A stretch of 50,872 nt of DNA from contig DASUMP010000043.1 of the NCBI GenBank assembly GCA_036277635.1, positions 1-50,872 on the forward strand, written 5' to 3'. Below, piece by piece: positions 1 to 50,872 of the stretch. The notes beneath the pieces were generated by a model. That model was not told where the DNA came from and ran no database searches. It saw only the letters and a program-made list of their open reading frames with translations. Position numbers and translations under genes: made by a program. Source of the DNA: Acidimicrobiia bacterium (GTDB lineage Bacteria > Actinomycetota > Acidimicrobiia > IMCC26256 > PALSA-610). Numbering within the stretch: the first letter of the stretch is position 1; every line of letters starts with the position of its first letter.

Positions 1-2385
<2,385 letters not shown>

Positions 2386-2389
<4 letters not shown>

Positions 2390-3534
2390 CCGCCTGCGGG
2401 TGCTTCCGGGCCGAGCAGGCCGCCCGGCATCGTGGTCGTGGTCTCACGACCGTCGCGGACGTCGGGGGTTCCCGGCGGCTCGACGCGGGGACCCTGCTCG
2501 TCGACGACCCACCGGCCGTAGCGCGGGTTCACGGTGACTTCGGCGTCGGTCAACCGCTCCTCGATGATCTCCGACAACGTCTCGTCGATGCGGGTGTTCG
2601 CCTCGTCGGCCGCGTCTTGCTGCAACTGCTCGATGACCCGATCGCGCATGACCTCGTACGACGGCAGCGCGTAGGGCGTCACGCGGATGACGTGCCAGCC
2701 GAACTCGGACTGCACGGGCCCGACCGGCTCACCGATGGGAGCCGCCATCGCGGCTTCCTCGAACGGGGCGACGAACTGGCCCTGGAGCAGGCACCCCAGC
2801 TGACCTCCCTGGGGCACCGAACCCTCGTCGGTCGAGAACTGACCCACGAGCGACGTGAAGTCTTCGCCGGCGGCGAGCCGTTCGAGGACCTCGTTCGCCT
2901 CGTCCTCGGTCTCGACGAGGATGTGGGCGACCTGCTTGTCGAGCGGACACTGAGCGCGCGACTCGGCGATCAGCTCGTCGTAGTACGCCCGCACTTCGGC
3001 TTCGGTCGGCTCGGTGGGCTCGGTCCCACCGGATTCGTCCTCCGCCAACGCGAGGGCACGGGCGTTGCGCTCGACGAACAGCGTCTGGAGCTCGGGGTCG
3101 AAGTAGTCGAACACGACGAGGGGATCCACGGTGTCGTCCGACTCGACCGAGGTGAAGAACGTCTCCATGCGCGTGCGCGCCCGCTCGCGGTGCGTGTCGT
3201 CGACCTTCAGCCCCCGTTCGTCGAACTCGGCGTCGATCACGAGTTGGTCGATCAAGGTGTCGAGCCACAGCGAGGCCAGCCGAGTGTCGGTGACTGCTCC
3301 CGAGTCAGCCGAGTCGGACACCGTGAAGTCGGCTTGGCGCAGCGCTTCGACGAACACCTCGTTCTCGAGCATGCGCTCGAGCTCGTCTTCGAGGTCGCGA
3401 CGCGAGATGCTCATGTCGTCGACGGTCGCGGCGTCTTCGAGCGTGTCCGAACAGGCGGCAGCCACCACGACGAGCGCGAGGAGGAGGCTGAACGACGCGA
3501 ACAGGGAGCGGGTGCGGGAGCGAATCGGCGTCAT
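2386..3534 (-). CDS. Parvulin-type peptidyl-prolyl isomerase, lipoprotein (SurA/PrsA-like)
   Basis: Only the C-terminal 382 aa of the 991-aa track ORF are real. MTPIRSRTRSLFASFSLLLALVVVAAAC is a signal peptide plus lipobox. The rotamase core is VAHILVETEDEANEVL...GQLGCLLQGQFVAPFEEAA...SEFGWHVIRV. ATG at 3534 overlaps the mfd stop (ATGA). Confidence 0.85.
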
Positions 3535-6500
3535 GGCGTGGCGGATCGTATCGGCGGAGAAGCGTCGGTCTCGGACGCCTCGGGCGTACGGGGCGCGATC
3601 GCGCCGAGCAGCGCCCGCAACGCCTCCAGCAACACGACGCCGCCTGCCGGTCCGCCACCCACACTCCCGAGGGGGACGACGACGGCGTCGGCGGTGACGG
3701 TGGCGCGCGGCGCGACCTGCTGGAGCCGCACCTCCTGGCTCTTGCGCAGCTCGAGACCCTCGAAGCGCACCAGCTGCTTCTGCACCGACACGGCCCGGAT
3801 CCCGAGCCGGACGCAGTCGGCGCGCAGGCGCGCCACCTCCAGCAGCGCCTCCGCGGGGGCGGGCGGCGGTCCGTACCGGTCGATCCATTCGTCGCGCACG
3901 TCGTCGACGTCGGCCGGGGTCGTGACCGCGGCGAGCCGGCGGTACGCCTCCATGCGCACGTCGTCGCGCCCGATGTAGTCGCGCGGGAGGTGGGCGGTCA
4001 CCGGGACGTCGATCTGCACCTCGACGGGCGCTTCGCGCGTCCGGCCCGTGAGCTCGTCGACGGCTTGGGTCACCATCTCCATGTAGAGGTCGAAGCCGAC
4101 GGCGGCGATGTGCCCGGACTGCTCGGCACCGAGCAGGTTGCCGGCGCCGCGGATCTCGAGGTCGCGCATGGCGATCTTGAAGCCACTGCCGAGATCTGTG
4201 AACTCGCCGATCGTCTTGAGTCGTTCGTACGCCTCGTCGGTGAGCTTCCGGTCGGGGGGATACAACAGGTACGCGTAGGCGCGCTGGCCGCGGCGACCGA
4301 CGCGGCCGCGCAGCTGGTAGAGCTGCGACAGGCCGAGCGCGTCGGCGCGATCGACAACGAGCGTGTTCACCGTCGGCATGTCGAGCCCGCTCTCGACGAT
4401 CGTGGTGCAGACCAACACGTCGTGCTCGCGCTCCCAGAACGACGTCACCACTTGCTCGAGACGGTTCTCGTCCATCTGCCCGTGCGCGACGGCGACACGC
4501 GCTTCGGGCACGAGGTCGCGAACGTCGGCGGCGACGTGCTGGATGTCGTGCACGCGGTTGTGCACGTAGAGCACCTGGCCTTCGCGCAACAGCTCGCGCC
4601 GGATCGCCTCGGTGACCGCGCGCGGGTCGTACTCGCCGACGTAGGTGAGGATCGGTTGCCGATCCTCGGGCGGCGTGTTCACGAGTGAGAGGTCGCGGAT
4701 GCCGGTGAGTGACAACTCGAGGGTGCGCGGGATCGGGGTGGCGCTGAGCGTGAGCACGTCGACGCTCTCGCGCATGTACTTGATGCGCTCCTTGTGCTGC
4801 ACGCCGAAGCGTTGCTCCTCGTCGACAACGAGGAGACCGAGCTGCTTGAAGCGGATGTCGTCGGAGAGCAGTCGGTGCGTCCCGATCACGATGTCGACCG
4901 AACCGTCGCGGAGCCCGGCGACCACGTCGGCCTGCTCCTTCGGCGACAAGAACCGCGAGAGCGTCTCGACCCGCACGGGATAGGCGGCGAACCGCTCCCG
5001 GAACGTGGAGCCGTGCTGGCTCGCGAGCAGCGTCGTGGGCACGAGCACCGCGACCTGGCGGCCGTCGAACACGGCTTTCGCGGCGGCCCGCAGTGCGACT
5101 TCGGTCTTGCCGAAGCCCACGTCGCCGCACACGAGCCGGTCCATCGGGACCGGCCGCTCCATGTCGGCCTTCGTGTCCTCGATCGCGCGCAACTGGTCGG
5201 GCGTCTCCTCGTAGGGGAACGCCTCTTCGACCTGGTGCTGGAACGGTGTGTCCTCGGCGAAGGCGTGCCCCGGCGTCGCGAGTCGCTTGCGGTACAAGAT
5301 GACGAGCTCGGCCGCGATGTCGCGCACCGCGCGCCGCACGCGCGCACGCGCCTTCTCCCACTCGGCGCCGCCCATCTTCGAGAGCTTCGGGGCTTCGCCG
5401 CCCGTGTACTTGCGCAGCAGCCCGATGTCCTCGGAGTCGACGTAGACCCGGTCACTCCCGCGGAACTCCACGACGAGCCGGTCGCGGGTGACGCCGAACA
5501 TCTCGCGCGTCTCCATACCGAGGTAGCGCCCGATGCCGTGCACCCGGTGCACGACGTAATCGTTCGGTGCCAACCCTTCGTAGTGGTCGACGCCCTTGCG
5601 CGCCCCGCGAGCGCGCCGGTGCACCCGGCGACGCCCGGTGAGATCGGCTTCGGCCACGAGCGCGATCCCGGCACTCGACACGACCGCGCCGCGATCGATG
5701 GCGGCGACCACGACGTGCACACCACCGCCGGACAGCGCCGCGCTCTGGTCGTCGACGGCGTCGAGACGGTCGGCGACGACGCCTTCTTCGGCGAGAATCT
5801 GCGTGATGCGGTTCGCGGAACCCGCTCCTTCGGCGGCCACGAACACCGCGACGCCCTCGGCGCGCAGCCGCTGCAGTCGCAGCGCGAGCGCTTCGCTGTC
5901 GCCGACGACGGGGTCGAACGCGCTAGCCGCGAGCAACGGCGTCGACGGCTGGTCGGCCGACGCGAGGACGAACGTCGTGCCCGCGCGCGTGTGCGCCAAC
6001 AAGCGATCGAACGGCAGCGAGAGGCGCGGCGGCTCCCGCGGCGAGTCGTCGGTGCCGACGTCCCACGTCTTCGCGAGCACCGAGCCGAGCGCGGCCTCTT
6101 CGTCGAGCAGCTCGGCGGCGCGATCGCGCAGGCGGCGGGGCTCGACCAACGCGACCAGCGCGTCCGCGGGTAGGAGGTCGGACAGCAGGTGCTCGTCGGG
6201 GCACAGCCAGGGCAGCCACGACTCCATGCCGTCGAAGGTGGCGCCCTGGGCGAGTCGCTCCCAGTGCTCGCGGCCCCACGGTTCCTGCTGCAAGAGCAGC
6301 TCGGCGCGCTCGCGCACCTCCGCGGTGGGCAGCAGCTCGCGTGCCGGGAAGATCCACACGTCGTCGAGGTCGGTGGTCGACCGCTGGTCGGCGACGGAGA
6401 ACTGCGACAGCCGGTCGACCTCGTCGCCCCACAGGTCGATGCGCACCGGGTGGTCAGCGCTCGCCGGATACACGTCGACGATCGATCCGCGCACGGCGAG

Positions 6501-7028
6501 CTCACCCCGGGCCTCGACCTGGAACTCACGCCGGTACCCGGCTCCCACCAGCCGCTCGACGAGCTCGTCGCGATCGACGCGGTCGCCGGGCCGCACGACG
6601 ATCGGTTCGACCGCCTCGACGTGCGGACCGAGACGCTGCACCAGCGCGCGCACGGGCGCGACGACGACGGTGGGGAGGTGCTCGCCGCCGACGCGCAGAC
6701 GCCACATGACGCGCAGCCGGCGTCCCATCGTCTCGAGCGCGGGCGACACCCGCTCGAACGGCAGTGTCTCCCACGCCGGGAACAGCTCGACCGCGTCGTC
6801 GCCCAAGAACGCGCGCAGATCGTGCGCGACGCGCTCGGCTTCGGCCGCGGTCGGCACGGCGAGGAGCACCGGCCGCCGGACGCCGACGCGGGCGCACGTC
6901 GCCACGAACAGCGCCCGCGCGGCCTCGGGCACCGCGACCGTGTTCCCGGCGCCGGCGGTCGCGGCGCGCACGACGTCGTCGGACGCGAGGACCGTCGCGA
7001 GACCGGCGAGGGGCGCGCCGACGCTCAC
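3531..7028 (-). CDS. mfd: Transcription-repair coupling factor Mfd
   Basis: About 1165 aa with helicase motifs (LVCGDVGFGKTEVALRAA, LLVVDEEQRFGV, TLSATPIPRTL, QLYQLRGRVGR). Start placed at the GTG at 7028, which overlaps the pth stop (GTGA). The track ORF extends to 7076. Confidence 0.93.
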   Translation of the reverse strand: MSVGAPLAGLATVLASDDVVRAATAGAGNTVAVPEAARALFVATCARVGVRRPVLLAVPTAAEAERVAHDLRAFLGDDAVELFPAWETLPFERVSPALETMGRRLRVMWRLRVGGEHLPTVVVAPVRALVQRLGPHVEAVEPIVVRPGDRVDRDELVERLVGAGYRREFQVEARGELAVRGSIVDVYPASADHPVRIDLWGDEVDRLSQFSVADQRSTTDLDDVWIFPARELLPTAEVRERAELLLQQEPWGREHWERLAQGATFDGMESWLPWLCPDEHLLSDLLPADALVALVEPRRLRDRAAELLDEEAALGSVLAKTWDVGTDDSPREPPRLSLPFDRLLAHTRAGTTFVLASADQPSTPLLAASAFDPVVGDSEALALRLQRLRAEGVAVFVAAEGAGSANRITQILAEEGVVADRLDAVDDQSAALSGGGVHVVVAAIDRGAVVSSAGIALVAEADLTGRRRVHRRARGARKGVDHYEGLAPNDYVVHRVHGIGRYLGMETREMFGVTRDRLVVEFRGSDRVYVDSEDIGLLRKYTGGEAPKLSKMGGAEWEKARARVRRAVRDIAAELVILYRKRLATPGHAFAEDTPFQHQVEEAFPYEETPDQLRAIEDTKADMERPVPMDRLVCGDVGFGKTEVALRAAAKAVFDGRQVAVLVPTTLLASQHGSTFRERFAAYPVRVETLSRFLSPKEQADVVAGLRDGSVDIVIGTHRLLSDDIRFKQLGLLVVDEEQRFGVQHKERIKYMRESVDVLTLSATPIPRTLELSLTGIRDLSLVNTPPEDRQPILTYVGEYDPRAVTEAIRRELLREGQVLYVHNRVHDIQHVAADVRDLVPEARVAVAHGQMDENRLEQVVTSFWEREHDVLVCTTIVESGLDMPTVNTLVVDRADALGLSQLYQLRGRVGRRGQRAYAYLLYPPDRKLTDEAYERLKTIGEFTDLGSGFKIAMRDLEIRGAGNLLGAEQSGHIAAVGFDLYMEMVTQAVDELTGRTREAPVEVQIDVPVTAHLPRDYIGRDDVRMEAYRRLAAVTTPADVDDVRDEWIDRYGPPPAPAEALLEVARLRADCVRLGIRAVSVQKQLVRFEGLELRKSQEVRLQQVAPRATVTADAVVVPLGSVGGGPAGGVVLLEALRALLGAIAPRTPEASETDASPPIRSATP

Positions 7029-7630
7029 CCGTTGAACCGGTTCATCGCGACGTCGACGCCGTCGGCGAGGATGCACTCGACCGCATCGGCGGCCCGCTCC
7101 ACCGCGACGTCGATCTCGGTGCGCTCCCGCTTCGAGAAGGCCGAGAGCACGTGGTCGGCGCCGCGCTCCTTCGACACCGGCTTGCCCACCCCGATGCGCA
7201 CGCGCACGAAAGCGTCGGTGTGGAGGTGCGCCTTGATCGACCGCAAGCCGTTGTGGCCGGCGAGCCCGCCCCCCACCTTCACGCGCAGCACGCCGACGGG
7301 GAGATCGAGCTCGTCGTGCACGATCACGACGCGATCGGCGTCGACGCCGTGGCGACGCGCGAGTCCCTGCACCGCGGCGCCCGACTCGTTCATGTAGGTG
7401 AGCGGTCGCGCGAGAGCGACACGGCGCTCGCCGATGCGCACCTCGTCGGCGAGCGCGCGCTCCTTCGCCCTGCGCAGGCGACCGCCGTGACGCGCCGCGA
7501 GCACGTCGACGACCTCGAACCCGACGTTGTGGCGCGTGCGCGCGTACTCGTCGCCGGGATTGCCGAGCCCGACGACGAGCAGGTCGGCCGGTGTGCCGGT
7601 GCGCTCGCCGCGGCGATCACGCCGCAGCAC
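7025..7630 (-). CDS. pth: Peptidyl-tRNA hydrolase
   Basis: 201 aa; LLVVGLGNPGDEYARTRHNVGFEVVDVLA and HNGLRSI motifs. Confidence 0.93.
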   Translation of the reverse strand: MLRRDRRGERTGTPADLLVVGLGNPGDEYARTRHNVGFEVVDVLAARHGGRLRRAKERALADEVRIGERRVALARPLTYMNESGAAVQGLARRHGVDADRVVIVHDELDLPVGVLRVKVGGGLAGHNGLRSIKAHLHTDAFVRVRIGVGKPVSKERGADHVLSAFSKRERTEIDVAVERAADAVECILADGVDVAMNRFNG

Positions 7631-7633
7631 GCA

Positions 7634-8287
7634 TCACCCTTCGGACTCGCCGCCCTCGTCGGTGGCGGCGCCGCCCTCGGCGGCCTCGCCTTCCGCGGCC
7701 TCGCCCTCGGCGGCCTCGCCCTCCGCGGCCATCGCGCGCGGGATCGAGACCGCGGCGACGACCTCGTCGGCCTCTTGCAGCACGGTGACGCCAGCGGGGA
7801 TCGCGAGGTCGCGGACGTGCACCTGGTCGCCGACCTCGAGCGCGCTGATGTCGTGCTCGATCACGTTGGGCAGGTCGCCCGGCTTCGCTTCGATCGACAG
7901 CGTGAAGATCTGCTGCTCGAGCATGCCGCCCATGTTCACGCCCTCGGCGGTGCCGACGAGCGAGAGCGGGATCTCGGCGGTGACCGTCTCGTCGGCGCTG
8001 ATGCGGATGAAGTCGACGTGCACCACGTCGCCGCGGATCGGGTCGCGCTGGATCTGGCGGGCGAGCGTGAGCTGGCCGGCACCGTCGACCTGCAGCGTGA
8101 TCAGCGTGTTCGCGCCCGCCGCCCCCGACAAGATGTGCTGGAGGTCTCGCGCGTCGACCGCGACGGCCACCGGGTCGTCGCCGCGCCCGTAGACCACGGC
8201 CGGCACCCGCCCGGCCCGGCGCAGCCGCCCGGCGGGACGGCTCCCCCGCTCGGGGCGGAGCTCGGCGTTGAGTACTGCGTCTGACAT
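7634..8287 (-). CDS. rplY: 50S ribosomal protein L25 / general stress protein Ctc, with an acidic (AEGEA)n C-terminal tail
   Basis: MSDAVLNAELRPERGSRPAGRLRRAGRVPAVVYGRG... is a typical L25/Ctc N-terminus. ATG at 8287; an in-frame GTG at 8296 is an alternative start. Confidence 0.9.
   Translation of the reverse strand: MSDAVLNAELRPERGSRPAGRLRRAGRVPAVVYGRGDDPVAVAVDARDLQHILSGAAGANTLITLQVDGAGQLTLARQIQRDPIRGDVVHVDFIRISADETVTAEIPLSLVGTAEGVNMGGMLEQQIFTLSIEAKPGDLPNVIEHDISALEVGDQVHVRDLAIPAGVTVLQEADEVVAAVSIPRAMAAEGEAAEGEAAEGEAAEGGAATDEGGESEG
7676..7730. repeat. About 3.7 tandem copies of a 15-nt unit (CTCGGCGGCCTCGCC) inside the rplY 3' end
   Basis: Read directly: ctcggcggcctcgcc / ttccgcggcctcgcc / ctcggcggcctcgcc / ctccgcggcc. 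On the minus strand this encodes AEGEAAEGEAAEGEAAEG. Confidence 0.85.
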
Positions 8288-8364
8288 GGCGCGCACGACC
8301 CTCGGGTCAGAGAAACGGAGCGCACCATTCTGCCGGGTCGGGCCCCCGGACCGCTACCCCGCCC

Positions 8365-8409
8365 GGTTCCGACGTTTCCGACGGCTCCGACCGTTCTGAC
8401 GGTTCAGAC
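8365..8409. repeat. Five tandem 9-nt units (consensus GGTTCCGAC on plus; GTCGGAACC on minus) in the prs-rplY spacer
   Basis: ggttccgac gtttccgac ggctccgac cgttctgac ggttcagac, read directly. The last unit overlaps the prs stop codon (8404-8406). Confidence 0.8.
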
Positions 8410-9372
8410 GTTGTCGCCGTCGAAGAGCTCGCTCACCGAGCCCTCGGTGAAGACCGCGCCGATCGCCTCGGCGATGAGCGGAGCGATCGAGAGCACCCGC
8501 AGGTTGTCGAACCACTTCTCGCTCGGGATCGGCAGCGTGTTCGTGACGACGACCTCGCGGATCGGGGCGTTCTTCAGGCGGTCGACGGCCGGGCCCGACA
8601 ACAGACCGTGGGTGGCGACGACGAAGACGTCGACCGCTCCCCGGTCGACCAGCAGGTTCGCGGCGCTCACGACCGTGCTCGCGGTGTCGATCATGTCGTC
8701 GACGAGCACGCAGATGCGGCCCTCGACGTCGCCGACGACCTCGGTCGCTTCGGCGACGTTGTGCGTGCCCCGCGGCCGGCGCTTGTCGATGAACGCGAGG
8801 TCGGCGTCGAGCTGGTGCGCGTAGCGGCGGGCGAGCTTGCCGCCGCCCGCGTCGGGCGACACGACGACGAGCTCGCCGTCGACGTTGGAGCGGATGTGCT
8901 CGGACAGCACCGGCACCGCGGTGAGGTGATCGACGGGGAAGTCGAAGAAGCCCTGGATCTGCCCGGTGTGCAGGTCGACGGTGACGACACGGTCGGCGCC
9001 CGCGCACGTGAGCATGTCGGCGACGAGACGCGCGGTGATCGGCTCTCGCCCTTCGGCTTTGCGGTCTTGGCGCGCGTAGCCGTAGAAGGGGCAGACCGCG
9101 GTGATGCGCTTCGCCGACGCGCGCTTCGCGGCGTCGAGCATGATCAACTGCTCCATCAAGCGATCGTTGATGGGATCGCAGTGCGACTGGAACACGAACA
9201 CGTCGGCGCCGCGGATGCTCTCGCCGTAGCGGCAGTAGATCTCGCCGTTCGAGAACGTGGAGAGGACGACTTCGCCGAGCGGCAACGACAGGTGCTCGGC
9301 GACCTCGGTCGAGAGCTCCTCGTGGCCACGCCCGGCGACGAGGATCAAGTGCTTCTTGGTGACCAGCTCCAC
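8404..9372 (-). CDS. prs: Ribose-phosphate pyrophosphokinase
   Basis: KKHLILVAGRGHEELSTEVAEHL..., ITAVCPFYGYARQDRK and VLVDDMIDTASTV motifs. Start set to the GTG at 9372, preceded by GGGAGG about 5 nt upstream. The track ORF extends to 9420 and would overlap glmU by 23 nt. Confidence 0.9.
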   Translation of the reverse strand: MELVTKKHLILVAGRGHEELSTEVAEHLSLPLGEVVLSTFSNGEIYCRYGESIRGADVFVFQSHCDPINDRLMEQLIMLDAAKRASAKRITAVCPFYGYARQDRKAEGREPITARLVADMLTCAGADRVVTVDLHTGQIQGFFDFPVDHLTAVPVLSEHIRSNVDGELVVVSPDAGGGKLARRYAHQLDADLAFIDKRRPRGTHNVAEATEVVGDVEGRICVLVDDMIDTASTVVSAANLLVDRGAVDVFVVATHGLLSGPAVDRLKNAPIREVVVTNTLPIPSEKWFDNLRVLSIAPLIAEAIGAVFTEGSVSELFDGDNV

Positions 9373-9397
9373 CGTGCCTCCCGGGCGTCGCCGGCGG

Positions 9398-10822
9398 TCA
9401 GCTCGCTCCGCCGTCGCCATCCTCGCGCACCGGCAGGTGCGACGGCCCCGCGTCGCGCGCCGGGACGCCCTTCACCAGCGTGTTCGGCGGCACGTCGTTG
9501 GTGACGACCGAGCCGGCGCCGGTCTCGACGCCGTCGCCGAGCTCGACCGGCGCCCGCAACGACGTGTGGATCCCGGTGTGGACCCCACGCCCGATGCGGG
9601 TGCGGTGCTTGTCGGTCCCGTCGTAGTTCGCGGTGATCGTGCTCGCCCCGAGGTTCGTGCCCGGCCCGACGTCGGCGTCGCCGATGTAGGAGAGGTGCGG
9701 CACCTTGGTGCCGTCGCCGATGTCGGCGTTCTTCGTCTCCACGAACGTGCCGATCTTGGCGCCCGCGCCGAGGCGGGTGCCGGGGCGCACGTACGCGAAC
9801 GGGCCGACCGACGCGTCGTCGCCGATCTCGGCGTCGAGCACGACTGAGAACGAGATCGTGGCGCGCTCGCCGATCACCGCGTCGGAGAGCCGCGTGTTCG
9901 GACCGATCACCGAGCCCGTGCCGACCGCGGTGCGCCCCTCGATCGCCGTGCCCGGCAGCACGCGCACGTCGGGGTCGAGGACCGCCGACGCGTCGATGTA
10001 GGTGGTGGCGGGATCGACGAGCGTGACGCCTTCGCGCATCCAGCGCCGGTTGATGCGGGCGCGCAGCTCCTGCTCGGCGGCGGCCAGCTCGGCCCGGTCG
10101 TTCACCATGATCGCCTCGCCCGGATCGTCGGCCGAGCGCGCGATCACCTTGTGGCCGGCGCCGCGCAACACCTCGATCGCGTCGGTGAGGTAGTACTCCC
10201 CCTGCGCGTTCTCGGGACTCAAGCGGCGAAGCGCGGGCGCGAGCAACGTGCGGCGGAAGCAGTAGATCGACGTGTTCACCTCGTGCACCGCGCGCTCGTC
10301 GTCGGTGGCGTCGACGTGCTCGACGACGCGCGACACCTCGCCGTGCTTGTCGCGCAGCACTCGGCCGAGGCCCGTCGGGTCGGGCACGGTCGCGGTGAGG
10401 ATCGCGGCCGCCGCGTCGGTGAGACGGTGCTCCGTCGCGAGGTGCGCCAACGTCTCGGCCCGCACGAGCGGAGCATCGCCCGGCAGCACCAGGAGGTCGT
10501 CTTCGGCGTCGAGGTCGTCGAACCCCGCCGCCGTGAGCGCGACGCTGACCGCGTCGCCGGTGCCGCGCTGGACGCGCTGCTCGACGAACTCGACGGGCAC
10601 CTCGGTGGCGAGCTGGTCCTGGACCGTCTTCGTGACGCGCTCGGCGCCGTGGCCGACGACGATCACGATGCGTTGGAGCGGGAGCTCGGCGAGCGCGTCG
10701 ACCACGTGGAGCAACATCGCTCGACCGCACAGCGGGTGGAGCACCTTCGGGGTGTCCGATCGCATCCGCGTGCCCTCGCCCGCGGCGAGGATCACGGCGG
10801 ACAACGGTCGGTAGTGGCTCAT
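9398..10822 (-). CDS. glmU: Bifunctional UDP-N-acetylglucosamine pyrophosphorylase / glucosamine-1-phosphate N-acetyltransferase
   Basis: MSHYRPLSAVILAAGEGTRMRSDTPKVLHPLCGRAML..., plus C-terminal left-handed beta-helix hexapeptide repeats. ATG at 10822. Confidence 0.93.
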   Translation of the reverse strand: MSHYRPLSAVILAAGEGTRMRSDTPKVLHPLCGRAMLLHVVDALAELPLQRIVIVVGHGAERVTKTVQDQLATEVPVEFVEQRVQRGTGDAVSVALTAAGFDDLDAEDDLLVLPGDAPLVRAETLAHLATEHRLTDAAAAILTATVPDPTGLGRVLRDKHGEVSRVVEHVDATDDERAVHEVNTSIYCFRRTLLAPALRRLSPENAQGEYYLTDAIEVLRGAGHKVIARSADDPGEAIMVNDRAELAAAEQELRARINRRWMREGVTLVDPATTYIDASAVLDPDVRVLPGTAIEGRTAVGTGSVIGPNTRLSDAVIGERATISFSVVLDAEIGDDASVGPFAYVRPGTRLGAGAKIGTFVETKNADIGDGTKVPHLSYIGDADVGPGTNLGASTITANYDGTDKHRTRIGRGVHTGIHTSLRAPVELGDGVETGAGSVVTNDVPPNTLVKGVPARDAGPSHLPVREDGDGGAS

Positions 10823-10852
10823 GGACGGTTCCTCACGGTCGTCGACCGGTCG

Positions 10853-10924
10853 CTCGGGGGCGAGGGTTCGAACCTCGACTTGGGACTCCAAAGGACCCAG
10901 TGCTGCCTGTTACACCACCCCCGA
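10853..10924 (-). tRNA. tRNA-Gln (anticodon TTG)
   Basis: Folded by hand. Acceptor stem TCGGGGG/CCCCCGA gives U1:A72, typical of bacterial tRNA-Gln. Anticodon loop CTTTGGA. T-arm CGAGG-TTCGAAC-CCTCG. Discriminator G. No encoded CCA. One T:T mismatch in the anticodon stem. Confidence 0.85.
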
Positions 10925-10999
10925 TCCCCACCCGGACGATACCGGCGGGCGGGGCCGATTTCGTCGAGGACGCGGCCGCCGACTACGTTCGTGCGCGCC

Positions 11000-11101
11000 A
11001 TGGGCTCCCTGATCAAGAAGCGCCGCAAGCGGATGCGCAAGAAGAAGCACAAGAAGCTGCTGAAGCGCACCCGTTGGCAGCGTCGCCAACAGGGCAAGTA
11101 G
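11000..11101 (+). CDS. 30S ribosomal protein bS22 (Actinobacteria-specific 33-aa basic micro-protein)
   Basis: [33 protein letters not shown] closely resembles the mycobacterial bS22 sequence as I remember it ([25 protein letters not shown]...). It is hidden at the end of a long shadow ORF (10151..11101). Confidence 0.8.
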   Translation: [33 protein letters not shown]

Positions 11102-11115
11102 CCCGGATCTCCTCG

Positions 11116-11141
11116 CACGGCCGCCCGCTCGGGCGGCCGTG
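11116..11141. terminator. Strong GC hairpin between convergent bS22 and ispE (bidirectional terminator candidate)
   Basis: CACGGCCGCCC-gctc-GGGCGGCCGTG: a perfect 11-bp stem with a 4-nt loop. No clear U-tract, which is common in high-GC actinobacteria. Confidence 0.6.
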
Positions 11142-11173
11142 TCGCGTGTGCGGAGATCGGGATCAGCTCGGGA

Positions 11174-12040
11174 TCAGATCGGCCGCGGCCTCGCCCAGGT
11201 GCCCCACACCCGACGGGTGCCGAGCGCCTGGCGGGCCCGTTCGAGTGCACGCTGCCACGACGGCTCGTCGTCGAAGACCGCGGCGTACGACGAACCGCTG
11301 CCGCACAGCAACGCCGGCCGCTCGATGGCCGCCTCGAACCGGCGACGGAACGACACGAGCCGCGGCTCCAGGCGTTCGGCCGCGGGTTCGAGGTCGTTCG
11401 TCAGCGCGACGGTCAGCGGCGCCAGCGCGGCGGGCGCCGCGACCAACCGGACGTCGCGGGGCCCGCCGAGCTCGTCCCAGCTCCGATAGACCGCGGGCGT
11501 CGAGCACCCGAAGGGCGGCGTCGCCACCACGACCGGGAGCGCCGCCGGCAACACGACCGGCTCGAGGTCGTCGCCCCGCCCGCGCATCCACGCGGGTTGT
11601 CCGGCGAAGCAGAACGCGACGTCGGCGCCGAGCGACGCGGCGATGGCGTGGAGATCGTCGGACGGGACCCGCAGCGCGCGGCCGAGCACGCGCAGCACGG
11701 CACCGGCGTCGGCCGACCCGCCACCGAGTCCCGCACCCATCGGGATCGCCTTGTGGAGACCGATGCGCGCGCCGGCGGCTCCGGCCCGTTCGAGCACGGC
11801 GGTGGCGGCGCGGACCGCGAGGTTGGTGTCGTCGACGGGCGCGCTGCCCGCCGGCTCCACGAGGAGCTCGACGCCCGGCTCCTGCCGGACTTCGACCATC
11901 ACCTCGTCGGCGGGATCGTCGAGCGCGACGGTCAACGCCTCGAGCGCGTGATAGCCGTCGGGGAGCAGCCCCACGACCCGCAGCGAGAGGGTCAGCTTCG
12001 CCCGCGCCGGTTCGTGCGTGTACTGGTGGCCGTGCTTCAC
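11174..12040 (-). CDS. ispE: 4-diphosphocytidyl-2-C-methyl-D-erythritol kinase
   Basis: 288 aa. AKLTLSLRVVGLLPDGYHALEAL..., KAIPMGAGLGGGSADAGAVL (GHMP kinase motif). The GTG start overlaps the rsmA stop (GTGA 12037-12040). Confidence 0.9.
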   Translation of the reverse strand: MKHGHQYTHEPARAKLTLSLRVVGLLPDGYHALEALTVALDDPADEVMVEVRQEPGVELLVEPAGSAPVDDTNLAVRAATAVLERAGAAGARIGLHKAIPMGAGLGGGSADAGAVLRVLGRALRVPSDDLHAIAASLGADVAFCFAGQPAWMRGRGDDLEPVVLPAALPVVVATPPFGCSTPAVYRSWDELGGPRDVRLVAAPAALAPLTVALTNDLEPAAERLEPRLVSFRRRFEAAIERPALLCGSGSSYAAVFDDEPSWQRALERARQALGTRRVWGTWARPRPI

Positions 12041-12879
12041 GCGCGGTCCTCGGCGTCGGCACGCGCGAGTCGGGCCCACCCGTCGAGGCCGACCGTCTCG
12101 GCTCGCGCACCCGGATCGATGCCGGCGCCCTCCAGCCGTGGCACCGCGCGGTTGCCGAGCACTGTCGCGAGCGCGTTGCGCAACGTCTTGCGTCGCGTCG
12201 CGAACCCGGCGCGCACGAGCTCGAAGAGACGGTCGACATCGGGCACGTCGACGGGTGGCGACTCCCGACGCGTGAGCGCGACGAGCGCGGACTCGACCTT
12301 GGGCTTCGGCACGAACACCGTCGGCGGCACGACGCCCACGACACGCGCCTCGGAGTAGTACGCGACCTTCACCGAGACGGCACCGTACGCGCTGTCGCCG
12401 ACGCGTGCCGCGAGTCGCTCGCCGACCTCGCGCTGCACCATCACGAGCAGCCGCTCGACCATCGGCGCGCGCTCGAGCACGTGGACCACGACGGGCGTCG
12501 CGACGTTGTACGGCAGGTTCGAGACCATCACCCAACGCGGCGCCGCCGCGAGGACGTTCCGCCAGTCGATCGTCAGGGCGTCGTCGTGCACGATGGTCAC
12601 CGGTAGTCCGGCGACCGTCTCTTCGAGAGCAGCCACCACGTGGCGGTCGAGCTCGATCGCGGTGACCGCGGCGCCGGCTTCGCACAACGCGAGCGTCAGC
12701 GAACCGACACCGGGTCCGACCTCCACGACCGGCGTGCGCCCGTCGACGGCGGCGAGGCGCACGATGCGGCGCGCCGTGTTCGGGTCGGCGAGGAAGTTCT
12801 GACCGAGCGCGCGGCTCGGGTGCAGACCGTGGGCGTCGAGGAGCGCGCGGATGGACGACGGCGTGAGCAGCGGCGTCAT
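12037..12879 (-). CDS. rsmA: 16S rRNA (adenine1518/1519-N6)-dimethyltransferase
   Basis: MTPLLTPSSIRALLDAHGLHPSRALGQNFLADPNTARRIV, VVEVGPGVGSLT, NLPYNVATP. ATG 12879 overlaps the tatD stop (ATGA). Confidence 0.92.
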   Translation of the reverse strand: MTPLLTPSSIRALLDAHGLHPSRALGQNFLADPNTARRIVRLAAVDGRTPVVEVGPGVGSLTLALCEAGAAVTAIELDRHVVAALEETVAGLPVTIVHDDALTIDWRNVLAAAPRWVMVSNLPYNVATPVVVHVLERAPMVERLLVMVQREVGERLAARVGDSAYGAVSVKVAYYSEARVVGVVPPTVFVPKPKVESALVALTRRESPPVDVPDVDRLFELVRAGFATRRKTLRNALATVLGNRAVPRLEGAGIDPGARAETVGLDGWARLARADAEDRA

Positions 12880-13667
12880 CGAGGCGCGTCGAGTCCGAAC
12901 GCTCGTCGTGCGTTCGCGCTCGTGCACTCGGCGACCGCGGCGACGGGCTCGTCACGAGCGGCCGCCAGCGCGGCACCGACGTGCACCACGTACGCCGGCT
13001 CGTTCTCGCGCCCTCGGTGCGGGACCGGTGTGAGGAACGGCGCGTCGGTCTCGACGAGCATCCGGTCGGCGGGCGTGACGGCCGCCGCGGCGCGCAGGTC
13101 GTCGGCGTTGGCGAACGACACGATGCCGCTGAACGAGAGGTACGCGCCCAACGCAAGTGCTCGCTCCGCTTCGGCCGGACCGCCGGTGAAGCAGTGGAAC
13201 ACGGTGCGATCGGGGGGAACCTCGTCGTCGAGGACGCGGAACGTGTCGTCCCACGCGTCCCGGGAGTGGATGACGAGCGTGCGGTCGAGCCGCTTCGCGA
13301 GATGGATCTGGAAGCGGAAGGCGTGCTCCTGCTCGGCGCGCGGCGAATGCTCGTAGTACAGGTCGAAGCCGGCCTCGCCCACGCCGACCACGCGATCGGC
13401 GTGCGCGAGCACCTCGAGCTGACCCCACTCGACGCTCAGCTTCGACGCGTCGTGCGGGTGCAGCCCAACCGTCGCGTAGACCTCGTGATGGCGCGCCGCG
13501 AGGTCGAGCGCGTGCCGCGACGTCTCGAGGTCGGTCCCGACGCACACCATCGTGGTGACGCCGGCCGCGACGGCGCGTGCCACCTGCGCCTCGGCCGCGG
13601 CGACGTCGCCCGCCGACGACCCGAGCTGCAGGTGGCAGTGCGAGTCGATCCAGGTCGGTTCGCTCAT
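12876..13667 (-). CDS. tatD: TatD-family metal-dependent hydrolase/DNase
   Basis: MSEPTWIDSHCHLQL..., VGLHPHDA, VGEAGFDLYY, LVIHSRDAWDD, LVETDAPFL. ATG 13667 overlaps the metG stop (ATGA). Confidence 0.9.
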   Translation of the reverse strand: MSEPTWIDSHCHLQLGSSAGDVAAAEAQVARAVAAGVTTMVCVGTDLETSRHALDLAARHHEVYATVGLHPHDASKLSVEWGQLEVLAHADRVVGVGEAGFDLYYEHSPRAEQEHAFRFQIHLAKRLDRTLVIHSRDAWDDTFRVLDDEVPPDRTVFHCFTGGPAEAERALALGAYLSFSGIVSFANADDLRAAAAVTPADRMLVETDAPFLTPVPHRGRENEPAYVVHVGAALAAARDEPVAAVAECTSANARRAFGLDAPR

Positions 13668-15190
13668 CCGTCGGCCTCGTCGAGGCGGGGGAACAGCGGC
13701 GCGCCCTTCTCGAGCGCGTTCCCGGCCGGCAACCCGCCCCACTGCGCGGCGTCGGGCAGGCGCTGGTCGCCCGGTGAGCCCGCCAACCCCAATCGGCGCC
13801 ACAGCTCGGCCGAGGCGCGCGGGATCACCGGCCACGACAGCAGCGCGACGACGCGCAACGCTTCGAGGCAGTCGCCGAGCACCGCCGCGACCGCGGCGGC
13901 GTCGCCCGCCTTGTGGAGCGCCCACGGCTGGCGGTCCTCGATGTAGGCGTTCGCGGCACGGATCAGGTTCCACACCGCACCGAACCCGTCGGCGAAGTCG
14001 ACGCGCTCGAGCGCCGACTGCAGTCCGGCGAACGCGTCGGCGGCCGCGTCGCGGAGCGGCCCGTCGGCGCGCGCGTCGGGAACGGCACCGTCGACGTAGT
14101 TGACTGCCATGTTCAGCACGCGGTTGGCGAGGTTGCCGAAGTTGTTGGCGAGATCAGCGTTGTAGCGCGCCACCATCGCCTCGTAGCTGAACTCACCGTC
14201 AGGACCGAAGCGCTGGTCGGCCATGAAGTGGTAGCGGAAGCCGTCGGAGCCGAACACGTCGACGAGCTCGCGCGGCGTGATCTGGTTCAGCCGCGTCTTC
14301 GACATCTTCTCGCCGCCGACGAGCAGGAACCCGTGCGCGAACACGCACTCGGGCAGCGGGAGTCCCGCCGACATCAGCATCGCGGGCCAGTAGACCGCGT
14401 GGAACCGCAGGATGTCCTTGCCGATGAGGTGGTACGCGGGCGGCCAGTAGCGCTCGAAGCGCTCGGGCTCCGTGCCGTAGCCGACCGCGGTGCAGTAGTT
14501 CACGAGCGCGTCCGACCACACGTAGGCCACGTGCCGGTCGTCCCACGGCAACGGCACGCCCCACGTGATCGACGTCCGACTCATCGAGAAGTCGCGCAGT
14601 CCCTGACGGATGAGTCCGAGCACCTCCTTGCGGCGACCGTCCGGGCGCACCGCTTCGGGGTGCTCCGTGTAGTGCGCGAGCAACGCGTCCTCGTACTTCG
14701 AGAGCGCGAAGAAGTAGTTCTCCTCGCTCACGAACTCGACCGGACGCCCGTGGATGGGGCAGTTGCCGCCGACCAGATCGTCTTCGGCGTAGTACGCCTC
14801 GCAGGCGACGCAGTACAGGCCCTCGTAGGTGCCGAGGTACACGTCGCCGTTGTCGTACAGCGCCTGGAGGAACTTCGCGACTGCCGTGTAGTGCCGGTCC
14901 TCGGTCGTGCGGATGAAGTCGTCGTTGGCGATGTCGAGGATGTGCCATGCGTCACGGAACTTCTGGCTCGTGCCGTCGGCCATCTCGCGAGGGGACATCC
15001 CGGCGGATTCCGCGGCGCGCTGGATCTTCAGGCCGTGCTCGTCGGTGCCCGTGAGGAAGGAGACGTCGTCCCCCCACATCCGCCGCCAGCGCGTGAGGAC
15101 GTCGCCCGCGACCGTCGTGTACGCGTGCCCGATGTGGGGCTCGTCGTTCACGTAGTAGATGGGCGTGGTCACGTAGAACGGTCGAGGCAT
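13664..15190 (-). CDS. metG: Methionine--tRNA ligase
   Basis: MPRPFYVTTPIYYVNDEPHIGHAYTTVAGDV (HIGH motif) and KMSKTRLN (KMSKS motif). 508 aa from ATG 15190. Confidence 0.95.
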   Translation of the reverse strand: MPRPFYVTTPIYYVNDEPHIGHAYTTVAGDVLTRWRRMWGDDVSFLTGTDEHGLKIQRAAESAGMSPREMADGTSQKFRDAWHILDIANDDFIRTTEDRHYTAVAKFLQALYDNGDVYLGTYEGLYCVACEAYYAEDDLVGGNCPIHGRPVEFVSEENYFFALSKYEDALLAHYTEHPEAVRPDGRRKEVLGLIRQGLRDFSMSRTSITWGVPLPWDDRHVAYVWSDALVNYCTAVGYGTEPERFERYWPPAYHLIGKDILRFHAVYWPAMLMSAGLPLPECVFAHGFLLVGGEKMSKTRLNQITPRELVDVFGSDGFRYHFMADQRFGPDGEFSYEAMVARYNADLANNFGNLANRVLNMAVNYVDGAVPDARADGPLRDAAADAFAGLQSALERVDFADGFGAVWNLIRAANAYIEDRQPWALHKAGDAAAVAAVLGDCLEALRVVALLSWPVIPRASAELWRRLGLAGSPGDQRLPDAAQWGGLPAGNALEKGAPLFPRLDEADG

Positions 15191-15351
15191 CGTCGCTCCG
15201 TCGGAGGTGTGGCGCCCATTGTGCTCGCGCCCCGGTGCCGTCCACCGCGCCATTGCCGGCGGAGGCGGCTACGCTTCCTTCGGCTCCGGCCGGCCGTGTC
15301 CGGTTGCGCCGCCGTGTGGGGACGACGGTGCGGGAGCGAGGGGGGTTCCCC

Positions 15352-15597
15352 ATGAACCCGATCGGCACCGCCCGGCGCATCGATCAGCTCGGACGCGTCG
15401 TCGTTCCGGTCGAGCTGCGACGGCTGCTCGGCATCCGGGAGGGCGACCTCCTCGACATCCGGGCCCAAGACGGTCATCTCGTGCTCGATCGCATCGAACC
15501 GAGCTGCATCTTCTGCGGCGAGGACTCGAGCGCGCTGCGCGAGCGTCACGGCAAGCACGTGTGCGCCGGCTGTCTCGCCGACCTCACGACCGCCTGA
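15352..15597 (+). CDS. AbrB/SpoVT-family swapped-hairpin DNA-binding regulator with a C-terminal CxxC...CxxC zinc-ribbon-like tail
   Basis: MNPIGTARRIDQLGRVVVPVELRRLLGIREGDLLDI closely parallels B. subtilis AbrB (VDELGRVVIPIELRRTLGI). The tail is CIFCGEDSSALRERHGKHVCAGC. A GGGAGCGAGGGGGG purine tract lies upstream. The 3' end overlaps the convergent rsmI by 14 nt. Confidence 0.85.
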   Translation: MNPIGTARRIDQLGRVVVPVELRRLLGIREGDLLDIRAQDGHLVLDRIEPSCIFCGEDSSALRERHGKHVCAGCLADLTTA

Positions 15598-16444
15598 GCG
15601 AGTCACGCACGCGCACGGCGGCCTCGTAGGCCGCCCGCCGCGAGACGCCGAGCTCCGCCGCCACCTCCGCCGCGGCGTCGCGAGCGCTCGCTCCACTCGC
15701 CATCGCCGACGCGACGGCGGCCGCGACGGCCGCGGGGTCGGGAACGGCGCTCGGCGCAGCGGCATCGAGCACCACGACGTACTCGCCGCGCGCCTCGCCG
15801 CGCGACCGCACGGCCGTGACGACCTCGCCGAGCGGTCCGCGAACGACGTCTTCGTAGCGCTTCGTGAGCTCGCGCGCGACGCACGCGCGGCGCTCGACCC
15901 CTACGACGCCCACGAGGTCGTCGAGGGTGGCGTGGATGCGATGGGGTGCCTCGAAGAGCACGACGGTGCTGTCGGCGTGGACGATGGTGCGCAGGCGCTC
16001 CGCACGTTCGGCGCCCTTGCGGGGCAAGAACCCCTCGAACCGGAAGCGTGCGGTCGGGAGCCCCGACACGACGAGCGCGGCGAGTAGCGCGCTCGGGCCC
16101 GGCACGGCTTCGACCGTGAGCCCTTCGTCGAGACACGCGCGCGCGAGCCGCTCGCCGGGGTCGGCGATGCCGGGCGTCCCGGCGTCGCTCACGAAGACGA
16201 CGCGCTTGCCCTCCCGCACCTGTTCGACGATGCGTTGCGCCTCGGTCCGCTCGTTGTGCGCGTGCACCGCGCGCAAGCGACCGCCCGCCGAGATGTCGCA
16301 CGCGCTCAACAGGGCGCGCGTGCGGCGAGTGTCCTCGGCCGCGATGACGTCGGCGTCGCGCAGCTCCTCCACGGCGCGCCGGGACAGGTCGCCGAGGTTG
16401 CCGATCGGGGTCGCGACGAGGACGAGCGCGCCGCCCCCCGTCAC
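15584..16444 (-). CDS. rsmI: 16S rRNA (cytidine1402-2'-O)-methyltransferase
   Basis: VTGGGALVLVATPIGNLGDLSRRAVEELRDADVIAAEDTRRTRALL.... The GTG start overlaps the stop of the upstream DUF192 gene (GTGA 16441-16444). Confidence 0.9.
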   Translation of the reverse strand: MTGGGALVLVATPIGNLGDLSRRAVEELRDADVIAAEDTRRTRALLSACDISAGGRLRAVHAHNERTEAQRIVEQVREGKRVVFVSDAGTPGIADPGERLARACLDEGLTVEAVPGPSALLAALVVSGLPTARFRFEGFLPRKGAERAERLRTIVHADSTVVLFEAPHRIHATLDDLVGVVGVERRACVARELTKRYEDVVRGPLGEVVTAVRSRGEARGEYVVVLDAAAPSAVPDPAAVAAAVASAMASGASARDAAAEVAAELGVSRRAAYEAAVRVRDSLRRS

Positions 16445-16770
16445 CCGCGCACCTCGACGATGTCGCCGACGTCGAGCTTCCAGGCGTCGAAGCAGCCGGC
16501 GGGCGCCTCGATCGCGAAGTAGGCGCGCACCACCGGTCGTGAGATCCGCCGGCGCTCCAACGTGCGCGCGTAGAGCACGAACCCGTCGCGATCGCAGAAG
16601 GCGACGTCGATCGGGAAGCGCATCCCGAACGTGTGCACCTGCCGGCACGGACGCAACACGAGTACGCCCTCGAACTCCTCGCGCCCGAGCAGCCCGCGCC
16701 GGCGCGCGCGACGAGTCACCGCGATCTCCGCCGCCGCGAGCACATCGTCACCTCGCACGAGCCAGGGCAC
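16441..16770 (-). CDS. DUF192-domain protein (COG1430-like)
   Basis: 109 aa. RRRGLLGRE...GVLVLRPCRQVHTFGMRFPIDVAFCDRDGFV...FAIEAPAG pattern. AAGGAGG lies 5 nt upstream of the GTG start. Confidence 0.75.
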   Translation of the reverse strand: MPWLVRGDDVLAAAEIAVTRRARRRGLLGREEFEGVLVLRPCRQVHTFGMRFPIDVAFCDRDGFVLYARTLERRRISRPVVRAYFAIEAPAGCFDAWKLDVGDIVEVRG

Positions 16771-16788
16771 GACACCTCCTTGGCAGCG

Positions 16789-17814
16789 CTACACGTTGAA
16801 GCGGATCTCGACGACGTCGCCGTCGGCGACCTCGTAGTCCTTGCCCTCGACGCGCAGCTTCCCCTGCTCGCGTGCCTTCGTCCACGAACCGATCTCGAGG
16901 AGCTCGTCCCAGTGGATGACCTCGGCGCGGATGAAGCCCCGCTGCAGGTCCGAGTGGATGACGCCGGCGCACTCGGGAGCACGCGCGCCGGCACGGAACG
17001 TCCAGGCGCGCGACTCCTTGTCGCCGGTGGTGAAGAAGGTGCGCCGACCGAGCACGTGGTACGCCGCGTGCGCGACGCGATCGAGCGCGGGCTCGTCGAT
17101 GCCGTACATCGCCCGCATCTCGGGGCGGTCTTCGGGCGCGCACGCGGCGATCTCGGCTTCGATGTCGATCGGGACGACCATCGCGTCGCGCCCGTCGATA
17201 CCCGGCGAGGCGTCGGGGTCGGTGGCGTCGCCCACGTTGAGCACCACGAGCGTGGGTTTGGTGGTGAGAAGGAAGCACGCGGCGAGGAGCTCCTGCTCCG
17301 CCGCCGACACGTCGGCACGCGCGATCGGGTCGCCCGCCGAGAGCACCGCGAGCGCATGTTCGAGCGCGGCGATCTCGGGTCCGAGGGTCTTGTCGGTGCG
17401 CGACGCCTTCTGCTGGCGCTCGAGGCGGTTCTCGACGCTCGTGAGGTCGGCGAGGACGAGCTCGAGCTCGATCGCCGCGAGGTCGCCGGCGGCATCCGCG
17501 GGCACACCGCCTTCGGCGTGGGCCCGCAGCACGATCAGGATCGCGTCGCAGTTGCGGAGCGAGCCGAGGAACTTCGCGCCCAGACCCTCCCCCGGCTTCG
17601 CGCCGGGCGGCAGTGCGAGGTGCACCAGCTCGAAACCGGCGGGGACGACGTTGCGCGACGCCGACATCGCGGCCAGGCGGTCGAGGCGCTCGTCGGGCAC
17701 GCTCGCGATCCCGACCGCGGCCTCGTACTCCGAGGGCACCGGCAGGCCCGTCAACGCGCTGAACAAGCGGTTGGCGCCCGCGCCGGTGAACCCGACGAGT
17801 CCGAGGTTCTCCAT
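16789..17814 (-). CDS. YchF/OLA1-like protein with degenerate nucleotide-binding motifs (DUF933-type C-terminus intact)
   Basis: 341 aa from MENLGLVGFTGAGANRLFSALT.... It aligns along its length to E. coli YchF as I recall it. GLPNVGKST is replaced by GFTGAGANR and DIAGLV by HLALPP. The C-terminus is canonical: TFFTTGDKESRAWTF..GFIRAEVIHWDEL...KDYEVADGDVVEIRFNV. Confidence 0.85.
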   Translation of the reverse strand: MENLGLVGFTGAGANRLFSALTGLPVPSEYEAAVGIASVPDERLDRLAAMSASRNVVPAGFELVHLALPPGAKPGEGLGAKFLGSLRNCDAILIVLRAHAEGGVPADAAGDLAAIELELVLADLTSVENRLERQQKASRTDKTLGPEIAALEHALAVLSAGDPIARADVSAAEQELLAACFLLTTKPTLVVLNVGDATDPDASPGIDGRDAMVVPIDIEAEIAACAPEDRPEMRAMYGIDEPALDRVAHAAYHVLGRRTFFTTGDKESRAWTFRAGARAPECAGVIHSDLQRGFIRAEVIHWDELLEIGSWTKAREQGKLRVEGKDYEVADGDVVEIRFNV

Positions 17815-17911
17815 CGGGGGCAGGGTACCGGCCGCTTCGCGACGCTCGGCTACCCTCAACCGGTCCCAACGGGCCCCGGCCCGCACCCGCGATCCTCACG
17901 GAGCACGCGCG

Positions 17912-17995
17912 ATGAGCAAGAAGACGAAGAAGCGCAAGCTGCGGTCGCGGCGCAACAAGGCGAACCACGGCCGCCGCCCGCGCGCCGGCCGCTGA
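17912..17995 (+). CDS. 50S ribosomal protein bL37 (Actinobacteria-specific 27-aa micro-protein)
   Basis: MSKKTKKRKLRSRRNKANHGRRPRAGR. The KANHG(K/R)RP core matches the mycobacterial bL37 peptide as I remember it. Hidden at the end of shadow ORF 16841..17995. Confidence 0.7.
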   Translation: MSKKTKKRKLRSRRNKANHGRRPRAGR

Positions 17996-18030
17996 ACCCG
18001 ACCACAGGACCACCCGACCACAGGACACCT

Positions 18031-18050
18031 GAGTACCGTTTCGGTACCTC
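18031..18050. terminator. Short palindromic hairpin between bL37 and convergent fetB
   Basis: GTACCG-ttt-CGGTAC (18034-18047) is a perfect 6-bp stem, extendable with one bulge (GAGTACCG/CGGTACCTC). Confidence 0.4.
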
Positions 18051-18079
18051 ATCGTCCTCTGCTCGGGGGTGTGCGCGCC

Positions 18080-18862
18080 TCAGGGGTCGCTGACGCGGGT
18101 GGGGACCACCAGGCGGTGGTCGCGCGTGAAGAGGGCGCGCTGCGCGCCGAGCGCGACCACCGTCACCGTCGTCGCCGCCGAGCCGAGCACCAAGTACATC
18201 ACCGCCGCTTGCACCCGCACGGCATCGAACGGGTCGACGCCGGCGAGGATCAACCCCGTCATCGCGCCGGGGAGGAACACGAGACCGACCGACTTCGTCG
18301 TCTCGATCTGCGGGATGAGCGCGGTGCGCAACGCGCCGCGTAGGTAGGGCCGCGCCGCCTCGCTCGACGGCAGACCCAAAGCGAGGCGCGCTTCCACCTC
18401 GTCGCGCTTGTCGCGCAGCTCGTCGACGATGCGGCGCCCGGCGAGCACCGTGCTCGTCATCGAGTTGCCGACCATCATCCCCGCGACCGGGATGAGCGCC
18501 CGCGCTTCGAGCGGGAACACGCCGAGCCCGAAGAGCACGCCGAGGGTCACGACGGCCGCGGCACCGAAGGCCGCCAGACTCAACCCGAACGCGCCGGGAA
18601 CCTCGCGGGCGCGCCGGCGGACCGTGTCGGCCGCGAAGACGAGCATCGCGACGACCCACGCCCACGCCCACCACAACGAGTGTGAGGCGTCGAGGACGAG
18701 ATCGAGCGCGACGCCCACGAGCAGCAGCTGCACCAGGGCACGCGCCGACGCCCACACGATGCTGCGTTCGACGCCGATGCGCCGCACGATCGACAGCACG
18801 ACGGCGACGCCCACGAGCACCAGCGACGCGAGCAGACCGCCCCAACCGATGTCACTCGGCAC
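18080..18862 (-). CDS. fetB: FetB/YbbM-family (UPF0014) ABC exporter permease, putative iron export
   Basis: 260 aa, multi-TM. The motif IPQIETTKSVGLVFLPGAMTGLILAGVDPFDAVRVQ is typical of the YbbM/FetB family. Confidence 0.8.
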   Translation of the reverse strand: MPSDIGWGGLLASLVLVGVAVVLSIVRRIGVERSIVWASARALVQLLLVGVALDLVLDASHSLWWAWAWVVAMLVFAADTVRRRAREVPGAFGLSLAAFGAAAVVTLGVLFGLGVFPLEARALIPVAGMMVGNSMTSTVLAGRRIVDELRDKRDEVEARLALGLPSSEAARPYLRGALRTALIPQIETTKSVGLVFLPGAMTGLILAGVDPFDAVRVQAAVMYLVLGSAATTVTVVALGAQRALFTRDHRLVVPTRVSDP

Positions 18863-19571
18863 CGGAAGCCTCCCTCAGGAAGTCGAGGACGTCCGTGGGC
18901 GCGCCCACGCCGAGCTGCTCCAGCGGACCCGCGTGCGCGACCCGCCCGTCGATCACCACGAGCACGGTCGTGGCGACGCGTGTCACCTGGGCGAAGTCGT
19001 GCGTGACCCACAGGAGCGGCACGCCGTCGTCGCACAGCATCCGCGCGAGGTCTTCCAGCGCGTTGCGCGACGACGCGTCGAGCGAGGAGGTGACCTCGTC
19101 CATGAGGAGCACTTCGGGCTGCGCGGTGAGCGACCGCGCGAGGCACAGGCGCTGCGCCTCGCCACCCGAGAGGGACATCGCGTCGCGAGCGAGGAAGTCG
19201 GCAGCGAGCCCGACGCGCGCCAGCACCTGCTCACCGGCGTCGGACGTCATCGTGGGGTCGGCGACGCGCAAGTTGTCGAGCCCGGTGCCCGGGAACGGCG
19301 TGGGTCGTTGGAACACCATGCCGACCCGGCGCCGCAACGCGAGCACGTCGGTGGTCGCGACCTCGGCGCCGCGGAACCGGACGCTTCCTTCGTCGGGTAC
19401 CTCGAGTCGGTTGCAGCAGCGCAACATCGTCGACTTGCCCGATCCCGACGGGCCGACCAGAGCGGTGATCCCGCGGTCGGGGACGACGGCGTCGACGCCG
19501 CGCAGGCGCCACCGACCGTCGCCGCGCACACCGACGCCGGCGAACTCGAACAGCGGCGAGGCGTCAGGCAC
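18852..19571 (-). CDS. fetA: FetA/YbbL-type ABC transporter ATP-binding protein
   Basis: Walker A GPSGSGKST, signature LSGGEAQRL, Walker B LLMDEVTSSLD. Overlaps fetB by 11 nt. Confidence 0.85.
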   Translation of the reverse strand: MPDASPLFEFAGVGVRGDGRWRLRGVDAVVPDRGITALVGPSGSGKSTMLRCCNRLEVPDEGSVRFRGAEVATTDVLALRRRVGMVFQRPTPFPGTGLDNLRVADPTMTSDAGEQVLARVGLAADFLARDAMSLSGGEAQRLCLARSLTAQPEVLLMDEVTSSLDASSRNALEDLARMLCDDGVPLLWVTHDFAQVTRVATTVLVVIDGRVAHAGPLEQLGVGAPTDVLDFLREASGAE

Positions 19572-19998
19572 GCACCGATGATCGCACTTCGCCGCTCGCG
19601 CGCTCGGGAAGGACGAGCAGCGCGATCGCCACGATCGGCGTGATGCTCGTCATGATCGCGAGCAACGGGACGTCGGCTCCGGAGTACAAGTCGAGGTTCG
19701 CCGAGTGGTAGATCGCGTGCGGGAGTCCGTACGCGATCCACGCGAGCGCGGTGCCGATCACGAGGTTCCGACCGGTGCGCACCGCGGCCCACCCGGCGAG
19801 CAACCCGAGCGCGAGGTTGAACGCGCCCACGTCGCGCACGAGGTGCTCGTTGTACGGGCCATCGACGCTCACCCACGAGCGTCCGCCACCGGGGAAATCG
19901 TCGTAGAAGCTCTGCGGACCGAACAGCGCCCACACACCGACGAAGAGCCCGGTGAGGGCGAGCGCCCAGAGCAGCACCTTCACGAGTCGTTCCGGCAC
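19564..19998 (-). CDS. Hypothetical 4-TM membrane protein
   Basis: 144 aa from the GTG at 19998 (GAGGAG about 7 nt upstream). VPERLVKVLLWALALTGLFVGVWALFG... has four hydrophobic segments. No family recognised. Confidence 0.6.
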   Translation of the reverse strand: MPERLVKVLLWALALTGLFVGVWALFGPQSFYDDFPGGGRSWVSVDGPYNEHLVRDVGAFNLALGLLAGWAAVRTGRNLVIGTALAWIAYGLPHAIYHSANLDLYSGADVPLLAIMTSITPIVAIALLVLPERASGEVRSSVRA

Positions 19999-20008
19999 GG
20001 TGTGCTCC

Positions 20009-20941
20009 TCACCTCGAAGCGGCGGCGGTGCGTCGCTGTGCGATGTCCGACCAAGCCTCCCACGCATTCCGGTGGTGGGGCGCCCAGCCCGTGCGCTCGC
20101 GGAACCGTCGGTTCGAGACGCGCTGCGACCGACCGAGGACGGCCCCCGCGGGTCCGGTCGCGAGGCGCACCATCGGGCCGGGGAGGAACCGCGGCCGGCG
20201 CAACCCGAACGCTCGCGCGAACGCGTCCGCGTAGTCGCGCCGGGTGAGCGGTTCGTCGTCGACGACGTTGTACGTGCCGGCCGGCGCGGCCAGGGCCGAC
20301 GCGACCGCGCTCCCCGCGTCGTCGGTATGGATCGACGAGAGGTACGCGTCGGGGCGGCCGACGACCGGCGCGACGCCGCGTCGAGCCATACCGAGCAGCT
20401 CGTCGGTCGAACGGGCGGTCGGACCCGCGAACATCCCGAACCGCAGGGCGACGCCCACCCCTCCGCGCGCGGAGAAGCGCGCGATCTCGTCTTCGAGATC
20501 GGCGACCGACGCGAGCCACGGACGCGCGTCGAACGGCGAGTCTTCGTCGATCCAGTCGTCGCCCGCGGCGCGGTACGGGAAGGTGATCGACTCGGCGACG
20601 AACGTCGACGCCCCGGCGGCGAGGGCGGCGTCGACGAGGATTCGGGTGCCTTCGGAACGCAGTCGATCGTTGACGTCCCACGCGTGCCGTTGCTTCGCCT
20701 TGCTCATCGGCGGGATGCTCGTGGCGAGGTGGAGCACCGCGTCGGTGCCGCGCACTGCGTCGCTGACCGCGGTCGCGTCGAACAGGTCGACGCGCACGGG
20801 CTCGACGCCCGCGCGCGCCAGCTCGGCCGCCTTCTCGTCGCTGCGCGCGACGCCGCGCACGGTGTGGCCCGCCGCGAGGAGGTGCGGGATCGCGCCCCGC
20901 CCGAGCTCGCCGGTCGCGCCGGTGACGAAGATCGTGCTCAT
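20009..20941 (-). CDS. NAD(P)-binding epimerase/dehydratase-type (atypical SDR) protein
   Basis: MSTIFVTGATGELGRGAIPHLLAAGHTVRGVARS is a Rossmann GxxGxxG. 310 aa. ATG 20941 overlaps the Rrf2 stop (ATGA). Confidence 0.8.
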   Translation of the reverse strand: MSTIFVTGATGELGRGAIPHLLAAGHTVRGVARSDEKAAELARAGVEPVRVDLFDATAVSDAVRGTDAVLHLATSIPPMSKAKQRHAWDVNDRLRSEGTRILVDAALAAGASTFVAESITFPYRAAGDDWIDEDSPFDARPWLASVADLEDEIARFSARGGVGVALRFGMFAGPTARSTDELLGMARRGVAPVVGRPDAYLSSIHTDDAGSAVASALAAPAGTYNVVDDEPLTRRDYADAFARAFGLRRPRFLPGPMVRLATGPAGAVLGRSQRVSNRRFRERTGWAPHHRNAWEAWSDIAQRRTAAASR

Positions 20942-21435
20942 CGTGATCCTCCGAGGATCTCGGCCGCCCACGAGGCTCCTTGCTCCAACGCCTTGGGACT
21001 CGCGTCGCGCACGACGCCGAGCACGAGGTCGGCGACGGTCGTGGCGCGCAGCTCGGCGCGCCACGCCTCGTCGGCGCGCACCATCGCGACGTGCACGCCG
21101 CACATCGTGCGGTACTCGGCCGCCGGCACCGCGGCCGGACCGCGGCGGCGGATCTCGGTGCAGCGGAACGCGGGCTCGCGGCCCTCGATCGCCTCGACGC
21201 AGTCGAGCACGGTGATCTCCTCGGCGGGTCGCGCGAGCCGGTAGCCGCCACCCCGACCGCGCACGGTCTCGAGCACGCCGGCGCGCGCCAGCGCCTGCAG
21301 CTGCTTCGCGAGATAGGCGGTCGGCAGGTCGTGGTACTCCGCGAGCTGGGCGGCAGTGAGGGCACCGCCGGGCGGGAAGAAGGCGAGCACCACCACGCTG
21401 TGGACGGCCCACTCGACGCCTTCGGAGAGTCGCAT
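20938..21435 (-). CDS. Rrf2-family transcriptional regulator
   Basis: MRLSEGVEWAVHSVVVLA...LTAAQLAEYHDLPTAYLAKQLQALARAGVLETVRGRGGGYRLARPAEEITVLDCVEAIEG is a typical Rrf2 winged helix. Cys residues at ...FRCTEI...MCGVH. Confidence 0.9.
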   Translation of the reverse strand: MRLSEGVEWAVHSVVVLAFFPPGGALTAAQLAEYHDLPTAYLAKQLQALARAGVLETVRGRGGGYRLARPAEEITVLDCVEAIEGREPAFRCTEIRRRGPAAVPAAEYRTMCGVHVAMVRADEAWRAELRATTVADLVLGVVRDASPKALEQGASWAAEILGGSR

Positions 21436-21459
21436 ATCCGGAGACTATATATCCGGATA
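21434..21459. promoter_or_regulatory. Duplicated palindromic box ATATCCGGA (x2, 15-nt spacing) / inverted repeat TATCCGG-N11-CCGGATA in the Rrf2 divergent promoter
   Basis: Read directly: c ATATCCGGA gactat ATATCCGGA taa. This is the most AT-rich stretch of the window. It abuts and slightly overlaps the Rrf2 start codon (21433-21435). Confidence 0.55.
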
Positions 21460-21463
21460 AGAG

Positions 21464-21485
21464 TTGTCCACTTCTCGAGGGACAA
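21464..21485 (+). promoter_or_regulatory. Hairpin TTGTCC-N10-GGACAA that sequesters the GAGGGA Shine-Dalgarno of the 21489 ORF
   Basis: TTGTCC (21464-21469) and GGACAA (21480-21485). The loop contains CTCGAG. The ATG follows at 21489. Confidence 0.4.
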
Positions 21486-21488
21486 CCA

Positions 21489-22016
21489 ATGCGGTTGCCG
21501 AGACGGGGTCCCGTCCTCCACCATCGGTCGGTGCCCGTCGACCAGGTCCGCCTCCTCCCCGATCCCGAGCAGCGCGGCGTGCTCGCCGCGACGCTCGAGC
21601 GCGTGAACCGCGCCAGCAACTCGGCGCGCGCCGCCGCCCTCCAGCGCAACGTCTTCAGCGGTCCGCCGCTGCGCGACCTGGTGCGCGACGAGGTCGAGCG
21701 GGCGAAGCTCCCCGCCACGCTGACCCGACCCGTCACCGAGCGCGTCGAGGCCGCGCTGCGCCGGCGCGCCGGCAAGCAGGCGAAGTTCTCCACCTACCAG
21801 TCGCTGACCCTGCCGCCCTCGGCGCACAAGTGGCCGGGCAGCGACCGGGTCACGCTCACGACCGCGGCCGGACGCCGGACGATCGCGGTGCGTGTCGATC
21901 CGTCGCGCGGCGACCTGCGTCCCCCGCTCGACGGCCGACCGGTCCACCTCGTGTTCCGCAACGACGAGTTCGAGCTCGTCGCCGCCGACGTCGAGCCCGA
22001 CGACGACGAGGACTGA
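21489..22016 (+). CDS. TnpB (IS605 OrfB/IS1341-type) N-terminal-like protein lacking the RuvC and zinc-finger domains (relic or domesticated fragment)
   Basis: 175 aa. VDQVRLLPDPEQRGVLAATLERVNRASNSARAAAL resembles the TnpB start (xxRLxPxxxQxxxLxxxxxxxRxxxN). KFSTYQSLTLPP....DRVTLTTAAGRRTIAVRV and LVFRNDEFELVAADVE resemble the WED strands that run into the first RuvC motif (..GVDxG). The ORF stops there. Confidence 0.45.
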   Translation: MRLPRRGPVLHHRSVPVDQVRLLPDPEQRGVLAATLERVNRASNSARAAALQRNVFSGPPLRDLVRDEVERAKLPATLTRPVTERVEAALRRRAGKQAKFSTYQSLTLPPSAHKWPGSDRVTLTTAAGRRTIAVRVDPSRGDLRPPLDGRPVHLVFRNDEFELVAADVEPDDDED

Positions 22017-22122
22017 TCGGACCGCCACTGGCGCGGGCGGTCGACGAACGGTCCGAGGGCCCTCGACGCTGCGCCGACCGGCGACGTACGGTCGGACGAC
22101 TCGGGGATCCGGGGGAGGCCAC

Positions 22123-23517
22123 GTGGCAGACCAAGAGCGGTTCACCGACCGGATGAGCGACCAGGACGCGCTCATGTGGAACATCGAGAAGGACCCGGTC
22201 CTGCGCTCGACCATCCTCGCGGTCGCGTTCCTCGACCAGGCCCCCGACTGGGCTCGCCTCGTCGACCGCTTCGATCGCGCGACCTTGCTCATCCCCCGCC
22301 TGCGCCAGCGGGTCGTCTCGCCGCCGTTCCGTCTCGCGCCGCCGAGCTGGTCGGTCGAGCGCGACTTCGACCTCGCGTTCCACATGCGCCGGTTCCGCGT
22401 GCCGCCGCCGGGCGATCGGCGAACCGTGCTCGACATGTTGCAGCCGATGGCCGCGGCGAGCTTCGATCGTGCCCGGCCCCTGTGGGAGTGCACCCTCCTC
22501 GAGGGACTCGCCGACGACGGCGCCGCGATCGTGCTGAAGGTGCACCACTCGGTCACCGACGGTGTCGGCGGCATGGAACTGCTGTTGCACCTCATCGACC
22601 TCGAGCGCGACGCGACCGACCCGGACGACCGGCCCGCGGTCCCCGCCGCCGACGACACGGGCGCGCTGTCGCTCGTGCGCGACAGCGTCGGCCACACCGG
22701 CCGGCGCGTGCTCGGCATCGCGCGCCGAACGCCCGCCACCGTCGCGCGCGGCGCGCTCGACGCGGCGCGCGACCCGCTCGCCGCCGCGGTCGGCAGCTAC
22801 ATCACGGGTCGCTCGATCGCGCGCACGCTCGCGCCCGCGATGCGTCCGATGTCACCCGTGATGCTCGAGCGCGGCCTCTCGCGCCGCCTCGATTCGCTCG
22901 ACATCCCGATCGACGACCTCAAGCGCGCCGCGAAAGCCGTGAACGGCAGCCTCAACGACGCGTTCGTCGCGTCGGTGATCGGTGGGCTCGCGCGGTACCA
23001 CGCCCGTCACGGCACCCAGCCCGAACAGCTGCGCATGACGATGCCCATCAACATCCGCACCGAGTCGGACGCGCCGGCCGGCAACCAGTTCACCCCGGCA
23101 CGATTCCCGGTCCCGGCGACGATCGCAGACCCGAAGGAGCGCATGCTCGCGGTCGGTGAGATCGTGCGCGGGTGGCGCGCGGAGCCTGCGCTCGCGCTCA
23201 CCGGAACGCTCGCCGGAGTGCTGAACCGTCTCCCGACGGTCGCGGTGACCGCGCTGTTCGGCTCCATGCTCAAGTGCTGCGACTTCCTCACGACCAACGT
23301 CCCCGGCGCGCCGGTCCCCGTGTACATCGGTGGCGCCAGGGTCGAGCGGTTCTACGCCTTCGCCCCGCCATCCGGCGCGGCCGTGAACGTCGCGCTCATC
23401 TCGCACTGCGACACGTGCTGCATCGGCGTCGTCACCGACACCGCCGCCGTCCCCGACGCCGACGTGCTCATGGAGTGCCTCCGCGAAGGCTTCGCCGAGG
23501 TCATCGCCGTCGGCTGA
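22123..23517 (+). CDS. Wax ester synthase / diacylglycerol acyltransferase (WS/DGAT) family protein
   Basis: Active-site motif HHSVTDGVGG (HHxxxDG), and SLNDAFVASVIGGLARYH. Start placed at GTG 22123 (GGGGGAGG upstream); ATG 22153 is an alternative. The upstream part of track ORF 21892..23517 was rejected. Confidence 0.85.
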   Translation: MADQERFTDRMSDQDALMWNIEKDPVLRSTILAVAFLDQAPDWARLVDRFDRATLLIPRLRQRVVSPPFRLAPPSWSVERDFDLAFHMRRFRVPPPGDRRTVLDMLQPMAAASFDRARPLWECTLLEGLADDGAAIVLKVHHSVTDGVGGMELLLHLIDLERDATDPDDRPAVPAADDTGALSLVRDSVGHTGRRVLGIARRTPATVARGALDAARDPLAAAVGSYITGRSIARTLAPAMRPMSPVMLERGLSRRLDSLDIPIDDLKRAAKAVNGSLNDAFVASVIGGLARYHARHGTQPEQLRMTMPINIRTESDAPAGNQFTPARFPVPATIADPKERMLAVGEIVRGWRAEPALALTGTLAGVLNRLPTVAVTALFGSMLKCCDFLTTNVPGAPVPVYIGGARVERFYAFAPPSGAAVNVALISHCDTCCIGVVTDTAAVPDADVLMECLREGFAEVIAVG

Positions 23518-23520
23518 CCG

Positions 23521-25225
<1,705 letters not shown>

Positions 25226-25259
25226 CGCCGCGCGGTCGGCGCGTCGAGACTGGCCGACG

Positions 25260-26723
25260 ATGACCACCGACACCGACCGGGAGCGCACGGCGGCCGTCAC
25301 GATCCCGGATGGGCTGGTCGCGGTGGTCAAGCGCGACTGCCCCACGTGCACGACGGTTGCTCCCGTGCTCGCGCAGCTCGCCAGCGCGGGTGCGCTCACC
25401 GTGTTCACCCAGGACGACCCCACGTTCCCCGAGGGCACGAACCCGGTCGACGACCGCAACCTCGCGGTGTCGTTCGCGCTCGACATCGACACCGTCCCCA
25501 CGCTCGTGCGCATCGAGGGCGGCGCGGAGACCGCCCGCACCGTCGGCTGGCTGCGCAGCGCGTGGGAAGAGATCACAGGCGTCGCCGGTCTCGGTCCCGA
25601 CCTGCCCGAGTACCGGCCGGGCTGCGGGTCGCTCACCCAGGACCCCGTCGTCGTCGACCGGCTCCTGGTCGAGCGCACGGTGCCGTTGCTCCGGGCGCGT
25701 CGGGTCGCGCTCGGCGCCGACGAAGACGTGCACGAGGCGATGGACGCACGCGGCTGGACCGACGGCCTCCCCGTCGTGCCGCCCACACCCGAGCGAGTCG
25801 CGCGCATGCTCGCGGGAACGACGCGCGCTCCCGACGACATCGTGGCGGTCGTGCCGCCCGATCTCGTCGAGTGCACGGTCGAGAAGGTCGCGATCAACGC
25901 AGTGATGGCCGGCTGCCGCCCGGAGTACCTGCCGGTGGTGCTCGCGGCGATCGAAGCGGCGTGCACCGACGAGTTCAACATGCACGGCTTGCTCGCGACC
26001 ACGTGGTTCGCGGGTCCAGTGGTGATCGTGAACGGCCCCGTCACGCGCGCGATCGGCATGAACTCCGGGCTGAATGCGCTCGGTCAGGGGAATCGCGCCA
26101 ACGCGAGCATCGGGCGCGCGCTCCAGCTCACGGTGCGCAACGTCGGCGGCGGCCGTCCCGGCGAAGTCGACCGCGCCACGCTCGGCAACCCGGGCAAGTA
26201 CACGTTCTGCTTCGCCGAACGTGAGCACGACTCGCCGTGGGAGCCGTTGCACGTGGCGCGCGGCTTCGCGCCCGACCGGTCGACCGTGACCCTGTTCGCG
26301 GGCGAAGGCGTGCGCGGCGTGGTCGACCAGCTCTCGCGCGAGCCCGAATCGCTCACGCGCTCGTTCGCCGCGTGCCTCGCCACAGTCGCGCACCCGAAGC
26401 TGCCGATCGTCTGGGACGCGTTCTTGGTGGTGTCGCCCGAGCACGCCCGCGTGTTCCGCGACGCCGGGTGGTCGCGTCAACGCCTGACCGACGAGATCAA
26501 CGCCATCCTGCAGCTCGACGGCGAGCAGTTCGTCCAGGGCGCGGGCGGCATCGCCGAAGGGATGCCCGAGGCGTTCCGCGCCACGACCCTGCCGAAGTTC
26601 CGCACCGGCGGCCTGCAGATCGTCCACGCCGGCGGCACCGCGGGTCTGTTCTCGGGCATCATCGGCGGGTGGGCCAGCGGTTCGGTCGGCAGCGAGATCG
26701 TGACCCGAGAGGTGACCAGATGA
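25260..26723 (+). CDS. Thioredoxin-fold (CPTC) domain fused to a ~370-aa domain of unknown function
   Basis: 487 aa. N-terminus: LVAVVKRDCPTCTTVAPVLAQL...DIDTVPTLVRIEGG (thioredoxin-like). Remainder (GWTDGLPVVPPTPERV, NAVMAGCRPEYLPVVLAAIEA, GQGNRANASIGRALQL) is not recognised by me. The stop overlaps the next ATG (ATGA). Confidence 0.7.
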   Translation: MTTDTDRERTAAVTIPDGLVAVVKRDCPTCTTVAPVLAQLASAGALTVFTQDDPTFPEGTNPVDDRNLAVSFALDIDTVPTLVRIEGGAETARTVGWLRSAWEEITGVAGLGPDLPEYRPGCGSLTQDPVVVDRLLVERTVPLLRARRVALGADEDVHEAMDARGWTDGLPVVPPTPERVARMLAGTTRAPDDIVAVVPPDLVECTVEKVAINAVMAGCRPEYLPVVLAAIEAACTDEFNMHGLLATTWFAGPVVIVNGPVTRAIGMNSGLNALGQGNRANASIGRALQLTVRNVGGGRPGEVDRATLGNPGKYTFCFAEREHDSPWEPLHVARGFAPDRSTVTLFAGEGVRGVVDQLSREPESLTRSFAACLATVAHPKLPIVWDAFLVVSPEHARVFRDAGWSRQRLTDEINAILQLDGEQFVQGAGGIAEGMPEAFRATTLPKFRTGGLQIVHAGGTAGLFSGIIGGWASGSVGSEIVTREVTR

Positions 26724-27229
26724 GCGAACTCCTCGACCCCACGTCGGAGCGGTCGGCGGCACTGCGCGAGCGGGCGCCTCGACCCGAGTCGCTCGCCGGT
26801 GTGCGCGTCGGGCTGCTCGACATCTCGAAGCCGCGCGGGGCGGTGTTCCTCGACCAGCTGCAGTCGCTGCTCGAAGCGCGCGGCATGACGGTCGAGCGGT
26901 TCTCGAAGCCGACGTTCACGAAGCCCGCGCCGCTCGACCTGCGCCACGAGATCGCGACGAAGTGCGATGTCGTGATCGAAGCCCTCGCCGATTGAGGGTC
27001 GTGCACGTCGTGCAGTGTGCACGACTCCGTGAACCTCGAAGCCGCCGGCATCCCCACCGTGTTCGTCGCGTCGAGCGAGTTCGTCGACGCGGCCGACGCG
27101 CAGTCGCGCTCGCTCGGCGCCGACCCGGCGCGGGTGTTCGTCGCGCACCCGATCCAGGACCGCACCGACGCCGAGCTGGTGGCGCTCGCCGACGCGGCGC
27201 TCGACGAGCTCCTCGCGGCGCTGCGCTGA
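26720..27229 (+). CDS. UGSC-motif selenoprotein (in-frame TGA at 26993-26995 read as selenocysteine); 169 codons
   Basis: Track ORFs 26237..26995 and 27017..27229 are in the same frame. Read-through gives MSELLDPTSE...CDVVIEALAD-U-GSCTSCSVHDSVNLEAAGIPTVFVASSEF.... A SECIS-like hairpin starts 3 nt after the TGA. The gene is tightly coupled to both neighbours. Confidence 0.75.
26998..27025 (+). promoter_or_regulatory. SECIS-like stem-loop immediately downstream of the in-frame UGA
   Basis: GTCGTGCAC (26998-27006) pairs perfectly with GTGCACGAC (27017-27025). The 10-nt loop is GUCGUGCAGU. The stem is extendable by G:U and G:C (26996-27027). Confidence 0.65.
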
Positions 27230-27232
27230 CCT

Positions 27233-27937
27233 GTGCTGTACCTCCACGAGGTCCACACCGTCGCCGGGCGGTCGGAGGACGCGTTCGCGGCCGTCTTCCG
27301 CGATCGGTGGCTGCCGGAGCTCGCGCGCGATGTCGACACGCGACTCCTGTACTTCCTGCGTCAGACGTTCGCGACCGGACGCGCCTACCACGTCGTCACG
27401 ATCACCGCGGTGCGCGACGGCGCCGCGTACGAGCGACTCGCTCGACGGGTGCAGCGGGGCGACCTGCGAGCCCTCGCCGCCGACACCGACCGTCTGCGGC
27501 ACGAGGTCGCGGGCAAGCTGCTCCTCCCCGTCGAGTGGTCACCGTGCGTGGAGCACGATCTCGCGTCGGTCCCGACCGACGCCGCCGAGCACGACGCGAC
27601 GTTGTTCCTCGAGGACAGCGCGTGGCCGCACGAAGACAAGCTCGACGACTACGTCGACGCCGCGCGCACGCACTACGCGCCGAGTCTGGAACAGCGCGAC
27701 GAGCGCTCGCTGCTCACGCTCGAGGCCGTGTGGCAGGCCGCACTCGGCGCACCGCGCCGTCGCGAGGTGGTGCTGTGGCAGCGCGTGGATCATCCCGAAC
27801 GGCTGCCGGCGCTGTTCGCGCGCGACCTGCCCGAGGAAGTGCGGGCGCCGGGCACGTGGATGCACGACGCGCTGGCCGTGCGCGACGACTGGGAGAGCAA
27901 GCTGTTGCGCACGGCGACCTGGTCGCCGCTGCACTAG
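27233..27937 (+). CDS. NIPSNAP-like / dimeric alpha-beta-barrel two-repeat protein
   Basis: 234 aa. MLYLHEVHTVAGRSEDAFAAVFRDRWLPELA...YHVVTITAVRDGAAYERL, with a second similar half. GTG start 4 nt after the selenoprotein stop. The family call is from general resemblance only. Confidence 0.5.
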   Translation: MLYLHEVHTVAGRSEDAFAAVFRDRWLPELARDVDTRLLYFLRQTFATGRAYHVVTITAVRDGAAYERLARRVQRGDLRALAADTDRLRHEVAGKLLLPVEWSPCVEHDLASVPTDAAEHDATLFLEDSAWPHEDKLDDYVDAARTHYAPSLEQRDERSLLTLEAVWQAALGAPRRREVVLWQRVDHPERLPALFARDLPEEVRAPGTWMHDALAVRDDWESKLLRTATWSPLH

Positions 27938-27959
27938 CGCCGAGGCAACGCCGCCGGCG

Positions 27960-29108
27960 TCAGTCCCAGGCGGTGCCGCCGATCTTGCCGCCGAGCTCGG
28001 GGCACTCGCCGGCGAACACGCCCCACGAGCACTCGAAGCCGGGCACGACCCACGCGTGCACCATCCAGATGTCTTCGAGCGGGTTCTTCTCGCCGCCGAG
28101 CGCCTTGCACTCCTCTTCGGTGGTGTTCTCGCCGCCGACGACGAGGCCACCCTGCAAGCACAGACCGCCGTTCGCGTTGTGCTGGTGCCACCGGTCGTTC
28201 GGACCCGCGAAGCCCTCGGGCGCGCCACCCGGGTGGTACACGAGGTAGCTGAGACCGACGATCTTGGAGTCGGGATCGGTGCCGTCGTAGAGCAGCTCGG
28301 ACGGCGCCGCCGGATCGAAGACCGGGACGCGCGAGATGTTCGTGTAGTGCGCGCCGATGCACGGCACGTAGACGGTCGACTTGTGGTAGCCGCCGGCCTC
28401 GGCGTCGGCCACGGTGGGGAACTCTTCGATCACTTCGCGAGCCGCCGCCATCTCGTCCATGAGCTGGAGGCGTTCGGCAGTCGTCAGGTTCTCTTGCACG
28501 ACCATGCCGCGGATCTCGCCGTGGCCGTCGCCCGTCTGACCCGGTGACGCGGGGTCGCCCGACTGCTCGCACGGGGAGTCACCCGTGGCGGTCGCGGCGA
28601 TGATGTCGCCGTGGTCGCCGCCGTCGATCAACCCGGTCTCCGGATCGACGCCACCGTGCTCGGCGTGGTCGTCGGCCATGCCGTCGTCGCCGCCGGCCCC
28701 GTCGTCACCGTGCGCGTGGCCGTGACCGTCGTCGGCGCCCGCCGCGACGTCGCCGCTCGTCCCCGAACCTTCCGCCAGTCCGGTGTCACTCAACACCGCG
28801 GCGCTCGCGGCGATGAGCGCGACGGCCGCGAGCGGCGCGCCGACCTGGAGCAGGCGACGAGCGGGCGTCGCGCCATCGGCGCTCGTCGCGTAGAGGGACG
28901 CGCCGAAGAACATGAGGAGCACACCGAGGATCGCGACGACGATCCCACCGAAGAACACCGCGTGCGCGAGCGAGTTCAGCTCGAGCACACCCTCGGTCGC
29001 CGCGAGATCCGCGTCGTCGGCGTGTCGGAGCGCGTCGGCGAGCATGCCCACGACCATCGCCACCGCGCCGACGCCGACCATCGACGTGCCGACCTTGCGA
29101 ACGTCCAT
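27960..29108 (-). CDS. Membrane-anchored extracytoplasmic protein with a His/Asp-rich linker and a conserved His/Trp/Cys-rich C-terminal domain (paralog of 34912..35772)
   Basis: 382 aa from ATG 29108 (AGGGGGG upstream). Three N-terminal hydrophobic segments. Linker DDGHGHAHGDDGAGGDDGMADDHAEHGG. C-domain motifs IGAHYT, GPNDRWHQH, IWMVHAWVVPGFEC. Upstream part of track ORF 27960..30563 rejected. Confidence 0.7.
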   Translation of the reverse strand: MDVRKVGTSMVGVGAVAMVVGMLADALRHADDADLAATEGVLELNSLAHAVFFGGIVVAILGVLLMFFGASLYATSADGATPARRLLQVGAPLAAVALIAASAAVLSDTGLAEGSGTSGDVAAGADDGHGHAHGDDGAGGDDGMADDHAEHGGVDPETGLIDGGDHGDIIAATATGDSPCEQSGDPASPGQTGDGHGEIRGMVVQENLTTAERLQLMDEMAAAREVIEEFPTVADAEAGGYHKSTVYVPCIGAHYTNISRVPVFDPAAPSELLYDGTDPDSKIVGLSYLVYHPGGAPEGFAGPNDRWHQHNANGGLCLQGGLVVGGENTTEEECKALGGEKNPLEDIWMVHAWVVPGFECSWGVFAGECPELGGKIGGTAWD

Positions 29109-29179
29109 CGAGTCCCCCCTCGGAATCCGTTCCGACGCCGGGGCGCGCTCGCGCGACCGCCGACCGCCGTTGGATCCCG

Positions 29180-30403
29180 TCATCCTACGCCGCCCGCCGG
29201 CGGCGCCTCCGCGCGGCCGTCTCGAGCTGCGCCGGCGACGCAGGCCGCGGCCCGGCTCGCGATGCCGGAGGTCCGGCGCCACTCGCGGAGGCGGTGCTGG
29301 TCGTGGTCGCCGGTCAGGTAGGCGAACGACAGGCCCGTGGCCGGGTCGGCGAAGGCGATCTGGCCACCGGCACCGTCGTGGCCGAACGCGGCCGGCGAGA
29401 CGGTGTGCCCGAAGCCCCGGCGCGAGGCGCGGCCGTCGGCGCCCGCGACGATCAGTGCGCGGGTGCGGTTCGCCGGCGTCCCGACGTAATCCGGGAGCGA
29501 GGTACGCACCCGGCTCGTGATGTCGGCGAGCACGTCGGCGCCGAACACACCGTCCGGATCGTGCAGCAGCGCTTGGTAGAAGCGCGCCAGATCGGCCGCG
29601 TCCGACGCGGCGCCCGCACCGGGCACGCCCAACGCGCGCGTCTGCGGGTCGTTGAACGCGACGATCGATTCGGCGGTGACCTCCGTCGGCGGCATCGACG
29701 GAACTCCGAGCACGCGAGCGAGCTCGTCGCGGTCCATCGGCGCTCCGACCGGCACGACCGGTTCGATGTCGGCCTGCTGCTCGAGCGGGACGCCGAGCTG
29801 GAGCCGGGTCAGCCCGAGCGGTTCGAGCACGCGCGCCCGGACCGCGTCGCGGAAGTCGGCACCGTCGATGCGCTCGAGCAGCTCGGCGAGCACCCAGTGC
29901 GCCGACGACGCGTGGTACAGGTAGCCGGTGCCGGGCTCGGAGGTCAGCCGCCAGCGCGCGAACGCGTCGAGACGAGCGGACCGGTCGAACCACTGGGGCG
30001 GGCCGAGCGGCGCCATCGGGAACCCCGACGTGTGGAGCATCACCTGCTCGACGGTCACGACGTCCTTGCCGTTCGTCGCGAACTCGGGGATGTACTCCAC
30101 GACGCGTGCGTCGGGATCCAGCGCACCCTCGCCGATGAGCTGACACAACGCGCTCGCGACGACGGGCTTGGTCGCCGAGAAGATCATGAAGCGCGCGTCG
30201 GCCGGTGCCGCACCGAGCGTGACCTGCAGGAGCACCTCGCCGTGGCGAGCGAGCGCGAGCTGGCACGACGTGAGGGGCCCCTCGTCGATGTCGCGCTGCG
30301 CGCGCTCGACGAGCGCGGCGACCTTCGCGACGTCGAGGCCGGCGGCGACGGGATCTTCGAGGAAGGTGAGATCGGCGAGATCCCGTGACGGCGTGTCCGA
30401 CAT
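29180..30403 (-). CDS. Serine hydrolase, beta-lactamase / PBP4-type esterase family
   Basis: 407 aa from MSDTPSRDL.... Contains the SxxK motif (FMIFSATKPVVA) and YHASSAHW. Confidence 0.8.
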   Translation of the reverse strand: MSDTPSRDLADLTFLEDPVAAGLDVAKVAALVERAQRDIDEGPLTSCQLALARHGEVLLQVTLGAAPADARFMIFSATKPVVASALCQLIGEGALDPDARVVEYIPEFATNGKDVVTVEQVMLHTSGFPMAPLGPPQWFDRSARLDAFARWRLTSEPGTGYLYHASSAHWVLAELLERIDGADFRDAVRARVLEPLGLTRLQLGVPLEQQADIEPVVPVGAPMDRDELARVLGVPSMPPTEVTAESIVAFNDPQTRALGVPGAGAASDAADLARFYQALLHDPDGVFGADVLADITSRVRTSLPDYVGTPANRTRALIVAGADGRASRRGFGHTVSPAAFGHDGAGGQIAFADPATGLSFAYLTGDHDQHRLREWRRTSGIASRAAACVAGAARDGRAEAPPAGGVG

Positions 30404-30459
30404 TGGACCCGGAGCGTACGACGGGCCGCCCGGCGCGGCCGCGGCGCGAGACTGCTCCC

Positions 30460-31818
30460 GTGGCGGAGTCTCCCGGCGTCTGGGCACCGGAGCGCCGCGC
30501 ACTGACCACGGGCCTCGTGCTCACGATCACGCTCGTGGCGTTCGAGGCCCTCGCGGTCTCCACGGTGATGCCCGAGGTGCAAGCCGACCTGCGCGGACTC
30601 GCCTGGTACGGCTGGGTCTTCTCGGGCTTCTTCCTCGGGCAGCTGCTCGGGATCGTGATGGCCGGTCACCAAGCCGATCGTCGCGGCCCGGCGGCGCCGT
30701 TCGCACTCGGGCTCGCGATGTTCGTGGTCGGGCTCCTCATCGGCGGCTTCGCCGTCTCGATGCCGATGCTGGTGCTGGGTCGCGTCGTGCAGGGGCTCGG
30801 CGCGGGCGCGATCCCCGCGACGGCGTACGTCGCCGTCGGACGCGCGTACGCGCCCGAGCTCCAACCCCGGGTGTTCGCGGTGTTCTCGACCGCGTGGGTC
30901 GTCCCGGGGCTCATCGGACCGGCGCTCAGCGGTGCGGTCGCCGAGGCGTTCTCGTGGCGCTGGGTGTTCCTCGGCCTGCTCCCGCTCGTCGCGGTCGCGG
31001 GCGTGATGGCGCTGCCGGGGCTCCGCGCGCTCGCGCCCGCCGAGCGGAGCAGCGAGGCGCCGAGGTACGGCACCGCGCTCGCCGTGACCGCGGGTGCCGG
31101 GCTCGTGTTGGGGGGCATCGGGAGCGGCAACGTGGCGCTCGCGGTCGCCCTTGCGGTCCCCGGCGGCGTGCTCGCGACCCGGGCGTTCATGCGTCTGGTG
31201 CCGGTCGGCACGCTGCGCGCCGCGCCGGGGCTGCCCGCCGCGGTCGCCGTGCGCGGGATCCTCACGTTCGCGTTCTTCGGCGCCGACGCGTACGTGTCCC
31301 TCGCGTTCGTCGACGTCCGCGGCACACGGCCGTGGGTCGCCGGACTCGCGCTCACCGCCGCGACGCTCGCGTGGACTTCGGGCGCGTGGGTGCAGGAGCG
31401 ACGCGTTCGCGTCGCCGGGCCACGACGCCTGGTGCGCGAGGGCTTCGCGTTGCTCGTGGTCGGGATCGCGGGCCTCGGCTCGGTGCTGTTCGAGAGCGTG
31501 CCGATCCCCGTCGCGATCGCGGTGTGGGGAATCGGCGGACTCGCGATGGGACTCGCCTACGCGCCGCTGTCACTCACCGTGCTCGCGTCCGCCGCACGCG
31601 GTGAGGAGGGCGCAGCCGCCGCGTCACTCCAGCTCTCCGACGTGCTCGGCGTGGCGCTCGGCACCGGAGCCACTGGCGCCGCGGTCGCGGTCGCCGACGC
31701 CCTCGATCGGGATCCTCGCGCCGCGCTCCTGGTGGCGTTCCCGGTCATGGCCGCCGTCGCCGTGTTCGGCGCGCTCGTCGCTCGTCGGCTCCCCGAACAT
31801 CTCCCCGACGCGCGCTGA
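30460..31818 (+). CDS. MFS transporter
   Basis: 12-14 TM pattern. VMAGHQADRRGPAAPF is the MFS loop 2-3 motif. Start set to GTG 30460, because the track start 30385 would overlap the divergent beta-lactamase start. Confidence 0.8.
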   Translation: MAESPGVWAPERRALTTGLVLTITLVAFEALAVSTVMPEVQADLRGLAWYGWVFSGFFLGQLLGIVMAGHQADRRGPAAPFALGLAMFVVGLLIGGFAVSMPMLVLGRVVQGLGAGAIPATAYVAVGRAYAPELQPRVFAVFSTAWVVPGLIGPALSGAVAEAFSWRWVFLGLLPLVAVAGVMALPGLRALAPAERSSEAPRYGTALAVTAGAGLVLGGIGSGNVALAVALAVPGGVLATRAFMRLVPVGTLRAAPGLPAAVAVRGILTFAFFGADAYVSLAFVDVRGTRPWVAGLALTAATLAWTSGAWVQERRVRVAGPRRLVREGFALLVVGIAGLGSVLFESVPIPVAIAVWGIGGLAMGLAYAPLSLTVLASAARGEEGAAAASLQLSDVLGVALGTGATGAAVAVADALDRDPRAALLVAFPVMAAVAVFGALVARRLPEHLPDAR

Positions 31819-31880
31819 GCGACTCGGCGGTCATCTGGGCCGGACGGCCCAACGCAGCCCGCGAGCATCCGAGCGCGTCG

Positions 31881-32234
31881 GTGCGCGTGGGACAATCGCT
31901 GGCGATGCCGCGATCGTCCACCAAGGCCGCGCGCCCCGACGCGAAGGAACAACCTCCGACCCGGCTGCTCGCCGTCGCCGCAGCGTCGGTCGTCATCGGC
32001 GCGGTCCTCGTCGTCCTCGGCGAGTTCGCGTTGCACGTCGTGGGTTACGTCCTCGCGTCGTTCCAGACCATCGGGCTCGTCGCGGCGTACACACGCATCG
32101 ACAACAGCCGGCGCAGCTCCGCGCACTACGTCCCGCTCGCGCACGCCGGACGCATCGTCTCCGCGATCACGATCGCCGGGATCATGGTCGCCGGCGTCCA
32201 CGTATGGATGATCGCCACGGAGCTGGCCGGGTGA
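31881..32234 (+). CDS. Small 3-TM membrane protein, translationally coupled to the vWA gene
   Basis: 117 aa (109 aa if ATG 31905 is used). Hydrophobic segments LLAVAAASVVIGAVLVVLG, VVGYVLASFQTIGLVAAY, IVSAITIAGIMVAGVHVWMIA. Its stop TGA overlaps the next ATG (TGATG at 32232-32236). Confidence 0.55.
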   Translation: MRVGQSLAMPRSSTKAARPDAKEQPPTRLLAVAAASVVIGAVLVVLGEFALHVVGYVLASFQTIGLVAAYTRIDNSRRSSAHYVPLAHAGRIVSAITIAGIMVAGVHVWMIATELAG

Positions 32235-34918
32235 TGCACCGCACGACGATCCGCACGCGCGCGATCGGCGTCGTCGCGCTGCTGTGCGCCGCCCTCGCGC
32301 TGTTCACCTCGGTGCCCGGTCGTCCGGCGGCCGCGCAGACCGACGCCGGCGCCGAGGCGACGCTCACGGAGATCGCCAGCTGCCTGAAGGACACGAACCG
32401 CCTGCTCGTGATGCTGCTCGTCGACGAGTCGGGCAGCCTGCGCACCACGGATCCCGCCAACGAACGCGTGACGGCCGCGAGGCTCGCGTTGCAGGCGTTC
32501 ACCGCGCTCACCCAGGATCCCCCGGCGGGCGGCAACGCGCCGAGCGTCGAGGTGCTCGTCGCCGGCTTCTCGAGCTCGTTCAACGAGCTGGTGCCGTGGA
32601 CGCCGCTCAACGCGCGTTCTGTGCGCCAAGTCGAGCTCGCGGTCGACGGCTTCGCCACGCGCAACTCGGGGATCGACACCGACTTCCCCACCGCGCTCAT
32701 CGGCGCCCAGCGCCGGATGGCCGAACGCACGCAGGAGATCACCGACGGCGGCGTCGCCGCGCCGTGCAAAGCGATCCTCTTGTTCACCGACGGTCGCTAC
32801 GACATCCAGACCGGCAACACCCCGGCCCGCCGGGCGGCGCCCGACAGCAAGGAGTACGCACCGAACCTCTCGGTGCTCGACCCCCGCAACGACCAAGCCA
32901 TCGAAGAAGCCGGGCGGACGTTCCTCTGCCAAGAGGACGGACTCGCCGACCGGCTGCGCGCCGACCGCGCCACGCTCGTCACGCTCGCACTCTCGGCCCA
33001 GCTCACCGTCGCCGATCAAGCGTTCCTGCGCGCGCTCGCCACCGGCGAGTACGAAGGGATCACGTGCGGGAGTCGGCGCGGCGCGCGCTTCGGCGCCTAC
33101 CTCGCGAGCGCCACGCTCGAACAGCTCGCCCCGCTGTTCAACCAGGTCGTGAGCACGATCGGAGGTGGCTCGCGCCTCCCCGGCCAGACCCGGCCCGGCG
33201 AATGCGCGACGTCGCCGTGCATCCGCGGTACCCGTTCGTTCACGCTCGACGAGGTGATGAACCGCTTCACCGCCACGCTGCGCACGGGTGCCGACGCCAT
33301 CCGCGCCGAGCTGACCGCGCCGAGCGAGGCGTCGGCGCTGATCCTCGAACCGGGGGTCGACGGCGAAGAGGAGTACGGCGGCACGACGATCGCGTGGACC
33401 TGGGTCGGCGAGGACACCGTGACCGTTCGATCGTCGCTCCCCGCCGACGACTTGGAGTGGGTCGGCGACTGGAAGATCGAGTTCGTCGACGTCACCGGTC
33501 TCGCCGATGACGCGCGCCCCGATGCCTTCATCGACGTGTTCGGGGCGTGGACGCCGCAGCTCGCGAACCGTGTCCGCTTCGTGCGGGGCGAGGACACGCG
33601 GCTCGCCGTGGAAGTGGTCGACACGGCCGGCGAGCGCGTGTCGCGCCGCCGGCTCGACGACGCCGGGTACCGCATCGCCGGGAGCGTCGTCGACCGCGGG
33701 ACGGGGACCACCACGGCGCTCGACCTGAGCGACACCGACGAGTCGGGGCTCATCACGACCCGCTTCGCGACGCCGGCCGACCTCGCGAGCGAGCAGCTCG
33801 ACGTGCGCCTGCGGCTCACGATCGGTACGAGCGACCCCGACGTCCGGCTCGCCGCGACCGAGCGCTACACGCTCGACGTCGAGCCCCCCGACATCTACCC
33901 GAGCCTCGTGACGGTCGAGCTCGAGCTGTCGTCGGTACGCGGACTCGAGGCGGCCGAAGGCGTGATCGAGATCGTGGGCGGCCGCGACCGAGCCGGATGC
34001 GTGTGGATCGGCGTACCCGTGTTCGACAGCTTCCCGGCGAGCGCCGAAGGATTCGCCACCACGATCGCGCCGAACTCGACCGAGGCGCGCTGCGTCGAGG
34101 TGACGTCGCGCGCCACCGTGGAGTTCGAGGTGCGCGTCGAGCCGCGCGCGATCGGCGAGGGGACCGCCGCGGGGACGATCCCGGTGTTCCTCAGCGCCGT
34201 CGACGAGGGCGACGCGCCGGAGGTGCTCGAGGTGTCGTTGCCCATCACCTTCGACATGTCGCCGCCGATCAACGAGGCGCGCCGACTCGGGCTCTTCGCC
34301 GTGATCCTGTTGGCGGGGATCCTCGGCCCGATCGTCGCCGTCGCGCTGCTGAACGTGGCGCTCGCTCGGTTCGAGCCCGCAGCCGACGCGCTCGTCGCCC
34401 GCGTGCCCGTGCAGGTCGAACGGAGCTTCTCGCGGATCATGCGGGTCTTCGCCCAGGCCTCGGACCACCCGGCCGGTCGCGCGATCCGACGCCTCGGACC
34501 CGGCGGCGAGACCGACGAGCTCACGCTCTCACTCGCCGAGTTCGAACGTCTACGCACGGGAGCAGAACGCTCGCGCACGGTCGAGTGGGACGACCTCCTG
34601 TTCCAAGCCGAAGCGCCGCGCAATCCGTTCGGCACCCCGTTCGGCACGGTGCTCTCGCGCTCACCGATCGTCGCCGGCAACGTCGCGACGCCGATCAACC
34701 GCGACGCGCGGATCCCACTCGCGCTGCCGGGCACGTGGGTGTTCGTGCTGCGCGACCTCGGGGCCGGCGACGCCGAGAGCTGGATCGCCGGTGATCTGGT
34801 GATCGTCCTCGCCGAGAGCGACGCCGAGGCTCAGCTCCCCCGCGTCCTCGCCGCGGTCGACGCCCAGCTCCCGACGCTGGCGAACGACCTGGCCGACGAG
34901 GTCCGCGACGGTCAGTGA
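32234..34918 (+). CDS. Secreted/single-pass membrane von Willebrand factor A (vWA) domain protein, 894 aa
   Basis: Signal peptide MHRTTIRTRAIGVVALLCAALALFTSVPGRPAAAQ. MIDAS motif LLVDESGSL (D-x-S-x-S at 32423-32437). ILLFTDGRYD. TM helix LGLFAVILLAGILGPIVAVALLNVAL near 34290-34365, followed by a ~180-aa cytoplasmic tail. Upstream part of track ORF 31094..34918 rejected. Confidence 0.8.
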   Translation: MHRTTIRTRAIGVVALLCAALALFTSVPGRPAAAQTDAGAEATLTEIASCLKDTNRLLVMLLVDESGSLRTTDPANERVTAARLALQAFTALTQDPPAGGNAPSVEVLVAGFSSSFNELVPWTPLNARSVRQVELAVDGFATRNSGIDTDFPTALIGAQRRMAERTQEITDGGVAAPCKAILLFTDGRYDIQTGNTPARRAAPDSKEYAPNLSVLDPRNDQAIEEAGRTFLCQEDGLADRLRADRATLVTLALSAQLTVADQAFLRALATGEYEGITCGSRRGARFGAYLASATLEQLAPLFNQVVSTIGGGSRLPGQTRPGECATSPCIRGTRSFTLDEVMNRFTATLRTGADAIRAELTAPSEASALILEPGVDGEEEYGGTTIAWTWVGEDTVTVRSSLPADDLEWVGDWKIEFVDVTGLADDARPDAFIDVFGAWTPQLANRVRFVRGEDTRLAVEVVDTAGERVSRRRLDDAGYRIAGSVVDRGTGTTTALDLSDTDESGLITTRFATPADLASEQLDVRLRLTIGTSDPDVRLAATERYTLDVEPPDIYPSLVTVELELSSVRGLEAAEGVIEIVGGRDRAGCVWIGVPVFDSFPASAEGFATTIAPNSTEARCVEVTSRATVEFEVRVEPRAIGEGTAAGTIPVFLSAVDEGDAPEVLEVSLPITFDMSPPINEARRLGLFAVILLAGILGPIVAVALLNVALARFEPAADALVARVPVQVERSFSRIMRVFAQASDHPAGRAIRRLGPGGETDELTLSLAEFERLRTGAERSRTVEWDDLLFQAEAPRNPFGTPFGTVLSRSPIVAGNVATPINRDARIPLALPGTWVFVLRDLGAGDAESWIAGDLVIVLAESDAEAQLPRVLAAVDAQLPTLANDLADEVRDGQ

Positions 34919-35772
34919 CCGGCGTGTCCGGTTGCGCCTTCCCAGCACGTGTGGTCGTTCGCTGCCGGACCGCTCGACAACAAGCACGGGTGGTGGTTCA
35001 CGAACACGTCGGGGTGGTGCTCCCAACCCGGCACGATCCACGCGTGGAGCATCCAGAAGTTCTCGAGGTGGACGTTGACGCCGTTCACGGACGCGCACTG
35101 CGAGTCGGTGATGTCCTGCGCGAGCACCTGACCCGACGTCTTGGAGAAGCACAGCGTCGGGTGGATGTGCCACCAGTCGTTGTCACCCCGGAACCCCGCG
35201 GGCGGTAGCCCGTTGTCGGTCTTCACGAGCCACGCCATCCCGACGAGCTTCGATGTCGACGAGTTCCCGTCGAACATCAAGAACTCGGGATACGTCGGCG
35301 CGAACTCGGTGTCGATGGTGGTCCCGGGGAACACCGGGTCGTGCGGGTCGAACGAGGAGCTGTTGAGCAGGACCGAGAACGGACCTCCCTTGGTGTGATG
35401 CGTGCCCATTCCCTCGACGTACTGCACGATGCGTGTGAATCCGGCCGAGGTGGCCGCGCCCGCAGTCGCGTACTGCTGCGCGTACTTCACCGCCGCGTCG
35501 AACTGCAGTGAGACGGCCTTGCAGTCGTCCCACGAGAGCATCCCCTTGACGACGCCCGCGTAGGCCTCGGTCCCGTGCTCGCCGTGACCGCCGCCCGAAC
35601 CGCCATCGCCGGTGGAGTCGCACCACCACGGCCGGGTCGTCGGCGACACCGTCTGGTGCTCGAACGCGCCCGGGTAGTAGATGCACCCGGACGTCAACAA
35701 CGCGAGCGCCAGCACGACGGCGGACAGTCCGGCTCGTCGCGGCGTACGACGGGCAATCAGACCAGCGAGCAT
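34912..35772 (-). CDS. Lipoprotein with the conserved His/Trp/Cys-rich domain (paralog of 27960..29108)
   Basis: 286 aa from ATG 35772 (GGAGGAG upstream). Lipobox LALLTSGC. Motifs GGGHGEHG, MGTHHT, GDNDWWHIH, FWMLHAWIVPGWEH, C-terminal GATGHAGH. Overlaps the vWA gene end by 7 nt (convergent). Confidence 0.75.
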   Translation of the reverse strand: MLAGLIARRTPRRAGLSAVVLALALLTSGCIYYPGAFEHQTVSPTTRPWWCDSTGDGGSGGGHGEHGTEAYAGVVKGMLSWDDCKAVSLQFDAAVKYAQQYATAGAATSAGFTRIVQYVEGMGTHHTKGGPFSVLLNSSSFDPHDPVFPGTTIDTEFAPTYPEFLMFDGNSSTSKLVGMAWLVKTDNGLPPAGFRGDNDWWHIHPTLCFSKTSGQVLAQDITDSQCASVNGVNVHLENFWMLHAWIVPGWEHHPDVFVNHHPCLLSSGPAANDHTCWEGATGHAGH

Positions 35773-35840
35773 CGACAACTCCTCCGAGGACGGTCCCAGA
35801 CCGTATTCCGGTTCGGGACCCGACGCACGCAGGCGCCGTC

Positions 35841-36836
35841 TCACCCGCCTCCAGCGGCGTTTCGAACCCACTGGTCAACTTCGATCCACGCGCGGTCGAA
35901 CCACGGCACGAACGCTTCGCCCTCGGGCACCTCGGCACGCGCGACGCGCGTCACACGCACCCGCACCGGCAAGCGCAGCGGCAGCCGACCCGGGACGGCG
36001 AGCAGCGGATCGAGCGCTTCGAACCCGTGGTGCGCGACGAACGCGAGATCGGCGTGGGGCGCAGCGGCGAGCAAGGTCCGGATGCCGCTCGGTCGGACGG
36101 GCAGCACGTGCGAGAGCGGGGTCACGTCGGCGAGGCGCTGCGGCTCGCGGGCACGGATGCGCTCGATCGCGCGCTCGCGGCGGGAGGCGCTCGCGGTCGT
36201 CCCTTCGGGGAAGATCACGGCGGCGTCTCGTGCTCCCATGCCCTGCGCGAGCTCCTCGAGCGCGACCAGCTCGGTGGCGGCGTCGCTCGGGTCACGATCG
36301 ATGAAGTGGTTCGGGACCCGGTTGCCGACGATGTCGAGACACGGGTCGAGGAGCAGCTCGTCCTTGAGCACGAACCGCGGGTGCATCCCGACGCGCCCGA
36401 GCAACCACGCGGGCAGCAGCGCGTCGGCGATGCTCGCGTGCCGCGCGCACACGACGACGGGGCCGGGCGCGAGGTGTTCGCCGCCGTCGACCTCCATCCG
36501 CAATCCGGTCGTCAGCCCGATCGCATCGACGAGTCGAGACGCCCACCACCGCTGCAGCGCGTAATGGGCCTCACGGTCGTCGGTGCGTCCGGCCGCCCAG
36601 AGCGTGGTCGCCGCGGCGACGCCGATCGTCTCGAGCCCGCTCCACGCGAGCGCGAAGGAGATCGTGCGCAGGCGCGCCATGCGGTGCCGATCGGTGACGA
36701 GGTCGAGGGCGGTCGCCGCGGGGGCCCAGATCCCGGCGCTCGCAGCGAGCCACCCCGCGCTCGTGGCGACCAGCGGGACGCTGATCGCCCGCCGGACGTG
36801 TCTCCCCCGCAACCGGGCGGGGAGCGAGCTGGCCAC
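35841..36836 (-). CDS. Lysophospholipid/1-acyl-sn-glycerol-3-phosphate acyltransferase-family protein
   Basis: HxxxxD motif (CARHASIADALL), FPEGT motif (VIFPEGTTAS), N-terminal TM segments. Start placed at GTG 36836. Confidence 0.75.
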   Translation of the reverse strand: MASSLPARLRGRHVRRAISVPLVATSAGWLAASAGIWAPAATALDLVTDRHRMARLRTISFALAWSGLETIGVAAATTLWAAGRTDDREAHYALQRWWASRLVDAIGLTTGLRMEVDGGEHLAPGPVVVCARHASIADALLPAWLLGRVGMHPRFVLKDELLLDPCLDIVGNRVPNHFIDRDPSDAATELVALEELAQGMGARDAAVIFPEGTTASASRRERAIERIRAREPQRLADVTPLSHVLPVRPSGIRTLLAAAPHADLAFVAHHGFEALDPLLAVPGRLPLRLPVRVRVTRVARAEVPEGEAFVPWFDRAWIEVDQWVRNAAGGG

Positions 36837-36925
36837 GCGCCGACGGTACCCGTCAGTCCGGACGGTTGGCCCGCGCCGAACACTGGGAAAGCACCGCGAC
36901 CCACACCTGAACGACGGAGAACGAC

Positions 36926-37372
36926 GTGGCACGCTACGTGACCGTGATGCGCACCCCGCAGTCCCCGCCCGACGCGTTCGGGTACCTCGCCGACGTCGAG
37001 CACTTCGCCGAATGGGATCCCGGCGTCGCTCGCGCGGTGCAGGTCGTGGGCGACGGCCCCGGACCGGGCTCGGCGTACGACCTCGACGTCCGTACGGGGC
37101 CGCGCACGACGACGTTCCGCTACGAGACCGTCGAGTGGGATCCCCCGCGCCGCCTCCTCCTGCGCGCCGAACGCGGCGTCTTCCTCTCGGTCGACGAGAT
37201 CCGCGTCGAGCCCGACGGTGCCGGTGCGCGCGTCACGTACGACGCACGGCTCACGTTGCGCGGACCGGCCGCACTGCTCGATCCGTTGCTGCGTCTCGCG
37301 TTCGGACGCATCGGCGACCGCGCCGCCGCCGGTCTGCGGCGCGCTCTGCACGCCACGCCGGTCGCCACCTGA
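36926..37372 (+). CDS. SRPBCC (polyketide cyclase/dehydrase-like) family protein
   Basis: 148 aa. The pattern DAFGYLADVEHFAEWDPGV...VTYDARLTLRGPAALLDPLL is typical of SRPBCC/CoxG-like proteins. The stop overlaps the next ATG (TGATG). Confidence 0.65.
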   Translation: MARYVTVMRTPQSPPDAFGYLADVEHFAEWDPGVARAVQVVGDGPGPGSAYDLDVRTGPRTTTFRYETVEWDPPRRLLLRAERGVFLSVDEIRVEPDGAGARVTYDARLTLRGPAALLDPLLRLAFGRIGDRAAAGLRRALHATPVAT

Positions 37373-38337
37373 TGCGTGGCCTCTCCGACCTGATCGACCG
37401 CGGCCTCGACGTCACCGTCGCACCCGGCTTCACCCGCATCGGCTACGCAGCCCGCTCGCGCCTCGAACGCTGGACACCGCTCGACCGCTACGACTTGCGT
37501 GGCCGCGTCGCGGTGATCACCGGCGCGACGTCGGGCATCGGACTCGCGGCCGCGCGTCGTCTCGCGACCGCCGGCGCGACCGTCGAGGTGCTCGCGCGCA
37601 ACGCCGACAAGGCCGCTCGCGTCGTCGAGGCGCTCCGCACCGACGCGCCCGGTGGCGTCGACCTGGTCGTCGTGGACACGAGCGACCTCGACGCCGTCCG
37701 CGCCGCCGCCACCGAGCTGCGCGCTCGGCACGACCGGATCGACGTGCTGATCCACAACGCGGGCGCGCTCGACGCCGACTACGAGACGAACCGCGACGGC
37801 ATCGAGCAGACGGTGGCGAGCCAGGTCGTCGGCCCGTTCCTCCTCACCACGCTTCTCCGCGACGCGCTGCACGCGGCAATGCCGTCGCGTGTGCTGTGGG
37901 TCGCGTCGGGTGGCATGTACTCCGAGCGCCTCGACGTCGACCGACTCGAGATGACACCCGCCGACTACGACGGCACGAAGGCGTACGCGCGCGCCAAGCG
38001 CGCGCAGGTCGCACTGGCCGAGGAGATGGCCAAGCGCTTCGCGGCCGACGGCATCGTCGTGCACTCGATGCACCCCGGTTGGGCCGACACGCCCGGCGTC
38101 GAGCGTTCACTCCCCACGTTCCGCAAGATCGTCGGGCCGCTCCTGCGCACCCCGGACGAGGGCGCCGACACCCTGGTGTGGCTGGCCGCCGACGACGGCG
38201 AACCGCTCGCCACGACCGGCCGCTTCTGGCACGACCGGCGTCCCCGTCCGACGCACAAGCTGCGGTCCACGCGAGCGTCCGACACCCCCGCCGAGCGCGC
38301 GCGGCTCTGGGACTGGTGCGTCGCACGTACCGCCTAG
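37372..38337 (+). CDS. Short-chain dehydrogenase/reductase (SDR)
   Basis: VAVITGATSGIGLAAARRL (TGxxxGxG), NAG, and the YxxxK-like YARAKRA. 321 aa. Confidence 0.85.
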   Translation: MRGLSDLIDRGLDVTVAPGFTRIGYAARSRLERWTPLDRYDLRGRVAVITGATSGIGLAAARRLATAGATVEVLARNADKAARVVEALRTDAPGGVDLVVVDTSDLDAVRAAATELRARHDRIDVLIHNAGALDADYETNRDGIEQTVASQVVGPFLLTTLLRDALHAAMPSRVLWVASGGMYSERLDVDRLEMTPADYDGTKAYARAKRAQVALAEEMAKRFAADGIVVHSMHPGWADTPGVERSLPTFRKIVGPLLRTPDEGADTLVWLAADDGEPLATTGRFWHDRRPRPTHKLRSTRASDTPAERARLWDWCVARTA

Positions 38338-39164
38338 AGGCCGCGCGTCTCCGAGGTCAGGTCGCGCCAGCACACCGCGAACACCGGCGTCGCCTCGGAC
38401 AAACCCTTGAGCGGCACCGCGCCGCGGTCCTCGAAGACGAACTGCTTGCCGATGCACAGCTCACGCACCGCGAGCGAGGTGAAGATGTCGCCGGCCGGCG
38501 CGCTCGAACACAGGCGCGCCGCCAGCTGTACCGCGGCCCCGAAGAGATCGTCGTGCTCGTCGGTGACGGGCTCGCCGGCACTCACGCCGATGCTGACTTC
38601 GAGCGGGACCCGGGCGTGACGATTGCGCTCGTCGATTGCCGACTGCACCGACACGCTGAACGCGACGGCCGAGGCCACCGAGCTGAACGCGGCCATGATG
38701 CCGTCGCCGGTGTGCTTGACCTCGCGGCCGCCGTGCGCGGCCAGCGCGGCGCGCACGATGTCGTTGTGCGCGTGCAACAGCTCGAGATGACCGTCGTCGC
38801 CGAGCTCGCGCGTCTGCTGGACGGAACCCACCATGTCGGTGAACACGATCACCCGCACGGCCGACGCGGTGTAGGGAGTGCCCACGCGATGCATCGGCAT
38901 GGAACCGAACATCGCGTTGAGCGGAACGTCCTGGTCGAGCTCGAGGATCGTCGTCGCCAACCCGCCGTGGGCGTCTCGGTGCACCGCTTCGACTGCTTCC
39001 TTCGTGGGCCCCTCGGCGAGGCAGAACACCGTGCCAGCATCGGGATCGAACCAGTAGGTGTGGTATCGCACCCCGTACGCCTCTTGGATGTCGACGTCGC
39101 GCTTGTGCGCCTCCGAGATGTCCTCGGGCGTCAAGCCCTGCGTCTCGTGGCGATCGAGGAACAT
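38334..39164 (-). CDS. DUF4242 (SCO4226-like) domain fused to a class III adenylate/guanylate cyclase catalytic domain
   Basis: 276 aa. N-terminus MFLDRHETQGLTPEDISEAHKRDVDIQEAYGVRYHTYWFDPDAGTVFCLAEGPTKEAVEAVH is DUF4242-like. Cyclase motifs: VIVFTDMVGS, VKHTGDGIMAAF, GVSAGEPV, FGAAVQLAARL (the canonical Asn is Gln here), PLKG. Confidence 0.8.
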   Translation of the reverse strand: MFLDRHETQGLTPEDISEAHKRDVDIQEAYGVRYHTYWFDPDAGTVFCLAEGPTKEAVEAVHRDAHGGLATTILELDQDVPLNAMFGSMPMHRVGTPYTASAVRVIVFTDMVGSVQQTRELGDDGHLELLHAHNDIVRAALAAHGGREVKHTGDGIMAAFSSVASAVAFSVSVQSAIDERNRHARVPLEVSIGVSAGEPVTDEHDDLFGAAVQLAARLCSSAPAGDIFTSLAVRELCIGKQFVFEDRGAVPLKGLSEATPVFAVCWRDLTSETRGL

Positions 39165-39251
39165 GGGCACACGACAACGATAGGCCCGCCAGCCCACCTC
39201 GGTCGTCCGTCGGGTGCTGCTCCGACTCGCCGCGCTGTTCGTGGGCGTGGG

Positions 39252-40511
39252 CTAGGTGGGCTGATCGTCCGTTGCCGCGCGCAGCCGCGCCGCGAGCGTC
39301 TGGAGCAAGTTCCAGGCGATCGTCGCGTTCTGCTGCACCAGCGGACGGAACTCCCAGTAGGTGAGCCCGTGACACACGAGCTCGGTGGTGGCGGTGACGG
39401 TCGCGGAGCGTGCACCGCCGTCGATGAGGGCGATCTCGCCGAAGTAGTCGCCGCTCGTGAGTGTCGCGCGCGGCCTGCCTCCGACCGAGACCGTCGCGTC
39501 GCCCGACTCGATCACGAAGAACGCGGCGCCCCCGGCGCCTTCCTTGGTGACCGTCTCGCCTGGGGCGAACCGGCGCTTCTTGAAGCGCGCGGCGATGTCG
39601 TCGACGTCGCGTGGACTCATGTTGGCGAAGAGCGGCACGCGCTCGATCACCTCGGCAGTGCCGCTCGCCGCCGCGGGCGCGCTCGGACGGGGAGACGTTC
39701 CCGTCCGCGTCACCGCCCGACACTGGAGCAAGTACAGCCGACCGTCCGCGAACGCCCACTCGATGTCGCGCGCCGGTCCGTACACGTCCTCGCAGTGCGC
39801 AGCGAGCGCGTGCAGCTGCGCCAGCTGTTCGTCGTCGAGGCAGAGCTGCTCGATGAGCTCGGGCGCGACAGCCTCCTCGATCGTCCCACCGTTGTCGACG
39901 GCGCGGATCGCGAGCTTCTTGAAGCCGGCCGTGCGCTCGAGCACTTCGCCGCTGCGGTCGATGCGGAAGGTGTCGGGGATCACGCGGCCCGCCACCACCA
40001 CTTCGCCGAGTCCCCAGCTCGCTTCGATCACCCGCTCGTCGGCCCCGTTGATCGGGTTCTGCGTGAACATGACCCCGGCCGACTCAGGGTTCAGCAGCGA
40101 CTGCACGACCACGCCGACACTCGGCCGGGCGAACAGCCCCACGCGCTGGCGGTAGGTGATCGCGGAGTCGGAGTTCGCCGACCACCAGATCTCCCGGACC
40201 GCCGCGCTCAGGTCGTCGACCGACGGCACGTTGAGCAGCGTGAGGTGCTGCCCCGCGAAGCTCGCGTCAGCGCCGTCTTCGTCGGCGGCCGACGAACGCA
40301 CGGCGAGCGGGCCCGCCAGCGACCGGGCCGCACTCACGAGCTGGTCGATGGCCGCTTCCTTCCCCGCGGCCACGTCGTCGACGAACGAACCCGACAGCGC
40401 GAGGCCCGGAGGGCACGGCAGACCCGCACGCGCTGCCGCTCCGAGCCCGGTGGCCTTCGCCCCGAAACGCGAGTCGTCCTGCGCCTCCGCGAGCGGGACG
40501 ACGTCGGTCAC
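39252..40511 (-). CDS. PEP/pyruvate-binding ATP-grasp domain (PPDK_N-like) fused to a C-terminal cyclic-nucleotide-binding domain
   Basis: 419 aa. N-terminus: FGAKATGLGAAARAGLPCPPGLAL, LAVRSSAADEDGADASFAGQH, VVVQSLLNPESAGVMFT, DIEWAFADGRLYLLQCRAVT. C-terminus: VPLFANMSPRDVDDIA...GDYFGEIALIDGGARSATVTA (FGE..A...R[ST]A cNMP cassette). The GTG start overlaps the upstream stop (GTGA). Confidence 0.85.
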   Translation of the reverse strand: MTDVVPLAEAQDDSRFGAKATGLGAAARAGLPCPPGLALSGSFVDDVAAGKEAAIDQLVSAARSLAGPLAVRSSAADEDGADASFAGQHLTLLNVPSVDDLSAAVREIWWSANSDSAITYRQRVGLFARPSVGVVVQSLLNPESAGVMFTQNPINGADERVIEASWGLGEVVVAGRVIPDTFRIDRSGEVLERTAGFKKLAIRAVDNGGTIEEAVAPELIEQLCLDDEQLAQLHALAAHCEDVYGPARDIEWAFADGRLYLLQCRAVTRTGTSPRPSAPAAASGTAEVIERVPLFANMSPRDVDDIAARFKKRRFAPGETVTKEGAGGAAFFVIESGDATVSVGGRPRATLTSGDYFGEIALIDGGARSATVTATTELVCHGLTYWEFRPLVQQNATIAWNLLQTLAARLRAATDDQPT

Positions 40512-42145
40512 GTGTAGACCGTCACTTCACCGGCGTCGCCGTCGACTCGCACGCGCGTCCCGTCGGGAATGAGGTCGGTCGCGCTGCGTGTGCCGACGAC
40601 GCCGGGGATGCCGTATTCACGCGCCACGATCGCCGAGTGCGACAACAAGCCTCCGGCATCGGTGACGATCGCGCCGAGCAGCGGCAGCAGGATGTTGAAC
40701 GCCTCGGTCGTCGACTCGGTGACGAGGACATCACCCTGCACGATGCGATCGAAGTCGATCGGGCCAGCGACACGCCGCGCTGGCCCTTCGTACACACCGC
40801 CGCTCGCGGCGAGTCCGCGCAGCAGGTTGTCCTCGTGCGCAGCCTCCGAGCTGCCGAACAGCTCACCCAATGCGACACCGACCGCGCGCATGACCCGGCC
40901 GACTCCCGGAGGGAGCCCCGACGGATCAGGCGGCGGGGGCGGCGGCGGCCCCAGCGACGCCGGCGCCTCCTTCGCAGTGCGCGAGCTGCGGTCGGCGAAA
41001 CGCTGCGCGAGCTCGTCGGCCGACGGCCCACCCGAGCCCGTCACGAGCGCGCACATCTCGTCGAAACCGGCGTCGACGAAGTGCTCCGCGTCGTGGACGC
41101 CGCCCTTGCCCTCGAGCCGGCGACCGGCCGCGAGCGCCGCTCGCCGCATGATGCCCGACGCCCAGATGTCGCTGAACACACCGCGTTCGTCGCGCAGCCG
41201 GTACATGAGGCGCGCCTCGCCGAGCAGCTCGTCGAACTCAGCGCGGTGCTCGTCGGGCACCTGCGCGCGGATCCCGGCGATGCGCGCGTCGACATCAGCG
41301 GTGTCGTTCCCGGCGCCATCGACCGCAGACCGGATCGAGCGCAACAGCACGTCGGGCAGCTCGAGCGCGTAGCGGCCGGCGATGTCGAAGCCGTCGAGCA
41401 ACCGGCAACCGACGAGGTCGAGGTATGCCGCCACCGCTGGGCCGACGTCGCCCCCGAACGCGCGCAGCTCCGCGAGCGTCTTGCCGGGATCGCCGTCCGA
41501 GTCGAGGAGGCTGCGAGCAGCCGTGTCGTTCGTGATCGCCGCGATGAGTCGTTCGAGCTCACCCGACGCGCCCGCGGACACGGGAGCCGCACCCCGCAAC
41601 ATCGCGAGCGTGTCGGATGGCGTGACGCTGGTCCACGCCCCGAGGTGCACGAGCAGGTCACCGACCGGGAGCATCGCCGAGCCGGTGAAGCGCATGTGCT
41701 GGAAGATCATCTGTGAGTGGTGCTCGCGACAGCGCGTGAGGTACTCCACCATCGCGTCGTCGGACAGCGCGTCGGCGTCGACCGCCTGGAGCTCGCGGTG
41801 CGTCGTGATCGCAGCCGGTTTGAAGGTGTCGTCCCACTCGCGCAGCTGGTCACGCCAGACCTTGCGCTCCCACACTTCCTCCGCGCGGGCGAACCGCTGC
41901 GGGATCTCCTCGTCGGGCGCCGGCCGCATCGTGCTGTACGCGAAGCCGTGGACGTACTGCATCTCCATCCCGTCGAGCGGCGTGCCGTAGAACGCCATGA
42001 ACTCGCGGGTGCCCCGGCGGAACGGCTCGGGATGCATCTCCGCCCAGTACCGCGTGACCGGACGCGGGAAGTGCACCGGGTCGAGGTGCCACGACCCCGG
42101 ACCCGGGGGCTCGAACTGCAGCGTCGTCGTGCCCTGACCCGCCAT
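40508..42145 (-). CDS. PEP-utilising enzyme, mobile phosphohistidine (swivel) domain protein with a long N-terminal domain of unknown specificity
   Basis: 545 aa from ATG 42145 (GGGGGG upstream). C-terminus: GVYEGPARRV...GDVLVTESTTEAFNILLPLLGAIVTDAGGLLSHSAIVAREYGIPGVVG is a canonical swivel-His motif. The N-terminal ~440 aa are unassigned, comparable in position to the substrate-binding domain of rifampicin phosphotransferases. Confidence 0.8.
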   Translation of the reverse strand: MAGQGTTTLQFEPPGPGSWHLDPVHFPRPVTRYWAEMHPEPFRRGTREFMAFYGTPLDGMEMQYVHGFAYSTMRPAPDEEIPQRFARAEEVWERKVWRDQLREWDDTFKPAAITTHRELQAVDADALSDDAMVEYLTRCREHHSQMIFQHMRFTGSAMLPVGDLLVHLGAWTSVTPSDTLAMLRGAAPVSAGASGELERLIAAITNDTAARSLLDSDGDPGKTLAELRAFGGDVGPAVAAYLDLVGCRLLDGFDIAGRYALELPDVLLRSIRSAVDGAGNDTADVDARIAGIRAQVPDEHRAEFDELLGEARLMYRLRDERGVFSDIWASGIMRRAALAAGRRLEGKGGVHDAEHFVDAGFDEMCALVTGSGGPSADELAQRFADRSSRTAKEAPASLGPPPPPPPDPSGLPPGVGRVMRAVGVALGELFGSSEAAHEDNLLRGLAASGGVYEGPARRVAGPIDFDRIVQGDVLVTESTTEAFNILLPLLGAIVTDAGGLLSHSAIVAREYGIPGVVGTRSATDLIPDGTRVRVDGDAGEVTVYT

Positions 42146-42248
42146 CTGCGAACCCCCCGCACTCGTTGCCGCGCAACTCGGTGACGCGCCTCGTGCGTGG
42201 ATTCTCACCGGCCGACTGCGATCCAGCAACCGCTGAGCCGGGAAGCAG

Positions 42249-42321
42249 TGGAGGTGAGCGGACTCGAACCGCCGACTTCTACGTTGCGAACGTAGCGCTC
42301 TACCAGCTGAGCTACACCCCC
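42249..42321 (-). tRNA. tRNA-Ala (anticodon CGC)
   Basis: Hand fold: GGGGGTG acceptor stem with the G3:U70 Ala identity pair. D-arm TAGCTCAGCTGGTAGAGC. Anticodon arm CTACG-TTCGCAA-CGTAG. T-arm GGCGG-TTCGAGT-CCGCT. Discriminator A. No encoded CCA. Confidence 0.9.
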
Positions 42322-42373
42322 GAAGGGAAGGGCGAGCGTACCAAAGCGCCTGCGCAGGACTGCGGGCGAAACG

Positions 42374-43012
42374 TCAGCGGGTGTGGCGGTCGGCGGTCTC
42401 GATCGCGTGCTGGAGACGGTGCGCGACGAGCGCGGTGGTGAGGTCGCCGCGGGTGCGCTCGAGCACGGCTCGGAGCGCGTCGGTGGTGCGGCGCAGGCCG
42501 CCGGTGACGCCGTCGGGATAGTCGATCGTCACGAGCGTGCCGTACACGTCGTCCATCGCGCCGACGAGGTGCTCGGCCCGGTCGAGGTCGCCGGCGCGGA
42601 GGCGGTCGAGGGCGGCGCGGCGCAGCTCGCTCGCGGCCTCGGCGAGACCGTTGCACCACGCGGCGGCGTCGATGCCGAGGTCGGCGGGGGCGGGCAGCGG
42701 GTCGTCGCGCACGAGGGCGAGCGTGAGGAACGCCTCGGCGAGCTCCTTCTTCGCGTCGTGCAGCGGCCCGGTCGCGCGGATCTCGGGGTGATCGGCGAGC
42801 GCGGCGTCGGCTTCGGCGACGTGCGCCTGCGCGTCGCGAGCGAGCTCGGCAGCCGCGGCGTACTCACCGCGATGAGTCGCTCGGATCGACCGTGCGCAGG
42901 CTTGGATGGCGGTGCGGGACGCGGCGATCGTGACTTCGCGTGCCCGGTGGCGTTCGTCGAGCGCGTCGCGCACGGCGGCGCCGAGCGCGTTGATCTCGCC
43001 GGCGCGGTCCAC
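42374..43012 (-). CDS. Translin-family (COG2178-like) helical protein
   Basis: 212 aa, all-helical. ...IRATGPLHDAKKELAEAFLTLALV...AAWCNGLAEAASELRR...LVTIDYPDGVTGGLRRTTD resembles prokaryotic translin-family proteins. Called from memory only. Confidence 0.5.
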   Translation of the reverse strand: MDRAGEINALGAAVRDALDERHRAREVTIAASRTAIQACARSIRATHRGEYAAAAELARDAQAHVAEADAALADHPEIRATGPLHDAKKELAEAFLTLALVRDDPLPAPADLGIDAAAWCNGLAEAASELRRAALDRLRAGDLDRAEHLVGAMDDVYGTLVTIDYPDGVTGGLRRTTDALRAVLERTRGDLTTALVAHRLQHAIETADRHTR

Positions 43013-43020
43013 GGGTGGAC

Positions 43021-43500
43021 CTACGACGACGCGATGCGGCGCAACGCGAGCTCGGACGGCGCGCGGTGCGACAACGCGTGCACGGTGCGCTCACGATCCG
43101 CCGACAGCGAGCGGAACCACGCGTAGAGCGCGAGGTACGCGACGAGCAACAGGTCGGCGATCACCTGCACGGCCCAGAGGATCGGGGCGCCGCCGACGCT
43201 CGCGAGGATGAAGGTCGCGGCGACCGCGGCGGCGAGGATCGTCATGACGTCGCGGCGGCGCTTGGCGGCGGGGGTGAGCGGTCGGGCGCTCGGTCGATCA
43301 GTGCGCACCGGCGGGAGCGGGGAGACGCGAGCCGGTGCCGCGCTCGGGTCGAAGGTGCCGTTGGTGCGGCCGAGGACCCCGAGGCGGTAGTTGAAGTCGT
43401 CGATCGAGTCGCCCGACTGCTGGGTGCGGGACCGCAGCAACGGCGGGACGAGCACGACGGCCCACAGCACAGCGAGGATCAGCAACACCACGATCGCCAC
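43021..43500 (-). CDS. Hypothetical membrane protein (N-terminal TM, disordered linker, two C-terminal TMs)
   Basis: 159 aa. VAIVVLLILAVLWAVVLVPPLL..., Pro/Arg-rich middle, ...VMTILAAAVAATFILASVGGAPILWAVQVIADLLLVAYLALYAW. Confidence 0.55.
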   Translation of the reverse strand: MAIVVLLILAVLWAVVLVPPLLRSRTQQSGDSIDDFNYRLGVLGRTNGTFDPSAAPARVSPLPPVRTDRPSARPLTPAAKRRRDVMTILAAAVAATFILASVGGAPILWAVQVIADLLLVAYLALYAWFRSLSADRERTVHALSHRAPSELALRRIASS

Positions 43501-43694
43501 GAACTCCTCGACCCCTTTGCTGTCGCGGACGGTAACAACGGGCGAACCACAAGTGGTGGATTCCGACCCGTGCGAGGCTCGGTGGAGGGCTGGGAAGCAC
43601 TCCGCGCGCTCACCAGTCTCGTGGAGCGCGGGTGCGAAACGTCAAACCGACGCTGTGACCTGCACAAACACGCCGCGTCGGGGGCGTCGACCGC

Positions 43695-44198
43695 TCAGAA
43701 CCCGAAGGGATCGGCGCCGTCGGGGACGGGCCGGCGGAAGGTGCCGGAACGACCGCCGGTCTTCTCCCACAGTGCGAGCTCGCCGATCGTCATCGACCGG
43801 TCGATCGACTTGCACATGTCGTAGATGGTGAGCGCGGCGACCGAGCACGCGGTGAGCGCTTCCATCTCCACGCCGGTGCGATCGACCGTGTCGACCTGCG
43901 CCTCGATCTCGACGTGAGCGTCTTCGATCCGGAAGTTCACGTAGACCGAGCCGACGAGCAGCGGGTGGCACAACGGCAGCAGGTTGGAGGTCTGCTTGGC
44001 GGCCTGGATCCCCGCGACGCGAGCGACGGCGAGCACGTCGCCCTTGGTGATCGCACCGGAGGCGATCTTGGAGGCGGTGTCGCTCTCCATGTTCACCCGG
44101 CACCGGGCGACCGCGCGGCGGTGGCTCGGCTCCTTCGACGTGACGTCGACCATGCGGGCGCGGCCGAGCGGGTCGAGGTGCGTGAACTCCGAAGCCAC
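43695..44198 (-). CDS. moaC: Cyclic pyranopterin monophosphate synthase accessory protein MoaC
   Basis: MVDVTSKEPSHRRAVA, KGDVLAVARVAGIQAAKQTSNLLPLCHPL, VDRTGVEMEALTACSVAALTIYDMCK. Start placed at GTG 44198; the rest of track ORF 43695..44738 was rejected. Confidence 0.92.
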   Translation of the reverse strand: MASEFTHLDPLGRARMVDVTSKEPSHRRAVARCRVNMESDTASKIASGAITKGDVLAVARVAGIQAAKQTSNLLPLCHPLLVGSVYVNFRIEDAHVEIEAQVDTVDRTGVEMEALTACSVAALTIYDMCKSIDRSMTIGELALWEKTGGRSGTFRRPVPDGADPFGF

Positions 44199-44240
44199 GG
44201 GGAGAGTGTAGGAGGGGATGCCGCCGGTACGCTCCGGCCG

Positions 44241-44777
44241 GTGCGCCGGACCCTGGGCTCGGTCCTCCTCGTCGCCTCGCTCCTGACCGCCTGCTCGGCC
44301 GACGGCGACGACTCCTCCGGAGCCCCCGCCACCTCGAGCACCACGGCTCCGGGCTCCTCGACGACCACCACGGGCGCGCCGGCGACTCCGTCGACGCCGC
44401 CGACCACCTCGGGTGGGATCGAGCCGGTGCGGCGGGCGGCCGCGGCGTGCGAGACCCTCGTCGGTCAGGACCCCGCGCGCGCGAGGGTGCTCACCTCGGC
44501 CCCGTCGGTGGCCGCGGCCGTCGTCGCCGAGCTCGCCGCCGTCGGCGCGGCTGCGGCACCGTGGGACACCCTCCCGCCCGACCACTTCGTCGCGGTGTGC
44601 ACGTTCGCCGCGACACCCACGGCGGCGCAGCCACCGGCCACGATCGCGTGCCCCGATGGTGCCGTGGTGCTCGACGTCGCGACGTCGGCGTTCTACGCCG
44701 ACGAGAGCGGTCGCACGTCGGACGCGTCGGCGGTGCACGAACCCGACCCGTGCGTGGAGCCGACGCCGCTGCCCTGA
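44241..44777 (+). CDS. Hypothetical lipoprotein with a Ser/Thr/Pro-rich linker
   Basis: VRRTLGSVLLVASLLTACSADGDD has a lipobox (LTAC). It is followed by SSTTAPGSSTTTTGAPATPSTPPTTSG and a ~110-aa Cys-containing domain. The exact start is uncertain. Confidence 0.55.
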   Translation: MRRTLGSVLLVASLLTACSADGDDSSGAPATSSTTAPGSSTTTTGAPATPSTPPTTSGGIEPVRRAAAACETLVGQDPARARVLTSAPSVAAAVVAELAAVGAAAAPWDTLPPDHFVAVCTFAATPTAAQPPATIACPDGAVVLDVATSAFYADESGRTSDASAVHEPDPCVEPTPLP

Positions 44778-44798
44778 CCGCTCGGCGTCGTGGGCCCC

Positions 44799-45887
44799 TC
44801 AGCCGCCGATCTGGCTCATCGACCGGTCGGGACGCACGAAGTCGACCTGCCCGACACGGTGCCCGGCCCACTTCGTGCCGACCGCACGCGCGATCGCGTC
44901 GGCGAGGCGATCGTCGAGATCGGGGGCGGCGAGACCGTCGGCCGCGCGCACGACGGCGCGCAGGTCGTGCTCGTGCACGGCGAACAAGCACGTGCGGAAC
45001 GCACCCTCCGCGGTGATGCGCACGCGGTCGCAGTTCTCGCAGAACGGCTCGGTGACGGTCGCGATCACGCCGACGTCGCCGCCGCCGTCGGCGTACTCGA
45101 AGCGTTCGGCCGGCTCGACGTGGCCGTGCTGGGGGGCCGCACCGGTGCCGGGGACCGGCGTCGAGCGCAGCGGGAACACGGCGTCGATGCGCGCCAAGAT
45201 CTCGCGGGCCGGGACGACGCGCTCCATCGTCCATTCACCTTGCGCGTCGAGCGGCATGAACTCGATGAAGCGCACCCCGACCCCGCGCTCGCGCCCGAAC
45301 CGGGCGAGGTCGACGACCTCGTCGTCGTTCACGCCGCGGATCACCACGGCGTTGATCTTCACAGGGTCGAGGCCGGCGTCGAGCGCGGCGTCGATGCCGG
45401 CGAGCACGCGGTCGAGCTCGTCGCGCCGTGTCAGCGCGAAGAACGTCTCGCGCCGCAAGGAGTCGAGCGACACGTTGACACGCGAGAGACCTGCGTGCGC
45501 GAGGTCGTGCGCGAGCTCGGGGAGCTTCACGCCGTTCGTCGTGAGCGCGAGATCCACGCCGAGCGGGGCGAGCATCTCGATGAGGCGCGTGACGTGCGCG
45601 CGGATCAGCGGCTCGCCTCCCGTGACCCGGATGGCGTCGAAGCCGAAGCGCTCGACGCAGACACGCGCGATCCGGGCGTGCTCTTCGTAGGTGAGCAGCT
45701 CGTCACGGGGCAGCCACGTCATACCCTCCTCGGGCATGCAGTAGGTGCACCGGAAGTTGCAGCGGTCGGTGATCGAGATGCGCAGGTCGCGCACGCGCCG
45801 CTGCTGCGGGTCGAGCAGCGGGACGGGGACCTCGCGACGCGTCACCGACCCAGGATAGGAGTGGGGCGCAAGCGTCGGTCCCGGCAC
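44799..45887 (-). CDS. moaA: GTP 3',8-cyclase MoaA (radical SAM)
   Basis: LRISITDRCNFRCTYCMPEEG (CxxxCxxC radical SAM) and a C-terminal FCENCDRVRITAEG cluster. Start is either ATG 45887 or GTG 45845. Confidence 0.93.
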   Translation of the reverse strand: MPGPTLAPHSYPGSVTRREVPVPLLDPQQRRVRDLRISITDRCNFRCTYCMPEEGMTWLPRDELLTYEEHARIARVCVERFGFDAIRVTGGEPLIRAHVTRLIEMLAPLGVDLALTTNGVKLPELAHDLAHAGLSRVNVSLDSLRRETFFALTRRDELDRVLAGIDAALDAGLDPVKINAVVIRGVNDDEVVDLARFGRERGVGVRFIEFMPLDAQGEWTMERVVPAREILARIDAVFPLRSTPVPGTGAAPQHGHVEPAERFEYADGGGDVGVIATVTEPFCENCDRVRITAEGAFRTCLFAVHEHDLRAVVRAADGLAAPDLDDRLADAIARAVGTKWAGHRVGQVDFVRPDRSMSQIGG

Positions 45888-46123
45888 TCGTCACGGGCAA
45901 CCGACGTGGCCCCGGGGTCGGGTTCGCTCTGGCTCCCCGTCAACGCAGCGACCAACTTCAGTCGACGGATCTTCGCTCTCCCCGGTGGTCCGGCGGCGCC
46001 CCAGCCTGCACCTTCGGACCCGCCACGTACTGGTCAGCCTCCCCTGCGGATCTCTCCGCCCGCCCGGCCGACCTGAACACTGCGTAGCGGAGTCTTTGTA
46101 CCACGGAGAGTGATCACTGGCAA

Positions 46124-46149
46124 GGGGCGCGCGATGGGCCGCGCGCCTC
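46124..46149 (-). terminator. GC-rich hairpin just downstream of the moeA stop
   Basis: GGCGCGC (46126-46132) pairs with GCGCGCC (46141-46147) over an 8-nt loop. Adjacent direct repeat GGCCGCGCGC x2 (46137-46146 and 46154-46163). No U-tract. Confidence 0.4.
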
Positions 46150-46167
46150 ATTCGGCCGCGCGCGACG

Positions 46168-47403
46168 TCAGGACGTGAACGGTTCGCCGAGGAGGAGCAC
46201 GCGTACCGAGCCGCCACGCTCCACCCCCTCGCCGTCGTCGAGCAGCGCGAGGCCGTTGGCCGCCGCCATCGCGGAGAGCACGTTGCTGCCTTGCGCGCCG
46301 GAGCGCGCGCACACGAGGCGGCCGCGGTCGGACCACACCCGCACGCGGTCGAGGTGCAGCTTCCCGTCGCGACGGCGAGTCAGGTCGTCGGCCGCGACCG
46401 CGGTGAGCTCGGGGCGGAACCAGTGTCGGTGACCGGTCATCCGCCGCAGCGCCGGTCGCGCGAACAGCTCGAAGCTGACGTGCGACGACACCGGGTTGCC
46501 GGGGAGGCCGAACACCGGCACGCCGCCGATCGTGCCGAACGCGAGCGGCTTCGCCGGCTTGATCGCGACCTGTGACCACACGAAGCCGCTGTCGGGTCGC
46601 TCGCTCGCGAGCCGCTCGAGCACGACCTTCACGTAGTCGAAATCGCCGACGGACACGCCACCGGTCGTGAGGAGCGCGTCGCACGACTCGAGCCCCGCGG
46701 TGATCGCGCTCGTGATCGCGGCCTCGTCGTCGCGCGCGAGGCCGAGGTCGACGGGGACTGCGCCGTTCTCGGCGACGAGCGCGAGCAGCATCGCCCGGTT
46801 CGAGTCGCGGATCTGCCCGGGCGCGAGCGGTCCCGACTCCACCAGCTCGTCGCCGGTCGAGAGCACCCCCACGCGTGCGGTCGGGTGGGCGAGCACGGTC
46901 TCGACACCGAGCGAGGCCAACACGCCGATGTGCGCGGCGCCGAGCACCGCGCCGGGCCCGAACACGACGGCGCCGGCGCCCACGTCGCCCCCCACCGGGC
47001 GCACGTGGTCGCCGCGTCGCGCCGGTTCGCGGACGAGCACGGCGTCGCCGTCGACTTCGGTGCGCTCGACCATCACGATCGCGTCGGCGCCGGGTGGTAC
47101 CGGCGCGCCGGTCATGATGCGGATCGCTTCGCCGGTGTCGACCGGAACCGACGGCGCGCGACCGGCGGGCAGCTCGTCGACGACGCGGAGGCGAACCGGC
47201 GTGGTCGGCGACGCGCCGTCGGTGTCGACGGCCCGCACGGCGTAGCCGTCCATCGCCGTGTTGGCGAACGGCGGCACCGGCTCGATCGCGGCGACCTCCT
47301 GGGCGAGCACGAGGCCGTGGGCGTCGCGGATCGCGAGCTCGCGCGGCGCGAGCGGTCGCACCGCGTCGACGATCCGGCGTTGCGCGTCGGCGAGCGCCTC
47401 CAC
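46168..47403 (-). CDS. moeA: Molybdopterin molybdotransferase MoeA (gephyrin-like)
   Basis: 411 aa. FANTAMDGYAV, IRIMTGAPVPPGADAIVMVE, LSTGDELV, LLTTGGVSVGDFDYVK, GLPGNPVSS. Confidence 0.9.
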   Translation of the reverse strand: MEALADAQRRIVDAVRPLAPRELAIRDAHGLVLAQEVAAIEPVPPFANTAMDGYAVRAVDTDGASPTTPVRLRVVDELPAGRAPSVPVDTGEAIRIMTGAPVPPGADAIVMVERTEVDGDAVLVREPARRGDHVRPVGGDVGAGAVVFGPGAVLGAAHIGVLASLGVETVLAHPTARVGVLSTGDELVESGPLAPGQIRDSNRAMLLALVAENGAVPVDLGLARDDEAAITSAITAGLESCDALLTTGGVSVGDFDYVKVVLERLASERPDSGFVWSQVAIKPAKPLAFGTIGGVPVFGLPGNPVSSHVSFELFARPALRRMTGHRHWFRPELTAVAADDLTRRRDGKLHLDRVRVWSDRGRLVCARSGAQGSNVLSAMAAANGLALLDDGEGVERGGSVRVLLLGEPFTS

Positions 47404-47414
47404 AGGCCGGCGGT

Positions 47415-48296
47415 TCAGACGATGCCGCGCCGGCGCACGATCTCGCCGAGGATCTCGGCGAAGTCGGGACCGAGGTCGGGACGGTCGAGCGCGAGTTCGA
47501 CGTTCGCACGCAGGAAGTCGAGCTTGTCGCCCACGTCGAAGCGGCCGTGCTCGACGACGAGGCCGTACACCGACTGGTCCTCGAGCAGCAACGCGATCGC
47601 GTCGGTGAGCTGGAGCTCGCCGTGCTTGCCGGGAGTGATCCGACCGAGCGCGTCGAAGATCTCGGGCGTGAACACGTAGCGACCCATGACGGCGAGGTTC
47701 GACGGCGCTTCGTCGGGGCTCGGCTTCTCCACGATGCTCCGCACCTCGACGAGACCCTCGTGCACCGGTTCGGGCTCGACGCAGCCGTACGACGAGATCT
47801 CGTTGGGTGCGACCTCTTGCACCGCGACGACCGACCGGCCGTAGCGCTCATGGACGTCGAGCATCGAGCGCAGCAACGCACCGTCGTCGACCATGATGTC
47901 GTCGGCGAGCAGCACCGCGAACGCCTCGTCGCCCACGTGCTCGCGCGCGACCAGGACCGCGTGGCCGAGCCCGAGCGGGTCGCGCTGGCGCACGTAGTGG
48001 ATGTCGGCGAGCTCCGACGACGCTTGCACCTCTTTCAGCAGCTCGGACTTCCCACGCTCGGCGAGGTGGTGCTCGAGCTCGAAGTTGCGGTCGAAGTGGT
48101 CTTCGATCGCCCGCTTGTTGCGACCGGTGATGATCAACACGTCGGTGAGGCCGGCGTGCGCGGCTTCCTCGACCACGTACTGGATCGACGGCTTGTCGAC
48201 GACCGGGAGCATCTCTTTGGGCGAGCTCTTGGTCGCGGGGAGGAAGCGCGTGCCGAGGCCGGCTGCTGGGATGACGGCCTTGCGCACCCGCGTCAT
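47415..48296 (-). CDS. galU: UTP--glucose-1-phosphate uridylyltransferase
   Basis: MTRVRKAVIPAAGLGTRFLPATKSSPKEMLPVVDKPSIQYVVEEA, VRQRDPLGLGHAV. Confidence 0.93.
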   Translation of the reverse strand: MTRVRKAVIPAAGLGTRFLPATKSSPKEMLPVVDKPSIQYVVEEAAHAGLTDVLIITGRNKRAIEDHFDRNFELEHHLAERGKSELLKEVQASSELADIHYVRQRDPLGLGHAVLVAREHVGDEAFAVLLADDIMVDDGALLRSMLDVHERYGRSVVAVQEVAPNEISSYGCVEPEPVHEGLVEVRSIVEKPSPDEAPSNLAVMGRYVFTPEIFDALGRITPGKHGELQLTDAIALLLEDQSVYGLVVEHGRFDVGDKLDFLRANVELALDRPDLGPDFAEILGEIVRRRGIV

Positions 48297-48338
48297 GACG
48301 ATGCTCCTCCCGGGCCGACCATGCTACGGGCCCGTCCC

Positions 48339-48941
48339 CTACTGATCGGCCGGCGAACCGAAAAGGTCATGCTCCTGCCGACGGACGAGGCGCACGATGT
48401 TGCCGCGGTGCAGCACCAGGACGAACGCGGCCACGACGCACAGGAACGCCACTTCGACGCCGGGGTAGCCGAATGCCGCGGCCAGCACCGGGAACAGCAC
48501 GGTGATGACGATCGAGCCGAGCGACGCCTTCCGGGTGAGCCCGACGACCGCCAGCCACACGCCGAGCAGGATCGCGGCGACGGCGGGGAACGTCACGAGG
48601 AGCCACCCGCCGGCGGTCGCGACTCCCTTGCCGCCCTTGCGCCGGTAGATGGGGAAGGTGTGGCCGAGGACCGCCGCGATCCCGAGCACGAAAGCGCCGG
48701 CCCGACCTCCCGCCGCCAGACCCACACCGGCGGCGAGGGCGCCTTTGGCGACGTCGGTCGCCAGCACGAGGGCGCCGGCGCGCGGCCCGAGCACCCTGAT
48801 GACGTTGGAGGTGCCCGGGTTGCCCGAGCCCTCCTTCGTGATGTCGTGACCCTTCGCCCGGGCGACCAGCAGCGCACTCGGGAACGTCCCGAGCAACCAG
48901 GCGACGGGGACGAGCAGCGCCACGAGGAGCATCGCGGGCAT
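48339..48941 (-). CDS. plsY: Glycerol-3-phosphate acyltransferase PlsY
   Basis: 200 aa, multi-TM. GSGNPGTSNVIRVLG and HTFPIYRRKGGKGVATAGG motifs. Confidence 0.9.
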   Translation of the reverse strand: MPAMLLVALLVPVAWLLGTFPSALLVARAKGHDITKEGSGNPGTSNVIRVLGPRAGALVLATDVAKGALAAGVGLAAGGRAGAFVLGIAAVLGHTFPIYRRKGGKGVATAGGWLLVTFPAVAAILLGVWLAVVGLTRKASLGSIVITVLFPVLAAAFGYPGVEVAFLCVVAAFVLVLHRGNIVRLVRRQEHDLFGSPADQ

Positions 48942-49064
48942 TGTCGCGCCCGGTCGTCGCGGCGCATGCGACGCACTACGATTGGCACTCGATCACGGTG
49001 AGTGCCAGCGCGCCGACCCCGGGAGGCCCCGGGACCCGGCGACGCACGACGGCCGGGAGGCCCG

Positions 49065-49433
49065 ATGCCGACGTACGACTACCGGTGCACCAAGTGCGAG
49101 CAGCACATCGAGGTGTACCAGTCGTTCTCCGAGGCCCCCCTCACGAAGCACCAGGAGTGCGGCGGCAAGCTGGTGAAGGTGCTGTCGCCCGCCGGGATCG
49201 TGCTCAAGGGCTCGGGGTTCTACAAGAACGACAGCCGCGACTCGTCACGGTCCCGCTCGAAGGCGAAGTCGTCGAGCTCCGAGTCGACCTCGTCGGGGTC
49301 GGGATCGGCGGCGGGCGACGCGAAGTCGTCGGACTCCTCGAGCTCGTCGGGCGGTTCCACGTCGACCGATTCCTCGTCGACGTCGAGCGACGCGAAGGCG
49401 AAGTCGTCGGGCTCGACCGCGAAGTCGGCCTGA
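49065..49433 (+). CDS. FmdB-family zinc-ribbon protein with a Ser-rich disordered tail (Ruc/Rv0991c-like)
   Basis: MPTYDYRCTKCEQHIEVYQSFSEAPLTKHQECGGKLVKVLSPAGIVLKGSGFYKNDSR, followed by a ~65-aa Ser/Lys/Asp-rich tail. GGGAGG RBS. ATG 49065; the track start 49002 was rejected. Confidence 0.85.
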   Translation: MPTYDYRCTKCEQHIEVYQSFSEAPLTKHQECGGKLVKVLSPAGIVLKGSGFYKNDSRDSSRSRSKAKSSSSESTSSGSGSAAGDAKSSDSSSSSGGSTSTDSSSTSSDAKAKSSGSTAKSA

Positions 49434-49449
49434 GCCCGCCGCTCGCGCG

Positions 49450-50262
49450 ATGGGCGACGAGCGCGCCGAGATCGGCATCTTCGGTGGCTCCGGCTTCTAC
49501 TCGTTCCTCGAGGGCGCGACCGACGTCGAGCTGAGCACGCCGTTCGGCGCGCCCAGCGCGCCGATCACTGTCGGAGACCTCGGCGGTCGTCGCGTCGCGT
49601 TCTTGCCCCGCCACGGACGCCAGCACCAGTTCGCCCCCCACGCCATCCCGGCGCGTGCGAACGTCTGGGCGCTGCGCGCGCTCGGCGTCCACACCGTGCT
49701 CGGTCCGTGCGCGGCCGGGTCGCTGACCGCGCCGATCGCCCCCGGCGACTTCGTCGTCGTCGACCAGCTCGTCGACCGCACGTGGGGTCGCGCCGACACG
49801 TTCTACGACGCGGGCGCGACCCACCACGTCACGTTCGCCGACCCCTACTGCCCCGTCGTGCGCGAGGTCGCGATCGCGACCGCACGCGCCACCGGCGTGA
49901 CGGTGCACGACCGGGGAACCATGGTCGTCATCAACGGCCCCCGCTTCTCGACCCGCGCCGAGTCTCGGTGGTTCCGGGCCCAGGGGTGGGAGGTGGTCGG
50001 GATGACGCAGTACCCGGAGGCCGCGCTGGTCCGTGAGCTCGGGCTGCACTACGGCGGCATCGCGCTGATCACCGACTACGACACGGGGGTGGAGGACGAC
50101 CCCGGCATCGATCCCGTGAGCCACGACCAGGTCCTCGCGGCCTTCGAAGCGAACCTCACGCGCGTGCGCGAGGTGCTCACCGCGCTCGTGCCCGCGCTGC
50201 CCGCGCCACCCACCGGCTGTTCCTGCGCGCAGGCCCTGGGTCCGTTGCACCCCTACGAGTAA
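49450..50262 (+). CDS. mtnP: S-methyl-5'-thioadenosine phosphorylase
   Basis: IGIFGGSGFY..., FLPRHGRQHQFAPHAIPARANVWALRALGV, VVGMTQYPEAALVRELGLHYGGIALITDYD. Confidence 0.9.
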   Translation: MGDERAEIGIFGGSGFYSFLEGATDVELSTPFGAPSAPITVGDLGGRRVAFLPRHGRQHQFAPHAIPARANVWALRALGVHTVLGPCAAGSLTAPIAPGDFVVVDQLVDRTWGRADTFYDAGATHHVTFADPYCPVVREVAIATARATGVTVHDRGTMVVINGPRFSTRAESRWFRAQGWEVVGMTQYPEAALVRELGLHYGGIALITDYDTGVEDDPGIDPVSHDQVLAAFEANLTRVREVLTALVPALPAPPTGCSCAQALGPLHPYE

Positions 50263-50352
50263 CCTCGACCCTGTCGGCAGGGCCGACCACCTTCCCCCAC
50301 GGCTCCTCACGAACGTCGGTCACCGGCGTTCGTCGCCTCGGAAGGGTTCCCC

Positions 50353-50872
50353 GTGCGTCGCTCTCCTCGCGTGGTCCTCACGTGGGCCGCCGCTGTCGTC
50401 GTCGCGCTCGGCACCGCGCGAGTCGTCGCCACCGATCTCGCGGTGCTCCACACACGCGCGCGCGAGCTCGACGCGATCGAGCGCGTCGTCGTCGCGACTC
50501 GAGATCTCCCACTCGGAGCAGTGCTCGCCGACGACGACGTCCGCACCGTCGAGCTCGCGGGCGCGCTCGCGCGGCGCGCGCTCACCGACACCGGCGCGGC
50601 GATCGGACGCGTGGTCGTGGTGCCGGTCGTGCGGGGCGCACCGCTGCTCCCCGCCCAGCTCGCACCCGCGCGGCGAGGGGCGCTCGACGCCGTCGTCCCC
50701 CGCGGGATGCGCGTCGTGCACGTGCGCGTCGAGCCGGGGCTCGACCCGCCCGCCGGGTCCGTCGTCGACGTCCTGGCCACGTTCGACCCCACGCTCGTCG
50801 TCGAGGCCGGCGGCGGCGAGCCGACGATCACCGTCGTACGAGCGGCGACCGTGCTCGACACCGCGGCTCCCG
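50353..50872 (+). CDS. cpaB: Flp/Tad pilus assembly protein CpaB-like (SAF domain), N-terminal part; runs off the window
   Basis: My own translation from GTG 50353: VRRSPRVVLTWAAAVVVALGTARVVATDLAVLHTRARELDAIERVVVATRDLPLGAVLADDDVRTVELAG.... It shows a TM anchor followed by a SAF-like segment. Not in the ORF track because there is no stop. The opposite-strand ORFs 50307..50861 and 50320..50721 are shadows. Confidence 0.6.
   Translation, partial: MRRSPRVVLTWAAAVVVALGTARVVATDLAVLHTRARELDAIERVVVATRDLPLGAVLADDDVRTVELAGALARRALTDTGAAIGRVVVVPVVRGAPLLPAQLAPARRGALDAVVPRGMRVVHVRVEPGLDPPAGSVVDVLATFDPTLVVEAGGGEPTITVVRAATVLDTAAP

Follow-up and report, generated by a model that had tools for sequence, protein, structure and literature searches.

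A predicted UGSC-family selenoprotein gene with an in-frame TGA, a conserved SECIS-like hairpin and an adjoining partner gene in an Acidimicrobiia bacterium

The window analysed here is an entire contig of 50,872 bp, which groups with MAGs of Acidimicrobiia/Actinomycetota. Its plus strand carries, in close succession, a gene for a 487-aa protein (25260..26723), a predicted UGSC-family selenoprotein gene (26720..27229; 169 codons plus stop, with an internal TGA read through) and a gene for a 234-aa protein (27233..27937). The ATG at 26720 overlaps the stop of the preceding gene (ATGA), and the following gene begins with a GTG at 27233, which is the translational packing that the initial annotation of this DNA described. 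In the window, the neighbours of the UGSC gene are serC, the 487-aa gene, which encodes a thioredoxin-domain protein and is referred to below as the partner, and the 234-aa gene, which is weakly NIPSNAP-like (Pfam NIPSNAP, E = 0.0014, below the gathering score). The 234-aa gene adjoins UGSC in only 4 of 81 orthologous loci; it is an accessory neighbour and lies outside the conserved module.

In the list of open reading frames the UGSC gene is divided between two entries, 26237..26995 and 27017..27229, which share one reading frame. Translated from 26720 to 27229, this frame reads MSELL...EALAD-[TGA]-GSCTSCSVHD...LLAALR, as had been proposed, and its sole internal TGA, at 26993-26995 on the plus strand, occupies position one of a U-G-S-C-T-S-C motif, where it would specify selenocysteine (Sec). 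Setting aside places where two neighbouring genes happen to share a frame, the contig has no other junction of this kind; in-frame TGA junctions at 27227 and 7636 (minus strand) were considered and rejected, being merely adjacent genes in a shared frame. Automated gene callers had been expected to truncate the gene, and thousands of database entries are indeed 92-aa truncations ending ...EALAD. An exact database look-up of the 91-aa N-terminal product of this locus returned no record.

The read-through product belongs to a family that is already catalogued. In profile searches done with U read as C, it scores 157.5 bits against NCBIfam NF041046 (cutoff 125; residues 27-169 on profile positions 2-147 of 147) and 156.8 bits against Pfam PF24696 (cutoff 25; residues 3-168 on positions 1-170 of 172). 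Both models align across the TGA, with the motif D-U-G-S-C-T-S-C, and the name "UGSC family (seleno)protein", given in the initial annotation, is a real one whose curated cutoffs the product exceeds. A "UGSC-containing protein" family was described by Zhang and Gladyshev in 2008 (PMC2398784), with 255 Sec forms and 21 Cys forms in the GOS data. The protein shares with this family its U-G-S-C motif, its size of about 170 aa and the excess of Sec over Cys forms, and it also agrees in where it occurs, taxonomically and ecologically, namely among uncultured Actinomycetota of water and soil. There is no essential difference from the family, and identity to the closest genome representative is at most 78%. 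The product of 26720-27229 is real but of a type already catalogued, and this instance adds little to biology because the family dates from 2008 and has curated models in both NCBIfam and Pfam. In non-marine waters this uncharacterised family is abundant.

Seen in a lone sequence, an in-frame stop resembles a nonsense mutation, and a decaying pseudogene would be one reading of the locus. Comparative data from 81 fetched loci, giving 82 sequences with the window, refute it. Orthologs also occur on the complete chromosomes OZ220724.1, NZ_OZ242342.1, NZ_OZ244049.1 and OY759762.1. The identical TGA stands at the Sec codon in 82/82 sequences from different species, in the context EALAD-TGA-GSC, and there are no frameshifts. 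In all 81 loci the C-terminal half continues in frame after the TGA at 58–84% protein identity, so that orthologs ending at this position as separate short proteins, an outcome that would have spoken against a single gene, were not seen. After the TGA, dN/dS is 0.23–0.55 against close relatives, well below 1 and comparable to the upstream half (the value of 1.45 for locus L020 is an artefact, since the sequences differ by an indel and were compared without gaps), and GC3 is 0.93 before the TGA and 0.97 after it. The initial annotation had argued against decay from gene packing; on this wider evidence, a pseudogene can be practically dismissed.

Homologs with cysteine in place of Sec bear on whether the two halves form one chain. 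Lineages L082, L083 and L084, which have the Cys form, carry TGT or TGC at the position, and Cys stands there in homologs P0002, P0003, P0006 and P0007. Two short proteins could in principle be made if translation stopped at the TGA and restarted at the GTG at 27017, which is invariant and opens a 70-aa ORF in the ORF track, and database gene callers do list the halves separately. Against this, the single-chain Cys homologs and the family models cross the junction, and the seven-codon stretch from the TGA to the GTG (GSCTSCS) is conserved at the protein level while its third positions vary. Together with the structural model described next, these observations make two separate products highly improbable, and the central claim of the initial annotation, that an in-frame TGA splits a selenoprotein gene with the UGSC motif, is supported by family models that span the TGA and orthologs that keep it.

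The structure was modelled with AF2 on the natural Cys-form homolog P0003, which stands in for the window protein. The model (pLDDT 89.6) is one compact flavodoxin-like (beta-alpha)5 domain with a five-stranded parallel sandwich, and the PDB entries that match it best are flavodoxin-, lumazine-synthase-, TIR- and CheY-like (TM 0.4–0.5), with no thioredoxins among the top 50. Sequence searches of UGSC and its partner against the PDB gave only noise. In the model, strand 3 ends at the Sec position and helix 3 has its N-terminus there, with Sec heading the U-x-x-C-x-x-C motif; the junction is inside the domain, which speaks against two separate proteins. The UGSC protein models as flavodoxin-like and not as a thioredoxin fold, whereas a thioredoxin-like fold has been guessed in the literature on the family.

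These features allow comparison with other selenoproteins. GrdB and PrdB have a U-x-x-C-x-x-C arrangement around Sec, and the likeness to GrdB noted initially holds for this motif. It does not extend to family membership: the match to TIGR01917 is marginal (E = 0.0068; 15.4 bits, with the cutoff at 602.2; residues 78-120 on profile positions 333-374, centred on the Sec region), and Pfam GRDB has no match in six UGSC members at E ≤ 10. GrdB, the glycine/sarcosine/betaine reductase selenoprotein B, was accordingly rejected as an assignment. UGSC is about 170 aa long compared to about 430 aa for GrdB, and no grd/prd operon neighbours (GrdA/GrdE/PrdA) are found at the window locus or in the L001 and L082 contexts. 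The UGSC hosts are apparently Actinomycetota, which are not known for Stickland fermentation. Like Trx-, Prx- and SelW-like selenoproteins, UGSC has its Sec in a U-x-x-C at a helix N-terminus and is associated with a thioredoxin-type CxxC domain, but that domain is on the partner protein, and the Sec-bearing domain itself models as (beta-alpha)5 rather than as a thioredoxin fold.

Bacterial decoding of UGA as Sec depends on a hairpin close behind the codon, and two overlapping candidates can be drawn at this locus. The initial annotation pointed to a perfect 9-bp stem, 26998-27006 / 27017-27025, with a 10-nt loop. This stem exists, but it is not the conserved element. Nested in it is a shorter hairpin at 27007..27025 on the plus strand, with a 7-bp stem (27007-27013 / 27019-27025) and the loop AGUGU at 27014-27018. 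The 5′ arm of the longer stem (26998..27006, plus strand) competes for the 3′ arm at 27017-27025 and is lineage-specific.

Across 59 distinct orthologous sequences, 97.1% of cells pair in the conserved 7-bp hairpin compared to 69.5% in the 9-bp stem. At 27010:27022, 50 distinct sequences have G-C, 7 have A-U and 2 have G-U, and the change from G-C to A-U is compensatory; the covariation consists of this one variable pair, the other six being invariant or varying by mismatch only. In a shuffle test, 0 of 500 randomizations reach the observed values, and RNAalifold gives the same core. Synonymous-site entropy within 27007-27025 is 0–0.6 bits compared to 1.2–1.8 bits elsewhere, and a rare AGT Ser codon in the hairpin is invariant in 82/82 sequences. 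The folding energy is -11.9 kcal/mol in the window, within a range of -10.9 to -12.0 kcal/mol for this hairpin. In L082 and L084, older lineages of the Cys form, the hairpin is absent (0 and -2.7 kcal/mol). Its retention at synonymous sites in 82 sequences and its loss in old Cys lineages tie the hairpin to the UGA.

The hairpin also agrees with what is expected of a bacterial SECIS element. The bSECISearch model (summarised in PMC13188914, Fig. 2A) specifies a loop of 3–9 nt with an upper stem of 4–16 bp, a G among the two leading loop nucleotides in the pattern N1-G-[G|U]-N-N2, a distance of 16–37 nt from the UGA to the apical loop, and a free energy of at most -7.5 kcal/mol. The conserved hairpin passes on all four points, with its 5-nt loop and 7-bp stem, its 18-nt spacing (26996-27013) and its energy of about -12 kcal/mol, and the loop A-G-U-G-U, invariant in 81/82 sequences, fits the pattern. 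As in the bacterial SECIS consensus, it lies inside the coding sequence, directly downstream of the UGA; it differs in that its sequence is family-specific and that a longer competing stem is possible in the window. Rfam scans, of the whole window at gathering thresholds and of 26900-27120 at E ≤ 10, gave two tRNAs and noise; Rfam holds no bacterial SECIS model.

It might still be that the longer hairpin, or the 12-bp extension of it found in the minimum free energy (MFE) structure, is the working SECIS in this particular organism. The longer hairpin is the local MFE structure of the window: nucleotides 26993-27030 have a folding energy of -20.3 kcal/mol (z = -3.4, 0/200 shuffles equal, though z shrinks to -1.4 when a context of 61 nt is folded), the 9-bp stem itself has -15.0 kcal/mol compared to -11.9 for the conserved stem, and the MFE form has a U bulge and a 5-nt loop that contains G. 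However, 9-bp hairpins are not unusual on this contig of 72% GC, where 13 are found against 11.2 ± 3.4 expected, and the stem forms in the window only because S-C-T-S-C uses repeated codons (TCGTGCA twice). Its outer four pairs are present in only 8–26 of the 59 sequences, with no compensatory change, and its energy falls to -1.8 kcal/mol in the consensus ortholog. Synonymous sites in the 26998-27006 arm vary freely, most orthologs having AGC for TCG. The loop of 10 nt and the spacing of 11 nt, or 14 nt in the MFE variant, are outside the bSECIS limits. The longer hairpin is thus an unlikely SECIS, and the shorter 7-bp hairpin nested in it is most likely the Sec-directing element.

The machinery needed for Sec insertion is not encoded on this contig: selA, selB, selD and tRNA-Sec are absent from its 50,872 bp, an NCBIfam scan of 30 contig ORFs found no selA, selB or selD, and ARAGORN, run on the window and on 60 orthologous loci, predicted no tRNA-Sec. 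A full set of Sec genes (selA/B/C/D) is present in related Acidimicrobiia. In the searchable literature, there is no report of experimental Se incorporation for the UGSC family. The UGA could alternatively be read through with Cys or another residue, by a Cys-charged tRNA with UCA anticodon or, had the Sec machinery been lost, by near-cognate suppression. The lack of Sec genes on the contig is compatible with this, and natural homologs function with Cys in this place. Standing against it are the hairpin, which is maintained with the UGA and lost in old Cys lineages, the complete machinery of related Acidimicrobiia and the overwhelmingly Sec-type composition of the UGSC family in metagenomes, which together leave non-Sec insertion very unlikely. 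On sequence evidence, selenocysteine is the most likely reading of the UGA at 26993.

The partner gene is the constant companion of UGSC, being immediately upstream in 81/81 loci, and a 4-nt overlap of the two genes (ATGA/GTGA) occurs in 28 of the 76 loci with a measurable junction. The partner consists of an N-terminal thioredoxin-fold domain with CPTC at C27/C30 and a C-terminal domain of about 350 aa. It has no Pfam or NCBIfam match, and the C-terminal domain, which is without a family model, belongs to a very large family of about 6,900 clusters at 50% identity, which includes stand-alone members of about 350 aa. In an AF2 model of the partner, residues 17-110 adopt the thioredoxin fold, and a fold search with the remainder gave no significant PDB match. 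Class I fumarate hydratase was considered as a relative of the C-terminal domain and rejected, since its score (TM ~0.2, E ~2e-3) is not meaningful. Natural UGSC-partner fusions are found in P0474 and P0496, and Figure S1A of PMC2398784 has a "UGSC/Unknown_1 fusion", in which Unknown_1 may be the partner domain. It is about an even chance that the UGSC selenoprotein and its adjoining, sometimes fused partner constitute an undescribed two-component selenoenzyme.

The reading preferred here, to which we assign a probability of roughly 0.88, is that 26720-27229 is one gene for a 169-residue UGSC selenoprotein, in which Sec is inserted by way of the 7-bp hairpin and which may form a selenol/thiol redox pair with its upstream partner. 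By the standard bacterial route, SelB carrying Sec-tRNA(Sec) would bind the short mRNA hairpin just past the UGA and bring Sec to the ribosome, and the hairpin used would be 27007-27013 / 27019-27025, with its AGUGU loop 18 nt past the UGA. UGSC is co-transcribed with the gene for the upstream 487-aa protein and probably coupled to it in translation. Domain content and synteny suggest that Sec may be the reactive centre of the pair and that the thioredoxin domain of the partner may recycle it.

For annotation, the locus is correctly described as a single 169-residue selenoprotein gene and not as fragments of 91 aa and 70 aa. Functional work on UGSC may be helped by a SECIS-like hairpin defined from orthologs, by an obligate partner that joins a thioredoxin domain to a catalytic-looking domain and by the prediction of a flavodoxin-like fold. 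If the two-component reading is true, a selenoprotein family that ranks among the most abundant in Actinomycetota of fresh water and soil would supply the redox subunit of a new enzyme, rather than being a stand-alone Trx-like oxidoreductase.

The UGSC gene lies at 26720-27229 on the forward strand, a single reading frame with 169 sense codons ahead of its stop and one internal TGA at 26993-26995. Its product reads MSELL...KCDVVIEALAD-TGA-GSCTSCSVHD...LLAALR. In a mechanical ORF list, the gene is split into two entries that share this frame (26237..26995 and 27017..27229). Its start codon, ATG at 26720, shares bases with the stop of the 487-aa ORF upstream (ATGA), and four bases past the UGSC stop a GTG at 27233 opens the next ORF. 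These features, along with a perfect 9-bp repeat after the TGA, had been described in the initial annotation and are all present. The coding signature persists through the TGA (GC3 of 0.93 upstream and 0.97 downstream), and this is the only such junction on the contig that is not merely two adjoining genes.

When Cys is substituted for U, NCBIfam NF041046 (curated cutoff 125) gives the product 157.5 bits, with residues 27-169 aligned to profile positions 2-147 of 147, and Pfam PF24696 “UGSC” gives it 156.8 bits over residues 3-168. Both curated models thus align through the TGA, and the family name given in the initial annotation, “UGSC family (seleno)protein”, is indeed that of NF041046. The gene belongs to the UGSC family on each feature tested. 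A comparison with GrdB-type selenoproteins had also been drawn, and the likeness is confined to the UxxCxxC motif. Membership in GrdB/PrdB is rejected, as the protein scores 15 bits against a 602-bit cutoff, has no Pfam match to that family, and has no grd/prd neighbors. The initial reading of the raw sequence was correct and careful, yet it rediscovers an already curated family. The “UGSC-containing protein” was listed as one of the most abundant families of selenoproteins in Global Ocean Sampling, with 255 Sec and 21 Cys forms and enrichment in non-marine samples (Zhang & Gladyshev 2008, PMC2398784). Reviews from 2022 and 2026 still carry the family, with NF041046, as functionally uncharacterised, and no function was reported for it in the literature searched.

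A protein search with the UGSC product returned more than 7,000 relatives. The majority of the top matches are approximately 92 aa long, with 52% query coverage and ...EALAD as their exact end; as had been predicted, these entries are gene-caller truncations at the same TGA. A scan of species-representative genomes gave 537 relatives. The best 80 of these 537 loci come nearly all from Acidimicrobiia or unclassified Actinomycetota MAGs and share no more than 78% identity with the window; together with locus L001 and the window they form a set of 82 sequences. The TGA is found in all 81 loci and in the window, in the context (I/V)EALAD-TGA-GSC(T/V)(S/T)C, and the protein 3′ of it is conserved in 81/81 loci at 58–84% identity. 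Comparison of the window with its closest relatives gave dN/dS of 0.23–0.55 over the 60 codons past the TGA and 0.28–0.47 over the 85 codons that precede it. In full-length database entries, the Sec position is occupied by Cys (P0002, P0003, P0006, P0007) or W/R (P0001, P0005, P0004). In DNA, replacement of the TGA by a Cys codon occurs in loci L082 and L083 (TGT) and L084 (TGC), with TGG in L085, while the 81 fetched loci are uniform at this column. A decayed pseudogene is ruled out by the TGA in 82/82 sequences, the conserved C-terminal half, and the dN/dS values together. Two independent short genes are likewise ruled out by the TGA context, the conserved C-terminal half, dN/dS, and the full-length Cys homologs together; orthologs ending at this position as separate short proteins were not what the loci revealed. 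The read-through frame and the family models concur in one 169-codon gene whose TGA heads the U-G-S-C motif.

The 9-bp inverted repeat proposed as a SECIS-like stem (26998-27006 / 27017-27025, 10-nt loop) is unremarkable in a contig of 72% GC, in which 13 hairpins of 9 bp were found compared to 11.2 ± 3.4 expected. Moreover, the local fold reaches significance only over a short segment (z = -3.4 for 26993-27030, only -1.4 for 26985-27045). The case for a SECIS element must therefore rest on orthologs. Across the 82 sequences, third-codon entropy is 1.2–1.8 bits upstream, at +6, at +9, and beyond +36, and 0–0.6 bits from +15 to +33 (window 27007-27025), where third positions are nearly frozen. 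Within this stretch an AGT Ser codon is invariant (82/82), although rare in such GC-rich genomes, and the sole two variable third positions covary, TCG to TCA with CAC to CAT. Entropy, pairing, and RNAalifold, which finds the same core independently, define an inner hairpin on the forward strand with its stem at 27007-27013 / 27019-27025 and the loop AGUGU at 27014-27018. Among 59 distinct sequences, 97.1% of cells pair in the inner stem, and pair 27010:27022 is G-C in 50, A-U in 7, and G-U in 2; neither the observed pairing nor the observed covariation is reached in any of 500 shuffles, and every slid register collapses. For the 9-bp stem, the share of paired cells is 69.5%, each of the four outer pairs occurs in only 8–26 of the 59 sequences, compensatory changes are absent, and the result is no better than shuffled or slid controls.

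The 9-bp stem forms in the window because S-C-T-S-C is encoded there with repeated codons. The tandem TCGTGCA-CG-TCGTGCA at 26999-27014 supplies two mutually exclusive 5′ arms for a single 3′ arm, a codon choice common to about one quarter of orthologs; in the others the first Ser codon is AGC or AGT. Each copy is able to pair with the 3′ arm, so that the longer stem can compete on the window mRNA, where it is lower in energy (-15.0 versus approximately -12 kcal/mol), but its outer pairs are broken in most orthologs and its energy is only -1.8 kcal/mol in the consensus ortholog, in which the inner hairpin keeps its approximately -12 kcal/mol. Compared with the bacterial SECIS model (PMC13188914, Fig. 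2A), the longer stem falls within the ranges for stem length (9 bp; 4–16 bp) and energy (≤ -7.5 kcal/mol, in the window) and has G first in its loop, but fails on loop size (10 nt; 3–9 nt) and spacing from the UGA (11 nt; 16–37 nt). The inner hairpin fits every feature tested: a 5-nt loop, a 7-bp stem, G in the first two loop positions (A-G-U-G-U for N1-G-[G/U]-N-N2), 18-nt spacing, and sufficient energy. The older Cys-form lineages, L082 and L084, served as a control, and neither forms a hairpin there (0 and -2.7 kcal/mol). L083:1229 (TGT) and L085:603 (TGG) are one base off TGA and retain the identical hairpin (GTCGTGCAGTGTGCACGAC), so that each looks like either a very recent conversion (Sec to Cys in L083, Sec to Trp in L085) or a read error; both sit on short, low-coverage contigs. 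The inner hairpin is most likely the SECIS. Covariation supports it at one variable pair, and both the nearly fixed synonymous positions and the hairpin's loss from Cys lineages agree with this. The expectation of a hairpin just past the TGA holds, with this unit in place of the 9-bp stem.

Neither selA, selB, nor selD is among the 30 contig ORFs annotated with NCBIfam, and tRNA-Sec is absent from the 50,872-bp contig, all of which the window spans and where ARAGORN and Rfam give only tRNA-Gln and tRNA-Ala. The annotated ORFs are of the usual actinobacterial housekeeping kind and include yabN/mazG, mfd, pth, rplY, prs, glmU, rsmA, metG, ychF, a fetAB-like ABC pair, an Rrf2 regulator, WS/DGAT, serC, an esterase, an MFS transporter, two PEP-utilising proteins, a HAD protein, SepX, moaA, galU, and plsY. 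Two candidate frames have no NCBIfam match, namely 31088-34918 (+; 1,276 codons, GC3 0.86, with some overlap with the MFS transporter ORF) and 27960-29180 (-; 406 codons). MetRS and the UGSC pair group the contig with Acidimicrobiia-like MAGs. In a 2026 preprint, selA, selB, selC, and selD are reported in all 84 complete genomes of Actinomarinales, an Acidimicrobiia order, and bacterial elements are described as not covered by Rfam SECIS models.

Immediately upstream of UGSC, in 81/81 loci, is the 487-aa partner gene (25260-26723, +); among the 76 with a measurable junction, 28 have a 4-nt ATGA/GTGA overlap and the other gaps are mostly below 45 nt. Further upstream in the window is serC (23606-25225, +; actinobacterial-type phosphoserine transaminase, TIGR01366, 565 bits), an adjacency that is probably coincidental since it is missing in L001 and L082. 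Downstream, a 234-aa gene (GTG 27233, +), weakly NIPSNAP-like in Pfam (E = 0.0014), adjoins UGSC in only the four closest relatives among the 81 loci (L004, L005, L006, L014) and so is not part of the core. Its GTG and the UGSC stop at 27227-27229 are in-frame, one codon apart (R-stop-P-V).

Neither Pfam nor NCBIfam has a model that matches the partner, some of whose homologs are named “thioredoxin family protein” by NCBI. Its conservation is very high (75% mean column identity), with invariant CPTC (C27, C30), C122, C205, C219, C235, and C317 among close homologs. In its AF2 model (pLDDT 75.9), residues 17-110 are modelled with confidence as a thioredoxin fold, and its C-terminal domain (residues ~135-487) gave no significant PDB match. 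A profile search with this domain found 6,884 clusters at 50% identity (E ≤ 1e-3), many of which, such as P0437, are free-standing proteins some 350 aa in length; this family, for which there is likewise no Pfam or NCBIfam model, carries the conserved motifs GWTDGLPVVPPT, NAVMAGC, GNRANATIGRA, and PGKYTFC. Natural fusions occur in two representatives, P0474 (542 aa) and P0496 (556 aa), each a single chain that joins a UGSC domain at its N-terminus to the partner C-terminal domain, the reverse of the window gene order; both keep only the first motif Cys, at the Sec position (CGSCTSW and CGASSSW). They may represent the “UGSC/Unknown_1” fusion mentioned in 2008 (PMC2398784). Strict synteny together with fusion argues that UGSC and its partner act together.

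An AF2 model of the natural Cys form P0003 is confident (pLDDT 89.6, pTM 0.84) and forms a (βα)5 three-layer sandwich, in which the Sec-equivalent Cys95 lies at the end of strand 3 and the N-terminus of helix 3. Its PDB matches are generic (flavodoxin-, lumazine-synthase-, TIR-, and CheY-like folds, TM 0.4–0.5) and include no thioredoxins. This flavodoxin-like model disagrees with the “likely Trx-like fold” remarked in 2008 (PMC2398784). In the proposed mechanism, Sec at the helix N-terminus would be the reactive nucleophile of a U-x-x-C redox center, borne by a small flavodoxin-like subunit that would dock on the partner catalytic domain, and the CPTC thioredoxin domain of the partner would re-reduce this subunit. 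A comparatively defined SECIS, an obligate partner with an unmodelled domain, and a reassignment of the fold are what this locus adds to the UGSC family, each of them undescribed in the literature searched.

Follow-up and report, generated by a model that had tools for sequence, protein, structure and literature searches.

The locus analyzed here raises the question of which genes act together with a UGSC-type selenoprotein and in what kind of reaction. In metagenomes, UGSC proteins form a family that ranks with the most abundant of prokaryotic selenoproteins, and we know of no function assigned to the family in about 20 years. In the window, a stretch of 50,872 nucleotides from an Acidimicrobiia bacterium (contig DASUMP010000043.1, assembly GCA_036277635.1), three tightly packed open reading frames, referred to as g1, g2, and g3, lie on the plus strand (Table 1). 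The preliminary description had read them as a three-gene operon in which a thioredoxin-fused protein, a selenoprotein, and a two-repeat NIPSNAP-like protein form a redox relay, and every feature that it placed in the locus was recovered to the exact base. The ATG of g2 overlaps the g1 stop codon as ATGA, g3 starts 3 nt past the g2 stop codon, and 34 nt separate the end of the upstream serC-like gene from the start of g1. A scan of positions 23400 to 28400 for promoters and terminators returned nothing above shuffled sequences and is uninformative on operon boundaries in this high-GC host. Recent horizontal acquisition of the cassette was considered and found unsupported, as its GC and GC3 match those of the flanks.

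Table 1. Features of the locus, with positions in the window
Feature	Position	Strand	Description
serC-like class-V aminotransferase gene	~24098-25225	+	PF00266; upstream flank
g1	25260-26723	+	ORF, ATG start, 487 aa; N-terminal thioredoxin-fold module fused to domain X
Thioredoxin-fold module (g1 residues ~1-107)	25260-25580	+	Foldseek probability 1.0 to thioredoxins and CcmG
CPTC (g1 residues 27-30)	25338-25349	+	C27 and C30 invariant in alignment
cis-Pro loop TVPT (g1 T78-T81)	25491-25502	+	Invariant in alignment
Domain X (g1 residues 121-487)	25620-26720	+	~365 aa; no Pfam, NCBIfam, or PDB sequence match
Linker cysteine C122 (RPGCGS)	25623-25625	+	Between thioredoxin module and X; invariant in 36 Trx-X proteins
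C219 of X	25914-25916	+	Near-invariant (97% of 233 members); within NAVMAGC
C317 of X	26208-26210	+	Near-invariant (93% of 233 members); within FCFAE
g2	26720-27229	+	UGSC-family selenoprotein, 169 aa; PF24696, 7.7e-46; NF041046, 2.2e-46
In-frame TGA (g2 residue 92)	26993-26995	+	Sec codon in U-G-S-C-T-S-C; sole in-frame TGA; frame continues
SECIS-type hairpin	27007-27025	+	Stem 27007-27013/27019-27025, loop AGUGU 27014-27018; in centroid fold
g3	27233-27937	+	GTG start, 234-aa hypothetical protein, subthreshold NIPSNAP-like; flanking gene

The g2 product belongs to the UGSC family, given its whole-protein scores against Pfam PF24696 (156.8 bits; curated cutoff, 25) and the NCBIfam equivalog NF041046 (157.5 bits; cutoff, 125) and its U/C-G-S-C motif. 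This family is the "UGSC-containing protein" of Zhang and Gladyshev. Within the family g2 is in no way distinct, and what our analysis adds is a near-obligate partner, domain X, together with thioredoxin and redoxin fusions. Residues 88 to 98 read ALAD-U-GSCTSC, with the chalcogen positions at U92, C95, and C98, and past the TGA the frame reads through U-G-S-C-T-S-C and stays open for 77 more codons. The Sec position was TGA in 158 of 161 related loci and TAG in the other three, which come from Geodermatophilaceae, in which UAG is known to be decoded as Sec (PMC5330540). Fused homologs in the Cys form are full length and carry the motif CGSCTSW. Following an 11-nt spacer after the UGA, the hairpin has a stem of 7 bp and a loop of 5 nt; across 156 distinct sequences its seven pairs were 97 to 100% paired, with alternation of G-C, G-U, and A-U and with covariation at three pairs. 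Third-codon-position entropy was 0.00 to 0.20 in six of the seven hairpin codons compared to 0.8 to 1.8 at conserved flanking codons, and the remaining His codon (0.63) is a covarying stem site. Frozen synonymous sites combined with compensatory changes are what would be expected of a bacterial SECIS element; no Rfam family matched this region. The genes selA/selB adjoin the X/UGSC pair in 10 of 84 loci, and neither tRNA-Sec nor selA was found in the ~50-kb window, which is only part of the genome. In all public contigs examined, gene callers break the g2 homologs in two at the TGA, as they would if the TGA were a true stop codon and g2 were a pseudogene or two unrelated small ORFs lying beside g1 by chance. 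That reading, however, is already refuted, and we consider it vanishingly improbable: both halves are conserved in frame with exactly one codon between them at 161 loci, the hairpin is under selection at the nucleotide level, full-length Cys homologs exist, and UGSC is a curated selenoprotein family. The conserved frame, the hairpin, the TAG swap, and the selA/selB adjacency all speak for genuine Sec decoding of g2.

The thioredoxin fold expected at the N terminus of g1, with its CxxC at the N terminus of a helix, was borne out by Foldseek and by the invariance of CPTC and TVPT. In the full-length AF2 model (pLDDT, 85.8; pTM, 0.83), residues ~15 to 107 superimposed on many thioredoxins with target-normalized TM-scores of 0.5 to 0.6, and rmsd values against thioredoxin, CcmG, and DsbD partners were 2.5 to 4 Å. 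The module scored 15.5 bits against TIGR01068, for which the canonical thioredoxin cutoff is 96.8, and had no PF00085 match at E <= 0.1; it is a divergent thioredoxin-fold module and not a thioredoxin proper. More than 8,000 homologs of g1 were found, and the 35 that were aligned, sampled from the best matches, showed 67 to 88% identity. A CPTC, CATC, or CETC motif occurs in 82 of the 233 X-family members, and the linker motif GC[GAS] is present in 75 of the 79 members that have an N-terminal CxxC extension.

The larger part of g1 had been left without an assignment, and sequence, profile, and fold searches agree that it matches no characterized enzyme. The peptides quoted in the preliminary description were all located in g1 (GWTDGLPVVPPT at residues 165 to 176, NAVMAGC at 213 to 219, and RANASIGRA at 279 to 287). 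X and 13 diverse relatives had no match in Pfam or NCBIfam at E <= 10, and X matched none of the PDB sequences by phmmer and profile searches and nothing in a viral structure library. Structure prediction followed by Foldseek, which the same description had proposed, gave no credible family match: the full-length g1 model retrieved thioredoxins only, and the top match of the X-only AF2 model (pLDDT, 88.3) had a TM-score of 0.28. Class I (Fe-S) fumarate hydratases of Leishmania and Methanocaldococcus were aligned by Foldseek over ~360 columns of X (E ~1e-3; probability, 0.6 to 0.8), but with TM-scores of 0.26 to 0.30, an rmsd of 14 Å, and 10% identity, the aligned part being the N-terminal domain; at a TM-score of 0.28 and with no Fumerase Pfam match, this family assignment is not credible. 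An Fe-S cluster, with three Cys ligands of a 4Fe-4S center, was ruled out because X conserves two cysteines only (C219 and C317). We likewise rejected a Toblerone-fold/YjgF-like assignment (Foldseek E > 0.01). Self-processing of the pyruvoyl type at G218-C219, as in GrdE/PrdA, PanD, and PSD, was considered and not adopted; in the model C219 sits in a helix-turn-helix, and X is not homologous to pyruvoyl enzymes. The X family is large (5,678 clusters at 50% identity) and includes tandem X-X proteins. Across 233 diverse members D168, P171, N281, R286, E320, and G458 were 98 to 100% conserved and H395 was near-invariant, and more than 15 polar or charged residues apart from the cysteines are nearly invariant. 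This conservation pattern resembles that of an active site, and because X resembles neither GrdE/PrdA nor any enzyme, it is from conservation that a catalytic role is proposed.

The preliminary description had also asked whether the thioredoxin-fused protein co-occurs with UGSC elsewhere, and we found the association to be near-obligatory across phyla, with fusion in some lineages. We examined 80 genome loci chosen by X alone and 80 metagenome contigs chosen by UGSC alone. UGSC lay within ~500 nt of X in 79/79 informative genome loci; it was immediately downstream on the same strand in 77 of the 80 and divergently upstream in one, and in the remaining two the contig ended inside UGSC or at the X stop codon. 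Conversely, of the 77 metagenome loci that were informative, 74 had X immediately upstream of UGSC and 3 had no adjacent X; the other 3 of the 80 contigs held too little upstream DNA. The pair is found in Actinomycetota, Pseudomonadota, Chloroflexota, Acidobacteriota, Myxococcota, Nitrospirota, and MAGs labeled Spirochaetales. In one locus, L004, UGSC comes directly after a stand-alone X with 41% identity across the X domain, and redoxin-X forms have UGSC 1 to 5 kb away in three (L003, L165, and L166). Fusions to UGSC account for 23 of 233 X-family representatives (~10%), 20 in the order UGSC-X and 3 as X-UGSC. Thus, g1 and g2 constitute a very strongly conserved two-gene module that spans many phyla. 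The view that no function had been characterized for this combination was right, with the addition that the UGSC family and a "UGSC/Unknown_1" fusion to an unknown domain were noted in 2008 (PMC2398784); reviews up to 2026 list UGSC function as unknown (PMC13188914, PMC1976440).

Clustering of 84 neighborhoods gave no consistent clue to a substrate, and beyond X, UGSC, and their antisense ORFs no neighbor occurred in more than 20 loci, and none exceeded 25% of the loci. Neighbors seen were a metallo-beta-lactamase-fold protein, an alpha/beta hydrolase, an HhH-GPD glycosylase, a MaoC dehydratase, selA, and selB. The stand-alone X and UGSC of L004 lie within a catabolic cluster (hydantoinase A/B, amidase, and ABC transporter), and a CobQ/CbiA-like gene adjoins UGSC in L003 and L165. 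Cultured carriers of the pair include Geodermatophilus obscurus DSM 43162, Pseudonocardia bannensis, and P. lutea.

The third gene did not follow the other two. Its product scored 19.3 bits against NIPSNAP (PF07978; cutoff, 22.3) over residues 15 to 104, in the first half only, with no match at E <= 0.001, and its two halves did not resemble each other significantly (E = 0.079); a NIPSNAP affiliation is thus tentative at best, and a two-repeat architecture could not be demonstrated from sequence. Because g2 and g3 lie on one strand only 3 nt apart, cotranscription is likely in the source organism, and g3 directly follows UGSC in three genome loci (L001, L007, and L010) and ten metagenome contigs, which would fit a functional three-gene operon with g3 as a dedicated third redox component. 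Against this, g3 stands beside the pair in only 3/80 genome and 10/80 metagenome loci, all from the closest Acidimicrobiia relatives, and is missing from the other 77 and 70 loci that have the pair; its family is restricted to one actinobacterial clade (Acidimicrobiia/Actinomycetota), and in L005 it lies ~4 kb from the pair. Two loci that lack X and UGSC, L169 and L170, carry a g3 of 72% identity right after serC, with a gap of 4 nt in L169; therefore, g3 represents flanking synteny and not part of the module. The order WS_DGAT-serC-(module)-g3-beta-lactamase was conserved by tblastn, and the serC adjacency is local synteny, as the preliminary description had supposed in calling it probably coincidental. 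Both g3 and serC are neighbors, not components. Judged by synteny, the three-gene reading is largely refuted already, and we hold it to be very improbable.

A loose analogy to glycine and proline reductases had also been drawn, and it holds in part. In grd and prd operons, a Sec subunit is encoded beside a larger partner subunit. The U-x-x-C-x-x-C motif defined for GrdB/F/H (PMC6778437, PMC13188914) is common to selenoprotein B and g2 (U92-G-S-C95-T-S-C98), and in both it follows a beta-strand. Nine of 15 UGSC members matched the GrdB model TIGR01917 weakly (best E = 1e-4) at positions 333 to 374 of 431, around the Sec site, and GrdF, GrdH, PrdB, and generic selenoprotein-B models were matched as well. 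The likeness is local (~40 residues) and below the selenoprotein B cutoff, with g2 scoring 15.4 bits against 602 for GrdB; PF07355 did not match UGSC, and searches of the PDB with the UGSC sequence and profile found no GrdB/PrdB or other informative chain. UGSC is also smaller (169 aa versus ~240 for PrdB and ~435 for GrdB, with selenoprotein B cutoffs of 600 to 800 bits), and since the fused Cys forms, reading CGSCTSW, have lost the third Cys, the full triad is not universal. On the partner side the analogy fails, as X and its 13 relatives matched no Grd/Prd model in Pfam or NCBIfam at E <= 10, and no genes for a pyruvoyl proprotein (GrdE/G/I or PrdA) or for GrdA/C/D were seen in the neighborhoods listed. 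UGSC is hosted for the most part by aerobic members of the Actinomycetota, Pseudomonadota, and Chloroflexota, whereas Grd/Prd systems belong to amino-acid-fermenting anaerobes. Glycine reductase uses thioredoxin as its thiol reductant (PMC13188914), a dependence to which that of the Trx-bearing X/UGSC module may be likened. A second point of comparison lies in the g1 fusion itself. In Trx-MsrA/B of Neisseria PilB, the reductase is covalently joined to a thioredoxin-fold module that recycles it, and by analogy the N-terminal CxxC module of g1 would re-reduce an oxidized Cys, or possibly a Cys/Sec pair, in the protein to which it is fused. The likeness extends to the module being dispensable in cis, as the stand-alone X forms show. 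Unlike in PilB, X is unrelated to Msr and the redox center is split onto a second, Sec-containing polypeptide.

We propose, at a rough probability of 0.55, that g1 and g2 code for a self-contained selenol/thiol oxidoreductase made up of two subunits. UGSC would be the selenium-bearing redox subunit, with Sec92 as the reactive center backed by Cys95 and Cys98. X, which we infer to bind UGSC in a physical complex, would be the large partner subunit, providing substrate binding and/or chemistry through C219, C317, and the invariant polar residues. The CPTC module, probably acting through linker Cys122, would re-reduce the selenenylsulfide or disulfide at each turnover, and in forms that lack the module this task would fall to free cellular thioredoxin. 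The overall reading of the preliminary description is thereby kept for the conserved g1-g2 pair and given up for g3. Going further, X may be a catalytic subunit of new fold and X+UGSC an unrecognized but widespread selenoenzyme, mostly of aerobic soil and freshwater bacteria, that carries out a reductive reaction as a distant, miniaturized analog of selenoprotein B reductases, with a Sec/Cys center and a built-in thioredoxin; we put this forward tentatively, as a possibility short of even odds.

The roles could also be distributed differently. UGSC alone might be the effector, a small peroxidase-like protein or thiol:disulfide oxidoreductase, with X serving only as a dedicated reductase that recycles it, a scaffold on which it docks, or a chaperone, and passing electrons from the thioredoxin module via the X cysteines to UGSC without any substrate chemistry. 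A Trx-like fold and redox function were suggested for UGSC in the GOS study (PMC2398784), two near-invariant cysteines and repeated fusion to CxxC modules are what a relay protein would show, and the variable gene neighborhood fits a general antioxidant role. However, 365 residues with so many nearly invariant polar or charged positions exceed what an electron relay would ordinarily require, and the existence of X-X tandem proteins and the catabolic setting of L004 also speak against it, so that we consider this reading rather unlikely. Less probable still is a module that handles selenium or a soft metal or metalloid, in which the U-x-x-C-x-x-C motif, a plausible triple-chalcogen chelator, would bind or carry Se, Hg, As, or Cu, with X as an insertase or carrier that delivers, for example, selenium toward SelD. 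The selA and selB genes beside the pair and the CobQ/CbiA-like neighbors would fit such a role, but such linkage would be just as expected were UGSC simply the chief selenoprotein in these genomes, the fused forms lack the third Cys, no metal-resistance, transporter, or selD gene was consistently linked across the 84 loci, and Foldseek matches of SelD/HypE-type folds were insignificant (E ~0.1 to 0.2; probability <= 0.16).

In summary, our analysis makes the UGSC question experimentally tractable by supplying a near-obligatory partner of ~365 aa, thioredoxin-type and UGSC fusions, and a two-gene cassette. Given the near-obligate partner, the fusions, and the movement of the pair as a two-gene cassette, the unit for study is X+UGSC and not UGSC alone. 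The analysis also flags X as a large uncurated protein domain family, with more than 5,600 clusters at 50% identity. If X+UGSC is indeed a selenoenzyme, an orphan selenoprotein family that ranks with the most abundant would gain a function, and it would be explained why selA-selB are kept beside the pair in some genomes.

Three tightly packed genes lie on the plus strand of the window, and all of the coordinates and peptides quoted for them in the preliminary description were found in place. The first (g1) encodes a thioredoxin-fold (Trx) module followed by a domain of about 365 residues, here called X, with its peptides at residues 27-30 (CPTC), 165-176 (GWTDGLPVVPPT), 213-219 (NAVMAGC) and 279-287 (RANASIGRA). 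The product of the second (g2) scored 156.8 bits against PF24696 and 157.5 bits against NF041046, both far over the curated cut-offs, and by these profiles its membership in the UGSC selenoprotein family is unambiguous. Weak Pfam matches to DUF116 (PF01976) were also seen in 7 of 15 UGSC proteins (best E = 0.043).

Features in the window and in related loci
Sequence	Feature	Position	Strand	Remarks
Window	serC-like class-V aminotransferase gene			ends 34 nt upstream of g1
Window	g1 (Trx-X)	25260-26723	+	487 aa
Window	g2 (UGSC)	26720-27229	+	start inside the ATGA ending g1; single in-frame TGA at 26993-26995
Window	hairpin GUCGUGC-AGUGU-GCACGAC	27007-27025		11 nt after the UGA
Window	g3 (hypothetical protein)	27233-27937	+	GTG start, 3 nt past the g2 stop
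Window	gene convergent on g3	27960-28900	-	
L010	X gene lacking the Trx module	2737-3762		
L004	apparent catabolic cluster	500-10100		
L003	gene for ~450-aa protein	4622-5974	-	
L165	gene for ~450-aa protein	5622-6977	-	
L167	gene for ~450-aa protein	5246-6595	-	
L003	second X-domain paralogue	12820-13650		profile E = 1e-114

Comparison of the UGSC gene taken from 161 related loci shows that its selenocysteine (Sec) decoding is real. The N- and C-terminal halves are in frame with exactly one codon between them in every locus, and this codon is TGA in 158 and TAG in 3. The TAG loci, from Blastococcus massiliensis (L011), Geodermatophilus sp. (L076) and G. obscurus DSM 43162 (L082), read ALAD*GSCTSC and keep the downstream hairpin. 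Geodermatophilaceae are known to encode UGSC proteins with UAG and to possess a tRNA-Sec whose anticodon is CUA (PMC5330540); TAG at this position fits that UAG-to-Sec reassignment and is an independent confirmation of Sec decoding. The seven pairs of the hairpin are 97-100% paired among 156 distinct sequences from many phyla, with pair 4 being G-C in 131, G-U in 21 and A-U in 4, and double changes occur rarely at two further pairs. Six of the seven hairpin codons have a third-position entropy of 0.00-0.20; the His codon, whose third position is the covarying stem site, reaches 0.63, and equally conserved flanking codons range over 0.8-1.8. This geometry and this signature of selection are those of a bacterial SECIS element, and Rfam has no model for the region.

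UGSC and X are found together in nearly all loci, whichever of the two is used as the query. When the X profile was searched against one genome per species and the best 80 loci were kept, UGSC was directly downstream on the same strand in 77 and divergent upstream in 1; one further contig ended inside UGSC and another at the X stop. The pair is therefore present in 79/79 informative loci, counting the divergent arrangement and the gene cut by the contig end. In the reverse direction, X was directly upstream in 74 of 80 UGSC loci on metagenome contigs; fewer than 300 nt of upstream sequence were available in 3, and X was missing in 3, where a profile search also found none. Co-occurrence across genomes was the check that the preliminary description had proposed, and for X and UGSC it held in both directions. 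Rare exceptions are the TGA-form UGSC genes of L150 and L157 (and L138), where X is absent over 4.5-5 kb on the upstream side and 2.5-3 kb on the downstream side. A stand-alone X is directly followed by UGSC in L004 and probably also in L167, and UGSC lies 1-5 kb from the redoxin-X forms. The two are also fused in 23 of 233 X-family sequences (20 UGSC-X and 3 X-UGSC); gene callers seem to end the Sec-containing fusions at UGA, and the full-length ones are Cys forms reading CGSCTSW. A "UGSC/Unknown_1" fusion is named in the 2008 GOS study (PMC2398784); Unknown_1 is most likely X.

The three genes had been proposed to form an operon of which this co-occurrence upholds the X-UGSC pair, but not g3 as a third member. 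The g3 protein matches NIPSNAP only below threshold, its family is restricted to Acidimicrobiia-type actinobacteria, and it stands beside the pair in 3/80 genome loci and 10/80 metagenome loci, all from the closest relatives. The window and L001, L007 and L010 share the order WS_DGAT - serC - (X - UGSC) - g3 - conserved minus-strand gene; a beta-lactamase-fold gene was detected beyond the latter in the window and L001 only, with no match at L007 or L010. Set against window 21900-30500, L169 and L170 carry the WS_DGAT - serC - g3 - beta-lactamase-fold block with X and UGSC absent, and their g3, 72% identical, directly follows serC (4-nt gap in L169). Given that the serC-g3 block occurs with and without them, X and UGSC behave as a two-gene cassette that is either present or absent between serC and g3. 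This synteny is the decisive evidence and makes g3 and serC flanking genes, with g3 outside the module; the earlier suspicion that the position next to serC was coincidental proved sound. The cassette in the window has the base composition of its flanks, which speaks against a recent foreign insertion as the origin of the indel. The gene convergent on g3 occupies the same position in L001, L007, L169 and L170, with 60-67% identity over ~120-145 aa.

Domain X had been called unassignable, and our searches bear this out. Pfam and NCBIfam scans of 14 diverse members at E <= 10 gave no match, nor did PDB sequence and profile searches, and X is without a curated family model. The X-only structural model is confident (pLDDT 88.3) and had no match in a viral library; its best structural match, class I fumarate hydratase, was rejected as a family assignment (TM 0.28, rmsd 14 A). 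The X family is very large (5678 clusters at 50% identity), and its members include stand-alone proteins (~350 aa), tandem forms (~715 aa), fusions to UGSC, and proteins in which X follows a CxxC thioredoxin or redoxin module. Across 233 diverse members, C219 is kept in 97% and C317 in 93%, D168, P171, N281, R286, E320 and G458 are 98-100% conserved, and T176, T248, R279, N294, K313, E322, W327 and H395 are 90-97% conserved, a distribution that suggests an active site. L003, which has a redoxin-X gene, also carries a second X paralogue ~2 kb beyond UGSC on the downstream side.

The first ~107 residues of g1 form a thioredoxin fold: the AF2 model (pLDDT 85.8, pTM 0.83) matched CcmG and a large number of thioredoxins at probability 1.0. 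The module falls below thioredoxin HMM thresholds and is therefore a divergent Trx-fold module, with CPTC and the cis-Pro loop TVPT invariant in 36 homologues. Among 79 X proteins that carry a CxxC module (CPTC, CATC or CETC) at the N-terminus, 75 keep the linker cysteine C122 (RPGCGS). The module is wholly missing in the close relatives L010, L101 and L125, where X is 74% identical and begins directly after serC, indicating that it can be lost while the X-UGSC pair is kept.

Among systems whose mechanism is understood, the selenoprotein-B reductases come closest; the preliminary description had drawn a loose analogy to glycine and proline reductase. UGSC carries U92-x-x-C95-x-x-C98, and UxxCxxC is the defining motif of GrdB/F/H (PMC6778437, PMC13188914). 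The GrdB HMM gave local matches in 9 of 15 UGSC proteins (best E = 1e-4), with fewer matched by GrdF, GrdH, the generic selenoprotein-B model and PrdB; the matches of the window protein to GrdB, GrdF and GrdH sit on the segment around the Sec site. All of these scores are far under family thresholds and PF07355 is unmatched, so a shared redox motif or possibly remote homology is suggested rather than membership. The motif and the weak GrdB matches lend the analogy some support; X has no homology to the partner proproteins GrdE/PrdA. X-UGSC also shares the two-subunit gene arrangement and, as proposed here, dependence on a thiol reductant with these reductases, but differs in size, accessory genes and host physiology.

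A role of the module in selenium handling is a less likely alternative, kept alive by the Sec machinery genes selA and selB, which adjoin the pair in 10 of 84 loci and were the only recurrent informative neighbors; neighborhood clustering of the 84 loci gave no further conserved partner. SelA was identified by PF03841 (4e-156) and SelB by its wing and beta-barrel domains. selA lies just downstream of UGSC in L020, L039, L052 and L073, selA-selB lies just upstream of Trx-X in L040, L055, L058 and L059, and L048 and L083 complete the set; Ilumatobacteraceae-type loci have selA-selB-TrxX-UGSC strings. This adjacency also fits UGSC being a principal selenoprotein of those genomes. The stand-alone X and UGSC of L004 lie inside an apparent catabolic cluster with hydantoinase A and B, an ABC transporter with an NMT1-type binding protein, an amidase and an FAA-hydrolase-family protein, the only neighborhood hinting at a small nitrogenous substrate. 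In the distant loci L003, L165 and L167, redoxin-X or stand-alone X is closely preceded by a divergent gene for a ~450-aa protein with no Pfam match, which may be a further partner in these subfamilies.

Taken together, the X-UGSC pairing, the conservation of X, C122 and the UxxCxxC motif make a two-subunit selenol/thiol oxidoreductase the best reading of X and UGSC. X would bind and process the substrate through its two cysteines, UGSC would supply the Sec/Cys centre, and the fused CPTC module would recycle the oxidised centre via C122, with free thioredoxin taking this part where the module is missing, as in L010, L101 and L125. We infer the order of this relay, the existence of the complex and the substrate. 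Our literature search found no description of the near-obligate partner of UGSC or of that partner's thioredoxin/redoxin fusions. The UGSC family itself is catalogued and functionally orphan (PMC1976440, PMC2398784, PMC9312934, PMC13188914), and we put at about one in three the chance that the X-UGSC module represents a genuinely new selenoenzyme.

Follow-up and report, generated by a model that had tools for sequence, protein, structure and literature searches.

Gene and domain layout

The window analysed here is a stretch of 50,872 nucleotides of contig DASUMP010000043.1 (assembly GCA_036277635.1) from an Acidimicrobiia bacterium. Three consecutive genes on its minus strand, which we call A, B and C, had been picked out in an earlier note on this DNA as a split phosphotransferase with a cyclic-nucleotide-binding domain, followed by a cyclase fusion. 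The positions given there for the three ORFs were confirmed, and all the quoted motifs (GGLLSHSAIVAREYGIPGVVG, LAVRSSAADEDG, DIEWAFADGRLYLLQCR, GDYFGEIALIDGGARSATVTA and FGAAVQLAARL) were found in the translations. A Pfam search of A, B and C upheld every domain assignment. The features are as follows.

40508-42145, minus strand: gene A, ORF of 545 aa; putative phospho-carrier/substrate subunit of a two-component dikinase, counterpart of HpeH, CreH and PpsA
40856-42058, minus strand: substrate-binding domain of A, residues ~30-430 (Pfam PF27448 'Rph_4th', NCBIfam, Foldseek)
40511-40840, minus strand: swivel phosphohistidine domain of A, residues 436-545 (Pfam PEP-utilizers, PDB matches)
40637-40639, minus strand: codon of His503 of A, in the motif T495-x-x-G-G-x-x-x-H503 as defined for HpeH (PMC12167813)
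39252-40511, minus strand: gene B, ORF of 419 aa; ATP-grasp subunit fused to a cyclic-nucleotide-binding (CNB) domain
39687-40511, minus strand: PPDK_N ATP-grasp domain of B, residues 1-275 (Pfam, PDB matches, residue invariance)
39276-39641, minus strand: CNB domain of B, residues ~291-412 (Pfam, structure matches, cassette invariance)
39399-39443, minus strand: phosphate-binding cassette of B, F357-G-E-I-A-L...R368-S-A-T371 (invariant residues)
38334-39170, minus strand: gene C, SCO4226-like (DUF4242) domain plus class III adenylate-cyclase domain (Pfam, Guanylate_cyc)

The ATG at 42145 as the start of A is supported by a length of 545 aa in most listed orthologues. Read from the sequence, B begins with a GTG that overlaps the stop codon of A as GTGA. 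With the C ORF as first placed (38334-39164), the spacer between B and C is 87 nt; a GTG at 39170, two codons further upstream, shortens it to 81 nt. Because the consensus of the C family begins 'xPMF...', this GTG is probably the true start of C. No terminator-like site was detected between B and C in the window.

Subunit A carries an Rph-type domain and a swivel domain

As the earlier note had proposed, A ends in a swivel phosphohistidine domain. Pfam PEP-utilizers matched residues 470-539 (E 1e-19), and the PDB matches were the swivel domains of RPH and PEP synthase (E 2e-16). The motif in A reads T495-D-A-G-G-L-L-S-H503, with G498-H503 invariant among orthologues. Two positions before the catalytic His503 stands a Leu, where a PEP synthase-type regulatory Thr would be.

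The preceding ~440 aa had been described as a domain 'of unknown specificity'. However, precomputed annotation assigns Pfam PF27448 'Rph_4th' to this N-terminal domain, and the NCBIfam models PRK08296 and PRK06241 align with residues 88-543 and 107-543 of A, respectively. A structural comparison with RPH, which the note had suggested, was run on the AF2 model of A (pLDDT 73). RPH was the sole full-length match that Foldseek returned from the PDB (RPH-Lm 5fbu/5hv1/5fbt; E 5e-13 to 2e-12, ~590 aligned columns, 19-20% identity). In this model, the large domain of A is helical and corresponds, as a homologue, to the domain with which RPH binds rifampin; we take it to bind the substrate.

Subunit B fuses an ATP-grasp module to a putative cyclic-nucleotide sensor

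PPDK_N matched residues 40-275 of B (E 2.5e-60), confirming B as the ATP-grasp module that matches A. The PDB matches of this part were the ATP-grasp domains of PEP synthase, 9goj and RPH, with E values from 1e-33 to 1e-38. K19, R72, D249, E251, Q263 and R265 are invariant in the orthologue alignment; we take their equivalents in the PPDK of C. symbiosum to be K22, R92, D321, E323, Q335 and R337. Taken together, A and B reconstitute RPH in its three functional parts, namely the ATP-grasp domain, the substrate-binding domain and the swivel His.

Consistent with the previous description of an added cyclic-nucleotide-binding cassette at the C-terminus of B, Pfam cNMP_binding matched residues 313-395 (E 2.2e-13). 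All of the best 120 database matches to B share the PF01326+PF00027 architecture. In the nearest out-of-family relatives, an A-like gene is likewise followed by a B-like gene in one operon, but the partner subunit has PPDK_N alone and is 273-286 aa long. Residues 5-272 of B align without a gap, at 57% identity, to one such stand-alone partner of 286 aa. This makes the CNB domain an add-on. A Pro/Ala/Ser linker of some 20-35 residues, poorly conserved, connects it with the ATP-grasp domain; both domains are equally conserved (mean identity to the window sequence of 77% and 75%, respectively).

In whole-chain matches, the CNB domain hit PKG (E 2.7e-33, a value that sums several CNB domains) and, less strongly, the regulatory subunit of PKA (E 3e-20 and weaker), and its cassette aligns with those of both kinases. 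In such cassettes, Gly-Glu contacts the ribose 2'-OH and Arg-x-Ala the phosphate. The cassette residues G358, E359, R368 and A370 (G-E...R-x-A) are invariant in 75/75 B orthologues, which suggests that the domain binds a cyclic nucleotide. Folds of the Crp/Fnr-type CNB class sometimes bind other ligands. After the cassette Arg, 69 of the 75 orthologues have S, A, I or L and three have Thr, which makes cAMP the favoured ligand. NCBIfam NF058543 (ActPatMycb56) also matched residues 294-412 (E 5e-10). The AF2 model of B (pLDDT 50) was too poor to show contact between the CNB and ATP-grasp domains. We found no description in the literature of a CNB-dikinase fusion such as B, and the CNB-fused split RPH-like kinase is a conserved and apparently undescribed version of an enzyme type that is itself known.

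A and B form a conserved operon

We compared the locus with 80 related genomic loci and two metagenome contigs. Wherever upstream DNA was available, A lay directly upstream of B (~78/78 informative loci), and the two genes mostly abut or overlap by a few nucleotides. Across the related loci and contigs A-B identity was 62-94%, the two closest metagenome contigs being 94% identical in A and 88% in B. A and B were the only conserved genes at their loci, and no conserved neighbour pointing to a pathway or to resistance was found at the CNB-type loci. In the comparison with the closest genome locus, nucleotide homology breaks off at the A-B boundaries; it ends at 39231, just 21 nt past the stop codon of B. 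CNB-type A-B occurs in at least 320 species genomes, mostly of uncultured soil Acidimicrobiia. Identity across orders, as these are given in MAG record titles, was 62-91%, above what we would expect for xenobiotic kinases. This high conservation could point to an endogenous substrate (housekeeping or protein) rather than one like that of RPH.

The operon changes context from locus to locus, and in one (L088) it adjoins an IS110 transposase. The relatives outside the family adjoin TetR, MarR, glyoxalase and MFS genes, and in one of them the ATP-grasp subunit is fused to an MFS transporter.

Gene C encodes a probably active adenylate cyclase

In C, Pfam matched SCO4226-like at residues 2-75 (E 6.8e-18) and Guanylate_cyc at residues 106-256 (E 2.7e-12). 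The C family is widespread at 63-77% identity, and D110, D154, K150, D206, Q213 and R217 are invariant within it. C thus has both metal-binding Asp residues (D110, D154) and the Lys, as noted before, the latter forming a Lys/Asp pair with D206 (K150/D206), together with the Arg (R217). Gln213 occupies the position of the transition-state Asn, and alignment to Rv1900c and Ma1120 bears out this replacement.

Rv1900c (LipJ, PDB 1YBT) and Ma1120 (4WP9) belong to the same cyclase subgroup as C (E 1e-22 and 1e-19) and are the closest characterised relatives of its cyclase domain. Like C, both lack the canonical Asn: the alignment places His at this position in Rv1900c, and Ma1120, an active cyclase, has Ala there, with A164N destroying activity (PMC4215837). 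Because the Gln is invariant in the C family and the closest characterised cyclases also do without Asn, the substitution gives no reason to regard the enzyme as odd or dead. At the N-terminus, C carries the SCO4226-like (DUF4242) partner, whereas Rv1900c and Ma1120 have an alpha/beta-hydrolase domain or none. The label 'nickel-binding-type' once given to C rests on surface sites of SCO4226 with low nickel affinity (Kd about 10 uM; PMC4186839). C is probably an active, independently evolving adenylate cyclase.

Linkage of C to A-B is not conserved

The earlier note had proposed that A, B and C form a self-contained signalling and modification module, and had suggested surveying cyclases beside A-B. 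C was absent from all 82 related loci (80 genomic and two metagenome contigs), and neither its linkage to A-B nor that of any particular cyclase is conserved. A class III cyclase of any kind lay within 6 kb of A-B at 9/80 loci, with varying architecture and orientation. Those found were LipJ-like, cyclase-AAA16-TPR or stand-alone, in every orientation; at four of the 80 loci the cyclase was adjacent to A-B, and none of the nearby cyclases was orthologous to C. Cyclase density beside the operon was no higher than 2-6 kb away. At nine cyclases per 707 kb of flank, four of them adjacent, there may be a weak enrichment of cyclases around A-B. Two orthologues of C that we checked (L081 and L083) have unrelated neighbours in other contexts. 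C is a chance neighbour in this genome alone and no conserved part of the A-B system. It may supply cAMP here, though not as a dedicated partner.

These data make it unlikely that A, B and C act as one module in which C makes a cyclic nucleotide locally and thereby gates the phosphotransferase; as a conserved system, such a module is already contradicted. In the window, the three genes share a strand, with only 81-87 nt between B and C and no terminator-like site detected, and the adenylate-cyclase-type residues of C (K150/D206) would suit the cAMP-type cassette of B. Other kinds of cyclase adjoin A-B at 4/80 other loci. However, C is missing even from the two contigs closest in A and B, homology to the closest genome locus ends before C is reached, and its orthologues keep other company. 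The cyclases that do occur nearby are not orthologous to C, point in any direction and are no denser at the operon than further off.

A Pycsar-like anti-phage system, consisting of a cyclase and a cNMP-activated effector, is very improbable: a cyclase does adjoin a CNB-domain protein in the window, and PADLOC linked the CNB domain of B with the CNB portion of PycTIR effector models (E 1.5e-13) and, weakly, C with PycC (E about 1e-3), but these matches are at the domain level only, A has no PADLOC match, the obligate adjacency of cyclase and effector on which Pycsar depends is absent at A-B loci, and C has the purine (adenylate) specificity residues K/D and falls in the LipJ/Ma1120-like group.

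A-B resembles two-component small-molecule dikinases

Small-molecule dikinases with two components include HpeHI of Rhodococcus rhodochrous GD02, CreHI of Corynebacterium glutamicum and the phenylphosphate synthase PpsAB of Thauera/Aromatoleum, and the split layout is their defining design (PMC12167813). The split, permuted gene order of A-B, earlier considered unusual, is thus the standard layout of these enzymes, and also of the nearest out-of-family relatives of A, where, just as in the window, the H-type gene leads and overlaps its partner by 4 nt. In HpeH the catalytic motif is T/SxxGGxxxH, and H581Q abolishes activity (PMC12167813).

Three sequence features of this enzyme type are present in A-B. 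The H/A-type subunit combines an Rph-type substrate domain with the swivel His, and an adjacent, separate I/B-type subunit with PPDK_N would supply ATP. A shares the TxxGGxxxH motif with these enzymes and, like them, has no regulatory Thr of the PEP synthase type. At 545 aa, A is shorter than HpeH (71 kDa), as is the ATP-grasp part of B (~275 aa) relative to HpeI (40.6 kDa). Unlike HpeHI, CreHI and PpsAB, A-B has no aromatic-catabolism genes around it, and a C-terminal cNMP-binding domain has been reported for none of HpeI, CreI and PpsB. In Thauera, a separate CBS-domain protein, PpsC, stimulates phenylphosphate synthase; the presumed regulator of A-B is instead fused and of a different fold.

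RPH of Listeria monocytogenes (PDB 5FBS/5FBT/5FBU, 5HV1) has the same three functional modules and would share the swivel-His dikinase mechanism. It is a single chain in the order ATP-grasp, RIF-binding, swivel, whereas A-B is split with the ATP-grasp subunit encoded second. RPH also lacks a nucleotide-sensor domain, and the substrate domains of RPH and A share just 19-20% identity. Direct gating of an enzyme by a fused PKA-type CNB domain has an actinobacterial example in mycobacterial Pat (Rv0998/MSMEG_5458). In Pat, however, the CNB domain is N-terminal and catalysis falls to a GNAT domain that acetylates proteins, whereas in A-B the CNB domain is C-terminal and the enzyme a predicted dikinase.

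A-B as a candidate cAMP-gated dikinase

Our best explanation, to which we assign a probability of about 70%, is that A and B are the subunits of a cAMP-gated, ATP-dependent small-molecule dikinase of the RPH/HpeHI/CreHI/PpsAB type, and that C is an independent cyclase. By analogy with the characterised homologues, the ATP-grasp domain of B would bind Mg-ATP and present it to the swivel domain of A, where His503 would become (pyro)phosphorylated. The swivel domain would then pass the phosphoryl group on to a small molecule with a hydroxyl group, held in the helical Rph-type domain, for a net reaction of ATP + substrate + H2O -> AMP + Pi + substrate-P. The part specific to this subfamily would be the PKA/CRP-type CNB domain at the C-terminus of B. 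Binding of cAMP there may act as an on/off switch for the ATP-grasp subunit or for the docking of this subunit onto A; the likely mode, by analogy with Pat, would be relief of autoinhibition. Phosphorylation of the substrate would thus be an output of cellular cAMP signalling. Which way the regulation runs, and what class of substrate is used, are both inferred.

We consider it improbable that A-B is a genuine rifampicin phosphotransferase, or another antibiotic-inactivating kinase, under cAMP control. The full-length structural match of A to RPH alone favours this identity, as do the neighbours of the out-family relatives and the ATP-grasp-MFS fusion, a context typical of xenobiotic resistance, and the shifting context of the operon with its IS110 neighbour. 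Against it, the NCBIfam models NF041857 and NF000283 gave scores of 80.6 (cut-off 999) and 63.4 (cut-off 1700) for A, and of 165.9 (cut-off 999) and 125.5 (cut-off 1700) for B. The enzyme is in two chains rather than one three-domain chain, its substrate-binding domain has diverged far from that of RPH, the CNB-type family has no conserved resistance-type neighbours and, in our judgement, such high conservation is not typical of resistance enzymes.

A PEP synthase (pyruvate,water dikinase) of central metabolism is highly unlikely: source annotations do read 'pyruvate,water dikinase' and the PPDK_N and PEP-utilizers domains are common to both, but Pfam found no PEP-utilizers_C domain (the PEP/pyruvate-binding TIM-barrel) in A, B or the neighbouring genes, the large domain of A is of the helical Rph type, the scores for TIGR01418 and NF005057, about 83-163 bits, fall far short of the cut-offs (598-740), and Leu replaces the regulatory Thr.

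Implications of a proposed cAMP-gated dikinase

The bacterial cAMP outputs described so far are mostly CRP-family transcription factors, the one protein acetyltransferase Pat, channels or transporters, and defence effectors. We tentatively propose, at slightly less than even odds, that CNB-fused A-B is an unrecognised class of bacterial cAMP effector gating an RPH-like dikinase, with C recruited locally as a signal source. If so, cAMP would switch the phosphorylation of a specific small molecule and thereby inactivate, activate or trap it; in soil, this molecule could be an antibiotic or a signalling metabolite. A large group of uncultured Acidimicrobiia from soil, together with related Actinomycetota, would use the system, and the local source in this genome would be a DUF4242-cyclase, possibly metal-sensing. 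Members of the RPH family inactivate antibiotics or activate phenolic compounds, and gating of a small-molecule dikinase by cAMP would place a phosphorylating enzyme of this family under the direct control of a second messenger.

A-B orthologues are mostly annotated 'pyruvate,water dikinase', and some JGI records for A read 'rifampicin phosphotransferase'. Both labels fail, the first for want of a PEP/pyruvate-binding domain and the second because the scores fall below the curated NCBIfam cut-offs.

A and B probably form a two-component dikinase of the rifampin phosphotransferase type

Three minus-strand ORFs, A, B and C, were located where an earlier note, made from the sequence alone, had placed them. 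The window is high in G+C (~72%). Closest to it are metagenome-assembled genomes (MAGs) from soil that bear the labels Acidimicrobiia or Actinomycetota. The relevant features are:

37387-38337, plus strand, SDR gene, convergent with C
38334-39164, minus strand, gene C, ORF
39252-40511, minus strand, gene B, ORF of 419 aa
40508-42145, minus strand, gene A, ORF of 545 aa
42248-42321, tRNA-Ala(CGC), just upstream of A (about 100 nt)
43695-44270, minus strand, MoaC
44799-45887, minus strand, MoaA

The GTG start of B overlaps the TGA stop of A (GTGA). Most of the listed A orthologues are 545 aa long, which supports the ATG at 42145 as the start of A. The family consensus of C opens with 'xPMF' ('xPMFxDRH' in orthologues), which places the probable start of C at the GTG at 39170 (M-P-M-F...), two codons before the ATG at 39164.

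A Pfam search upheld every domain call of the earlier note. A contains PEP-utilizers (residues 470-539, E 1e-19), B contains PPDK_N (40-275, E 2.5e-60) and cNMP_binding (313-395, E 2.2e-13), and C contains SCO4226-like (2-75, E 6.8e-18) and Guanylate_cyc (106-256, E 2.7e-12). The N-terminal ~430 residues of A, previously described as of unknown specificity, turned out to be an Rph-type domain. Pfam PF27448 'Rph_4th' is assigned to A and its relatives in the protein database, and the NCBIfam groups PRK08296 and PRK06241 align with residues 88-543 and 107-543. When an AlphaFold2 model of A (mean pLDDT 73) was compared with known structures, the sole full-length PDB match was Listeria rifampin phosphotransferase (RPH; 5FBU, 5HV1 and 5FBT; E 5e-13 to 2e-12, ~590 aligned columns, 19-20% identity). 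The remaining matches covered the swivel domain alone. For the first ~275 residues of B, the matches are to the ATP-grasp domains in PEP synthase, the 387-aa chain 9GOJ and RPH (E 1e-33 to 1e-38). These domain and structural matches indicate that all three functional parts of RPH are present in A and B taken together, as had been proposed.

The split layout is not unusual; it belongs to an enzyme class that is already described: the two-component dikinases HpeHI (Rhodococcus), CreHI (Corynebacterium) and PpsAB, the phenylphosphate synthase (PMC12167813). In these enzymes one subunit comprises a RIF-binding-like and a swivel domain, the ATP-grasp is a subunit of its own (~40 kDa), and both subunits are needed; activity depends on the conserved His of a T/SxxGGxxxH motif, and there is no regulatory Thr of the PEP synthase type (PMC12167813). 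A has the same swivel motif and likewise no regulatory Thr: T495-D-A-G-G-L-L-S-H503 fits the motif exactly, G498-H503 are invariant in A orthologues and the regulatory position is Leu. In B orthologues, the ATP-grasp residues K19, R72, D249, E251, Q263 and R265 are invariant. We take these to be the equivalents of the ATP/Mg ligands K22, R92, D321, E323, Q335 and R337 of Clostridium symbiosum PPDK. These comparisons establish the domain set of A-B and, as judged by residue conservation, intact catalytic motifs. By analogy with characterised homologues, the pair would catalyse ATP + substrate + H2O -> AMP + Pi + phospho-substrate via phospho-His503.

Existing names do not fit this pair. The PEP/pyruvate TIM-barrel domain was absent from A, B and the neighbour genes by Pfam, which makes the usual label, 'pyruvate, water dikinase', wrong. 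Against the NCBIfam RPH equivalogs, A scores 80.6 (cut-off 999) and 63.4 (cut-off 1700). All named equivalogs (PEP synthase, RPH, PigC/RedH, PRK08296) fall far below cut-off, and therefore none is usable for naming A or B.

A-B behaves as an autonomous two-gene unit

Scanning one genome per species, we identified a B relative in at least 320 genomes and kept the best 80 loci. Most of these come from soil MAGs that bear the label Acidimicrobiia; for others the label is Solirubrobacterales, Gaiellales, Frankiales or Nocardioides. Wherever a locus includes upstream DNA, A immediately precedes B, the junction mostly abuts or overlaps by a few nucleotides, and protein identity for A-B is 62-91%. 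Sequence and locus comparison show obligate A-B pairing with translational coupling.

A and B are also the sole conserved genes at these loci. A search of the same 80 for conserved, pathway-revealing neighbours returned no specific partner, the commonest family occurring in 9/80. Recurrent neighbours are generic (SDR, DrrA-like ABC ATPase, FtsX permease, Zn-ADH, luciferase-like monooxygenase, MFS and amidohydrolase, each at no more than nine loci). The closest genome locus is 87% identical to the window in nucleotide sequence, and its homology is limited to 39231-42229, from 84 nt upstream of the A start to 21 nt past the B stop. On the closest metagenome contig, L088 (A 94% identical), an IS110-family transposase (2400-3617; DEDD_Tnp_IS110 + Transposase_20) lies ~860 nt upstream and a GNAT acetyltransferase lies downstream of A-B. 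Because the pair alone is conserved while its flanks vary, the A-B operon behaves as an autonomous unit in many contexts, like a portable cassette.

A full-library search with A returned 927 clusters at E <= 1e-30, mostly split-type proteins of 520-590 aa with a few fused forms of 868-980 aa. Just one listed full-length representative exceeds ~51% identity to A, which suggests that the group partnered with a cyclic-nucleotide-binding (CNB) domain is one compact clade. In relatives 47-49% identical to A, the operon is arranged alike, again with a 4-nt overlap, and the partners differ. Two loci, L084 and L087, have PPDK_N-only partners of 286 or 273 aa, and on a Myxococcaceae contig (L086 5710-7989) the partner is a 759-aa PPDK_N + MFS_1 fusion. 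At L087 a separate MFS gene follows the A-like/B-like pair. Together, the fusion and this MFS gene suggest a link, in some two-component dikinases, between the enzyme and the transport of its substrate. We also observed an A-like protein (51% identity to A) without an adjacent PPDK_N gene on a JGI contig (sample 3300047160, genes at 1018-5902). A TetR gene precedes it, and an O-methyltransferase (Dimerisation + Methyltransf_2) and a 494-aa protein without Pfam match follow; this may be a natural-product tailoring context.

B carries a putative cyclic-nucleotide sensor

The PPDK_N + cNMP_binding architecture is present in 120/120 of the top B matches. The CNB domain of B gives whole-chain matches to PKG (E 2.7e-33, a score that sums several CNB domains) and to PKA regulatory subunits (E 3e-20 and weaker), and by sequence it is of the classical type. 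Its phosphate-binding cassette is intact, with G358, E359, R368 and A370 invariant in 75/75 orthologues. The position after the cassette Arg is Ser in 40, Ile in 12, Ala in 10 and Leu in 7; Thr, the PKG-type cGMP determinant, is found in just 3/75.

Mean identity is 77% for the CNB domain versus 75% for the ATP-grasp domain; C-terminal CNB helices (W386-R411) are largely invariant among closer orthologues. The Pro/Ala/Ser linker leading into the CNB domain (residues 276-312) is poorly conserved, at 48% mean identity. Residues 5-272 of B align with the 286-aa PPDK_N-only partner at 57% identity with zero gaps, and that partner ends ~11 residues past the aligned region. The CNB domain is therefore a clean C-terminal addition to an otherwise standard ATP-grasp subunit.

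From the cassette, we infer that cAMP binds the CNB domain and gates A-B. A ligand-driven shift of the C-terminal CNB helices would then control either the ATP-grasp subunit itself or how it docks onto A. Such gating most resembles that of mycobacterial Pat, whose NCBIfam model matches residues 294-412 of B. An AlphaFold2 model of B (mean pLDDT 49.8) was too poor to read contacts between the CNB and ATP-grasp domains. In the literature searched, we found no description of a PPDK_N + cNMP fusion, of CNB with PPDK, or of RPH with cAMP. The CNB domain is the distinctive feature of A-B: the cNMP-sensor fusion appears to be new, and the kind of enzyme, a two-component RPH-like dikinase, is known.

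C does not appear to belong to the A-B system

The earlier note read A, B and C as a self-contained, cyclic-nucleotide-gated module. In tblastn searches with C or its two domains, a C orthologue near A-B was absent in 80/80 loci, and it was likewise absent next to A-B in the two closest metagenome contigs. C orthologues at two other loci (L081 and L083) have unrelated neighbours. Linkage of C to A-B is thus not conserved among related genomes, a refuting condition that the note itself had named. The three-gene module is therefore unsupported, and gene order across the loci strongly indicates that C is independent of A-B.

The note had also suggested surveying cyclases beside PPDK_N-cNMP fusions. 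An iterated HMM scan of 707 kb of flanks found a class III cyclase of any kind at nine of the 80 loci, or about 1.3 per 100 kb. Four of the nine adjoin the operon (L010, L036, L057 and L076). Architectures vary (LipJ-like hydrolase-cyclase, cyclase-AAA16-TPR, DUF4062-cyclase-AAA16 and stand-alone), and the genes lie upstream or downstream on either strand. By a rough estimate, cyclase density is ~1.7 per 100 kb next to the operon versus ~1.0 at 1.5-6 kb, which is not clearly higher. Across whole genomes, A-B may be weakly associated with cyclases. At L012, a MAG locus labelled Streptosporangiaceae, a large DUF4062 + class III cyclase + AAA_16 ORF (4549-7893) lies 1.8 kb downstream of A-B. A Pycsar-like reading, prompted by PADLOC similarity to PycTIR and PycC at the domain level alone, was rejected because the cyclase linkage is not conserved.

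B and C are 81-87 nt apart on the same strand, and C may be co-transcribed with A-B in the source genome. A promoter and terminator scan of 38000-42600 found neither. The stop codons of C and the SDR gene overlap by ~4 nt (38334-38337), leaving no intergenic room for a terminator between them.

SCO4226-like + cyclase fusions (268-278 aa, 63-77% identity) make up a large and well-conserved family that includes C; where a source is named, the label is Acidimicrobiales or Acidimicrobiia. Across 40 members, the metal-binding D110 and D154, the adenylate-type specificity pair K150 and D206, and the transition-state R217 are invariant. Gln213, which takes the place of the transition-state Asn, is also invariant. 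The nearest characterised cyclase domains, Rv1900c/LipJ and Ma1120, both lack this Asn. Where C has Gln, Rv1900c has His in the alignment; Ma1120 has Ala and is active, and its A164N substitution abolishes activity (PMC4215837). Gln213 therefore reads as a family trait and not as evidence of inactivity. The 'nickel-binding-type' label does not amount to an established sensor function, as it comes from SCO4226, where the sites are exposed to solvent and of low affinity (Kd about 10 uM; PMC4186839). C is an ordinary member of a common cyclase family, unrelated to A-B. Overall, the observation itself, the domains and the RPH parts of the earlier reading stand, and the role of C as a conserved module partner is unsupported.

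Candidate substrates and other features of the window

Out-family relatives adjoin TetR, MarR, glyoxalase and MFS genes, a setting that hints at a xenobiotic or an antibiotic as substrate. No such setting is conserved in the CNB-type family. Given this and its unusually high conservation, an endogenous substrate is equally possible for CNB-type A-B.

Between the tRNA-Ala gene and moaC are two coding-looking minus-strand ORFs of 212 aa (42374-43012) and 159 aa (43021-43500), with GC3 ~0.88 and no Pfam match, on the same strand as moaC and moaA. A plus-strand ORF of up to 1274 aa (31094-34918) has VWA_2 as its sole domain match (E 1.3e-7). Its Arg/Pro-rich N-terminal extension is probably non-coding, and its true start probably lies near the hydrophobic signal-like segment 'MHRTTIRTRAIGVVALLCAALALF'.
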